From a virus (lineage: Duplodnaviria; Caudoviricetes), in IMG/VR virus record IMGVR_UViG_3300043414_000985, positions 1-38,188 of that record: DNA of 38,188 nucleotides. The stretch is one strand, 5' to 3'. Of the stretch, positions 1-38,188 are shown in pieces. The translations under genes and the position numbers were made by a program. The notes beneath the pieces were generated by a model that made no database searches, was not told the origin of the DNA, and saw nothing but the letters and a program-made list of their open reading frames with translations. The number at the start of each line of letters is the position of its first letter. The first letter of the stretch is position 1.

Positions 1-1
1 T

Positions 2-106
2 TTTAATAATGTTGAGCATGGACACAGGCACCACCAACGCCAGGTGCCTGTTGTTTTATTAGGAATGGCGCAAGCAATGGAAAACCACGAGAAGGTGAAA
101 ATATAA
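2..106 (+). CDS. 3' end of a truncated hypothetical protein
   Basis: Frame open from nt 2 to TAA at 104-106, which overlaps the next ATG (TAATG). Confidence 0.45.
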   Translation, partial: FNNVEHGHRHHQRQVPVVLLGMAQAMENHEKVKI

Positions 107-303
107 TGGAAGATACACAAACACAAGCACAAGCACAAGCACAAGCACAAACAGACAGCACAGATGCAAATATAAGAAATTTGTTGGCAACAATTCTTAA
201 ATTAGAAAAATCTCTGGAAGGGGCGCACGCCAAAATAAACCAAACAAACCATCATTTAATGCTAATAGACTCGTTTCTGCGGCTACATTTTAAGAACTAT
301 TGA
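106..303 (+). CDS. hypothetical protein, QA repeat plus coiled coil
   Basis: 65-aa ORF coupled to neighbours by TAATG and TGATG overlaps. Confidence 0.7.
   Translation: MEDTQTQAQAQAQAQTDSTDANIRNLLATILKLEKSLEGAHAKINQTNHHLMLIDSFLRLHFKNY
115..150 (+). repeat. in-frame hexanucleotide microsatellite (RCACAA)x6
   Basis: acacaa acacaa gcacaa gcacaa gcacaa gcacaa, encoding TQTQAQAQAQAQ. Confidence 0.9.
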
Positions 304-395
304 TGGCCTTCTTAATAGAGGTGTTAGGGATAATAATTATTTGCGGCGTAATAATACACTTGTTACGGTTTATTTGGTGGAGTTTAAAAAAGTAA
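303..395 (+). CDS. small single-TM membrane protein (30 aa)
   Basis: MAFLIEVLGIIIICGVIIHLLRFIWWSLKK; fills the gap exactly, TGATG coupling; not in ORF track. Confidence 0.6.
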   Translation: MAFLIEVLGIIIICGVIIHLLRFIWWSLKK

Positions 396-396
396 A

Positions 397-702
397 ATGG
401 AAGTAACGCTAGAAGAGGTAGACGGCCAAACACTTAGGTATATGCCAAGCGAAGGCGAAACGATAGCAGACTATTTGAATCTAGACGAGCTTAATAAACA
501 CATGGAAGCCATATGTGTATATCAACGTTCTGCAGAAGATTGCCCCTGGGCTAGAGGCAATTGGATATTAGATGTAAGGTTAAAGAATGACCAATTATTA
601 TGTTGGCGTTTCCCAATAGAGATGAGCTCAAAGTTTGCTAAAAAGTTTTTTGCACCAATTGTAGAGCTTGATAAGAAACGTATGAGAAAAATGGAGCACT
701 AA
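397..702 (+). CDS. hypothetical protein
   Basis: 101-aa ORF abutting the next gene (TAA ATG). Confidence 0.75.
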   Translation: MEVTLEEVDGQTLRYMPSEGETIADYLNLDELNKHMEAICVYQRSAEDCPWARGNWILDVRLKNDQLLCWRFPIEMSSKFAKKFFAPIVELDKKRMRKMEH

Positions 703-1017
703 ATGAGCACAGATTATTATGTTGGGTGCGACAGATGCAAGAAATACACTGCTATATTTTACCGTCAAGCGTGGGGTGTACATAACAGCCCAGAGATGAT
801 GTTGTCCTCTGCGAAGTTTATTGCTGACCATGTTCTTGAGTGTGGCGAAAATAGTGTGAGAATTGAGGCGGAGCAAGGAAGATTCTTTGACGAATATGAT
901 CAGATAGTATGTTATATCGAGCACAGCGATCGTATGGATTATCTTGACGAGCTTCCAGTGGTTTGGGATAAATATTGCAAAGAAATTGACGAAAAAGAAG
1001 AAAATAAGGAGCAATAA
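703..1017 (+). CDS. hypothetical protein with CxxC (possible Zn binding)
   Basis: GGAG RBS; CDRC near the N-terminus and HxxxC; abuts both neighbours. Confidence 0.75.
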   Translation: MSTDYYVGCDRCKKYTAIFYRQAWGVHNSPEMMLSSAKFIADHVLECGENSVRIEAEQGRFFDEYDQIVCYIEHSDRMDYLDELPVVWDKYCKEIDEKEENKEQ

Positions 1018-1368
1018 ATGAGCGCACGCTATAAGAATACGGGCCCGTTATGCACATTATCTTCTATAGGGGGAACTGCCAGAAGCGGCATTCATCCTAT
1101 CGACTTGCCGCCTGTAGTGCGTGTAATACATGGTGAGTTCGCAAAAAGCACTCAATCCATAGAAGAAATAAAGGACGAAAGAGAAGTAACGCAGAAGCTA
1201 CACTCCTGTCCATTTTGCAAAAGAAATGACAGTCTAAAACTGGCTTTAACTACGGACGAAGAATATTGGTATGTTCTTTGTCTACATTGTTTTGCTTCTG
1301 GTCCATGGAGATCTGACAAAGAAATGGCTATCGACAATTGGAATAAAGCCCCTAGAGAAGACCAATAG
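1018..1368 (+). CDS. Lar (restriction alleviation)-like Zn-finger protein
   Basis: C-terminal CPFC...YVLCLHCFASGP...AIDNWN matches the Lar family pattern. Confidence 0.75.
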   Translation: MSARYKNTGPLCTLSSIGGTARSGIHPIDLPPVVRVIHGEFAKSTQSIEEIKDEREVTQKLHSCPFCKRNDSLKLALTTDEEYWYVLCLHCFASGPWRSDKEMAIDNWNKAPREDQ

Positions 1369-1369
1369 A

Positions 1370-1639
1370 ATGCTGCGTTCTGTTGCGCCACAATGCCAAG
1401 TCTGTAATAGTGAGCAAAAATATTACATGGTTATGTCAGCTGGGGCATATGTAGCGAAGTGTGAAAAATGTACTAATACTGCGCAATATTCTTTACAAGA
1501 GATATGGGAAATATCTAAACGAGCTGCGCAGCTTTCAGAGTTGGAGTTATTACGACAAATGCCCACAAAAATGCTAAGCCCTTGGCAAAAGATAAAACAA
1601 CTTTTAAAAGAAGATTCTTGGGATTTTAAGGACCAATAG
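1370..1639 (+). CDS. Zn-ribbon hypothetical protein
   Basis: ATG at 1370 just after the previous stop; CQVC...CEKC. Confidence 0.7.
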   Translation: MLRSVAPQCQVCNSEQKYYMVMSAGAYVAKCEKCTNTAQYSLQEIWEISKRAAQLSELELLRQMPTKMLSPWQKIKQLLKEDSWDFKDQ

Positions 1640-1640
1640 C

Positions 1641-1811
1641 ATGTTAAGGTGGTTATTTAAGAAAAAATCTTGTAATTGCGAGGCGTCCTTCCAAAGAATG
1701 TGGATGACAATTTTATCTCAAAATGCAGATATAGGAAAGCTGAATGCAGATATTGTTATTTTAAGATGCGATATTGAGATATTACAAAAATTATTAAAAA
1801 AAGGAAAATAG
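1641..1811 (+). CDS. hypothetical protein (56 aa, short coiled coil)
   Basis: MLRWLFKKKSCNCEASFQRM...LQKLLKKGK; fills the gap, AAGGA RBS; not in ORF track. Confidence 0.6.
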   Translation: MLRWLFKKKSCNCEASFQRMWMTILSQNADIGKLNADIVILRCDIEILQKLLKKGK

Positions 1812-1812
1812 T

Positions 1813-2010
1813 ATGCCAATTTTTAACGACCTAAGCGAAAAAGAACAAATAGAAGAAATATACTATGCCGCAACTATGTTTATTGCCAATAATTATCAAT
1901 ATATGTCGAAAGATGAACGCGAGTATTACGACCAAATGATGGATTATATGTACCCATTAAGAGGCGTTAAGAAAAAAGGACCACCAATAGCATGCAAGAA
2001 GAAGAATTAA
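1813..2010 (+). CDS. hypothetical protein
   Basis: AAGGA RBS, 65-aa ORF. Confidence 0.7.
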   Translation: MPIFNDLSEKEQIEEIYYAATMFIANNYQYMSKDEREYYDQMMDYMYPLRGVKKKGPPIACKKKN

Positions 2011-2165
2011 GAGCGTGCCCCTTTTGCGGAGATCGCGATCTTTTGATGACAGAGGAGTTTGAAAGAAATGAATGCCATGTGCGTTGCCACTTTTGTGGAG
2101 CCACAGGACCAGATTGTTTGCTAGAAGAAGATGCTGTAGAAAAATGGAATAAAAGGCCATTTTAG
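1992..2165 (+). CDS. Lar-like Zn-finger protein (57 aa)
   Basis: MQEEELRACPFCGDRDLL...VRCHFCGATGP...EDAVEKWNKRPF; canonical Lar pattern; AAGGA RBS; not in ORF track. Confidence 0.8.
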   Translation: MQEEELRACPFCGDRDLLMTEEFERNECHVRCHFCGATGPDCLLEEDAVEKWNKRPF

Positions 2166-2294
2166 CGGCCAATAGTAGGTACTACTGGACTTACAACGTA
2201 AACATTGGGCTCTCGAGACGAAGACGGTGCTAGGGATAATTTATACCCTACTATAATTAACTATATTAGGTATTTTTATTTAAAGGAGGTATAA

Positions 2295-2714
2295 ATGTCT
2301 AGAATGAACTGCGCTGGCGAGAAGATACCCCACTTTCTGGTTAATTGCATAAACTGCAACTTGCCACCTATTTTATTTAAATATCTTATAGACAAAGAAA
2401 GTACTGTTAGCGGTTACAAGATGTCTGACCAAAGCTATTATATTTACTATGTATTTTGCGATGGCTGCCAAGAAGAAAGCTGTATGTGCTCTGGTGAGCA
2501 CAAAACTACATATTTATGGAACCGCGCAAACGATATAGAGAAAAGCGATCCATGTCCATTCTGTTTGGTAAAATATGTACAATTTGAGTTAATAGATAAC
2601 ACTTTCTGGTGTGTTGTATGCGATGACTGTCACACTAAAGGTCCAAGATCAGATGCAAAACGAGATGCCCTGGTGCTGTGGAATAGAATTGAAGATATAA
2701 AATATAATGGGTAA
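2295..2714 (+). CDS. tandem double Lar-like Zn-finger protein
   Basis: AAGGAGGT RBS; two units CxxC..YVFCDGC..LWN and CPFC..VVCDDCHTKGP..DALVLWN. Confidence 0.75.
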   Translation: MSRMNCAGEKIPHFLVNCINCNLPPILFKYLIDKESTVSGYKMSDQSYYIYYVFCDGCQEESCMCSGEHKTTYLWNRANDIEKSDPCPFCLVKYVQFELIDNTFWCVVCDDCHTKGPRSDAKRDALVLWNRIEDIKYNG

Positions 2715-3045
2715 ATATTATACTAACGCGCCAGAGTTGTATTTTGTGCCGTATGGACCAGGACAGCCAACGCGGGTTCTTTGCGTAAAAAAAGATGGAG
2801 AAATTTTAGTAGATACAGCAATGGCCCCAAAACATATACAGAGCCAAAACAAACAATATTGGTATTTTTGGTACACCAAAGAGTACGAAGAGCGAACATA
2901 TAGTTATTTAGAGGCAGAATTAGAAATCGTTAATGCTAAAAAAATTTCCCATACAAAAACAGAGCTGGGGTTAATTCTAAAAGAATATTTCACATTAATT
3001 AGTAAATATATTTCTAACAAAAATGGAATAATATATAATGGGTGA
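2707..3045 (+). CDS. hypothetical protein, KTELGLILKEYF family member 1
   Basis: Overlapping start/stop coupling; motif at 2956-2991. Confidence 0.75.
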   Translation: MGKYYTNAPELYFVPYGPGQPTRVLCVKKDGEILVDTAMAPKHIQSQNKQYWYFWYTKEYEERTYSYLEAELEIVNAKKISHTKTELGLILKEYFTLISKYISNKNGIIYNG

Positions 3046-3289
3046 AGCTATTGCAAACTCGTACTATAGGCTTTGTTTTCCAACCGCAAGCCTTTATTCG
3101 CAAATGGAAGCAGAGTTTTTGGCTAACAGAGCCGCAATGCAGGTGGTAATACAGCAGGAGCTTACTATTGCTATAGAGGTTGCGCGCGCACTTTACGAGG
3201 CTAAACAAAAAACAGAGCTTGGTTTAATCTTGAAGGATTATTTTAACAGGGTAGATAGAATATGCATCCCTTTGAAAAGCCTCATATAA
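3038..3289 (+). CDS. hypothetical protein, KTELGLILKEYF family member 2
   Basis: Motif KTELGLILKDYF at 3209-3244. Confidence 0.75.
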   Translation: MGEAIANSYYRLCFPTASLYSQMEAEFLANRAAMQVVIQQELTIAIEVARALYEAKQKTELGLILKDYFNRVDRICIPLKSLI

Positions 3290-3459
3290 ATGTATTTTTT
3301 TACAGAACTCCAAGATGGGTTTGGATAGAACGATCTAAGGGGAAATCTCTTACAAAGATATTTGTAGAGCACGCAAAAGAAACAGCTGAAGAAAAAACAG
3401 AGCTTGGCTATATTTTAAAAGAATATTTTAAGAAGACGGGTAAAATATGCCTTGGATAA
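3262..3459 (+). CDS. hypothetical protein, KTELGLILKEYF family member 3
   Basis: Motif KTELGYILKEYF at 3394-3429. Confidence 0.75.
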   Translation: MHPFEKPHINVFFYRTPRWVWIERSKGKSLTKIFVEHAKETAEEKTELGYILKEYFKKTGKICLG

Positions 3460-3662
3460 ATAACACATTACATATATATTGGGCAAAGGATTATGACGAC
3501 TGGTTCTTTGGACAAAAGACTACCGATACTCCTTTAGAATCTTTCTTAAAACTTATAGGCAATAACAATAAGCAAATAAAGATGGAAATTAAATTAAAAA
3601 CAAGGATAGGATTAATTTTAAAAGAATATTTTAATAAAGTAGGAGTTGTTTGTGGAGTTTAA
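3447..3662 (+). CDS. hypothetical protein, KTELGLILKEYF family member 4
   Basis: Motif KTRIGLILKEYF at 3597-3632. Confidence 0.75.
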   Translation: MPWINNTLHIYWAKDYDDWFFGQKTTDTPLESFLKLIGNNNKQIKMEIKLKTRIGLILKEYFNKVGVVCGV

Positions 3663-3975
3663 ACAAGAAAAAATTAATATAAAAGACGAGGCTCAAAAAG
3701 CGGGGATAGAAATGTCTGGTGACGCAAGAACAGATGCCGCAGAAGCGCATATAGCACACGGACTATATATTCTTGGTCGGCTTGCTTTTAATCTAGAATT
3801 AAAAGGTGTAGAGCATGAAGAAATAGCGCCAATGGTACAATCTTTCTCTCATTCAATGCAGGGGGTTGCTCATGTATATGGCCTAGATACGGTTAGAATT
3901 TTTAAATATTTAGACCATTTTGCAGAAATGTATGGGTGCAAGGATTTTGCTAAAGAAGAAACCGTGCAGATCTAA
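3652..3975 (+). CDS. hypothetical protein
   Basis: AGGAG at 3641-3645 precedes in-frame GTG at 3652; last gene of the rightward block. Confidence 0.7.
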   Translation: MEFKQEKINIKDEAQKAGIEMSGDARTDAAEAHIAHGLYILGRLAFNLELKGVEHEEIAPMVQSFSHSMQGVAHVYGLDTVRIFKYLDHFAEMYGCKDFAKEETVQI

Positions 3976-4133
3976 TTGTCAAACTTTTCTAAATCTATGG
4001 CGCCCGCAGGTAAGTGCAACTCTTCTTCTATAATAACCTCGGCTTCTTTTTCGAAAATGTTACCATCTCCAAGGTACTTTACGGAAACTAAGCCGAGAAT
4101 ACCGACAATAACAGCAATAATAAGTGGCGTCAT
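3972..4133 (-). CDS. small membrane protein, possible holin or lysis accessory
   Basis: MTPLIIAVIVGILGLVSVKYLG... single TM helix directly downstream of the endolysin-like gene; GGAG RBS; start uncertain. Confidence 0.55.
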   Translation of the reverse strand: MTPLIIAVIVGILGLVSVKYLGDGNIFEKEAEVIIEEELHLPAGAIDLEKFDN

Positions 4134-4152
4134 TTTTAACACTCCAATTGCA

Positions 4153-4743
4153 TTAAACAGTTTTCTTAACAAATCTATTAGCTGCATTTGCGCCTCCATT
4201 GCCCTTCTTGGCAAACTTGTAATAATTAGAAACAAACTCGCTCTCAGTGGCGGCGCCCGCTTCTGTATTGTAATACTTTTTGTAATACTCCCAGATTGCA
4301 TTTAGGTCGTCAACCTTTGGAAGCGCTCGTGTAATTTTTAATGTTGGTAGTGGACGCTCTATATTTAAATAAAAAATTGCAGCCATTTGTGCTGCGAAGC
4401 GAAGATTTGTAATAAGCTCTTCTGCCGTAGGGATATGATGGTTTAATGTAACATTTGGCTTGGGTGGAGTATCATCCCACCATCCATTGCTTTTTAGTAA
4501 AAGTTCCTGCAAATTTTGGTTCTTTTCAGCGCGTATATAGTTAACCCATAGGTTATGGTATGTAACAGGTTCTACCATCCACATACCAAGAGCTGGACCA
4601 CATACTTGACGGACATATTCTCCGCAATGAGACTCTTGGGCAGCTGTTGCGATTAAAAGCTCCTCACGAGCTTCGGAATAGAGTTCTAGGCTTTCCAATG
4701 CTGGTCGGATAATATCTTGTCTTAGCTGCGTAATGGTTATCAT
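4153..4743 (-). CDS. putative endolysin (lysozyme/transglycosylase-like)
   Basis: TAAQES...YVRQ..GPALGxWxxEPxT...YYKKYYNTxAG pattern seen in phage lysozyme-like proteins; end of the late operon. Confidence 0.7.
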   Translation of the reverse strand: MITITQLRQDIIRPALESLELYSEAREELLIATAAQESHCGEYVRQVCGPALGMWMVEPVTYHNLWVNYIRAEKNQNLQELLLKSNGWWDDTPPKPNVTLNHHIPTAEELITNLRFAAQMAAIFYLNIERPLPTLKITRALPKVDDLNAIWEYYKKYYNTEAGAATESEFVSNYYKFAKKGNGGANAANRFVKKTV

Positions 4744-5089
4744 GCATACCTTGTATATAGTTAGTGGTTAAACCAATGGCATCTTCTAATTCGTAACAAA
4801 CGTGCACATCGTAATTTTGCTTGGACATTGCAGAGCAAACTCTATGCTGGTTTTCAGTTAGATAATTGTCTCCATATTTAAACTCAGTAAACAAACCATG
4901 GAAAGGAGGAGAAGCAAAACATAATTGTATGTCTGGCACGCCAGAAAGCACACCAGACAGTTTTAGCTTATAGCCTTCTCTTGCGTCTCTAGCGCCACCA
5001 TTTGGTATAGCAAAGCAAACATCTTGTAAGTCTGGATATTGCATTCTAAACCATTCTACATAAGACTTTTGTAAGTGGTATTCGGTCAT
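4664..5089 (-). CDS. VRR-NUC domain nuclease
   Basis: EYHLQ...FAIPNGG.R...GVLSGVPD...GLFTEFK...LTENQ PD-(D/E)xK pattern. Confidence 0.9.
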   Translation of the reverse strand: MTEYHLQKSYVEWFRMQYPDLQDVCFAIPNGGARDAREGYKLKLSGVLSGVPDIQLCFASPPFHGLFTEFKYGDNYLTENQHRVCSAMSKQNYDVHVCYELEDAIGLTTNYIQGMHDNHYAAKTRYYPTSIGKPRTLFRSS

Positions 5090-5092
5090 AGG

Positions 5093-5161
5093 CTACATAG
5101 GGCAAGGCATTTTCTTGTCTTTCTTGGGCATCTTTTTTTCTGGCATAGTTTTCTTTTTCAT
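5093..5161 (-). CDS. 22-aa Lys/Met/Pro-rich micropeptide
   Basis: MKKKTMPEKKMPKKDKKMPCPM; AAGGA upstream; stop 3 nt before the VRR-NUC start. Confidence 0.45.
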   Translation of the reverse strand: MKKKTMPEKKMPKKDKKMPCPM

Positions 5162-5263
5162 TTGAACACGTCCTTGTGTTAAATCTCGTCCCTGGTTACA
5201 TACCGCCGCTTAAGACGGTATAGTCTAAGTCTGGTATAAAAAACAAAAGCTCGCCACTCACGC

Positions 5264-5470
5264 TTAATGAGATTGAGCATCTGCTTCTGCATCCACTCTC
5301 TCACATTCTTGGCAATCTTCTGGTATAGCTTGCTCTTTGCTCTTAACAAAAGCAGCCAAATTATCTTTGGCCTCTTCAATCCTGCCTAGTAAAGCATTAT
5401 GGTTAGCAATACTTTGTTCGCCAGCTTTCACTAATAATTTAAGTCTGTCTTCAAAATGCGCAATGTCCAT
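5264..5470 (-). CDS. hypothetical coiled-coil protein
   Basis: AGGAG RBS; heptad pattern. Confidence 0.7.
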   Translation of the reverse strand: MDIAHFEDRLKLLVKAGEQSIANHNALLGRIEEAKDNLAAFVKSKEQAIPEDCQECERVDAEADAQSH

Positions 5471-5483
5471 TAAGAACTCCTGT

Positions 5484-5510
5484 AAAAAACCCCGCCACAG
5501 ATGCGGCGGG
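5484..5510 (-). terminator. intrinsic terminator
   Basis: Minus strand cccgccgcatctgtggcggg followed by g and a T6 run. Confidence 0.75.
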
Positions 5511-5563
5511 TAAAGGGATATATATGCTTTTTAAAAGTAGTAGCCAATCTATAGTTTTTCAAC

Positions 5564-6541
5564 TTAGACTGTTGCAGTAATTACACAATACTGGATAACA
5601 AAAGTTACCGTGCTATTTGTGCCAGTTGTAAAGGCTTGTGTAATATTTGAGAAGTATAGCCCTGCATTTGTTATACCAGTTAACGCAGCGCCTGCATGCG
5701 GACCTAACCAATAAATCTGTGACGAAGCCGCTGTTATTTCGGCAGTTGGGATTACAGCGCTAAATGCATTTGTGCCGCCGCCGTGCACAGTAGCTCCATA
5801 CTGTACAGCAGCATTAGCGCCAGCAGCAAAAGCCGTGCTTACATTTGTATAGACCGCCATAGACAACGGAAGAATAGTTAATCCTGCGCCTGGTGCCGGT
5901 ATCAAGGCTGCGGGTGCGGCATAAGCTCCGTTAACTTGAGATGCCGTCAATGTAACTGTTGCGGTAAATGTTTGTAATGCATTCGCAGTGGTAGATGTGC
6001 TGGATACACCAGAATCTACCATAAGACCAGCTGTACCAGATGCTACAGGAATATTCCCGCTTACAAATGGTGTCGCACCAGCTGCAATTAAAAGTTTACC
6101 TGCGGCGTTAGCTGGGTCTGCAAATGTAACGGTACTTGCTTGTCCAAAAGACGCGTTAGAAAGTGTAACAATGTAATTGCCACTATTTGCCACACCTTGT
6201 ATCTTTAAATAACCTGTACTGGAAGCAGATGGGTATGTTGCTAAATATCCGGCAACACCATTAGAGCCAGCAATAACATTACCGCCAGAGAGATCGTTAA
6301 TTAAACTGTAAACATAGTTTGGCCCTGTTCCGGTAATAGCTACCTGCATCCAGTAGGAGCCAGTAGTTGTACCTACTAAAGCTTGTGTCTTTTTACCTAC
6401 AGACAAGCCTAGTGGTATTAATGGTGTTAAATATCCTGCTGTAGTAACAGTAGCTAAAGTATCGTTCGTATCTATAATAACCTGTCCTGGAACTACGCCA
6501 CCAAGTCCAGTTATAGTATTTGTCCAGCTCAATACACCCAT
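5564..6541 (-). CDS. virion structural protein (fibre or decoration-like)
   Basis: 325 aa, Gly/Ala/Thr-rich beta-type composition, AAGGAG RBS, within the structural operon. Confidence 0.65.
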   Translation of the reverse strand: MGVLSWTNTITGLGGVVPGQVIIDTNDTLATVTTAGYLTPLIPLGLSVGKKTQALVGTTTGSYWMQVAITGTGPNYVYSLINDLSGGNVIAGSNGVAGYLATYPSASSTGYLKIQGVANSGNYIVTLSNASFGQASTVTFADPANAAGKLLIAAGATPFVSGNIPVASGTAGLMVDSGVSSTSTTANALQTFTATVTLTASQVNGAYAAPAALIPAPGAGLTILPLSMAVYTNVSTAFAAGANAAVQYGATVHGGGTNAFSAVIPTAEITAASSQIYWLGPHAGAALTGITNAGLYFSNITQAFTTGTNSTVTFVIQYCVITATV

Positions 6542-6569
6542 TTTAAGCGCTCCTTGCTTAGTTTAAAAA

Positions 6570-6791
6570 TTATCCCTTGTGCTGCTTACCGCTCTTTAGG
6601 ATGCGATTAGCTTTTGCATCTATTTTCTTTTCTGTAGATGCAGACATCTTTCCCTTGTTAACCATTTGTGACGCGCGTGCTTTTGCATTAGCCGCGTGGC
6701 TCTTGTCTGGCATGGGAAACTTTCTTTCACCCGGCTCACCAAAACTAGATTTTGGTAAAGCATTGCGTTTTTTTGTAGTTAACTTAGCCAT
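6570..6791 (-). CDS. small basic conserved protein (DUF6582-like)
   Basis: KLTTKKRNALPKSSFGEPGERKFPMPDKSHAANAKARASQ resembles that family. Confidence 0.6.
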   Translation of the reverse strand: MAKLTTKKRNALPKSSFGEPGERKFPMPDKSHAANAKARASQMVNKGKMSASTEKKIDAKANRILKSGKQHKG

Positions 6792-6800
6792 TTTATTTCC

Positions 6801-7487
6801 TTAAGAATATTGGTAAACAATAATCAAGCCTGCCGTTCCGGCGCCACCAGTTTGGTTAGCATTAACCGTATGTCCAGCGGCCCCACCACCGCCACATGCA
6901 TAACCTGTAGCCGCGCCTCCATTGGTTGAATTAGCGGTTGCATAACTATTAATTCCTCCAGACCCATATATGGCGGCACCGCCAAAGCCGCCGCCACTAA
7001 GGGTTGTTAGCAGATATCCAGACTGCCCCGCTTGCGAATTAGTGCTAATATCGCCACCGCTTCCACTAACGCTAGCCCCTCCACTTCCGTCTGCGCCTAG
7101 GCCGGCAGAAGCGCTCCCGCCGCCGCCGCCTGGGCCGCCTGTGGCAGTGATAGATCCAAACGTAGTATTACCGCCCGCTGTTCCAGGATTATTTCCTGCA
7201 GACGCGCCTGTGCCACCAGCGCCAACGGTGTACGTATAAGTAGCAGCAGGCGCGCTAATAAACTTTTGCGTAAATCCTCCAGCGGCACCACCGCCTCCGG
7301 CAGATCCCGTAACGCTGGTAACATTTATTCCGCCGCCTTGGCCGCCGCCGCCCCATGCCAGCACCAATAAATGGTTAACCCCGGCCGGAGTTGTATAGGT
7401 TGCGGCGGTACCAGAGGTTAAATACTGAATGCTTAATAAACATCCACTAACTATTGGGATGGTAAATGCACTGGCAATACTAGACAT
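6801..7487 (-). CDS. glycine-rich tail fibre or adhesin protein, paralog B
   Basis: TYTTPAGV..LLVLAWGGGGQGG...YTYTVGAGG...GLIIVYQY glycine-rich domain pattern. Confidence 0.8.
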   Translation of the reverse strand: MSSIASAFTIPIVSGCLLSIQYLTSGTAATYTTPAGVNHLLVLAWGGGGQGGGINVTSVTGSAGGGGAAGGFTQKFISAPAATYTYTVGAGGTGASAGNNPGTAGGNTTFGSITATGGPGGGGGSASAGLGADGSGGASVSGSGGDISTNSQAGQSGYLLTTLSGGGFGGAAIYGSGGINSYATANSTNGGAATGYACGGGGAAGHTVNANQTGGAGTAGLIIVYQYS

Positions 7488-8132
7488 TTTTAAAAATCCT
7501 CACGCATATTGATAAACCAGAATTAAACCACCAGACCCCGCGCCACCAGTTTGATTAGATCCAATATTATTATTTGCAGAACCACTACCGCCAGCGCCAT
7601 ATCCCGTAGCCGCATTACCGTTAGTAGAACCCCCACTTTCAAATGTATTTGTTCCACCGCCACCATATATAGTCGATCCTCCGGCGCCTCCTATAGCAAC
7701 GCCAGATAAATAATAACTATACTGTCCTGCTTGAGAGCTGCCATTGAAATTGCCGCCGCTAGCCGCAACACTCGCGCCGCCAGCAACACCTGGGCCTACA
7801 GATGCAGAAGCTGTACCACCAGCCCCACCAGAACCTCCGGTAGCAGTAATTAGCCCAAATGTTGTATTGCCACCTGTCGTTCCTGGGTTTGATCCCGCAG
7901 AAGCGCCCGTACCACCTGCTCCCACGGTATAAGTATAAGTAGCCGCTGGATTTGCAATAAATGCTTGAGAAAAAGCACCTGCTGCACCACCGCCTCCGGC
8001 AGCACTACTCCCAACAGACCCAGCATCTCCGCCGCCTTGGCCGCCGCCGCCCCATGCCAGCACCAATAAATGGTTAACCCCGGCCGGAGTTGTATAGGTT
8101 GCGGCGGTACCAGAGGTTAAATACTGAATGCT
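7329..8132. repeat. 105-bp perfect direct repeat (7329-7433 and 8028-8132)
   Basis: tccgccgccttgg...aatactgaatgct identical in both paralogs, offset 699. Confidence 0.9.
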
Positions 8133-8186
8133 AAGCAAATTTCCCCCAGTAGCGGGAATGCTAAAAGCACTTGGCACACTAGCCAT
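7500..8186 (-). CDS. glycine-rich tail fibre or adhesin protein, paralog A
   Basis: Same length (228 aa) and colinear with 6801-7487. Confidence 0.8.
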   Translation of the reverse strand: MASVPSAFSIPATGGNLLSIQYLTSGTAATYTTPAGVNHLLVLAWGGGGQGGGDAGSVGSSAAGGGGAAGAFSQAFIANPAATYTYTVGAGGTGASAGSNPGTTGGNTTFGLITATGGSGGAGGTASASVGPGVAGGASVAASGGNFNGSSQAGQYSYYLSGVAIGGAGGSTIYGGGGTNTFESGGSTNGNAATGYGAGGSGSANNNIGSNQTGGAGSGGLILVYQYA

Positions 8187-8517
8187 TATTAACGCTCCTT
8201 TCTAAAGCTACCCGCTCTGATACTCTTTTGGCTGCCTCTTCGTTTGCTATTTTTCTCATGTGGTGGTATTTAGACGCTTGTATATCGCATTCTTTAAATC
8301 TTTGTTTTCCAATCTCTGTTCGTAAATCTATTTCCTCAGGAACATTTCCTTTTTCTACCCATCGCTTATAACGACCCCACTCACCTACTTCGGGATCCGG
8401 CCCAGAAAAAACCCAAGCCCCATCATGTACGCGCTGTACAGACATGCGCCCATCTATGCTTATTACATGGTGATAACTAAACCACGCCATATTGTCAGGA
8501 GTTCCATCTGCTAACAT
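8179..8517 (-). CDS. putative tail fibre assembly chaperone
   Basis: Directly after the long fibre; WGRYKRWVEKGNVPE resembles the YxxWxxxGNxP motif of fibre-associated small proteins. Confidence 0.5.
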   Translation of the reverse strand: MLADGTPDNMAWFSYHHVISIDGRMSVQRVHDGAWVFSGPDPEVGEWGRYKRWVEKGNVPEEIDLRTEIGKQRFKECDIQASKYHHMRKIANEEAAKRVSERVALERSVNNG

Positions 8518-8526
8518 ACTTTCTCC

Positions 8527-11500
8527 TTAAGTTATATCGTTATCATGGCTGTAAATAATGTTGTAATAAGCACTAGTTGCAGTTGCTGTATCTGGTACGA
8601 AATGAAATTGAAACCCAGTGCTATCTTTTGCTGGAACTGTTGTGGAGCTACAATCCGCAGAGTTTTTATAATCATAAACTTGAGCATTGCTATTGACGGG
8701 GTTGTAAAGCGTTAATGTACCGCCAGAATCGTACATTCCTCTGCTATAGCGCATTCCTTGGTATGCAATTTGCCCCGATGTTGCTGGAGTTTGGAATGTA
8801 GTTGAGTATATATTTCCCGCTCCTTGCGCCGGAGCAACGGTTTGATCGATATTTTTGTCATACCAATAATTGCAATCGCCAAATACTTGTTGCTGGCCAC
8901 GTCTTTGGAACAAATTAGCCGTAGACCCTATTTCTAATTGACATGCTTGTATCTGCACCCAATCATTTGTGGAAGCTGTTCCGGTTGGGGTCCACGAGAA
9001 CACGACAGAAACTTGTGTAGCAGAACTTGAGCACGCGCTTGTGGTATAAGAATATAATGTGGCAGCAGCAGAAGTCCCCAGTGCAATTGTTTGGCTTAAT
9101 ATGCTGGTGTTTCCAGTAAATGTGCTTGATATGTTAGATTTATTGGAGTTGCCGGTTCCATAAGAGACGGTAACTGTTAAGTTTCCACTCGTGGGAGAAA
9201 AGTTTGCGCCAGTCGAAACAATGAACTGTAAGGTTAAGGACTGTCCGGCAATGCCAGCACACATATCATTTGTTAAAGACGTTCCAAATTGCATCACCCC
9301 GGTGCCACTTTGCCCAGAATTTCTTTGAATACGAGCCGCAAATATCCATCCGGTAATTTGTTCTTGCGTGACAGTGGTTGCTTGAGTCGCATTTGTTAAT
9401 ATTTGCCACCTGTCTAAGCAATACTCTGTTGTGCTAGCTGGCACAGCCAGAGTTGCTGTACCTCCAAAGTTCATTGCTGTGCGCTGAAATACCTGGAAGT
9501 CTCCATTCAGGATCATGTTGTTACCCTGCACGGTAGAGACCCCAGAACTAGGAATTACTTCTCCTCTCATGTTTAGCCAAACAGCAGATGTCGTGTCTAT
9601 AGCATAGAAAAGTGGTTTATTTACTTGTCCAGCGGTTGTCGTTGGTGTTGCTGTATAAGCTCCAGCACTACTCGCGGATAGATAATATATATCTCCAGTA
9701 GTAAGACCGCTCAAGCCAGTCACAACGCCGCCAGTAAGTAATGTAAAATCGTTAGCATCTGCAACTGCGCTAACAATTCCAGCTACTTCTGCGTCCGCCG
9801 CAGTATCTGCTTTTGCTAATTGATAGGTATCTGCAGTACCAGAAGATTGGACAATATTGCCAACGCTAAATCCATGGCTAGCTTGGCTTACAGCTGTGGT
9901 GGTGCTTGAACCTCCGCCACCACCGCCGCCAGCTTGCCAAGTGGGCAGAGCACTGGCCCCATTCGATGTTAACACTTGTCCGCTTGTTCCTACTCCACTT
10001 ACGTTCTGGAATGTGCCGGTAGATGTTGTGCCAGCACAAATTACGGAATAGGCCGTGAAAGTAGTATTTCCTGTACCCCCGAGCGGAACCGTAACCGCTG
10101 TAAATCCACTTGCAAGACTGCCAGACGCTAATGCGCCCACAGCGGTTATATTTGCTTGTGTTGTAGCTGGAATCGTTGTAGAGATACTTGGCACGCCGGA
10201 ACCGGATGTAATTAATACGCCAGAGTTTGCGGTCGCCAATGCAGCCATGACGTTAGCGCTGCTTGCATACAAAATGGTGTTGGCAGCGTTAGTGGTTGGG
10301 TATGTGCTAGTAGACCAAAGTGGAGTTGTTGACGCGCCAGAAAGTAAAAGCTGATGCGCTGTAGCTGTCCCAGCAAGAATTGCACCCGCACTAGCTGTAG
10401 AATAAAATATGCCACCGTTAGACGCTGTCAAGCTTGCGCTGGTGCCGCCGTTTGCTAAAACAAGCGTTCCGGTTAAATCCATCGTTGCGCTAGAGGCGCT
10501 AGTTGTTAACCCAGTTGAGCCTCCCGATATTGTAACAGTGCTTCCTGTTGCGGATCCAGAATCCGCATCTAGAGTTGTAATTCCACCTCCGCCACCACCA
10601 TTGGCTTGCCAGGAAGGAAGGGCTCCAGGACCATTAGAAGTAAGAATGTACCCGCTTGTGCCTAAACCGCTCACATTCTGGAAAGTGCCTGTAGACGTGG
10701 TACCTGCGCAAATAACACTATAGGCGGTAAAGGTAGTATTACCCGTTCCACCATAGCCAACCGTTACGGCCGTACCATTCCAGACGCCAGAAGCAATTGT
10801 GCCGAGAGCGGTTATATTAGCTTGGGTGGTAGCGGGAATTGTCGTAGAAATAGAAGGTACGCCAGCACCAGAAGTAATAAGAACGCCGCTATTGGCTGTA
10901 GCAAGCGCTGCCATGGTGTTGGCGCTACTAGCGTAGAGCAAAGTGTTTGCAGCATTAGTAGACGGATAAGTACTAGTTGACCACGATGGTGTAGCCGTGC
11001 TCCCGGAAAGCAAAAGTTGTCCAGCTGTAGCGGTGCCAGCAAGTATATTGAGCTTACTTGCATCGGACCAAGCGATACCGCCATTGTTCGCTGTAAGTGC
11101 GTGGTTTGTTCCGCCGTAGGCCAGCGGTATAACGCTACCGTTCCAGACGCCCGTGGCAATCGTGCCGAGGGTGGTAATGCTCGCTTGCCCGACATATCCA
11201 CTGTCAATGCTAACAACCACATCGCCTGTAGTCGCGCTTACATCTATCTGCCCAGATGTTCCGCTAACACTGGTTACCAGGCCACTAGATGCAGCCCAGT
11301 GAGGAGGCATTCCTGCGCCTTGGCTTGTAAGAACATAACCGCTAGTTCCTAGCCCACTTACTGTCGTAAACGAAGAGGTTCCATTTCCTAGAACTACCGC
11401 ATTAGCTGTGACACTTGTAAGCCCTGTTCCGCCGTTAGCTGGAGGTATAGTTCCTGTTAAAGCTATTCCTATTGTTCCACTGGTAGTTACAGGACTATTT

Positions 11501-11778
11501 GTAATTGTAAAAAGTGAAAGACCGTCTGTTTCTGATAAGCCAACACTACTTACAGTTCCACTCCCTGCTATCTCTGCATCCACATATTGCTTTGTAGCAG
11601 CTCCAAGCGCAGTAACAGGGTTAGCATTTAATATTAAATAACCTGTCATTGTGCCGCCAGCGAGCGGAACTGGTACGGTGTAATTTGTTAAAACATCCAA
11701 GCCGCCGCGAAGCGTTACCATTTGGTCGCCAGTAACACCAATGCCAACATTGTTAAGTTGGCTAAACTTTGTAGTCAT
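8527..11778 (-). CDS. long tail fibre protein with internal duplication
   Basis: 1083 aa, G/S/T/A-rich; ATKQYVD, GGTG and GQVLTSNG..PxW repeats; C-terminal NGDFQVFQR...QLEIGS domain. Confidence 0.85.
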   Translation of the reverse strand: MTTKFSQLNNVGIGVTGDQMVTLRGGLDVLTNYTVPVPLAGGTMTGYLILNANPVTALGAATKQYVDAEIAGSGTVSSVGLSETDGLSLFTITNSPVTTSGTIGIALTGTIPPANGGTGLTSVTANAVVLGNGTSSFTTVSGLGTSGYVLTSQGAGMPPHWAASSGLVTSVSGTSGQIDVSATTGDVVVSIDSGYVGQASITTLGTIATGVWNGSVIPLAYGGTNHALTANNGGIAWSDASKLNILAGTATAGQLLLSGSTATPSWSTSTYPSTNAANTLLYASSANTMAALATANSGVLITSGAGVPSISTTIPATTQANITALGTIASGVWNGTAVTVGYGGTGNTTFTAYSVICAGTTSTGTFQNVSGLGTSGYILTSNGPGALPSWQANGGGGGGITTLDADSGSATGSTVTISGGSTGLTTSASSATMDLTGTLVLANGGTSASLTASNGGIFYSTASAGAILAGTATAHQLLLSGASTTPLWSTSTYPTTNAANTILYASSANVMAALATANSGVLITSGSGVPSISTTIPATTQANITAVGALASGSLASGFTAVTVPLGGTGNTTFTAYSVICAGTTSTGTFQNVSGVGTSGQVLTSNGASALPTWQAGGGGGGGSSTTTAVSQASHGFSVGNIVQSSGTADTYQLAKADTAADAEVAGIVSAVADANDFTLLTGGVVTGLSGLTTGDIYYLSASSAGAYTATPTTTAGQVNKPLFYAIDTTSAVWLNMRGEVIPSSGVSTVQGNNMILNGDFQVFQRTAMNFGGTATLAVPASTTEYCLDRWQILTNATQATTVTQEQITGWIFAARIQRNSGQSGTGVMQFGTSLTNDMCAGIAGQSLTLQFIVSTGANFSPTSGNLTVTVSYGTGNSNKSNISSTFTGNTSILSQTIALGTSAAATLYSYTTSACSSSATQVSVVFSWTPTGTASTNDWVQIQACQLEIGSTANLFQRRGQQQVFGDCNYWYDKNIDQTVAPAQGAGNIYSTTFQTPATSGQIAYQGMRYSRGMYDSGGTLTLYNPVNSNAQVYDYKNSADCSSTTVPAKDSTGFQFHFVPDTATATSAYYNIIYSHDNDIT

Positions 11779-11792
11779 CCTTGACCTCTTTA

Positions 11793-12170
11793 TTAGCCTG
11801 TGTAGCTATAAAAACTAACCGTAACGCTAACGCTGCTAGCAGCAGTAATAAAACTAAGTGTATCGCCAGTTTTTACAATAAGACCTTTTGGATTTTGCAT
11901 ACTTGTGCTAGAAGCAAAAGAACTACCACCAGGAATGGCTGCTGTGCCATTGTTGCAAACAAATACATCCTCATTTGCAGTATAGGTAAAAATTGCAACA
12001 TATTGGTTGTTTACGGTAGAGCTAGAAAGGCCTATACCACCAGTCGCAGGAACCGCTAATGCTGTTGCAGAACTTGCGCTCAAAGTAACAGAGTAATTGC
12101 TGTCACAAAATAGCAACCCAAAACCATTAACACCACCTAAAAATTTCTGCACATTATAAATAGTTGCCAT
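11793..12170 (-). CDS. small virion structural protein
   Basis: 125 aa, beta-rich, between fibre genes; AAGGA RBS. Confidence 0.6.
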   Translation of the reverse strand: MATIYNVQKFLGGVNGFGLLFCDSNYSVTLSASSATALAVPATGGIGLSSSTVNNQYVAIFTYTANEDVFVCNNGTAAIPGGSSFASSTSMQNPKGLIVKTGDTLSFITAASSVSVTVSFYSYTG

Positions 12171-12195
12171 TTTGTAAATCCTTTTACAAAGTTAA

Positions 12196-14358
12196 TTATT
12201 GTCCTATTCTTGCGTCCACACCAAAGTGCACCCCTAGCACATGTGTAATAACAGTAGAACTGTTTACTCCTTGGGCAAAAACATAAAATCCATTTTGACT
12301 AACATTTGACACACCTAAAGGTGTAGTTAGGTCTGCACTTGCGGTTTCGTCGTAAACATTTGCTGTAGCAGCACCAGGGGAATAAGTAGTTACAGTAGTT
12401 GGAATTGCATACATTGTTGTCGGAAATGGAATTGCTGGTGAAAGCTCTGGGCCAGAATTTGCTACGGTCGCTAAATAAGTATACTCACCACTTCCTGTTC
12501 CAAGCGCTTGTTTTGGCAATTGCTTTGGAGCAAATGTACTCCAGTAATATCTTTGACACGACTTTATGGTTTCGTCCACCGTCTTTGGCGCTGGAACAGT
12601 TGGTATATCTCCGTCTTGACAACTAATAGATTGCCACACTATGTAAGAATTTTGTGTCAACTCTGCGGTACCCACGACTATCGCAAAAAATGTAGCACTA
12701 TTAATATCGGCAAGCCCCTGCATATCCCACCCACTAAGCGGGTATTGGTTAAAGCTAGCATTTGCACTTGTGCCAATAGTTAATTGCGCACCATTAAGCC
12801 CAGCACCAGTTCCTAGCCCACTTCTTGGAACAGGTACCCAAGTAGAATTCTGTGTTGCTGGATAACCATTCGCGTCTAATGTAGCAACAATAGAATTATT
12901 GCTCCCTACTGTTGAGGGAAGCGTGTTGCCGCCAGATACCTTTATATACCAAAGACTAACCGTAGCTCCTGTAGCAACACTTGCATTTGCGCTAATATTT
13001 ACGCACTTTCTTCGGGATAGCATTTCTATAGCTTGAGGAGCAGGAATATATTGTATTAATGCTAGCTGCGTTCCACCCGATGGCGCAGATAATGTTTTTA
13101 GACCGCCAGTAGCATCCCTAGTAATTGTTACGCCACTATTAGCGGTTTGGAATATAATGGTTTGATCCCAAGCGTAATAACTTTTGTTTGCACCTACAGA
13201 CTGCGCAACAATAGTGGACCAAACGGTTTGGCTTGGCGTAGGAAATTGTGCTGGATTTAAAGGAAAGTCCCAGCCTACCAAATAACTTGGGATAGGCTTA
13301 AATTCTAGCTTAGGCTTGTAATAGTGAAATAGAAAATCTGTTTGTCTCGCGACTGTGTCTTGTGCATAAGCTATTTGCACATTGTTATTGACACCAACTA
13401 CCTGTACATTACTAAAAGTAGTTGTTCCAGTGACTGGAATATTAATAACTATGTTTACAGAACCTGTTGCACCAGTATCGCCGCTAGTAGGCGCAGGAAG
13501 CTGCACAACACTTGTAAACTCAAACGGCTTACCTTCCGTATTGTTGTTTGTAGCTGGCAGCAAAACCGTAGGAGCTCCCGAAGAAGGAACATAGCTAATA
13601 CCATTTATAGCGGTTAAATTGTCTAAGGTAATATTAGTAGCAACCCACCCATTTAGCCCAAGAGTATTAGGAGCCCATATGGCCGGGTCATTGCTAATTG
13701 TTTGCGTCAATGTAAGCGATCCTACATTAGTTCCAGCAACAATACTTAAACTAAATGGTGCATTATTTGGCCATTGCGCAGAACCAGCAATTGCATTTTG
13801 CGCAACAGTAACTGTACCTGTACCACCATACCCAACAACCAACGTCCATCCCGGAGCTATATTAACTGTGGTTGTTCCGGTTCCAGTAAAGGAAATAGTT
13901 AATCCTGTAGCCACATCAAACAATACATTAGAAAATTGGGAGTTGCTAATTTGATTTGAAAAGTTAGAGTTTTCTAGAGGCTCTACTTCTTCGAAAGTAA
14001 CATTTGGCCAAGCTTCCCTTGTAAATTGCTCTACACCATCCGCGTTAAATACAGCAATATAATATAATTGTAAGTTAGCGTCAGCGTTAAAACTGTCGTA
14101 AGGGAAATAATATACAGCAATGTTATTGCCCGCGGCATCTTGGAAATTACCTGTATTTGACAGAACAATTGGATTAGGTAGTGCTGTGTATGTGTAGTTA
14201 GGAGGAGATCCACTTAACTCGTACGCTAGTTTTGGTGTAGTGCGAGAAGAATCTTGCCATAATTGCACATAGCCATTGGCAAGAGGCTCTCCACTATCTT
14301 TGTCGAACAGTGTTTCGCATAAATCTATTGCGACTACATATCTAGGATCTAATGCCAT
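12196..14358 (-). CDS. tailspike or receptor-binding protein
   Basis: N-terminal DKDSGEPLANGYV...TTPKLAY resembles head-binding anchors of P22-like spikes; C-terminal CQRYY domain; follows the ejection genes. Confidence 0.7.
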   Translation of the reverse strand: MALDPRYVVAIDLCETLFDKDSGEPLANGYVQLWQDSSRTTPKLAYELSGSPPNYTYTALPNPIVLSNTGNFQDAAGNNIAVYYFPYDSFNADANLQLYYIAVFNADGVEQFTREAWPNVTFEEVEPLENSNFSNQISNSQFSNVLFDVATGLTISFTGTGTTTVNIAPGWTLVVGYGGTGTVTVAQNAIAGSAQWPNNAPFSLSIVAGTNVGSLTLTQTISNDPAIWAPNTLGLNGWVATNITLDNLTAINGISYVPSSGAPTVLLPATNNNTEGKPFEFTSVVQLPAPTSGDTGATGSVNIVINIPVTGTTTFSNVQVVGVNNNVQIAYAQDTVARQTDFLFHYYKPKLEFKPIPSYLVGWDFPLNPAQFPTPSQTVWSTIVAQSVGANKSYYAWDQTIIFQTANSGVTITRDATGGLKTLSAPSGGTQLALIQYIPAPQAIEMLSRRKCVNISANASVATGATVSLWYIKVSGGNTLPSTVGSNNSIVATLDANGYPATQNSTWVPVPRSGLGTGAGLNGAQLTIGTSANASFNQYPLSGWDMQGLADINSATFFAIVVGTAELTQNSYIVWQSISCQDGDIPTVPAPKTVDETIKSCQRYYWSTFAPKQLPKQALGTGSGEYTYLATVANSGPELSPAIPFPTTMYAIPTTVTTYSPGAATANVYDETASADLTTPLGVSNVSQNGFYVFAQGVNSSTVITHVLGVHFGVDARIGQ

Positions 14359-14369
14359 TAGAAATATCC

Positions 14370-15509
14370 TTATTTCTTAAATGCGCTGTGAAAATGAGAG
14401 AGCGCTGTGCCTCCTGTCGCCCCAGCTATGGCCGCCAAAGCACCCCACTTAGCGCCTGACTTTCCTTTTTCTCTAAGTGCTGCCATTAAGTCATTAACGC
14501 CATACTCTGGAAACTGGTCTCCAAAAGCATGTTTAAATTCTTTATTGTTTTTAAGCGCATTAGATAGGTCGGCAGAACTTATCTTACCTGCCCTATGTTT
14601 TTTTATTGCTGAAAGATTTTCAAATGGCGCAACATCTTTTCTATATCCAGCGCTTAATTTGCTATATCTTCCAGCTAGTTCTGGATTAGCACTTATTTGA
14701 TCTTCTATGCCTTGCTTTAGTTGTGACCTAAGATTTTGTGCGTCTTTAATTGCTTTAAGTTTTGACGGGGGAAGGTCTGCTCTTTTTTCGTATTTGCGAA
14801 CAAAGTTACCAAGTTCACTTTGTGCCCAATGTGCGTTTTCTAAAGTAGGATTATCTAAATATTTACGCAAATACTCGTGGTAGTGTTTAGTGGTATGCTT
14901 AATAATATTATCAGCTCCTACGGGGGGCACTACCACATGGTGTACACCATTTTTTGTGGCTTCTTTAAACAAGTCTCCATAATGCCCTTTGTATGCTTCC
15001 TTGGCTTTCTGTGCAGAGCCTGCAATCTTTTCGCCAATAGCATGCTTAGTAGCACCTAAAGAAGGCCCCAATGCCGCACCCAAGGCTGTAGATAGCCCCC
15101 TGTCTCCCTCAGAATCTTCACCTGTTAAATATCCTGCTGCAGCACTTCTACCAGCATCCGATGCTATTCCCGCTAATCCGGCAGGACGGCGCAAAGCATT
15201 TAAAGCTTTAAGAGCTTTAAAGGCCGCGCCACCTGGACCCAAAAAACTTCCAGCAAAATGCCCTATGTCGGTGCTTAAACCTGGTTCTAAATACTGCTTA
15301 AGATCTATATGTGGCACAGGCCCTGGACCTTCTCTTCCTAGCGCGTGGAATGGAGCATTTAAAACGGATGCGCCCATATTAATTAAACCTTCTGCCGCGC
15401 CAGAACCGACACCTTTTCCAAGTTTTTTAAGTGCACTAATAAAACTATTTCGATCTTCGTCATAGTCTTCTGGGTTAATATCATTGTCTTCAAATAAGTT
15501 TCTAGCCAT
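14370..15509 (-). CDS. DNA ejection/internal virion protein (gp16 position)
   Basis: Gly/Ala-rich hydrophobic N-terminal helices, helical body; synteny. Confidence 0.6.
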   Translation of the reverse strand: MARNLFEDNDINPEDYDEDRNSFISALKKLGKGVGSGAAEGLINMGASVLNAPFHALGREGPGPVPHIDLKQYLEPGLSTDIGHFAGSFLGPGGAAFKALKALNALRRPAGLAGIASDAGRSAAAGYLTGEDSEGDRGLSTALGAALGPSLGATKHAIGEKIAGSAQKAKEAYKGHYGDLFKEATKNGVHHVVVPPVGADNIIKHTTKHYHEYLRKYLDNPTLENAHWAQSELGNFVRKYEKRADLPPSKLKAIKDAQNLRSQLKQGIEDQISANPELAGRYSKLSAGYRKDVAPFENLSAIKKHRAGKISSADLSNALKNNKEFKHAFGDQFPEYGVNDLMAALREKGKSGAKWGALAAIAGATGGTALSHFHSAFKK

Positions 15510-17344
15510 TATTTGCGACTCACTATTTCTATAACTTTATCAATACTTAAACCACTCTCTCTTGCGGTTTTTTCTACGTCTTCCATGGTAAATTCTTTAC
15601 CTTTAAGGTCCTTCATTACGGTATCTTCTGCTTTTTGTTGCACTTCTTTGCTTTTGGCAAGTGGGATAAATGCACCACTAGCATCTAGTTTGGAATGCGC
15701 TTCTTCACCAGCCTTATTCAATACCTCTAATGCATCTCCATGTGCCCCAGCAACTTTAGCTTGGATTGACTGTGGCAACTTGGCTATTATTGCAGAAGTA
15801 AACCACGGCCACCCCTGTTGTAATGCTTTCTGCTGTTCTTCTTGAGAATATTTCCCTTGGTTTTGTCGTTGAGATTGCACTTGATGTGCCGCTATTTCTG
15901 GCACCAATATTTTTGCAACAGCAAATCTTGTTAGGCGATCTTCAAGAATAGCCTTCCTTTTTGGACTTGTTCTAGGGTTGTTATATTCATCAACATCATT
16001 ATCGGCTCTATTACTACCACCCCAACCCAAATACTCATCAGGAATATTGTAACGAGCTAGCGCTACTTTTCTTATTTCGTTAGAGATTGTAGCTTTTGTT
16101 TCCATCGTCCTAATAGCTGCAGTTTTTTGAGCATCTTTTCCTTTGCTTTCTTTGTTTATAGCATCGTCAAAAGTTTTAACTTCTGCAGAGTCTTTACCTT
16201 TTTGCAGAACAGCGTCATCTCTTTCGCGCATAAGTTTTTGTAGTTTAGACTCTGTAGGTAAACGTAGCCTTTCAGAATCTCTAACTGCCTTCAATGTCTG
16301 AGCTTCTTTGGCAGCTAAGTCTATTGGAAATCTCTCTTTTTGTTGCCTGTTCTCTTCTTTTTGCCAAGCATTAGCAAGTCTAGTGGCCTGCTCTTTCAGA
16401 GGATCGTTTTTCTTTGCGGATTTAAGCGCTTGTTCCTTTGTCTTGTTCTCTAGTTTTGCACCCTTTATCTTTTCTGGATTTTCTTCTTTACTAAATCTAA
16501 GATTTTCTTCAGCTTGTTTTGCAGCAGTATTTTGTTGTTTTGTAACAGAAGGATTGGTTTCTTTGTTAAACCTATTGGTTTCTTCAAGGCCTTGGTTTTG
16601 CAATAATAATTGTTTAACAATTTCTGGATTTGTTTGTATAAGATGTTTAAGGTTTTCCATTGCTGTTTTGTTTGCTAATTGTTGTCCTTGCTCCTGTAAT
16701 GGCCACTGTCTAAGCATGTGGTTAGTTTGCTCTTCATTCCACCTATTGGTTTGGTACTGTCCTTCTCTAGAAAGTGGATCGCTCAGCGCTCTATGGTTAT
16801 ATTCTTGCTCTAGCGCATTATTTTGTCTTTGTTGTTGTGTTAATGCACCAGGATGTAATTCTTTTTGTTGTTCTCGTAATTGTTTATTATAGGCAATTCT
16901 TTCCATATGTTCTTGTATAGTGAGATCTTTCTCATCCTTTAAGAATAGATTACGCATTCTTTTGTCATAATTGTTTAGCTCGCCCTCATCAATAATCTGT
17001 GGGTTTCTTTGTTCGTTAAAACCATGTGATTGTTTGCTTAACATATTTTGCAACACTAATTGTTGCAGGTTTAGTGGGTGCTGTTCTGCGCTTTGCTGGA
17101 TATTTTGAGCCGTTTGTTGGTTACCAAGGTTAAGCCCATATAGATTTGCGTTCTCTACTTCTGGAGCCACTCTAGCTTTTTCCCCATAGATTTTATTTAT
17201 AAAATCTTGGTATTGTTCTTGTTGGCGTATTTTCTTTGGTTCGCGCGCGTTCTTATACCCTTGCAACACATTGGAAAATATATTGGAAAAACCAGAGTAA
17301 TCTGTTCCTTGCTGTGTAGGAAAATCTATTCTGTTTAACCCCAT
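15509..17344 (-). CDS. DNA ejection protein (gp20 position) with 25-aa coiled-coil repeats
   Basis: Q/E/N/K-rich helical protein with Pro every 25 residues; synteny. Confidence 0.65.
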   Translation of the reverse strand: MGLNRIDFPTQQGTDYSGFSNIFSNVLQGYKNAREPKKIRQQEQYQDFINKIYGEKARVAPEVENANLYGLNLGNQQTAQNIQQSAEQHPLNLQQLVLQNMLSKQSHGFNEQRNPQIIDEGELNNYDKRMRNLFLKDEKDLTIQEHMERIAYNKQLREQQKELHPGALTQQQRQNNALEQEYNHRALSDPLSREGQYQTNRWNEEQTNHMLRQWPLQEQGQQLANKTAMENLKHLIQTNPEIVKQLLLQNQGLEETNRFNKETNPSVTKQQNTAAKQAEENLRFSKEENPEKIKGAKLENKTKEQALKSAKKNDPLKEQATRLANAWQKEENRQQKERFPIDLAAKEAQTLKAVRDSERLRLPTESKLQKLMRERDDAVLQKGKDSAEVKTFDDAINKESKGKDAQKTAAIRTMETKATISNEIRKVALARYNIPDEYLGWGGSNRADNDVDEYNNPRTSPKRKAILEDRLTRFAVAKILVPEIAAHQVQSQRQNQGKYSQEEQQKALQQGWPWFTSAIIAKLPQSIQAKVAGAHGDALEVLNKAGEEAHSKLDASGAFIPLAKSKEVQQKAEDTVMKDLKGKEFTMEDVEKTARESGLSIDKVIEIVSRK

Positions 17345-18090
17345 GATGGGAACCCCTCAAACTTTCCGCCTTTTCCAAAAGCTTCGCCAGGCCCAGAATT
17401 GCCAAAATATGTTCCTGCACCTTGTCCAATAAAGTTAAGCAAAGCATTCTTTTTGTTTGCTTGGCTTTGGTTTTGTCCATATTGCCCTTGGTAGGAAAGG
17501 TTTGCTTGATTGCCAAGACTATTACCCAAATAGTCTGCAAGCCCAGTAGAGGCACCATAGCCTAAGTTTTGTTGCTGTTGAGCGCCTTGTAGGCCTTGTC
17601 CGTATAAGCCTAGAACATTATTAAGGAAAGATTGCATGTCACCACTTAGAAGCTGTTGGATAAGCTGTCCTTGCTGCATCTGGTCATTCTCTGTCCCAGC
17701 ATAACCGCCTTGCGCAGCAGTGTTGCCAAGGTGTTTCCCTAGTTGTTCTTTTTGGAAGTTGTAGCCTTCGCTTGGTTGATAGCCACGCATAAGAGCGTTT
17801 AAAAAAGAAGTTGGGTCTTGCATTAGTTGGCCGTATTGGCCTTCTAGCGCTTGTCCTTGGCGCTGTCCTTGGTCTATAAAAGGCTGGTAGTTTTGACGAC
17901 CAATGCCCGCTACTTGGTCCAGGTAAGGCATTGCGGCGCTTGCTGGGTTACGCTGGCTGCCACCTAATGCGCCGCCTTTTCCGCCTAATGCTCCGCCAAG
18001 AGCGCCACCAACAGCGCCGCCCACTGGGCCGCCAAAATAACTACCTATTGCTGTTCCTGCTATGGGCAATGCTTTGCTAAAAAAAGACAT
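17335..18090 (-). CDS. DNA ejection protein (P22 gp7-like)
   Basis: Gly-rich N-terminus GTAIGSYFGGPVGGAVGG; QPF..QG, PSEGYNFQ..Q, NTAAQGG pattern. Confidence 0.7.
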   Translation of the reverse strand: MSFFSKALPIAGTAIGSYFGGPVGGAVGGALGGALGGKGGALGGSQRNPASAAMPYLDQVAGIGRQNYQPFIDQGQRQGQALEGQYGQLMQDPTSFLNALMRGYQPSEGYNFQKEQLGKHLGNTAAQGGYAGTENDQMQQGQLIQQLLSGDMQSFLNNVLGLYGQGLQGAQQQQNLGYGASTGLADYLGNSLGNQANLSYQGQYGQNQSQANKKNALLNFIGQGAGTYFGNSGPGEAFGKGGKFEGFPSWG

Positions 18091-18101
18091 TCCTTTGTCT
18101 C

Positions 18102-18350
18102 CTATGGGAAGCTCGCTGTTGTAAACTTTACGAGGCTTCCATTAACTAATCCTACAAAAACTGGTGGGGAGTGATCCAGACAATACCAGATAGTTCCATT
18201 TGGCATAAAGCCAGATGCCGTTGTTATATCTGCGGTACTTAGACTTGGAACAACCCAGCCATCGTCGCTTAGATTGTCCTGCATGTTCTGGTTTAGCTCT
18301 TCGTGATAGTTTTCTTGGTCTTCATTTTGGATATAAGTTGGTATTTGCAT
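18102..18350 (-). CDS. small structural hypothetical protein
   Basis: 82-aa ORF coupled (TAATG) to the gp10-like gene. Confidence 0.65.
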   Translation of the reverse strand: MQIPTYIQNEDQENYHEELNQNMQDNLSDDGWVVPSLSTADITTASGFMPNGTIWYCLDHSPPVFVGLVNGSLVKFTTASFP

Positions 18351-20023
18351 TATGCGTATACATCCACAGAGCCGTTGTAAACTATAAATCGACTTTGGCC
18401 GAAGAACTTAAACTTTAATGTAAGGTCGTTTGCAAGGCCCAATCTGTACCAGCTAATAATATTTTGCCTGTGGCCTACAGTATTTAATGGTCTACTTACA
18501 GTATTACCCCAGGTTATGCCGCCGTCAAAGGAAAGGCTAAGGTCAACGCGAGGCTGGTACGCTGGATAAACTGGAAGGCCTAGATTAGAGCCGCCATTAG
18601 GGTTAATTCCACTATCCTCGGTTACATAAGAGCTTCCCCAGGCGGTCGTGTATATATCTGGGTCGCTTGGTGTAGAGTCTTCTGTAATGTAGTAATTGAC
18701 GTTGTTTAAAAGCGATAAGTCGCTTACATTTGGGTCACATCCTTGCTCCATAGTAATTGTAGTTCGGTTTGCTATGTAGCGCGTACCATCCTCCATACGC
18801 AAGCTGCCTGGAATGCGCACAAAGGGAATATCGTATATAAGCTCTGGGTTGTTTGCGGGGTATATATTATCGTTGTAGTTCCAGATGTTTGTGCTTGCCT
18901 GGTAAATGCTTCCGTTGTTTAAAGATATAAAATAAATATTTTGGTTAAAGTAAACAAAAGCTCTAGCTGGATGATAGTTAGTATTACCATCTGTTAAGTT
19001 AAAGAACTTTTGGGTTGTAAAGTCGTAGACGAGGGTAAGGTTGTCTGCGGCATTATAAAAAGTAATTTGATAGAATAAGTGGCCATCTTGCCTGTAGAAC
19101 ATTGCTGTAGATTGCGCTGGATACTGGAGCTGCCCAAGCAGGTAGTCTATGCCGTCTGTAGATATTGGCTGGTATCCTTGTCCTGTGTAGACCATTATTA
19201 CCGGAGCGTTACTTTCGTTTACACCAAGCCACGCCACGTACTTATCACTTGTAGCAATGGTGCTAACAGAGATGCAGCCATAGTCGATATTAATAGTAGA
19301 ATTGCGCCTATAGTTTTGTAGGCCACCGATTTGAGTCCAGATTTCGCACACCGCAGTTCCCAAAACTAGGACGTTGTTCCCCTGACCGGGGAGCCTAACT
19401 ATTGCTTGTGCGAAATCTGGTTTCGTTTGCAGGGCAAGCTGCGTGTTCTGTACGATGGCGGATGCGCCAGTATTAGCGCTGTAGTTATAGGCGTACCAAA
19501 ATGCACCAGCTCCAGTTTTATTAGCATTGCCAAACAAAAAGAATGTGTTGTGGTAGCAAACATAAGTTGGCGATAATGTGCTGCTAAACGCCCCGTTTGT
19601 TTGGATGCTTAAGTTTGGCGCCCCTTGCCAATAATAGATGTAGGCATTAAGGCCATCTACTATACATATTTGACTATTAAGATTTTCGTCCATAAACACC
19701 TCCCCATGAGAGGTATTTAAAGAGCCAATAATTGTAGGCACTAATCCTTGTTCTATTCGATAAACATTTGCATTAATTACAGCTATTAAAAAATTACCGC
19801 GTATAGAGTGAAAGAATCCGCGCCCTTGACCGGCTTGCAATAGCTGCAATACCTTTTGATATCCCGCAAAGTTTACAAGCCACCCTTCATTAGCTGCTTC
19901 TGCGCCAGTGCTAATAAACATATTCTGGGTAAGCTCGCTGCTAATCTTATTATAACGACCAAATACGCTGCTACCTACCATATTAAGAGGTACCGATTGT
20001 GCCTTGGGCGTTATAGGGCGCAT
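18350..20023 (-). CDS. packaged-DNA stabilization/tail hub protein (P22 gp10-like)
   Basis: YRQDGHLFYQITF...TLVYDFTTQ, LSLSFDGGITWGN...WYRLG motifs; synteny. Confidence 0.85.
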   Translation of the reverse strand: MRPITPKAQSVPLNMVGSSVFGRYNKISSELTQNMFISTGAEAANEGWLVNFAGYQKVLQLLQAGQGRGFFHSIRGNFLIAVINANVYRIEQGLVPTIIGSLNTSHGEVFMDENLNSQICIVDGLNAYIYYWQGAPNLSIQTNGAFSSTLSPTYVCYHNTFFLFGNANKTGAGAFWYAYNYSANTGASAIVQNTQLALQTKPDFAQAIVRLPGQGNNVLVLGTAVCEIWTQIGGLQNYRRNSTINIDYGCISVSTIATSDKYVAWLGVNESNAPVIMVYTGQGYQPISTDGIDYLLGQLQYPAQSTAMFYRQDGHLFYQITFYNAADNLTLVYDFTTQKFFNLTDGNTNYHPARAFVYFNQNIYFISLNNGSIYQASTNIWNYNDNIYPANNPELIYDIPFVRIPGSLRMEDGTRYIANRTTITMEQGCDPNVSDLSLLNNVNYYITEDSTPSDPDIYTTAWGSSYVTEDSGINPNGGSNLGLPVYPAYQPRVDLSLSFDGGITWGNTVSRPLNTVGHRQNIISWYRLGLANDLTLKFKFFGQSRFIVYNGSVDVYA

Positions 20024-20029
20024 TGTTTA

Positions 20030-20746
20030 CTATACATTTGGTAGAAATCCATTGCTTAAATTTGCAACGGCATAGTTAGTAGAAATGCTGTTCCCAAGCG
20101 TGCTTATATTGGTTAATCTTAGGTCAGCTGGTGCGCTGCTCTTTCTTATCGCCAACTCGTATCGCATTAGTTCTTTTTCCGCTTCTAATGGCATTGTAAA
20201 GTTGTATAAGGCGCATATTTTCTTACACAGGCGATATTTTAAATAGCTTAGGTAAAAGCCATCCAATAGAAGTGATAGGTCTTGTTGTAAATCTGTAATA
20301 GCAGTTAGGCTAAAAAGCCCTGTAATTTCCAAAGGATATGCTTGGTCTGGAAAGAAATATAAAAATATATTTGAGCCGCCATAACATCTTTCATAGTACC
20401 AATCCCAAGGAAGGCTGTTAATATTGTTAGCTCTAGCCGTTCCCCAATATTGGTTTCTAAAATTTTGGTACATGCAAAATCGAACATCGTTAATAAAAAA
20501 TGTAAGCGTTTCTGCTTGTACTAGACCGGGAATAAAATACTTTTCTTGCCCTATTACGCCATTAAAAGAAAACTGTGTTGTCATATAAGGCAACATGTCG
20601 CTTTCGATAGTCTTATCGGAAAGGATTTCGTTAAGCAAAACAAGTCCGTCGTTTATTTCTAAACCAGACACTTGTTGGAATTGCCGAGAGACTATACCGG
20701 ATGTGTAGTAGGCATACGAGATTAAATCTGTTGCAGTTGTAACCAT
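20030..20746 (-). CDS. head-tail adaptor (P22 gp4-like)
   Basis: TATDLISYAY..SGI...INDGLVLLNEIL N-terminus; position before the gp10-like gene. Confidence 0.75.
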   Translation of the reverse strand: MVTTATDLISYAYYTSGIVSRQFQQVSGLEINDGLVLLNEILSDKTIESDMLPYMTTQFSFNGVIGQEKYFIPGLVQAETLTFFINDVRFCMYQNFRNQYWGTARANNINSLPWDWYYERCYGGSNIFLYFFPDQAYPLEITGLFSLTAITDLQQDLSLLLDGFYLSYLKYRLCKKICALYNFTMPLEAEKELMRYELAIRKSSAPADLRLTNISTLGNSISTNYAVANLSNGFLPNV

Positions 20747-20760
20747 TTATCCCCCTAAAT

Positions 20761-20784
20761 AGCCGGGAGCGCTGGCCCCCGGCT
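20761..20784 (-). other. GC-rich intergenic stem-loop
   Basis: agccggg...cccggct inverted repeat; no clear U tract. Confidence 0.5.
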
Positions 20785-20812
20785 CCAAAGCAGCGAACCA
20801 CCCTGGGATGTC

Positions 20813-21586
20813 TTACAACTCGTCTAAATAGCCCTGTACATTTAAAGCTACAGCATCGCCAGCGCTAGAGACTTTGTACTTTAAGTCTGGTAGAGGTGTA
20901 GCGTTAACGCCAACCGGACAATCTACAACCCCCAGTAAAGCAGTTGCGGTTACTGGCGAGCTAAATACCGTTGCAGCACCCGTACCGCCATAAGGCTGTA
21001 GGAATACACTGTCAAAGGCTGTTCCAGCAGTAAGGGCAACTTCTACTCGGACAATAGACGCCGTTAAAGGTACTGTCTTTTCAAGATTAACTGCGGTATA
21101 GGTAGTGGCTGCGCCTGCAGTGATACCCGTCGCAATCGGCGCATCATAGATACACCATCTGCTAGTACTGTTAGTGCCTGCTCCTTGGCTCTCCGCTGAC
21201 TGCCACCATGCAAGGGCAAAGTGTGTGCTTGAGTTTGAGAAAGCCGCGCCAATGCGTCTTTGCATGTCATAACCAACAGGAAGTGTAGGAGCTGTAGAGC
21301 TAAGCGATAACAAGCAACAAGTATTTGCCTGCAATGTGCTAGAACCTACAATCCAAATGTAGTACATAGTAGATGCTGCAAAAGTTCCGGTATCTAATGC
21401 ATTAGCACCATTAGTAGCAGCATTAAGCGTAAGGGCTGTTGGATTAATAATGTCGTTGGTATTGGTGACGTCTCTTGCTGCGCCAATTGCAATAGTAAGC
21501 GTTGTGTTGCTTGCCCAGGTAATGCCAAGACCATTTACATAGAGCACGCCAGCATTATAGAGCGTCGTATTTGGAGTGATTGTCAT
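20813..21586 (-). CDS. virion structural protein (decoration or fibre-like)
   Basis: 257 aa, Ala/Thr-rich; GANALDTG...YYIW...LSLSSTAPTLPVGY..RRIG motif; follows coat gene. Confidence 0.65.
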   Translation of the reverse strand: MTITPNTTLYNAGVLYVNGLGITWASNTTLTIAIGAARDVTNTNDIINPTALTLNAATNGANALDTGTFAASTMYYIWIVGSSTLQANTCCLLSLSSTAPTLPVGYDMQRRIGAAFSNSSTHFALAWWQSAESQGAGTNSTSRWCIYDAPIATGITAGAATTYTAVNLEKTVPLTASIVRVEVALTAGTAFDSVFLQPYGGTGAATVFSSPVTATALLGVVDCPVGVNATPLPDLKYKVSSAGDAVALNVQGYLDEL

Positions 21587-21607
21587 GTTAAATTCCTTTT
21601 AAGTTAA

Positions 21608-21625
21608 TGCGCTCCGAAGAGCGCA
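21608..21625 (-). terminator. C(UUCG)G tetraloop hairpin after the coat gene (weak terminator or mRNA stabiliser)
   Basis: tgcgctc ttcg gagcgca on the minus strand; poor U tract. Confidence 0.6.
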
Positions 21626-21631
21626 CACAAA

Positions 21632-22882
21632 TTACACAGGGTAAATAAGAGCCATTCCGTAGTCGGGAGCCAGCAATTTACCCCAAATACAATCTCTAAC
21701 TGTTCCAATATTTCCTGTTCCAAACACAGCGCCATAGTAATGACGGAAAGACGCGCCGCTATCTGGGTCGACAGAGTTACCTGTAGGATAAGGGACCTGC
21801 ATTGGAAGCTGTGGCATAGCAAGGAATAATGGGTTACCAGAATAAATTAATCCTGCTCTGTGACTAGGTAAGAATTTAACTTGCATACCAGCAACAATCG
21901 CATTGTTAATATTTTGGCTGTTAGTGGCATTAACTTGTAAAGGAGGATTAACACTTACTGTAACTTGTGATCCACTTGTGCTCGCAGCCTGTGCAGTAGC
22001 CTGTACCTGCACTTTGCTAGCCGATGGTAAGTGACCTATATATGTAAGAAAACGCATGTTTGGATAACCAGTTATACCATCTAGAAACTGGAACTTATCG
22101 TATTGCTGCACAGAATTAGCGTCGTTTGCTTGATAAGTTCCACTAAAAGTAATAGCAATTACTGCGCCATTTGCATCTAGTGTGGTGCTAACAACGGTAA
22201 GCGTTGTTCCGTTTTGTCCTTCTGTGCCTGCTGTGTGTACGGGTAGCAGGTTAGAGCTGTACCATTCGCAGTCACTAAACTCGCCTAATTCCCAGCTGTT
22301 GGCTTCTTTGTTGTTTCGCTCCATTGCGAATTGGCCCAAGTTAGAGCTAACAACGCCAGGAATTGAAACAAGAGGCAAGTAGCCTTTGCATTTGCCCATG
22401 GCCGAACCGAAATCGCGGTACTGAGCAACTGCTTGTGCCAGTTGTAGGGAACTATTTATGGGGTTTACCCCGTCCCCGTAGAATCTGTAAGTAGATGTGA
22501 CGTTTACTGTGGCAACATCCGACTCAATCTGTGCCCCAATTTCTTCCATTGCTGCCTTACCAAAGCGAGCCATGTAATCTTCTACATTAAATAGGTATTG
22601 CTGAGAGGTAAGTAAGTAGGATGAGCTAATTGGGCTTGCACATGTAAGTGCGGCGAGTCTTTGATCCGCACCTTGGAAGTTCGCTACTAAGGATTTAGTA
22701 GTAGTAGCGCGAGGTGGGAGTTCGATATTAACCGTTTGACCTAATTGACCAGCGGGTTGTTGTTCGTGAAAACCAACAAACTTTTTATTTGCTGTTTTAA
22801 TGTATGCGTATCTATTTTGTAGAAACTCTAGTTCTGCCATCTGGAATGTGGGTACATTGACCAGGATATTATTTGGGATCAT
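21632..22882 (-). CDS. major capsid protein (P22 gp5-like coat)
   Basis: 416 aa; GQLGQTVNIELPPR, insertion domain, RDCIWG C-terminal pattern; follows scaffold. Confidence 0.88.
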   Translation of the reverse strand: MIPNNILVNVPTFQMAELEFLQNRYAYIKTANKKFVGFHEQQPAGQLGQTVNIELPPRATTTKSLVANFQGADQRLAALTCASPISSSYLLTSQQYLFNVEDYMARFGKAAMEEIGAQIESDVATVNVTSTYRFYGDGVNPINSSLQLAQAVAQYRDFGSAMGKCKGYLPLVSIPGVVSSNLGQFAMERNNKEANSWELGEFSDCEWYSSNLLPVHTAGTEGQNGTTLTVVSTTLDANGAVIAITFSGTYQANDANSVQQYDKFQFLDGITGYPNMRFLTYIGHLPSASKVQVQATAQAASTSGSQVTVSVNPPLQVNATNSQNINNAIVAGMQVKFLPSHRAGLIYSGNPLFLAMPQLPMQVPYPTGNSVDPDSGASFRHYYGAVFGTGNIGTVRDCIWGKLLAPDYGMALIYPV

Positions 22883-22949
22883 GTTTGGGTGTGTCCTATA
22901 TTTTCGCTAAAAAATACAGGCGTTTAGCAAGTTTTAAGTGTTTGGCTTC

Positions 22950-23615
22950 TTAGCCTCTAAGCCAAGAAGCGCCTTTAAAACTTTGTTTTCCAGCTGCTAC
23001 GCCTGCTCCAGGGGACGGCTTTTGACGTGACAACGGAGGTTGTGCGGTTACATTTTCCGCTTGTGCTTTTTCGTTTTTCGCTATTGAGTCGGATAAATCC
23101 TTCATCATTTTGCGCGCCATTTTTTCGCTAACCTTTGCGGCAGCGTGTATGGCTGTTAGCTTTGCTGGATTTTGCACAAGTTCTCGCATTACTGCGGGAG
23201 TGTTCTCTGTCTCAGCGGCTAAAAAAACTACTTCCGGGAAAGCTTGCGGCTCGAAGTCGCCCATTATTTCGTCGAGATCTGGAAAGGCTTCTTTGCCTTT
23301 GTGCATCTTGTCGAAGTATTGAAGCGCTACTGTTTCCGCCGCTTGCTGTCGCTGCTTCTGTATTAGATCGTTCTGCTCTTGCTGCTGCTTCTCTTGGAGC
23401 TTTTGCATAATCCTAGATTCTATTTCTTCAGGATTTGCTTGACTCGCAGCCGCTTGAGGCGCTTGCTGTTGCTGCATGCGCTGGTCAAACTCTCTAGTCA
23501 TTCGCTCTGCGACTTCTGCTTTTGTCCGGTGCACTATCTTGTCTACATGCGATTGAGGGATTAATTTTTCCTCTGTCGCGTCTGTAGCAATCTGTCCAAC
23601 ATCCATGTTGTCCAT
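22950..23615 (-). CDS. scaffolding protein
   Basis: Charged coiled coil between portal and coat; Pro-rich then basic C-terminal end. Confidence 0.8.
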   Translation of the reverse strand: MDNMDVGQIATDATEEKLIPQSHVDKIVHRTKAEVAERMTREFDQRMQQQQAPQAAASQANPEEIESRIMQKLQEKQQQEQNDLIQKQRQQAAETVALQYFDKMHKGKEAFPDLDEIMGDFEPQAFPEVVFLAAETENTPAVMRELVQNPAKLTAIHAAAKVSEKMARKMMKDLSDSIAKNEKAQAENVTAQPPLSRQKPSPGAGVAAGKQSFKGASWLRG

Positions 23616-23786
23616 CTACTCACCCCGTTTTCCCTCGGCAGGTACACCCAATAACCAATTGGTTGGCCAACTTTACCCTGTTGGTAGGTTCACCCAGGAG
23701 AAAGCCTGGTCTTTAGTATTTGTATAGTAAGAGAAATACCGTTTGTCGAGGAAAAGCGAATGACGCGATCCCTCGACCAGGTAGGT
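23616..23786 (-). promoter_or_regulatory. structured 5' leader of the scaffold gene (candidate tandem pseudoknots)
   Basis: Three CCT-N-stem-AGGG-stem' units plus gtcgagg/cctcgac hairpin in a 171-nt intergenic gap. Confidence 0.55.
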
Positions 23787-25889
23787 TTAGTGATTGGTAG
23801 TTATTTGAGCGCCGAACTTAATAGCAAGCTCTACAGCAGTCTTTGCGTCCTCTGCTGCGATGCGTTGCGCCTCTAAGTCTTGTTTAGTTTCCATATCGGC
23901 GACTTCGGCCATGGTTTTTGCGTAAAGTATTTCTACCTTTTGCTTTTCAACCGCGACTTTTGCAGCTTGTATTAATTGCGCGCCTTCTGTTTCTAATTGA
24001 CTCTGCTCAATCTTAGCCATTTCTGTTTTCTCAAATGCTTGCGTCTGTAGCATAGAAGCCTCGACCATTGGGTCGCCTTTCTTGGCTGCTTCTTCCTGCA
24101 TCTTTTGCATCTTTTCTAAGTATGCTGGCACTTTCTCTTTGAGGCCTTCAATGCCGCGTATATCTAAGTTGTCTAGAATGGTTTCTAGTCCCTCAGAACC
24201 CATAAAGTTCGCGAACACGGGCGCGGTTTGGATTAGCTTAATGCACTGGTCGAGAGCCATCGTCTTCTGTATTTCGAGATTTACGCCCGCCTCTACTTTT
24301 ATTTGTACGCTGTTAGGGTCGTACATCATTGAAATAGAATCTTTGTTTGTTGGGTCGTTAATTATCTTGTAAGAGCGTTTTCCATCGGCTTTTCGAATAG
24401 GAATAGAGCGAGGTGTTACATAAAACTTTGGTATTAAATCTACAACTATTTCTGCAATGCGATTAATAAATTTTATGTAACCGACCATGTACGGAGCTGC
24501 AGCGCTATTAGCTTGTATTGCTCCTAGACCTATTGCTCTTCCGCTAACATTGTTGTCGTTTGTCCCCTGCACCATATTTAAATTACCGAGTATCATCTGG
24601 GTAAGTTTACTTGTGCCCATAAAAGTATTTTCGACAATGGGCGGTGTTGGGGTGCGCTGTATTTCCATGGGTGGGTCAAGGCGAACGTTGGGGTCACCAT
24701 TCAAGAATTGGTTATATACTAACGTGTCTGCTTGCTGCACATTTTGATAAACATGCTGGAAATCTTTGGGTATTGCTTCTAGTGGTACTTTAATCTTGTG
24801 TGCAACCATTCCTTCAATTTCTGCTGCAACTGTTTGACCGGAGAAGTTCATTAGCTCTTGAACACCCATCGCATTGTAAACATAAGGGCGTGTCATTTCG
24901 TATGTTGAGCCGCTGTTTCCCTCTTTTAGTGTGACGCTATTTCCTGCGCCCCACACCAGCGGTAACATACTGTAACTGGTAGGTTTATATTCTAATATTT
25001 GGTTCTGCGTCATCGTGTAGCGCTCAATTTCCGGCAGAACTGTCCAACGCTCTTCTAGTATTTGCGGTGGCTGTTCAATGTACCCTGCCTTGGCCCATTG
25101 CTCGCAGAAGTCTTCATAACGCTTCTTTTGTACCGTGTGGCCATTGGTAAGCTTTACTATTTTTACTTTACTATTTTTCTTTTGATAGAATTCTGCTGTT
25201 AAGATGATGGGCAGGTCATTGTAAGTAAATTGCCATTGGAATTCACCCAAGGCGCTTGCAGAATAGAACTTTAATCCTTTTGTAGACTTAGTGCCGTAAA
25301 TACTTTCAAAGTCTTCTTTCGTTTTTGGAACAAGCTTAAAACAATAGCCGCCATCTCCTTTGTGACTCTTTACGGCCATTGGGTCAAACCCGCACAACGA
25401 AGGGTCAAATACACGCTCTACAATAATCTTTTGCTCAAAAGACATTGGGTTTACATAGTCTGTACTTACTTCTCCGACCGTAAAACCGCCGCCCATCATG
25501 TCACGAAAGAAGTTGTATTGAAGGCCGTCATTAGCAGCTTCACAAAATATCTCGCTTAGATGCCACTGCAGCACGTTAAGCTGTTCCATAAACTCTGGGG
25601 TCATTTGTTGTATGCGCGCGCCGTCGGCTGCTCTTGCCATCATTGTAGGCTCGTGCTTTGCAAAGTCGCCCATTTGAGAACTGATAGCCGCCTCTAGAAT
25701 ATTAAACTCTAATGGCGGCTTGTGTAGTATATTTAGTGTGCCGCGTTTTTGCTGGTTGATAGCGGTTTCAAAAACAAATCGCATAAAAAGATTGTATCTA
25801 TCTGCATTTTTGCGATTTGTGTCATAAGATAAATTAATCTTCTTTTCTATCTCTTCCAGTTTCTCTGTGTGTTTTTTCGCAATTTCCAT
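23787..25889 (-). CDS. portal protein (P22 gp1-like)
   Basis: 700 aa; KPPLEFN, FDPxA...DGGYCF, SGRAI motif, C-terminal helical barrel; follows TerL. Confidence 0.9.
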   Translation of the reverse strand: MEIAKKHTEKLEEIEKKINLSYDTNRKNADRYNLFMRFVFETAINQQKRGTLNILHKPPLEFNILEAAISSQMGDFAKHEPTMMARAADGARIQQMTPEFMEQLNVLQWHLSEIFCEAANDGLQYNFFRDMMGGGFTVGEVSTDYVNPMSFEQKIIVERVFDPSLCGFDPMAVKSHKGDGGYCFKLVPKTKEDFESIYGTKSTKGLKFYSASALGEFQWQFTYNDLPIILTAEFYQKKNSKVKIVKLTNGHTVQKKRYEDFCEQWAKAGYIEQPPQILEERWTVLPEIERYTMTQNQILEYKPTSYSMLPLVWGAGNSVTLKEGNSGSTYEMTRPYVYNAMGVQELMNFSGQTVAAEIEGMVAHKIKVPLEAIPKDFQHVYQNVQQADTLVYNQFLNGDPNVRLDPPMEIQRTPTPPIVENTFMGTSKLTQMILGNLNMVQGTNDNNVSGRAIGLGAIQANSAAAPYMVGYIKFINRIAEIVVDLIPKFYVTPRSIPIRKADGKRSYKIINDPTNKDSISMMYDPNSVQIKVEAGVNLEIQKTMALDQCIKLIQTAPVFANFMGSEGLETILDNLDIRGIEGLKEKVPAYLEKMQKMQEEAAKKGDPMVEASMLQTQAFEKTEMAKIEQSQLETEGAQLIQAAKVAVEKQKVEILYAKTMAEVADMETKQDLEAQRIAAEDAKTAVELAIKFGAQITTNH

Positions 25890-26025
25890 TTGCTTCTTCC
25901 TCGCATATATGCGTGTAAGCTATTCCATTAATAGCAAAGTGAAGGGTATCTCCGTATTCGTATTGCGTATAGCTTTTAAAAATTTCTACTGCTTCCAATA
26001 TTTGTTCTGCTGTTGGAGTTCCCAT
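25834..26025 (-). CDS. hypothetical protein
   Basis: 63-aa ORF coupled to the TerL stop (TAATG). Confidence 0.55.
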   Translation of the reverse strand: MGTPTAEQILEAVEIFKSYTQYEYGDTLHFAINGIAYTHICEEEANGNCEKTHRETGRDRKED

Positions 26026-27572
26026 TAATAATAAGCCCTTCTTGCTGTTAGTTTATCGCTAAACGCTTGCGATAATCCTTTAGACACAATAGCATCGTCT
26101 TTACTAGACTCTATTAAAGTGTTAAATGTCTTGTCTATTAGAGCGATTTTGATAGAATCGTAGCATGTGTCGGCCTTGTCATCCCAGCGATGACTATCAT
26201 TCGCTGTAATCTTTACCATATGTTTGATGCACTCGTCTTTGTGTTTGACGCCATCTGTAAAAGATATTAATCCAGAACTTATGTATGGTTGCATCTCAAT
26301 GTAACGAGCAGCTTTACTACCGCTTGCGCGCGTGCGTTTAACTTCGCGAATGTTTAATCCGCGTATTCTTTTAAGAGAGCTTATTAGTGTTACGCCGGTT
26401 GTTTTTTGTTCTATCGCAACAAGAGTTGGCTGGCATTTGTGTAGCATGCAATCGCTGTAGAATGAGAGCAGCTCTTGCTCTAAGTCTGCGGGCTCTACTC
26501 GTATCTCTAAGCAGTCTATCCAATGCAGCGCAAATATGTCTGTCTTAATCCCATTGTCTTTTATCTTGTACAAACCCCAAAAACTAAACACTGTGGGATC
26601 GTTGTGTGTAAGTGGTGTTTCTGCTGTATCTATTGTCAGAAAAGAAAGTAAAATCTCTGGCTCTTCTTGTAGTATTGCAAAGTCTCTTTCTCTAAAGAGT
26701 GCGCCACCGGCAGGACTTGGTTTTTGTTGATACTGCGCGGAGAACACGTAGTTGTTTAAGCGCTGTTTCTCCAATAGCTGCTCTTTAGTTATTACTTGCG
26801 GGCACAAAACGTTGCCAGCCGCATCTAATGCGTCTAGAAGCACACGCTTAAACACACGCTCGCTTTTGTCGCTAAATAGAAAATTAAAGATGTCATCTTC
26901 GTGCAAGCATTGTCCGATCGCAACGATCGGAACAGTCGGAGAGCGAACGCGTTGTACTATTGTTTCGTTGTAGTTATCTATGACAGACTGTCTTATTGTG
27001 TCGCTAAAAACTTCGCTAGCTTTGTGCAAATCGTCGAGCAATAATGCCCCTGTAAACGCCGTGTCGCCTGTTTCGGCTGGGCCGCCTGCGTTATAGCCTG
27101 TGATAGAACCAAGCGCGCCAAACGCTTTAACTTGCGCCCCGTCCGTCGTCATAAAATGGTCTTTAGCTTTAATGTCGCTGCGTATACTAATGCCGAAGAG
27201 ATCGCGGTAGTAGCTGTTGCTAATAATGCGCCTAATAAACTCCGTGTGCTTCGCTGCGAGCTCGTGAGAATAAGAGATGTAAATATATTCGCTGCGAGTA
27301 TAGCGCGACAAAGTCCAGGCGACCCACATGCAAATTAGTGTAGATTTAAAATGCCCTGGAGGAACATTGATGCCTAAGTTTAAAGTATCGCCGCGCACAA
27401 CACTAGTGAGCTCTCTGCAAATAGTTATTACGTGCGACTCTCGACCGATCGGCACAGGCATAATGAAAGGCTTGCCAGTAACAAGGGGGAAAAATACTTG
27501 TATAAAAGAATAAAAGCTGCCCCAAAGCTGCGCCCTGACTTCGTCTGCTTTGTCGCTAATAATCTTTGTCAT
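26025..27572 (-). CDS. terL: terminase large subunit
   Basis: Walker A-like INVPPGHFKST, Walker B LLLDDLHK, AQYQQKP, nuclease IDTA...HRWDDKAD. Confidence 0.95.
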   Translation of the reverse strand: MTKIISDKADEVRAQLWGSFYSFIQVFFPLVTGKPFIMPVPIGRESHVITICRELTSVVRGDTLNLGINVPPGHFKSTLICMWVAWTLSRYTRSEYIYISYSHELAAKHTEFIRRIISNSYYRDLFGISIRSDIKAKDHFMTTDGAQVKAFGALGSITGYNAGGPAETGDTAFTGALLLDDLHKASEVFSDTIRQSVIDNYNETIVQRVRSPTVPIVAIGQCLHEDDIFNFLFSDKSERVFKRVLLDALDAAGNVLCPQVITKEQLLEKQRLNNYVFSAQYQQKPSPAGGALFRERDFAILQEEPEILLSFLTIDTAETPLTHNDPTVFSFWGLYKIKDNGIKTDIFALHWIDCLEIRVEPADLEQELLSFYSDCMLHKCQPTLVAIEQKTTGVTLISSLKRIRGLNIREVKRTRASGSKAARYIEMQPYISSGLISFTDGVKHKDECIKHMVKITANDSHRWDDKADTCYDSIKIALIDKTFNTLIESSKDDAIVSKGLSQAFSDKLTARRAYY

Positions 27573-28131
27573 GTTTCTTTTGCAGCTCTAACATTTTGTT
27601 AAGCCGCTCAATTGTTGCATCTTGTTCAACAATTTTATCTCGCATATCTTCTATTACTTTGTCGCCAAATATTTTGGGGAGTAAGCGAGATGTATGCCAG
27701 TGCATGTGTTTTAATATTAATGCGTCGCGCGCAACAGCTACGGCGTTTGGCGCATTGCTTTTTCCATTGTGATAAAAATCTTTTGCATTGTTTTTAACCA
27801 ATTCTTCGCATTCTTCTTCGTGTAAAACCGCTTGTATTTTCTTTGCTTCCCAATATTTGCTCCCAAACTCAGGAATTTTAAAACGCCACCTTCTAATAGT
27901 TTGCTCGCTTGGAATTTCTGGATATCTTTTGCAAATTTCTTTTTGCGACATGGGGTGGATAGAGACTAAATCGCAAATAATATTTCCAATTTCATCTGTG
28001 TATTCGCACTCTGGCGCTCCAGTAAAATATGTTTTTATTCCAGCTTTTTCAGCAGCAACTGCGCGCTTACTTTTTGCTTTTCTTTTTGTGCGCGGTAATG
28101 CTTTCTGTTCTTTCGTTAGTTTCTCTGTCAC
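27556..28131 (-). CDS. terS: terminase small subunit (Sf6 gp1-like HTH)
   Basis: YTDEIGNIIC...ICK..PEIPSEQTIRRW...RLLPKIFGDK; upstream of TerL. Confidence 0.85.
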   Translation of the reverse strand: MTEKLTKEQKALPRTKRKAKSKRAVAAEKAGIKTYFTGAPECEYTDEIGNIICDLVSIHPMSQKEICKRYPEIPSEQTIRRWRFKIPEFGSKYWEAKKIQAVLHEEECEELVKNNAKDFYHNGKSNAPNAVAVARDALILKHMHWHTSRLLPKIFGDKVIEDMRDKIVEQDATIERLNKMLELQKKHDKDY

Positions 28132-28258
28132 TTTCTTCCTCTTTTTCTTTTGTTTCTATCTCACCAGAACCCGCACACTCTATGCAGTCCACTTCCTTTA
28201 AATACCCCAAACCGGTAATTTTTTTCAATCCGCGGCACGCTGGACATCTAATTAGCAT
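28067..28258 (-). CDS. DnaJ-type Zn-finger small protein
   Basis: CPACRGLK...CIECAGSG; GAGG RBS. Confidence 0.65.
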   Translation of the reverse strand: MLIRCPACRGLKKITGLGYLKEVDCIECAGSGEIETKEKEEESDRETNERTESITAHKKKSKK

Positions 28259-28322
28259 AATTAACCCTCTTTTATATCTATATAGTGCAAAGCCGGCGAT
28301 TCATCCAGTTAATGCGCTCTAT

Positions 28323-28370
28323 ACACTATATATAGTATAAGTTGATTGGCTTATACACTACATATAGATT
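28323..28370. promoter_or_regulatory. tandem NrdR-box-like operators
   Basis: ACACTATATATAGTAT (28323-28338) and ACACTACATATAGATT (28355-28370), 32 bp apart; NrdR consensus acaCwAtATaTwGtg. Confidence 0.7.
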
Positions 28371-28383
28371 TTAAAGGTGTCGA
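28355..28383 (-). promoter_or_regulatory. candidate leftward (late) sigma70 promoter
   Basis: TCGACA-17 nt-TAGTGT on the minus strand; -10 lies inside the second box. Confidence 0.4.
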
Positions 28384-28416
28384 ATTCGCTACATTTATAA
28401 ATAGATACAACAAATG

Positions 28417-28445
28417 TTGACATAAAATATTACATGTGAGATACT
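28417..28445 (+). promoter_or_regulatory. strong rightward sigma70 promoter
   Basis: TTGACA-17 nt-GATACT with AT-rich upstream sequence. Confidence 0.8.
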
Positions 28446-28447
28446 GC

Positions 28448-28709
28448 TTGCAGATGAGAGAGATTGTTAAACAAAAACGGAGAGCAAAATGTACGAAGTT
28501 ATTGACAGGAAAACAAAACAGGTGGTAGGTGTTTACTGTTCTCTGCGCAGAGCTAGTAACAAAGCTAATAAGCTAGATTTAGAATACGGCGCTCACAGAT
28601 ATTATTGGAGGAGCATTTAATGCGTAAAGTATTGATGACATGGAATTTAAATTGAGATACGCATCTTTTTGCAGATGAGAGATTAACAACAAAAACGGAG
28701 AGCAAAATG
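28448..28709 (+). repeat. duplicated leader/RBS
   Basis: ttgcagatgagaga at 28448 and 28669; aacaaaaacggagagcaaaatg at 28470-28491 and 28688-28709. Confidence 0.9.
28489..28620 (+). CDS. small early phage protein (43 aa)
   Basis: MYEVIDRKTKQVVGVYCSLRRASNKANKLDLEYGAHRYYWRSI; GGAG RBS after promoter; not in ORF track. Confidence 0.7.
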   Translation: MYEVIDRKTKQVVGVYCSLRRASNKANKLDLEYGAHRYYWRSI

Positions 28710-28922
28710 AAAGACTTTAGAGCAAACACACTACTAGAAGACACAATTTGGGGGCTTAACAACTTCCAAAAAGAATTAAACTTAAATAACTACGGTAATT
28801 TAAGAAAAGAGCAATTAATAGAATTAATTAATAATGTACACAACAAAGTAGAGACTCTTAAAAAGTCTTTAATGAAAGAAGTGGGCTTCGAGTTTCCAGA
28901 CGCTTTTCTGGGCGGAGAGTAA
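28707..28922 (+). CDS. hypothetical protein
   Basis: Same leader/RBS as the 28489 gene. Confidence 0.75.
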   Translation: MKDFRANTLLEDTIWGLNNFQKELNLNNYGNLRKEQLIELINNVHNKVETLKKSLMKEVGFEFPDAFLGGE

Positions 28923-28923
28923 A

Positions 28924-29091
28924 ATGACATACTACATAAACAAATATACCGGAAACATCTATACTGCACACTACATTTTAAGTAGATGCATGGGAAGTTA
29001 CGACGACTTTGGCGTAACTTACTTGGAGCTTGGGACAGAACAAGCAAATAAGCTGTTAGAGAAAATGTACGCGACAGTTATTAAATTTTAA
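28924..29091 (+). CDS. hypothetical protein (55 aa)
   Basis: MTYYINKYTGNIY...; GGAG RBS, 1 nt after the previous stop. Confidence 0.6.
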   Translation: MTYYINKYTGNIYTAHYILSRCMGSYDDFGVTYLELGTEQANKLLEKMYATVIKF

Positions 29092-29149
29092 ATAAATTAA
29101 ATAGAACTATAAAGAAGCTGGTTTTTAAACTTAAAAAAGGTAATTAAAA

Positions 29150-29317
29150 ATGTCTTACATAAAAGAGTATCTAAATGAACTACAGCAAGTAAAAATATTA
29201 GTCGACTACGTAACAGCAGAAGATCGACTGCTCTTTCAAGAAAAAGGGGAAGATAATCTAATCGGCTTAGAGGCGGAGGAAGAAAAAGAAGAGCTTTATT
29301 GCTATACAGAGTTGTAA
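29150..29317 (+). CDS. acidic hypothetical protein (55 aa)
   Basis: MSYIKEYLNELQQ...EAEEEKEELYCYTEL; AAGGT RBS. Confidence 0.6.
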   Translation: MSYIKEYLNELQQVKILVDYVTAEDRLLFQEKGEDNLIGLEAEEEKEELYCYTEL

Positions 29318-29389
29318 CACAAACATCTTAGTGATAACATTTGTTTACGTTGCGATACTTGCTTTGAGTTTGGCTTGTAATGCAACGCC

Positions 29390-29415
29390 GGGGGCTTGAG
29401 CGCCCCCATTTTATT
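29390..29415 (+). terminator. intrinsic terminator-like hairpin
   Basis: gggggc ttgagc gccccc attttatt. Confidence 0.6.
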
Positions 29416-29428
29416 GTGGAGAATTTAA

Positions 29429-29629
29429 GTGGCAACAAAAAAGAGCAAAAGAGGGATGCATATCGGCGTGCGCGTGCGAGATGACACGTGGGAAGCGCTT
29501 AAAAAATATACCGAATGCTATGGAAAAACAACCAGCGGTTTAGTAAACGAGCTTATAATTAACTTCTTAAGAAACAGTGACTTACTACTTGGACCACTCA
29601 ATAAATTTAACAAGGATTGGGAAGAATGA
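29429..29629 (+). CDS. ribbon-helix-helix (Arc/CopG-like) regulator
   Basis: HIGVRVRDDTWEALKKY...TTSGLVNELI strand-helix-helix pattern. Confidence 0.7.
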   Translation: MATKKSKRGMHIGVRVRDDTWEALKKYTECYGKTTSGLVNELIINFLRNSDLLLGPLNKFNKDWEE

Positions 29630-30018
29630 GCGACGATGGACGGTCTCTTTATACAGCAAAAGAAAGAATAGAATTTGGTTCAAAGGTACAGTCACGCTGT
29701 ATTTTGAGGAATGGTAAAGTAGATTGGAGTGCTTTAGCGACTTTTGCAACAGAAATAAATGTAAACAAAACAACGCTTTACGGGTGGTATAATAGATATA
29801 AAGAAAACAACAATACAGAAGTAAAGACAAAAGAAGAATCTAATAGCGCACACTTACATATCGCAGCAGCACAAACTCAACGCACTATAAAAGAAATAGA
29901 TAAGCTGAAAATAGAAATTGACACTCTAAAGTCAGCTATTAAAGCTTTGACTAAAGAAAAAGAAATGTTAGAAAATCTAGTAGAATACTATTATCAAAAA
30001 AATAGAAGCAACAAATAA
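29626..30018 (+). CDS. HTH DNA-binding protein with C-terminal coiled coil
   Basis: ATFATEINVNKTTLYGWYNRY HTH; heptads at the C-terminus; ATGA coupling. Confidence 0.7.
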   Translation: MSDDGRSLYTAKERIEFGSKVQSRCILRNGKVDWSALATFATEINVNKTTLYGWYNRYKENNNTEVKTKEESNSAHLHIAAAQTQRTIKEIDKLKIEIDTLKSAIKALTKEKEMLENLVEYYYQKNRSNK

Positions 30019-30056
30019 TGTTTGATATAGAAAATAACAAGGATTGGGAAGAATGA
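30018..30056 (+). CDS. 12-codon coupling minigene MFDIENNKDWEE
   Basis: Starts in TAATG, ends in ATGA; contains a 23-bp copy of the RHH gene 3' end. Confidence 0.45.
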   Translation: MFDIENNKDWEE

Positions 30057-30385
30057 GAAAAAAAACAGGACAATTGCAGCCAATCTATAGCGCAATCGAC
30101 GTAAAAGAACTACTAGAGCAATATAAGTACGCTGTTACAGAAAGAGAAGCTTTTATATTAGAAAAACGATTAGAACTATACACTCTTGAAGAAATCGCTG
30201 TTTTAATAGAGCGCACTAGAGACAGAGTTAGACAATTAGAGAGACAAGCGCAGACTAAACTTTTATCAGCATGCGCTGGCGTACCCATGTTTTCTCGACA
30301 AATAAATGAAGGACCGGAAAAAGAAATTACTGTATCCGCACGCATGATAAGAGAAAGTCTTAATAATAAGTATCGCTTATCTTAA
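30053..30385 (+). CDS. sigma-70 region 4 domain protein
   Basis: TEREAFILEKR...TLEEIAVLIERTRDRVRQLERQAQTKL. Confidence 0.85.
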   Translation: MRKKTGQLQPIYSAIDVKELLEQYKYAVTEREAFILEKRLELYTLEEIAVLIERTRDRVRQLERQAQTKLLSACAGVPMFSRQINEGPEKEITVSARMIRESLNNKYRLS

Positions 30386-30454
30386 TCTTGCATCACTTAT
30401 TTTTTATATTCTCTGTTTTCCCGGGAAGACATTTTGATAATGGTATATAACTAG

Positions 30455-30601
30455 CTACCTTTTATAACCTTTTACACAATAAATAAATCCAAAAACCGGT
30501 TCCCTAAAACAAGCGCCGTACTCATCATTGCACGACCTTTCTTTCATCCTTATCTTTCTGTCCACCCATTCCTCTAGCTTTATCTTCCATTTTGCTAGCA
30601 T
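30455..30601 (-). CDS. hypothetical protein (48 aa)
   Basis: MLAKWKIKLEEWVDRK...; AAGGA RBS. Confidence 0.45.
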   Translation of the reverse strand: MLAKWKIKLEEWVDRKIRMKERSCNDEYGACFREPVFGFIYCVKGYKR

Positions 30602-30634
30602 TTTTTTTAAATCCTTTGTATGTGTAACAAGGCA

Positions 30635-30802
30635 TTAATTATTAAGTTCCACAATAAAGTCTAACTCGTCCCAAAAAAATTTCACTCTATCATTTATAAT
30701 ATCTTCGCTGCATTCTGGGTAAATGCTTCTAAGCACGTGTTTTATTTCGTCTAGTGCAGCATCTTTTCTTGCTAGTAATATTTTCTTTTCTTCTGCATCC
30801 AT
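30635..30802 (-). CDS. hypothetical protein (55 aa)
   Basis: MDAEEKKILLARKDAALDEIKH...; AAGGA RBS, 3 nt after the previous stop. Confidence 0.6.
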   Translation of the reverse strand: MDAEEKKILLARKDAALDEIKHVLRSIYPECSEDIINDRVKFFWDELDFIVELNN

Positions 30803-30805
30803 GCT

Positions 30806-31312
30806 TTATCCTTTTACAAGCTTATTTTCTTTTAAGCGCATCTTAAATAACTGTGTAGCAAGACTTTCTACTTCTTTAATAATAAAATCTTTGTTGCGGT
30901 AAACCATTCCAGCTCGATTAGCTATTTCTGTTGCAAGCAATGCTGGTGCATGGTCATCCGCATGGTGACAGTCAAAGCCTAACCACCATCCCTTTAGCTC
31001 TTCGCCATGTGGGCTAGCGTCAACCTCATCGTACGTAATGCCGCCATACACTTCCAAATCGCTTATATCGCGCGCAAAAGCATACCCGGATGGTAAACCT
31101 ACATAGCCACACCAATTTCCCGTAATCTTGTTTCTAATAGCTCTGCAGCGATAAAGGCCCGGGGCGTACCACGCAATATAATCTGGCTCATCGGTCCACT
31201 CACCTTCTTGCCAATCACTTTTATCTATTTTTTTTAACTCTCGTTTATTACTAGGTAAATGCATCTTTCCTCTCGCACTAGTATCTAACCATATTGACCT
31301 ACTACCATACAT
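30806..31312 (-). CDS. conserved phage protein of unknown function (CGYV/GGITY/GFDCxH family)
   Basis: GNWCGYVGLP...VYGGITY...WWLGFDCHHADD; start could be the ATG at 31264. Confidence 0.8.
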   Translation of the reverse strand: MYGSRSIWLDTSARGKMHLPSNKRELKKIDKSDWQEGEWTDEPDYIAWYAPGLYRCRAIRNKITGNWCGYVGLPSGYAFARDISDLEVYGGITYDEVDASPHGEELKGWWLGFDCHHADDHAPALLATEIANRAGMVYRNKDFIIKEVESLATQLFKMRLKENKLVKG

Positions 31313-31330
31313 ATACCATTATCTGGCGCC

Positions 31331-31564
31331 TCACCAAAAAACATTATGTCGTTTCTTTTCCTCCGCAAGAGGATCTTCATAAGCCAAATTACCCGAAAGC
31401 GCGTCACGATAAAAGTCTCGCTTCTCTCGCCAGTACTCTCGCTTAACAGTGCTCGTCATATATCTGTGCTGACACTCGTGGTACTTAGCTGTGTCGCTAA
31501 ACTGTCTTTCAGCGATAATACTTTCCGAGACTGCTTCTAAGTCGTCATTAATTCCATTCCGCAT
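31331..31564 (-). CDS. hypothetical protein
   Basis: 77-aa ORF overlapping the end of the initiator gene. Confidence 0.6.
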   Translation of the reverse strand: MRNGINDDLEAVSESIIAERQFSDTAKYHECQHRYMTSTVKREYWREKRDFYRDALSGNLAYEDPLAEEKKRHNVFW

Positions 31565-32577
31565 TGTTGGACACTCACTCTAGCCTCTAGCTCCCTGGCT
31601 GCCATAGCCATCTCTTCTTTGCTAACACGCGCTACACGTCGAGACGGAGGTACTGCTCTAATCGCAACAGACTGTATAGCCGACTGTAGTAATGCTTTCT
31701 GTTCTGCAGACGGCGCAACTGCTGGCTTGCTCTCAGAGGGCTTAGTAGTGGGGATGGGGGTTGGAACATGTTTTGGCCCAAAACTTTTTGGCTGCTGCGC
31801 TTGTGTCTTAGTTCTTTGTTGTGCTTGTAATATTTCCTGCTCACTTTCAACAATGTCGTTATAACGCTCTCCATTGAGCCAGGAAGATAGATGTGGAACA
31901 TCCGCTACCCAAGCATTAGCTCTAACCTTAAAATCGCGCTCATCGAATTGCAAGCGTAATTTGAGGCATAAATCCGAGACGGTTAAGTTCTTATATTTTT
32001 TAAGCTGTGCTTTTAGGGCGGAGAGGGCTTTTGGTTTGCTACCTTTCTTGCATTTAGAACGATGCAGGGTCCAAAGCTCTTCAAACTCTGCGTCATGGTT
32101 CTTTTTATTTTGAAGAGAAGCACGAGGATCGCACTCGGTGCGATCAATATTCTTATCTTTCTTAATCTTAGATCTAGATCTTAGATCTTCTATAGTAGTT
32201 ATGCCGTTTCGGCGTGTACAGTTCTGCCCTTTCGGCGGGTCTAGTTCTGCCGTTTCGGCATAACTGGAAAGAGCATTAACAATTGCTTTAAAATCAACAA
32301 GATAGTAAGATTTTGCAGGCACGCCTCGACGAGTGATGCGCACAAACCTAGAGCATGCCTTTTTGGCGTTTAAGAGTTCTTTAGTACCCAGATGTGTCTC
32401 TTCGATTAGCTGCGCATCGGTTGCACAAAATTCTTCTTCTGTGCTTACTTGTGCACGCCAACATAGCTGCGAAAGCAAAATAGCCCCAACAGTAGATTTG
32501 GTAATATTTTTAAAGGCAGGTTGGTAACTTATAACGCGACGAGAAAGCTGTTTTAGAATGCTTACGGCAGTATCCAT
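31537..32577 (-). CDS. phage replication initiator (lambda O-like architecture)
   Basis: N-terminal winged-HTH-like region (GAILLSQL), iteron-encoding linker, C-terminal FEELW..KKGSKPKA..HLSSWLNGERY; GAGGA RBS before ATG 32577. Confidence 0.85.
   Translation of the reverse strand: MDTAVSILKQLSRRVISYQPAFKNITKSTVGAILLSQLCWRAQVSTEEEFCATDAQLIEETHLGTKELLNAKKACSRFVRITRRGVPAKSYYLVDFKAIVNALSSYAETAELDPPKGQNCTRRNGITTIEDLRSRSKIKKDKNIDRTECDPRASLQNKKNHDAEFEELWTLHRSKCKKGSKPKALSALKAQLKKYKNLTVSDLCLKLRLQFDERDFKVRANAWVADVPHLSSWLNGERYNDIVESEQEILQAQQRTKTQAQQPKSFGPKHVPTPIPTTKPSESKPAVAPSAEQKALLQSAIQSVAIRAVPPSRRVARVSKEEMAMAARELEARVSVQQCGMELMTT
32151..32259. other. replication origin candidate: three 17-bp iterons plus AT-rich repeats
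   Basis: AGTT(A/C)TGCC(G/C)TTTCGGC at 32197, 32220, 32243 (23-bp period) next to tcttaatcttagatctagatcttagatctt. Confidence 0.75.
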
Positions 32578-32606
32578 ATCTCTAATCCTCAAAATTAAAA
32601 TTCTAG

Positions 32607-32635
32607 TTGACTTGAGGGCTTAGTGACTTTATACT
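32607..32635 (+). promoter_or_regulatory. antisense sigma70 promoter 1
   Basis: TTGACT-17 nt-TATACT. Confidence 0.75.
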
Positions 32636-32812
32636 GGCTTTGTTACGTCAGCAGTGACGTAACTAGTTAAGAGCCAATATAAGTGACGACGAAATGCTTG
32701 GCAGCTCGGCGTCGTCACTAGACCTTTCAAATTCCAACATCCTATGTTTACCTTTTGCTAAAATCCTTTCAGCAGGTCTATTAAGTATGCCACGCGGATG
32801 TTTGGCGATCAA

Positions 32813-32842
32813 CTAATTTAGAATGCTTACGGCAGTATCCAT
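32813..32842 (-). CDS. minigene MDTAVSILN (copy of the initiator N-terminus)
   Basis: AGGGGGA RBS; first 8 codons identical to the initiator, then AAT TAG. Confidence 0.5.
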   Translation of the reverse strand: MDTAVSILN

Positions 32843-32872
32843 ACAATAAATCCCCCTTTTTTTAAAAAAATG

Positions 32873-32901
32873 TTGACTGGAGGATTTAGTGACGCTATAG
32901 T
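32873..32901 (+). promoter_or_regulatory. antisense sigma70 promoter 2
   Basis: TTGACT-17 nt-TATAGT, homologous spacer. Confidence 0.7.
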
Positions 32902-33045
32902 GACGAGGCTAACTGTTCTCGTATGTGACGCCGTTTTCCGGCAAGAAAAGCACGGCGTCACTAAATCTAATCCCACTCTAACTTAAAGTTAATTCCCTTA
33001 CAAGAAAAAACTATTCACTAAATCCCTAGTGTTTTAAAATAATAG

Positions 33046-33075
33046 TTGACTTTAGGGCTTAGTGACTTTTATGGT
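33046..33075 (+). promoter_or_regulatory. antisense sigma70 promoter 3 (degenerate)
   Basis: TTGACT-18 nt-TATGGT; spacer nearly identical to promoter 1. Confidence 0.5.
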
Positions 33076-33080
33076 CCGTG

Positions 33081-33260
33081 TCATATATTTTTTTTCTCTT
33101 CCTTCACAAGCTGCCTGTCAATTAATTTATCTAAATCGACAGTTAGAGCGTTTATAACACTCATACCCATTGTGTACTCTTGTTGTAGTCTATAAATAGC
33201 AGCATCTAATGCGCCCATAGCAACTCGTATTTCTAAAAAATCTTCTTTATCAATTTCCAC
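33081..33260 (-). CDS. hypothetical protein (59 aa)
   Basis: GTG start, MEIDKEDFLEIRVAMGALDAAIYRLQQ...; overlaps the upstream stop; not in ORF track. Confidence 0.6.
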   Translation of the reverse strand: MEIDKEDFLEIRVAMGALDAAIYRLQQEYTMGMSVINALTVDLDKLIDRQLVKEEKKNI

Positions 33261-33594
33261 CCTTCAACCCCTCCACTTTGTTTTTAATGTTTTCTAAATG
33301 CGTCTCAATAAACTTAATATTCCTGTCACAAAAATCTACAGCATTTGAAGACATATCTCTGTCTATTTTGTTTTTAATCTGTCTAACACTTATCTCTATT
33401 GCGCTTAGCTCGTGCAAAATATCTTGTAGTAATTCCATTCTATTCCTCCTCCTATTAATCCAGTGTAAAACCCGCTCACAATGTTCTTTTTCCAGGCTAT
33501 AATCTTCTTTATCTTTAAGCTTTGCTATTCTTTCCTCAAGATACCAAGTTGCACACCTATATGCATCTATACTCATTCGAATATCTCTTGTCAT
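33250..33594 (-). CDS. hypothetical coiled-coil protein
   Basis: 114-aa ORF, ATGA coupling. Confidence 0.7.
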   Translation of the reverse strand: MTRDIRMSIDAYRCATWYLEERIAKLKDKEDYSLEKEHCERVLHWINRRRNRMELLQDILHELSAIEISVRQIKNKIDRDMSSNAVDFCDRNIKFIETHLENIKNKVEGLKGGN

Positions 33595-33695
33595 TTCTGC
33601 GCCCTTTTTTCTTTAGGGGAAACATCTTCAAATACAAAAGAAGCGCAACAAGACACACATACTATAAATAAAACCCCAAAAACAATATTAAGCAT
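33591..33695 (-). CDS. small membrane protein (34 aa)
   Basis: MLNIVFGVLFIVCVSCCASFVFEDVSPKEKRAQK; fills the gap after rtcB. Confidence 0.55.
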   Translation of the reverse strand: MLNIVFGVLFIVCVSCCASFVFEDVSPKEKRAQK

Positions 33696-33698
33696 TTC

Positions 33699-34904
33699 TT
33701 ACCCCTTCACACAAACAACTTGTTTAAGTGTGTGTACAATATCCACCAAATCTAATTGTGCCGCCATAACTTTAGCTATGTCTTTATAGGCTCCAGGAGT
33801 TTCGTCAATAACATTTATATCTTTTCGACACTCTACACCTTCGGTGGCAAGCGCATGGTCTTCAAGAGAAAATAATTGCTTAGCCTTGTTCCTAGATAAA
33901 CTCCGACCAGCGCCGTGAGAGCAGCTATTAAAAGACTCTGGATTCCCCTTTCCTCTAACAATAAAAGATTTAGCACCCATAGACCCAGGAATAATGCCCA
34001 ATTTATCTTTTTCTGCACAAACTGCCCCTTTTCTTGTCAACCAAACCTGTTTATCAAAATGCATTTCCTGTTGCACATAGTTATGGTGACAGTTAATGGC
34101 TTGCTCTAAAGTTTTGAATGGCTTAGTAACAGATCGTAATGCTTCTAGCGTTGCACCCATCATTAGCTCTCTGTTTAGCAGCGCGAATTGTTGTGCAAAA
34201 TCTACAGCCATTACATAATCGGAAAAACTGTTTGTTCCTTCGTCTAAATAGCATAGGTCTTGATCTGCTATTTCTAAGCCAGGATGGTTGATGGCCATTT
34301 CTTTTTTTGCCAACTCTATAAAATAAGTTCCAATTCTATTTCCAATGCCACGAGAGCCAGAATGCAGCATTACCCATACATATTGCTCTTCATCTAAGCA
34401 AACCTCTATAAAATGGTTACCAGTTCCAAGCGTTCCAAGATGTGATGGTGCTCTCATGGCAGCTCTCTCAAAGTCGTTGTATGCCAAAGTCATGTAATAT
34501 AGAGCGCCATATAGTCTAGATTTAAAAAATCTTTGCAAATAATCCATAGGAACATTAGCCCAGGCCCCCCTATCTCGAGAGCCTCCATTGTCTGTTCTTC
34601 CATGCGGAACAGCAGCCTCTATCTTGCTGCGAAGCTCAAAAAGATTGTCTGGCAAATCCTTAGATTTTAGGGTAGTGCGTATAGCCATCATTCCACAGCC
34701 AATATCCACACCAACCGCAGCTGGAATAATAGCTTTTAACGTTGGAATTACAGAGCCTACAGTAGCGCCGCAACCCCAATGCACATCAGGCATAATAGCT
34801 ATATGCGGCCAAATAATATCCAAAGAAGCCATATTGGTTAATTGTTTTTGCGCCGTTTCTTCTATCTCTAAACTTCCGGTCCATTGCTTAATTGGTACAG
34901 GCAT
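33699..34904 (-). CDS. rtcB: RtcB-family RNA ligase
   Basis: MPDVH.G.GATVG, VGVDIGCG, LGTLGTGNHFIE, HSGSRG, CHHNY, RKGA, IPGSMG, SCSHGAGR, DETPGAYK all present. Confidence 0.97.
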   Translation of the reverse strand: MPVPIKQWTGSLEIEETAQKQLTNMASLDIIWPHIAIMPDVHWGCGATVGSVIPTLKAIIPAAVGVDIGCGMMAIRTTLKSKDLPDNLFELRSKIEAAVPHGRTDNGGSRDRGAWANVPMDYLQRFFKSRLYGALYYMTLAYNDFERAAMRAPSHLGTLGTGNHFIEVCLDEEQYVWVMLHSGSRGIGNRIGTYFIELAKKEMAINHPGLEIADQDLCYLDEGTNSFSDYVMAVDFAQQFALLNRELMMGATLEALRSVTKPFKTLEQAINCHHNYVQQEMHFDKQVWLTRKGAVCAEKDKLGIIPGSMGAKSFIVRGKGNPESFNSCSHGAGRSLSRNKAKQLFSLEDHALATEGVECRKDINVIDETPGAYKDIAKVMAAQLDLVDIVHTLKQVVCVKG

Positions 34905-35047
34905 TATTTAATTTCCTTGCATACACCATATATACACTCGTAACTTTTAATGTTTGCTGGTTTTGTTATGTATTCTTGCGCGGCAGCAATCTCTAAACCG
35001 CTTATAAGCAGACCTACAAAAAGTGCACAACTTAATATTTTAACCAC
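34904..35047 (-). CDS. small exported or membrane protein (47 aa)
   Basis: GGAGG then GTG at 35047; MVKILSCALFVGLLISGLEIAAAQ signal-peptide-like; TAATG coupled to rtcB. Confidence 0.6.
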   Translation of the reverse strand: MVKILSCALFVGLLISGLEIAAAQEYITKPANIKSYECIYGVCKEIK

Positions 35048-35048
35048 G

Positions 35049-35837
35049 TTATATAACCTCCGTACATTGTCCATTAATACACTCATAAGTTTGTATCCCC
35101 CAATCTGCAGCAAGTGGCGCCTCAGGCAATAATTGCACATCAGGAAGGTGCTGAGATGCCTCTGACACAAGATAAAGACAAAGAGAAGGTCCAACAGTAC
35201 CAGTAGCTACAGCAACAATAATCTTCGCCGCCTGCTCTGTGGTTATCCAAGATTGGAAATCTGAGGGCTCGTCTTTTATCCAGCTGTCTGTTTCTTTGTC
35301 AAAAATAAAAACATCTACGCCATAATTTTCTGGGTGCGCAGTATAGCTATCTATAACACCCGATAGTCCATCCAGACCTTTTGCTGTAACAATTTCTGCA
35401 ACCTCTTTAAAAATTTGCTCTATTGTTTTTGGGTCATTAGAAAGAGGTCGTTGTAACTCTATTTCTACAGTTTCCTTAGTTTCTTGCGGTGGCTCGCTAG
35501 AAGGGAAAACCCAATCTACTGGATATCCGTTGGGCCAACCATGCTTGCTGTTAAGCGTTTGTAACTGCTCTGGGGTAAACTGCCATGCTATAGCAGCATA
35601 CAAGGGGCTATGCAGTAAGTTTGGGTGAACCGGAACACCGTTGGCATGTATAAAATACTGCCCATTGTAGTTTTGACCTGTAGAACCAGTAGATCCATTA
35701 GGTGCATGCGCTGCATCAATAGCAGCATTTACACTAGCCGACGTATTGCCGGTATTTGTATTTGGCTTTTGTGTGTCCTTTGGATAAATATTAATATTTA
35801 GCACGCCGTTCTCTACTGAGCCTACACTTCCCGTCAT
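35049..35837 (-). CDS. hypothetical protein (262 aa)
   Basis: AAGGAG RBS; first gene of the leftward operon; no recognisable domain. Confidence 0.75.
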   Translation of the reverse strand: MTGSVGSVENGVLNINIYPKDTQKPNTNTGNTSASVNAAIDAAHAPNGSTGSTGQNYNGQYFIHANGVPVHPNLLHSPLYAAIAWQFTPEQLQTLNSKHGWPNGYPVDWVFPSSEPPQETKETVEIELQRPLSNDPKTIEQIFKEVAEIVTAKGLDGLSGVIDSYTAHPENYGVDVFIFDKETDSWIKDEPSDFQSWITTEQAAKIIVAVATGTVGPSLCLYLVSEASQHLPDVQLLPEAPLAADWGIQTYECINGQCTEVI

Positions 35838-35859
35838 GGTATCTCCTTTTTAAATATAA

Positions 35860-35887
35860 TTGACAATCAACGTACACAACGTAACAT
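35860..35887 (+). promoter_or_regulatory. candidate promoter in the divergent intergenic region
   Basis: TTGACA-16 nt-TAACAT with a CAACGTA direct repeat in the spacer. Confidence 0.5.
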
Positions 35888-35919
35888 GTATGTAATAAAT
35901 AATCTACACGAGATAAAGA

Positions 35920-36189
35920 ATGCCAAGAAAAATAGTTTTAAATACAAAATCTAAAGCAGCACAGAAAAAGTTATTTGATGAGCTAATGGAAAGGTATCCT
36001 ACTCTTACAAAGATAGCCGAAGATCTCGGAACAAATTACAGCGGAGTATGGCAAGCCGCTAATAATAATCGACCCATTTGCCCTTTCATCGTTGTTGCTT
36101 TATGTTTAATGGCAGAAGGCAAAGTAAAGCCGCACGAGGTGAGACCAGATATATTTGATCCCAGGATAGTAGAACTATATACAGATTAA
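35920..36189 (+). CDS. Cro/YdaS-like HTH regulator
   Basis: TLTKIAEDLGTNYSGVWQ HTH and VKPHEVRPDIF C-terminal motif. Confidence 0.8.
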   Translation: MPRKIVLNTKSKAAQKKLFDELMERYPTLTKIAEDLGTNYSGVWQAANNNRPICPFIVVALCLMAEGKVKPHEVRPDIFDPRIVELYTD

Positions 36190-36199
36190 GAGGTTACGC

Positions 36200-36418
36200 A
36201 TGGAACGCGAACATTTAGCCGGAGCATTTTTAGAGGTAGCTGCACGCTATCCATTTCTTACAGATTTTGACAACCTACGCTACGCAGATAAAGAACGCTT
36301 AATGCTTCTATACTACATGGACCACAAAGAAGACAATATCTATAAAGAAATACGAGAGACATACGAAGACTTCGTTTGCTTGCATCGCGTTAATAGGCTA
36401 ACAGCCAAAACACACTAA
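36200..36418 (+). CDS. hypothetical protein, paralog A
   Basis: GAGG RBS; FLxVAxRYPF...YExFVCL shared with the next gene. Confidence 0.75.
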   Translation: MEREHLAGAFLEVAARYPFLTDFDNLRYADKERLMLLYYMDHKEDNIYKEIRETYEDFVCLHRVNRLTAKTH

Positions 36419-36445
36419 GCAACCCCCTATTACAAGGACGTAATA

Positions 36446-36685
36446 ATGCGCTATTTTACACGTGTGATTGACGATACTTTTTTGTCAGTCGCAAAACGCT
36501 ACCCCTTCGAATTTAGCTTCAAAGACATCTCTTACACCGACCGCAAAAACCTTAAAGAAATATTCTATGGCGCTATAGACCCTAGAGAAACCATAGAAAA
36601 GGTTTACGAACACTTCGTTTGCCTAATAGAATTACGCAAAAAATTAGAAAACCGACATACCTTAAGAAAGGTTGCTTATATATAG
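36446..36685 (+). CDS. hypothetical protein, paralog B
   Basis: AAGGA RBS; same motifs. Confidence 0.75.
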   Translation: MRYFTRVIDDTFLSVAKRYPFEFSFKDISYTDRKNLKEIFYGAIDPRETIEKVYEHFVCLIELRKKLENRHTLRKVAYI

Positions 36686-36772
36686 TCCTTAGAGGCAGCT
36701 ATTGAAAATAGTTGCACAATAAAAATATCTGTGTAATAATTTAAAAACATACACAGAATACAGAGGTTTAAA

Positions 36773-37675
36773 ATGCAAGCAATTGACAGAAGAAAGTATA
36801 TAACCGGAACAGACGCTGGAGTTATCTGTGGGGCCTCTCCCTGGAAAAGTCCTGTACAGCTTTGGCAAGAAAAGTTAGGCCTCCTAGAGCCAGAAGACAT
36901 ATCTAGCAAGCCTGTTGTAATGGCTGGCATCCACCTGGAAGTGGGTGTAGTTAGTTATTTTGAGGCCGTGACAAAACTTAAAACAGAAAAGCCAGATGGA
37001 TATGCGGTGCACCCTGACTTTCCCTTTATTGCTGGCAGCATTGACCGCTGGATTGAGGGTCGAGAAGCGATTCTAGAGTGTAAGACCGCGCACAAAACAG
37101 ATGCCTGGGGCGACGACGATAACCGCTTTCCAGAACACTATCTTCTGCAAATCGCACACTATTGCATGCTGCACAATATAAACAAATGCTACTTAGCGGT
37201 ATTCTTCTTAAATACATACGAGTTTAAGGTATACACCTACGACCGAGATATGCGCCTAGAGAGCTTACTATTAGACAAAGAGCTAGCGTTTTGGGATATG
37301 GTGCAATCAAAAACAGCTCCAGAACCAGCTAACCACGAGGATATCCGCGCGCTCTATCCTGCTAGCTCTAATGCACCACCAGTGGTGGCTACGCAGCGCA
37401 TATACACGACAGTTCAAGAAATGCAGTCCATTAATGACAACATAGACGGCTTAGAAGCTCGCCTTAAAAGGTATAAAGACGAGATAAGCCTTTTTATGGG
37501 TAACTCCGAGAAGCTAATCGGACCCTGCGGAAAGACACTGGCTACTCACAAGTACACAAAAGCAGTAAATCGCTTAGACACAGAATTACTAAAAAGAAGT
37601 AACCCAACGGCGTATAACAGCTGCCTCAAAGAAGGCGCGCCAAGCAGACGATTTGTTTTAACAAAAGGGGATTAA
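36773..37675 (+). CDS. YqaJ-like viral recombinase exonuclease
   Basis: RRKYITGTDAG.ICG.SPWKSP.QLW.EK, GSIDR, LECKT, YLLQIAHY. Confidence 0.93.
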   Translation: MQAIDRRKYITGTDAGVICGASPWKSPVQLWQEKLGLLEPEDISSKPVVMAGIHLEVGVVSYFEAVTKLKTEKPDGYAVHPDFPFIAGSIDRWIEGREAILECKTAHKTDAWGDDDNRFPEHYLLQIAHYCMLHNINKCYLAVFFLNTYEFKVYTYDRDMRLESLLLDKELAFWDMVQSKTAPEPANHEDIRALYPASSNAPPVVATQRIYTTVQEMQSINDNIDGLEARLKRYKDEISLFMGNSEKLIGPCGKTLATHKYTKAVNRLDTELLKRSNPTAYNSCLKEGAPSRRFVLTKGD

Positions 37676-37677
37676 TT

Positions 37678-38188
37678 ATGTCGAACTTAGCCTTATTAAA
37701 CGACGCCAGCGTGCCACTCTCTACAAAAATGGAATACTGTAAGGTGTTTTCTCGCACAGGACTTGTTCCAAAAAATTTCCAAAACAAACCAGAGGATATT
37801 TTTGCTGCTGTATGCTTTGGTGAGGCGCTGGGAATGCAACCATTCCAAGCTTTGCAAAGCATAGCGGTAATTAACGGCAGGCCTTGCGTGTGGGGAGATG
37901 GAATGCTTGCAATTTGCAGGTCAAAATCGGATTTCTTAGATATACAAGAGACGGATGACGAAAAAACAGAGACAGCCACTTGCGTGGTAAAAATGAAAGA
38001 CAAAACAGATGTTGTTAGAACTTTTAGCCAAAAAGACGCAGTTAGAGCAAGACTAACAACTAAAGACAGCCCATGGCAAACCTATCCAAAGAGGATGCGA
38101 CAAATGCGCGCCAGAGGATTTGCGCTCCGTGACGCGTGCGCACATCACTTGATGGGAATTATATCTCGCGAAGAGGTAGAAGATTATC
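37678..38188 (+). CDS. recT: RecT-like ssDNA annealing protein (3' truncated)
   Basis: My translation: GLVPKNFQNKPEDIFAA...GEALGMQPFQALQSIAVINGRPCVWGD...PWQTYPKRM..MRARGFALRD; adjacent to YqaJ. Confidence 0.9.
   Translation, partial: MSNLALLNDASVPLSTKMEYCKVFSRTGLVPKNFQNKPEDIFAAVCFGEALGMQPFQALQSIAVINGRPCVWGDGMLAICRSKSDFLDIQETDDEKTETATCVVKMKDKTDVVRTFSQKDAVRARLTTKDSPWQTYPKRMRQMRARGFALRDACAHHLMGIISREEVEDY

Follow-up and report, generated by a model that had tools for sequence, protein, structure and literature searches.

Does the host repressor NrdR have an operator in front of the packaging genes of a tailed phage and, if it does, which transcription would it govern? Published work describes NrdR as loading dATP plus ATP or ADP before it can bind paired boxes. 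The question arises from an intergenic gap in a viral record of 38,188 bases (100% complete by CheckV, with no end repeats), the whole of which was analysed and is called the window here. An earlier note made from the letters of this DNA had picked out NrdR-like boxes in the gap and proposed that host NrdR keeps the terminase and virion genes off until replication drains the dNTPs. We therefore ask what the boxes are, which promoter they could act on, how far they are kept among relatives, and what role they may have in infection.

Genome organization around the site

The window is the genome of a P22-like tailed phage, and the sequencing runs that contain its DNA are labelled freshwater or aquatic metagenomes. 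The late genes form a leftward block that spans 28258 to 4153, and the replication genes, including an O-like initiator and RtcB, form another leftward block from 35837 to 30635. A block of small rightward genes lies between the two. The features on which the argument draws are as follows.

4153..25889, minus strand: remaining leftward late block, with head closure, internal virion and tail-fibre genes among others
4153..25889, minus strand: probable scaffold, within the leftward late block
21632-22882, minus strand: major head protein
23787-25889, minus strand: P22-like portal
26025..27572, minus strand: terminase large subunit, TerL (phrog_38, E 2e-73)
27556..28131, minus strand: terminase small subunit, terS (PF20901, phrog_1482)
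28067..28258, minus strand: small zinc-finger ORF (CxxCxG) that opens the leftward operon and precedes terS in many family members
28489..30385, plus strand: divergent block of small genes between the replication and late operons, ~1.9 kb
29429-29629, plus strand: Arc/RHH-like ORF, candidate phage regulator
29617-30018, plus strand: HTH ORF, candidate phage regulator
30044-30385, plus strand: stand-alone sigma70-region-4 HTH ORF, candidate phage regulator

The box pair sits in a 230-bp gap between the start of the zinc-finger ORF (28258, minus strand) and the first rightward ORF at 28489. Because the divergent 1.9-kb block separates the late operon from the replication operon, the late operon likely needs a promoter of its own within this gap. 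A single-sequence model of ORF 29429 has a low pLDDT of 58 and shows two helices after an extended start, which is compatible with an RHH fold while falling short of proof. The claim that the window carries no ribonucleotide reductase (RNR) gene was borne out for the families covered, as neither the class I alpha subunit (TIGR02506) nor the ATP-cone (PF03477) was found in the complete contig, and the RNR families in PHROGs matched 0 of 60 ORFs. A comparison with Rfam gave zero matches across the window.

Several other elements of the genome were observed. The replication block encodes a full-length RtcB RNA ligase (33699-34904; phrog_1075, E 9e-142), which may counter tRNA-cleaving defences. 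Non-coding DNA ahead of the replication initiator (32595-33069) has three copies of a 36-base repeat, D7, that includes TTGAC, and these copies are candidate repeated promoters, operators or origin elements. A leader of ~43 bases with a ribosome-binding site and an ATG at its end stands before each of the first two rightward ORFs (28448-28492 and 28669-28710; the duplication was taken partly from repeat D18, and its longer match was traced by eye), and a 21-base leader is repeated before ORFs 29617 and 30044 (at about 29610 and 30039). With these duplicated leaders, the rightward region looks like a cassette-type early region. Four short ORFs share a terminal coding repeat of 36-66 bases (D3 and D4, at 2955-3653 and 1018-2714), and three Lar-like ORFs lie in the same early block.

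A pair of NrdR-type boxes ahead of the late operon

28323-28338: NrdR-type box 1, ACACTATATATAGTAT, 15/16 to consensus, 17.0 bits
28355-28370: NrdR-type box 2, ACACTACATATAGATT, 13/16 to consensus, 10.7 bits

The two boxes start 32 bp apart and are separated by a 16-bp spacer. Box 1 lies 65-80 bp upstream of the first late ORF and has the highest single matrix score in the window, and the whole pair occupies the interval 65-112 bp before that ORF. Taken together, the boxes agree with the consensus at 28 of 32 positions, and the maximum in 500 local dinucleotide shuffles of the window was 24. The boxes that had been placed at 28323 and 28355 are thus present at the proposed spacing and stand above all local shuffles.

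To be independent of the NrdR box consensus (printed in PMC4009431), a matrix was built from natural nrdA operators. The nrdA loci were fetched from 30 genomes related to G001, a bin described below, and 29 upstream regions were examined, an unpublished one being left out; a palindromic pair model seeded with C4/G13 alone gave 21 regions with pairs of at least 20 bits. With this matrix, as the earlier note had proposed to score it, the window pair reaches 27.6 bits against a maximum of 24.0 in 300 shuffles, the second-ranked pair in the window reaches 13.6, and the natural pairs range from 14.3 to 37.0 bits in leave-one-out scoring. A second matrix, made from 8 pairs found among 20 upstream regions of genomes related to another genome described below, G299, again places the pair at the top of the window, less sharply (19.6 versus 14.6 bits; natural range 15.6-36.1).

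Agreement with published rules of NrdR binding

The six conserved positions of the NrdR box, with a critical role for C4 and G13 and an important one for A6 and T11, are set out in PMC13584703 together with a floor of 63% A+T between C4 and G13. Both phage boxes have C4, A6, A8, T9, T11 and G13, with C4 and G13 8 bp apart, and the A+T content between them (8/8 in box 1 and 7/8 in box 2) is above that floor. For four NrdRs, PMC12051234 gives a binding optimum at spacers of 15-17 bp and a second window near 26 bp, and reports that spacers of 15-17 bp repress in vivo; the spacer is 16 bp here and 17 bp in the close relative described below. As reported in PMC12051234 and PMC13584703, a single box is not bound and two 16-bp boxes are needed. 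The latter source adds that NrdR binds heterologous boxes well across species, and that loss of G13 in one box abolished binding.

The third, degenerate core that the earlier note had placed 31 bp further on (28386-28401) is a half-site without G13, at -6.8 bits. As the loss of G13 abolished binding in PMC13584703, this core does not count as a box. Another half-site, at 28273-28288, was tried as a fourth box and dropped, its C-to-G distance being too short and its score below zero. The putative NrdR-type operator consists of one pair.

The pair resembles the bacterial RNR operators described in PMC9110341, PMC12051234 and PMC13584703 (E. coli nrdAB, nrdHIEF and nrdDG; S. coelicolor nrdAB and nrdRJ) in its two 16-bp partial palindromes, six positions, A+T-rich centre and 16-bp spacer, as well as in lying about 65-110 bp ahead of a start codon. 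Phage box 1 is identical to E. coli nrdAB box 1 at positions 4-14. Unlike the RNR operators, the phage pair is followed by zinc-finger, terS, terL, portal and capsid genes, in a genome where an RNR gene was undetected, and has no convincing sigma-70 promoter overlapping it. In its letters, the pair passes the tests of a bacterial NrdR operator and lies outside the canonical RNR regulon. We consider it highly probable that the pair is an operator of host NrdR and that NrdR binds it.

The boxes in a close relative

A relative of the phage is present in run X4, which comes from a different study than the possible source sample, and its contigs are mostly less than 90% alike to the window. In the alignment of one X4 contig to 28236-28344 there are 19 changes and 3 gaps; 12 of the 14 listed changes fall in the 27 bases 28288-28314, to the left of box 1. 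Since the 5 unlisted changes lie within about 30 bases of the alignment ends, box 1 (with the ~30 bases around it) has at most 5 changes, and it has no gap. A counterpart of box 2 was found in the 30 loose bases beyond 28344, at a spacing of 33 bp and with a score of 9.6 bits. It differs from box 2 at positions 1, 5, 7 and 15 and keeps C4, A6, A8, T9, T11 and G13 intact, while the spacer has drifted. This pattern in the predicted box matches what selection by NrdR predicts; the probability that four changes would all miss the six conserved positions by chance is 0.12, for one contig. The region 28399-28491 also aligns in the X4 relative. In runs X2 and X3 the boxes are uncovered.

Two other stretches of this alignment were observed. 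At 28275-28287, on the upstream side of the zinc-finger ATG and 17-29 bases from it, X4 has the same 13 bases as the window, and the adjoining 27 bases differ at 12; this island resembles half an NrdR box, departs from the C-G distance rule, and may be part of a late promoter or an activator site. At 28301-28309, 12-13 bases from box 1, substitutions in the X4 relative would create what we take, by eye, to be a DnaA-box-like sequence, and the likeness is degenerate in the window itself. Several natural nrdA promoters have DnaA-box-like 9-mers just past box 2.

Promoters in the gap

28417..28445, plus strand: predicted rightward sigma-70 promoter, TTGACA-17-GATACT plus TG, 10/12 match

The divergent promoter that had been named at 28417 is confirmed as the top consensus match of the intergenic region, and its -35 starts 47 bp beyond box 2. 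In the leftward direction, the three best candidates match at 8/12 each and overlap the boxes. These are chance-level matches, since among 1000 shuffles of the gap region the mean number of such leftward 8/12 sites is 3.9, and 97% of the shuffles have one or more. The leftward promoter favoured earlier, TCGACA-17-TAGTGT (28383-28355, minus strand), does exist at 8/12, but at this level, and the X4 relative loses the A and the final T of its -10, so that it was rejected as the real late promoter. With leftward candidates only at chance level, the sequence gives no indication of where late transcription starts, and we infer that the weak leftward core fits an activator-dependent late promoter.

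No Q homologue was recognized among the ORFs, and ORF 30806, tried as a Q-like factor, matched only unnamed phage clusters in the ESM Atlas. The absence of a Q-like factor noted earlier therefore holds for Q itself, but the adjacent divergent block encodes a sigma70-region-4 HTH protein (30044-30385). The further proposal that NrdR provides late timing without a phage factor is unsupported, because the weak core fits activator dependence and three candidate phage regulators are encoded nearby. As no leftward promoter rises above chance, NrdR is more likely a brake on a weak activator-dependent promoter than the only late switch, and it probably works beside a phage activator, not instead of one.

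The strength of the match at 28417 raises the question of whether NrdR instead controls the rightward promoter, and with it the small early genes and regulators, so that any effect on late genes would be indirect and pass through a phage activator. This promoter is the only strong match in the gap, the DNA around it (28399-28491) is among that aligned in the X4 relative, and S. pneumoniae nrdHEF has both promoter hexamers downstream of box 2. However, the boxes end 47 bp before the -35, at about -129 to -82 from the predicted start and outside the polymerase footprint, and in the 21 natural nrdA pairs it is usually the -10 that lies under the upstream box, next to a TTG-type -35 immediately before it. 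We regard control of the rightward promoter as rather unlikely; the late operon is favoured over it as the target by position only.

The site in more distant family members

The wider family was represented by 113 redundant loci (1.24 Mb) with TerL 37-61% and portal 22-70% alike. In 30 loci the zinc-finger gene could be viewed together with 150 bp or more of upstream DNA. All 30 lack a pair at this place, and L204 and L205, whose portals are about 70% alike, are among them. Conservation of the site upstream of terS, which had been suggested as a check, is thus seen in the key bases of box 2 in the X4 relative, at 33 bp, but not in these more distant loci. Any pair of at least 20 bits is found in only 2 of the 113. 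In locus L255, a distant member (portal 44%), a 30.7-bit pair with 32-bp spacing precedes a scaffold homologue and the major head gene by ~150 bp; in L220, a 22.1-bit pair precedes an O-like initiator, a replication gene. In 20 rounds of shuffling over the 113 loci, 0.25 loci per set reached 20 bits, 0.15 reached 22 and none reached 27, so that the L255 pair is taken as real and the L220 pair as doubtful. Because most family members are without a pair, the NrdR site appears to be a lineage-specific add-on. The putative operator has been acquired sporadically, and in this P22-like family it precedes late genes in two cases.

Absence from the same position in 30 family loci, together with the A+T-richness of the region, is what would be expected of a chance likeness in the spacer, or of a functionless relic. 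Yet the observed scores were reached in 0 of 500 local shuffles by consensus and in 0 of 300 by matrix, and the key bases are kept in the X4 relative though the flanks have drifted, which makes this explanation improbable.

In L255, a RelE/RelB-like toxin-antitoxin pair (12487-13104) lies between portal and scaffold, and the NrdR-type pair stands between the toxin-antitoxin genes and scaffold. The terL homologues of L001-L003 and L030 contain an in-frame insertion of ~300-350 residues (ORFs of 858 and 802 aa), probably inteins.

NrdR-type pairs across phage genomes

The pair pattern with a free gap occurs in about 800 IMG/VR stretches, as estimated from 10/64 parts of the collection, against 14 for a C/G-swapped control (~57-fold). 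Among 111 distinct pairs, the spacing is 31-32 bp in 75 and 41-43 bp in 12, and a looser scrambled control has 31-32 bp in 5 of 54 (p 3e-13); the spacings of these predicted sites fall in the two NrdR binding windows. Within ORFs lie 5 of 80 real pairs versus 38 of 54 controls. The downstream gene was taken as the longest downstream-facing ORF and was scanned at 67 loci, 3 duplicates and 10 loci without a chosen ORF having been left out of the 80 with full flanks (40 short loci were used for spacing only). RNR genes account for 0 of the 67, terminase, portal, head, connector or tail genes for 19 (a count that includes related phages), and repressors, antirepressors or excisionases for about 9; the remainder are recombination, primase, integrase, a sigma factor or unassigned. 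The late-gene share of 19/67 does not differ significantly from the 2/15 of intergenic controls (odds ratio 2.6, p 0.33), and a first control gave 3/12 loci, with one duplicate dropped and one locus without a chosen ORF. Predicted NrdR-type operators that phages carry at places other than RNR genes are thus common and non-random, and a special link to late genes is no more than suggested.

In the prophage-like contigs L037, L040, L086, L095 and L096, an NrdR-type pair lies between a repressor and a cro, antirepressor or excisionase gene. Through these pairs dNTP levels could feed into prophage induction, or the pairs could be NrdR-box-like operators of phage proteins.

A possible resemblance of phage operators to NrdR boxes bears on the locus under study as well, where the boxes form a 16-bp direct repeat (28320-28335 and 28352-28367) that reaches 3 bases beyond the NrdR box. 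Such a repeat could be bound by a phage protein, encoded by ORF 29429, 29617 or 30044, for example as activator sites for the weak late promoter; three candidate DNA binders are encoded next door, and that promoter looks activator-dependent. Against this reading, the X4 relative has lost the 3-base extension ahead of box 2 but retains the NrdR contact bases. No good further copy of the repeat lies near the regulator genes, the one match with 3 mismatches (at 34920, inside an ORF) comparing with a chance mean of 0.88. Hundreds of unrelated phages also have the same motif with NrdR phasing. A tblastn search of 115 family loci gave no close homologue of the three regulators, so that co-occurrence of site and regulator was judged on L204 alone, which has an Arc-like gene in the same place and no boxes. 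We judge binding by a phage protein to be unlikely, marginally more so than control of the rightward promoter.

Host and infection data

No close cultured phage was found (best TerL 32%), and the lists of RtcB and portal homologues gave no usable host names. A family portal was found in 2 of 401 and 1 of 14 genomes. G001, a Pseudomonadota bin with a phage relative on a 39-kb contig that may be misbinned, encodes NrdR, as does G299, which carries a distant family prophage (portal 36%) among host genes on a 326-kb contig. NrdR is reported in 77% of bacterial genomes and absent from about a quarter in PMC13584703. No RNA datasets were found among the runs containing phage DNA.

A view of NrdR during infection comes from the temperate phage SpSL1, for which PMC6755750 reports that in lytic infection no host genes are induced more strongly than the NrdR-controlled operons at 50 and 90 min, and that the NrdR regulon is already up at 10 min, before the late genes. 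The induction supports the premise that NrdR leaves its sites as a phage replicates. Its onset by 10 min, however, suggests that release of NrdR may by itself come too early to set what is late. A matrix scan of the SpSL1 genome revealed no pair (best 8.1 bits).

These data bear on whether the pair, as a true NrdR site, works in trans by being a decoy whose copies soak up NrdR when the genome multiplies, derepress the host RNRs and feed dNTP supply, in which case its place before terS would reflect the largest free gap. That no phage RNR was detected fits such a decoy, as do the many kinds of gene that follow pairs in other phages (the late bias being not significant), the varying location of pairs within the family (L255, L220) and the lack of a clear promoter overlapping the pair. 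On the other hand, the genome has a single pair (next 13.6 bits), although several would serve better; replication in SpSL1 drains dNTPs and induces the regulon with no phage pair; and it would presumably be hard to keep a high-affinity site transcriptionally neutral when an operon begins 65 bp away. A decoy is an unlikely explanation, if the least unlikely of those set against control of the late operon.

Discussion

The operator reading of the earlier note is upheld in part: the sequence rules, the matrix scores, the close relative and the phage-wide phasing speak for it, but its third box, its leftward promoter and its replacement of an activator are unsupported. What the pair does is a separate question. 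We see about an even chance that it is a brake on the leftward late operon, lifted by dATP drawdown or by titration as genome copies accumulate. In a resting or newly infected cell, NrdR-dATP/ATP on the pair would block or road-block leftward transcription. Phage replication would use up dATP and multiply the copies of the site, and NrdR would leave. The late promoter would then fire, probably aided by a phage activator, for which the sigma70-region-4 protein (30044) is a candidate. This model supposes a host with NrdR, a late start site within the boxes or upstream of them, and a timing of virion synthesis by NrdR release. The locus alone does not demonstrate late-gene control.

Late control in well-known phages is encoded by the phage, as by Q antitermination in lambda and P22 and by the Ogr, Mu C and RinA/ArpU-type activators. 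The task is the same here, to delay packaging and virion genes until replication, and the late operon has a stand-alone sigma70-region-4 HTH gene in its vicinity. Unlike those systems, no Q homologue was recognized among the ORFs, the divergent block interrupts read-through, and the boxes would add a host-encoded negative input.

The nearest phage precedent found is that of the Spo0A boxes in the Bacillus phages phi29 and Nf, as described in PMC2731898, where sites for a host regulator in a phage control region tie the phage to host state. Like the NrdR-type pair here, those boxes differ between close phage relatives (PMC2731898). In that account Spo0A signals sporulation, and what it mainly represses is early promoters and replication, whereas the pair here would respond to the dATP pool or copy number and act on the late operon. 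No paper describing NrdR boxes at phage late promoters was found in open-access PMC and bioRxiv full text, where supplementary genome-wide motif tables could list prophage sites. In the sources found, a phage-resistant E. coli transposon mutant has nrdR among its disrupted genes (PMC13670838), and a cyanophage table lists an NrdR homologue (PMC8790148).

More broadly, phages may have wired NrdR into late promoters repeatedly and independently, with at least two origins in the P22-like family (before terminase here and before scaffold-capsid in L255). The result would be a host-encoded, dATP-sensing checkpoint between replication and packaging, a proposal that we hold somewhat more tentatively than the brake at this locus. 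NrdR has been described almost only as a repressor of RNR genes. The locus is a compact test case, with one pair, a 230-bp gap and two divergent outputs. If NrdR does act through an operator on a phage packaging operon, the way in which small phages that lack a Q-type factor can link virion synthesis to replication progress would have a simple explanation, and nucleotide-pool stress, whether from hydroxyurea or from thymine- or dNTP-depleting defences, would be a predictable input to phage timing.

What the first reader, a model, noticed from the sequence alone, without database searches (positions are those of the whole stretch)
32580..33080. Triplicated structured leader with antisense promoters controlling the replication initiator
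Seen: a 500-bp region without long ORFs holds three homologous units GTTGACT-n-AGG-n-TTAGTGAC-n-TAT forming + strand promoters (32607, 32873, 33046) that fire against the leftward rtcB-rep operon. Units 1 and 2 are followed by GTGAC-based hairpins (gttacgtca/tgacgtaac 32642-32663; agtgacgacg/cgtcgtcact 32682-32719; gtgacgccgt/acggcgtcac 32925-32961). A perfect 13-bp alternative pairing (32883-32895 with 32955-32967) excludes the local hairpin and can form only in the long mRNA. Known: antisense RNA plus alternative leader folding controls rep in pT181 and IncI/IncFII plasmids, and RNA-based immunity occurs in P4 and P1. Inference: stacked antisense-RNA switches for copy number or immunity, suggesting plasmid-like or RNA-controlled lysogeny, consistent with no CI or integrase in the window.
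Basis: partly seen in the sequence, partly recalled or inferred. Interest (0 to 1): 0.8.

Follow-up and report, generated by a model that had tools for sequence, protein, structure and literature searches.

The report
Two stacked phage replication switches
In front of this lake phage's likely DNA-replication starter gene sit two versions of an RNA leader that related phages carry only singly; each is predicted to hide or expose the ribosome site under the control of a likely small antisense RNA, a brake known from plasmids, and the spare copy might block rival phages.

Summary
The repeats, hairpins, 13-bp alternative helix and two of the three promoter-like sites are real. But this is not a designed triplicate. 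It joins two natural leader alleles, A (unit 1) and B (unit 2 plus remnant unit 3), at an exact 27-nt copy of the first nine rep codons. Contigs from other samples carry A alone or B directly on rep.

Two related phages with barely alignable initiators (L084, L163) carry the same leader once. In all four leaders an upstream strand can capture an anti-SD strand that otherwise covers the ribosome site. A backward TTGACT-17-ATG-proximal promoter keeps its -35 at 29-31 nt before the start codon. Hairpin stems co-vary while loops vary.

Best reading: pSK41/pSA564-type antisense control of initiator translation. Against: no transcript seen, no terminator for the antisense RNA, and the predicted switch weakens with longer 5' ends.

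No Rfam match; my paper searches found no phage case. The scan has noted similar designs on other DNA (56 findings, at least 53 genomes), none sharing this sequence. The hetero-allelic stack is the new part.

The parts
31537..32577 (-). O-like replication initiator gene (346 aa); ATG at 32577
   Evidence: phrog_9773 E 1.6e-12 and phrog_270 E 2.2e-11; SD 8 nt upstream
32197..32259 (.). Three iteron-like repeats, 23-bp period, inside rep (likely origin)
   Evidence: sequence; function inferred from lambda O and RepA_N layouts
32552..32578 (-). 27-nt repeat, copy 1: first nine codons of rep
   Evidence: D3, 100% identical
32586..32590 (-). Allele A Shine-Dalgarno (GAGGA), strand Z
   Evidence: paired in the OFF fold, -13.2 kcal/mol
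32611..32627 (-). Allele A anti-SD strand Y; pairs with Z (OFF) or X (ON)
32607..32635 (+). Predicted antisense promoter A (TTGACT-17-TATACT); +1 near 32642
   Evidence: -35 invariant in 4 of 4 leaders; no transcript seen
32630..32681 (-). Allele A second hairpin (upper stem 32642-32663)
32682..32719 (.). Allele A recognition hairpin: conserved stem, variable loop
   Evidence: all listed changes in X3 rec2 and X4 rec8 fall in 32693-32708; compensatory pairs
32713..32733 (-). Allele A activator strand X
   Evidence: X/Y duplex -18.1 kcal/mol; pair probability 0.44 distal vs 0.56 local
32784..32812 (-). Candidate sense promoter of allele A (8/12 plus TG); weak evidence
   Evidence: lies just inside the edge (32816) at which X3, X5 and X6 contigs stop matching
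32813..32843 (-). 27-nt repeat, copy 2 (32817-32843): truncated rep start, 9 codons then stop; the A/B junction
   Evidence: joint 32551>32817 in X4
32851..32856 (-). Allele B Shine-Dalgarno (GGGGGA)
   Evidence: OFF duplex -15.1 kcal/mol
32873..32901 (+). Predicted antisense promoter B (TTGACT-17-TATAGT); +1 near 32908
   Evidence: no changes listed here in X4/X7 contigs
32879..32895 (-). Allele B anti-SD strand Y (3' arm of the 13-bp helix)
32925..32961 (.). Allele B recognition hairpin
32955..32975 (-). Allele B activator strand X (5' arm of the 13-bp helix)
   Evidence: X/Y -24.2 kcal/mol; forced ON fold -47.8 vs MFE -48.5
33015..33075 (.). Unit 3: remnant with the Y/Z hairpin and -35 but no recognition hairpin and no ATG; linked to allele B
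   Evidence: hairpin -17.0 kcal/mol; partial model hit, positions 109-152 of 164, E 0.23; X7 rec18 spans 32847-33066

Best explanation
The region is a tandem join of two alternative rep leaders that related phages carry singly, and each leader is predicted to be an antisense-controlled translational switch: in free mRNA an upstream strand would capture the anti-SD strand and leave the ribosome site easier to open, while a likely 80-100-nt counter-transcript would cover that strand so that the anti-SD folds over the ribosome site. SHOWN: the two-allele make-up and its junction; the single-copy relatives; conserved position and key bases of the backward promoter; co-varying helices; variable loops. 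PREDICTED: the two folds and their energies. INFERRED: that the antisense RNAs exist, that the loops set specificity, and that this limits initiator synthesis as in pSK41/pSA564. In this genome allele A would control rep, and allele B would control only a 9-codon remnant. The composite origin alone is about 0.85 likely, the antisense switch about 0.7.
For: (1) ALLELES. X5 rec12 matches 32423-32816 and then runs unlike; X3 rec3 and X6 rec24 also stop at 32816; X4 rec7 joins 32551 to 32817; X7 rec17 runs from rep into the first 9 letters of unit 2 (5 of 5 non-source runs laid, 4 studies). (2) HOMOLOGUES. L084 and L163 carry the leader once, before initiators that barely align with this one (BLASTP E 0.012 and 7e-5). 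Models built from those two alone rank unit 1 first: sequence HMM E 0.024 in 1.5 Mb; covariance model E 9e-6, with unit 2 second at E 0.058, in 95 kb. (3) PROMOTER. In 4 of 4 leaders the -35 is invariant (6 of 6), the spacer is 17, the -10 keeps positions 2, 4 and 6, 0 of 17 downstream bases are invariant, and the -35 lies 29-31 nt before ATG. (4) PAIRING. Recognition stem has A-U/C-G and C-G/U-A swaps; the X/Y helix is -18 to -24 kcal/mol against Y/Z -9 to -16 in 4 of 4, using different letters; one A-U/G-C swap in X/Y between L084 and L163. (5) SWITCHING. Cost of opening the ribosome site, free vs covered: A 5.8/14.8, B 7.3/15.5, L084 5.3/17.4, L163 4.2/14.5 kcal/mol. Shuffled target regions reached the free value in 0, 0, 1 and 0 of 60, and in 1 and 4 of 200 for A and B. 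(6) LOOPS. All 8 listed change events in X3 rec2 and all 7 listed in X4 rec8 fall in the loop (2 further X4 substitutions are not listed). In IncK plasmids loop changes, not stem changes, alter incompatibility (PMC10724649, passages).
Against: No transcript was observed. No U-tract terminator follows the recognition hairpin on the antisense strand in any of the four leaders, so the RNA's 3' end is unexplained. The predicted shift depends on the unknown mRNA 5' end: with 40 or 60 nt upstream it is A 6.9/8.2, B 7.0/3.6, L084 2.2/1.1, L163 2.3/0.0. L163's lowest-energy fold is OFF, and B pairs only 12% distally. Only four leaders are known, L084 was picked by eye and L163 with a pattern partly drawn from unit 1, and pair counts on two sequences do not beat shuffles (78 of 500). 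Part of the -35 also lies in predicted helices, so its conservation has a second possible cause. One X3 contig (rec2) has the hairpins but no -10 at the equivalent place (30 loose letters). Sense promoter candidates score only 8/12.
Confidence: 0.62

Rival explanations
1. The backward transcript works like lambda OOP, through duplex-triggered mRNA cleavage or polymerase collision, and the alternative folds matter little.
For: Same position relative to an O-like gene as pO/oop (PMC3349717, passages). Backward promoters scoring at least 10/12 lie near 6 of 23 initiator starts in this podophage family, 2.0 expected. The predicted switch fades with longer 5' ends.
Against: OOP overlaps the end of cII, and no such ORF lies under the predicted RNA. 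It does not explain an X strand that stays complementary to the anti-SD in different letters in 4 of 4 leaders.
Confidence: 0.15
2. The GTGAC/GTCAC repeats are DNA operators (or a protein-binding RNA site) for a phage regulator.
For: 6 TAGTGAC copies in 450 bp; six pairs of the stem are invariant in 4 of 4 leaders with arms 31-32 nt apart; an HTH gene is present and has a homologue in L163 (43% identity).
Against: Half-site spacing varies within the window; the distal copy in Y is replaced in L084 and L163 while pairing is kept; the motif is absent from the HTH gene's own divergent promoter region; G-U pairs favour the mRNA strand.
Confidence: 0.1
3. One reading: three stacked switches acting in series on rep by design.
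For: Two complete units with intact promoter-like sites lie in line upstream of rep; the tandem is in one contig of an independent assembly of the likely source sample (X1, depth 15).
Against: Single units in 5 of 5 other runs and in both outside phages; B ends in a 9-codon stub 235 nt before rep; unit 3 is partial; B is nearly identical to free-standing B (3 substitutions, 1 indel in 236 nt), which fits a recent join.
Confidence: 0.07
4. A cis-only switch (folding kinetics, ribosome or ligand) with no functional antisense RNA.
For: Near-equal energies of the two folds; no antisense terminator.
Against: -10 positions 2, 4, 6 and the 17-nt spacing are kept although the bases around them diverge; loops vary while stems are kept.
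Confidence: 0.06

Closest known systems
pSK41 RNAI / pSA564 RNA1 control of RepA_N translation (PMC5703833 and PMC8129170, passages read)
   Same: Antisense RNA from within the rep leader that does not cover the ribosome site; mutually exclusive ON and OFF folds sharing a middle strand; origin repeats inside rep; about 80-100 nt. L084's antisense loop holds the CGCCAA hexamer reported for pSA564 RNA1. The leader is kept while the initiator is swapped, as in pPR9.
   Different: A tailed phage, not a staphylococcal plasmid; no RepA_N Pfam hit; no sequence similarity to plasmids; no terminator on the antisense hairpin or U-tract on the OFF hairpin; loops occur in both orientations; two alleles in tandem.
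pT181 / pIP501 antisense-induced transcription attenuation (PMC5703833, passages)
   Same: A pre-emptor strand competes for the 5' arm of the hairpin that holds the ribosome site.
   Different: The OFF hairpins of units 1 and 2 are followed by ATG, not by a U-tract.
I-complex (IncI/IncB/IncK) and IncFII antisense control (PMC10724649, PMC8383071, PMC5415839, passages)
   Same: One stem-loop with an interior loop; alleles differ in the loop.
   Different: No leader ORF overlapping the rep start; the loop has no partner near the SD; activation is predicted through a nested helix, not a pseudoknot.
Lambda pO / OOP RNA (PMC3349717, passages)
   Same: Backward promoter at the start of an O-like gene in a lambdoid replication module.
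   Different: OOP is self-terminating and overlaps cII; here there is no overlapped gene, no terminator, and an SD-switching leader.
P4 CI RNA and P1 C4 RNA (recalled, not read here)
   Same: Small-RNA control upstream of phage replication functions.
   Different: Those RNAs are processed from the same-strand transcript; no Rfam match here.

Membership tests
pSK41/pSA564-type antisense translational control | Counter-promoter inside the rep leader; RNA does not cover the SD | tested here: met
   Predicted only; +1 about 65 nt upstream of ATG
pSK41/pSA564-type antisense translational control | Mutually exclusive ON/OFF folds sharing an anti-SD strand | tested here: met
   size of the shift depends on the 5' end
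pSK41/pSA564-type antisense translational control | Antisense RNA ends at an intrinsic terminator hairpin | tested here: not met
   no U-tract in 4 of 4
pSK41/pSA564-type antisense translational control | RepA_N initiator on a plasmid | tested here: not met
   no Pfam hit for Rep; full virion gene set; so it works like, but is not a member
pSK41/pSA564-type antisense translational control | RNA expressed and represses in trans | not testable with these tools
   no RNA holder listed
pT181/pIP501 attenuator | OFF hairpin is a terminator with U-tract | tested here: not met
IncI/IncFII | Leader peptide coupled to rep | tested here: not met
   no ORF with an SD overlapping or abutting the rep start; the 9-codon stub ends 235 nt upstream
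Lambda OOP | Self-terminating RNA overlapping the 3' end of cII | tested here: not met
P1 C4 / P4 CI (Rfam families) | Match to a curated model | tested here: not met
   best E 1.6, unrelated; none at gathering score
Phage-plasmid | Partition genes or shown extrachromosomal maintenance | tested here: inconclusive
   no ParA/ParB or integrase hit in 49 + 29 window scans or in the ORFs scanned from G001:C75; about 1 kb not in the window; lifestyle not testable

The most novel reading that the evidence does not exclude
These integrase-free podophages form RNA-defined incompatibility groups, and this genome has captured a rival group's antisense cassette: it makes RNA B, which shuts off the initiator of co-infecting B-type phages, while its own rep answers only to RNA A. 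That would be one-way replication exclusion by a stolen antisense allele, with unit 3 the trace of an earlier capture.
Probability: 0.2. Interest if true: 0.75.

Novelty: new variant of a known kind. Interest (0 to 1): 0.5.

Why it matters
Antisense control of initiator translation is a plasmid copy-number device. Finding it on tailed phages with no detectable integrase or partition genes suggests either a plasmid-like carrier state or a brake on lytic replication, and offers a repressor-free route to phage-phage exclusion. This locus is unusually testable: two natural alleles lie side by side, loop variants exist in nature, and each leader is under 200 nt. The general design has been noted many times in this scan, so the added value is the new RNA family, its stability across initiator swaps and the hetero-allelic stack.

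Tried and rejected
Searches that found nothing:
- Rfam: no match.
- Exact unit motif: 0 in IMG/VR; 2 in JGI metagenomes, read and judged chance.
- Hairpin pattern in IMG/VR: 23 loci, none with rep or the rest of the leader (model best E 0.13).
- Rep as single query: no loci in IMG/VR or GTDB, none in INPHARED. Leader blastn against plasmids and phages: none.
- 55 loci with distant Rep relatives: no model hit below E 0.2. Of 79 terminase-linked loci only L084 has the leader; 23 of them showed an initiator start that I examined.
- nhmmer with unit 1 or unit 2 alone did not find L084.
- No RNA holder listed; this is no evidence on expression.

Ideas rejected:
- Antisense loops pairing in trans with the rep start: duplexes only -23 and -19 kcal/mol, and natural loop variants lose the match.
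- Primer RNA for the origin: the RNA points away from the iterons.
- Assembly artefact: the join is inside one contig of a second assembly (X1) and X2 holds all sampled words, though both are sample S1.
- Circularity: window end and start do not join in frame.
- U-turn (YUNR, recalled) motif: too common to count.

Full report
Setting. The window is a 38,188-nt virus record with P22-like terminase, portal, capsid and tail genes, RecE and RecT, RtcB, an 89-aa Cro/YdaS-like HTH gene and an O-like initiator at 31537-32577 on the - strand. Holders are freshwater and viral metagenomes. No integrase, partition or S24-type repressor family was hit among the ORFs scanned (49, 29, 9 small window ORFs). 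About 1 kb of the source contig is outside the window. The host is unknown.

Observation. The promoter-like sites of units 1 and 2 are 2 of 11 sites scoring at least 10/12 in the genome; that of unit 3 is weaker. The - strand folds better than shuffles.

A composite, not a triplicate. I laid 6 of the 10 listed runs. X1, probably the source sample, holds the tandem in one contig at even depth. The other five (4 studies) show single forms. X5 matches through unit 1 and turns unlike at 32816; X3 and X6 contigs stop matching at the same base. X4 joins rep directly to unit 2 across the 27-nt repeat and X7 does so over 9 letters. X7 links unit 2 to unit 3 up to 33066. Contigs show presence, not absence, so tandem forms elsewhere are not excluded. 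The simplest history is a join between a B-type genome, cut nine codons into rep, and an A-type genome. Other duplicated gene starts in this genome (28473/28691, 29609/30036) suggest such exchange is common here (inference).

Anatomy on the mRNA. Each complete unit reads 5' to 3': strand X, a recognition hairpin, a second hairpin, strand Y, an AT-rich loop, SD (Z), ATG. Distal against local pairing is 0.44/0.56 for A and 0.12/0.86 for B. The backward promoter has its spacer in Y and its -35 just 3' of it, so the RNA would begin about 65 nt upstream of ATG and cover both hairpins and X, but not the SD.

Homologues. Among 79 IMG/VR loci fetched by terminase, L084 showed the same leader. A pattern drawn from unit 1 and L084 found one GTDB contig, L163, a collinear phage contig binned in a betaproteobacterial MAG, with one copy in that genome. 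Their initiators barely align with the window's. Models built only from L084 and L163 rank unit 1 first and unit 2 second. Across the four leaders the -35 is invariant, 29-31 nt before ATG, with a 17-nt spacer and the three key -10 bases kept, while no downstream base is. The recognition stem has two compensatory columns. X/Y is stronger than Y/Z in all four, in different letters. Loops differ and occur in both orientations; natural variants of allele A change only the loop. L084 and L163 fold at z -4.73 and -3.60.

Mechanism. Masking the predicted antisense target raises the cost of opening the ribosome site by 8-12 kcal/mol in all four leaders when the mRNA starts 20 nt before the hairpin, and shuffled targets rarely open it as well as the real one. 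With longer 5' ends the shift holds for A but drops to 0-4 kcal/mol for B, L084 and L163, so the start sites matter and are unknown. No terminator for the antisense RNA was found. Cognate duplexes (-164, -121 kcal/mol) far exceed crossed ones (-50, -38), consistent with allele-specific action. The model is therefore well supported by comparison but has no transcript behind it.

Comparison with known systems. Passages of PMC5703833 and PMC8129170 describe pSK41 and pSA564: an antisense RNA of about 83 nt binds the leader upstream of the translation start, blocks the ON fold and lets a hairpin sequester the ribosome site. This is what the element works like. It fails membership on initiator family, replicon type and terminator. 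pT181, I-complex, IncFII and OOP fit less well (passages of PMC5415839, PMC10724649, PMC8383071, PMC3349717). PMC7157519 (passages) shows RNA-based replication of plasmid prophages, but through initiator RNA with parABS. I read no supplements. A search for bacteriophage, antisense RNA, replication initiation protein and translational attenuation returned 0 papers; one for phage-plasmid, antisense RNA, replication initiator and copy number returned 6, of which I read passages of one and saw listings of five, none describing this. The library lacks most subscription papers.

Earlier scan notes. 56 findings in at least 53 genomes hold the words phage, replication initiator, leader, antisense RNA and hairpin, and several name pSK41. 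None shares sequence with this leader. I reached pSK41 by recall and searched for it before seeing those notes. They are unchecked and add no independent support.

Verdict. Observation confirmed, interpretation partly supported. An uncatalogued family of phage rep leaders likely works as a plasmid-type antisense translational switch (about 0.7). Here two alleles were stacked by recombination (about 0.85). Whether the spare allele excludes rival phages (0.2) or is a passing relic is open. New variant of a known kind; interest 0.5.

Noticed in passing
window 2707-3662 (+): Four consecutive small ORFs share a C-terminal KTELGLILKEYF-like motif; no PHROG hit.
   Followed up: no
window 28473/28691 and 29609/30036 (+): Two further pairs of genes share duplicated ribosome-site and start regions of at least 17 nt, like the duplicated rep start.
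   Followed up: partly
window 32171-32443, run X4 contig 20: The B-allele relative has a diverged iteron region and N-terminal rep segment, so leader alleles and origin specificities are shuffled.
   Followed up: no
window 32642-32663 vs run X3 rec2; loops of unit 1, unit 2, L084, L163: Hairpin loops appear in reverse-complement orientation between relatives, suggesting loop inversion as a way to make new specificities.
   Followed up: partly
L084 421-434; L163 about 5165-5178 (-): Both outside phages have a TTGA-N6-TCAA inverted repeat on a perfect-like sense -35 with no good -10, about 80 nt upstream of the hairpin; possibly an activator- or repressor-controlled promoter.
   Followed up: no
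L094, L095, L102, L107, L153, L154 (and 9/12 sites in L084, L110, L132): Backward sigma-70-like sites of at least 10/12 lie near 6 of 23 initiator starts in this podophage family, 2.0 expected; their leaders do not match this RNA model.
   Followed up: partly
window 33081-33260 (-): A 59-codon GTG ORF with a good SD overlaps the stop of the 114-aa ORF; no Pfam hit.
   Followed up: partly
window 33699-34904 (-): Intact RtcB RNA ligase in the early operon (Pfam E 1e-120); the collinear relative G001:C75 lacks it at this position.
   Followed up: no
window 28182-30385 (+): A block of small backward-facing genes between rep and terminase, including a sigma-70 region 4-like ORF (30044-30385) and an HTH/coiled-coil ORF (29617-30018).
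   Followed up: no
window 33015-33066 (-): The unit 3 hairpin is followed after 4 nt by six U and might insulate the leader from rtcB-operon read-through; its 24-nt loop argues against an efficient terminator.
   Followed up: no
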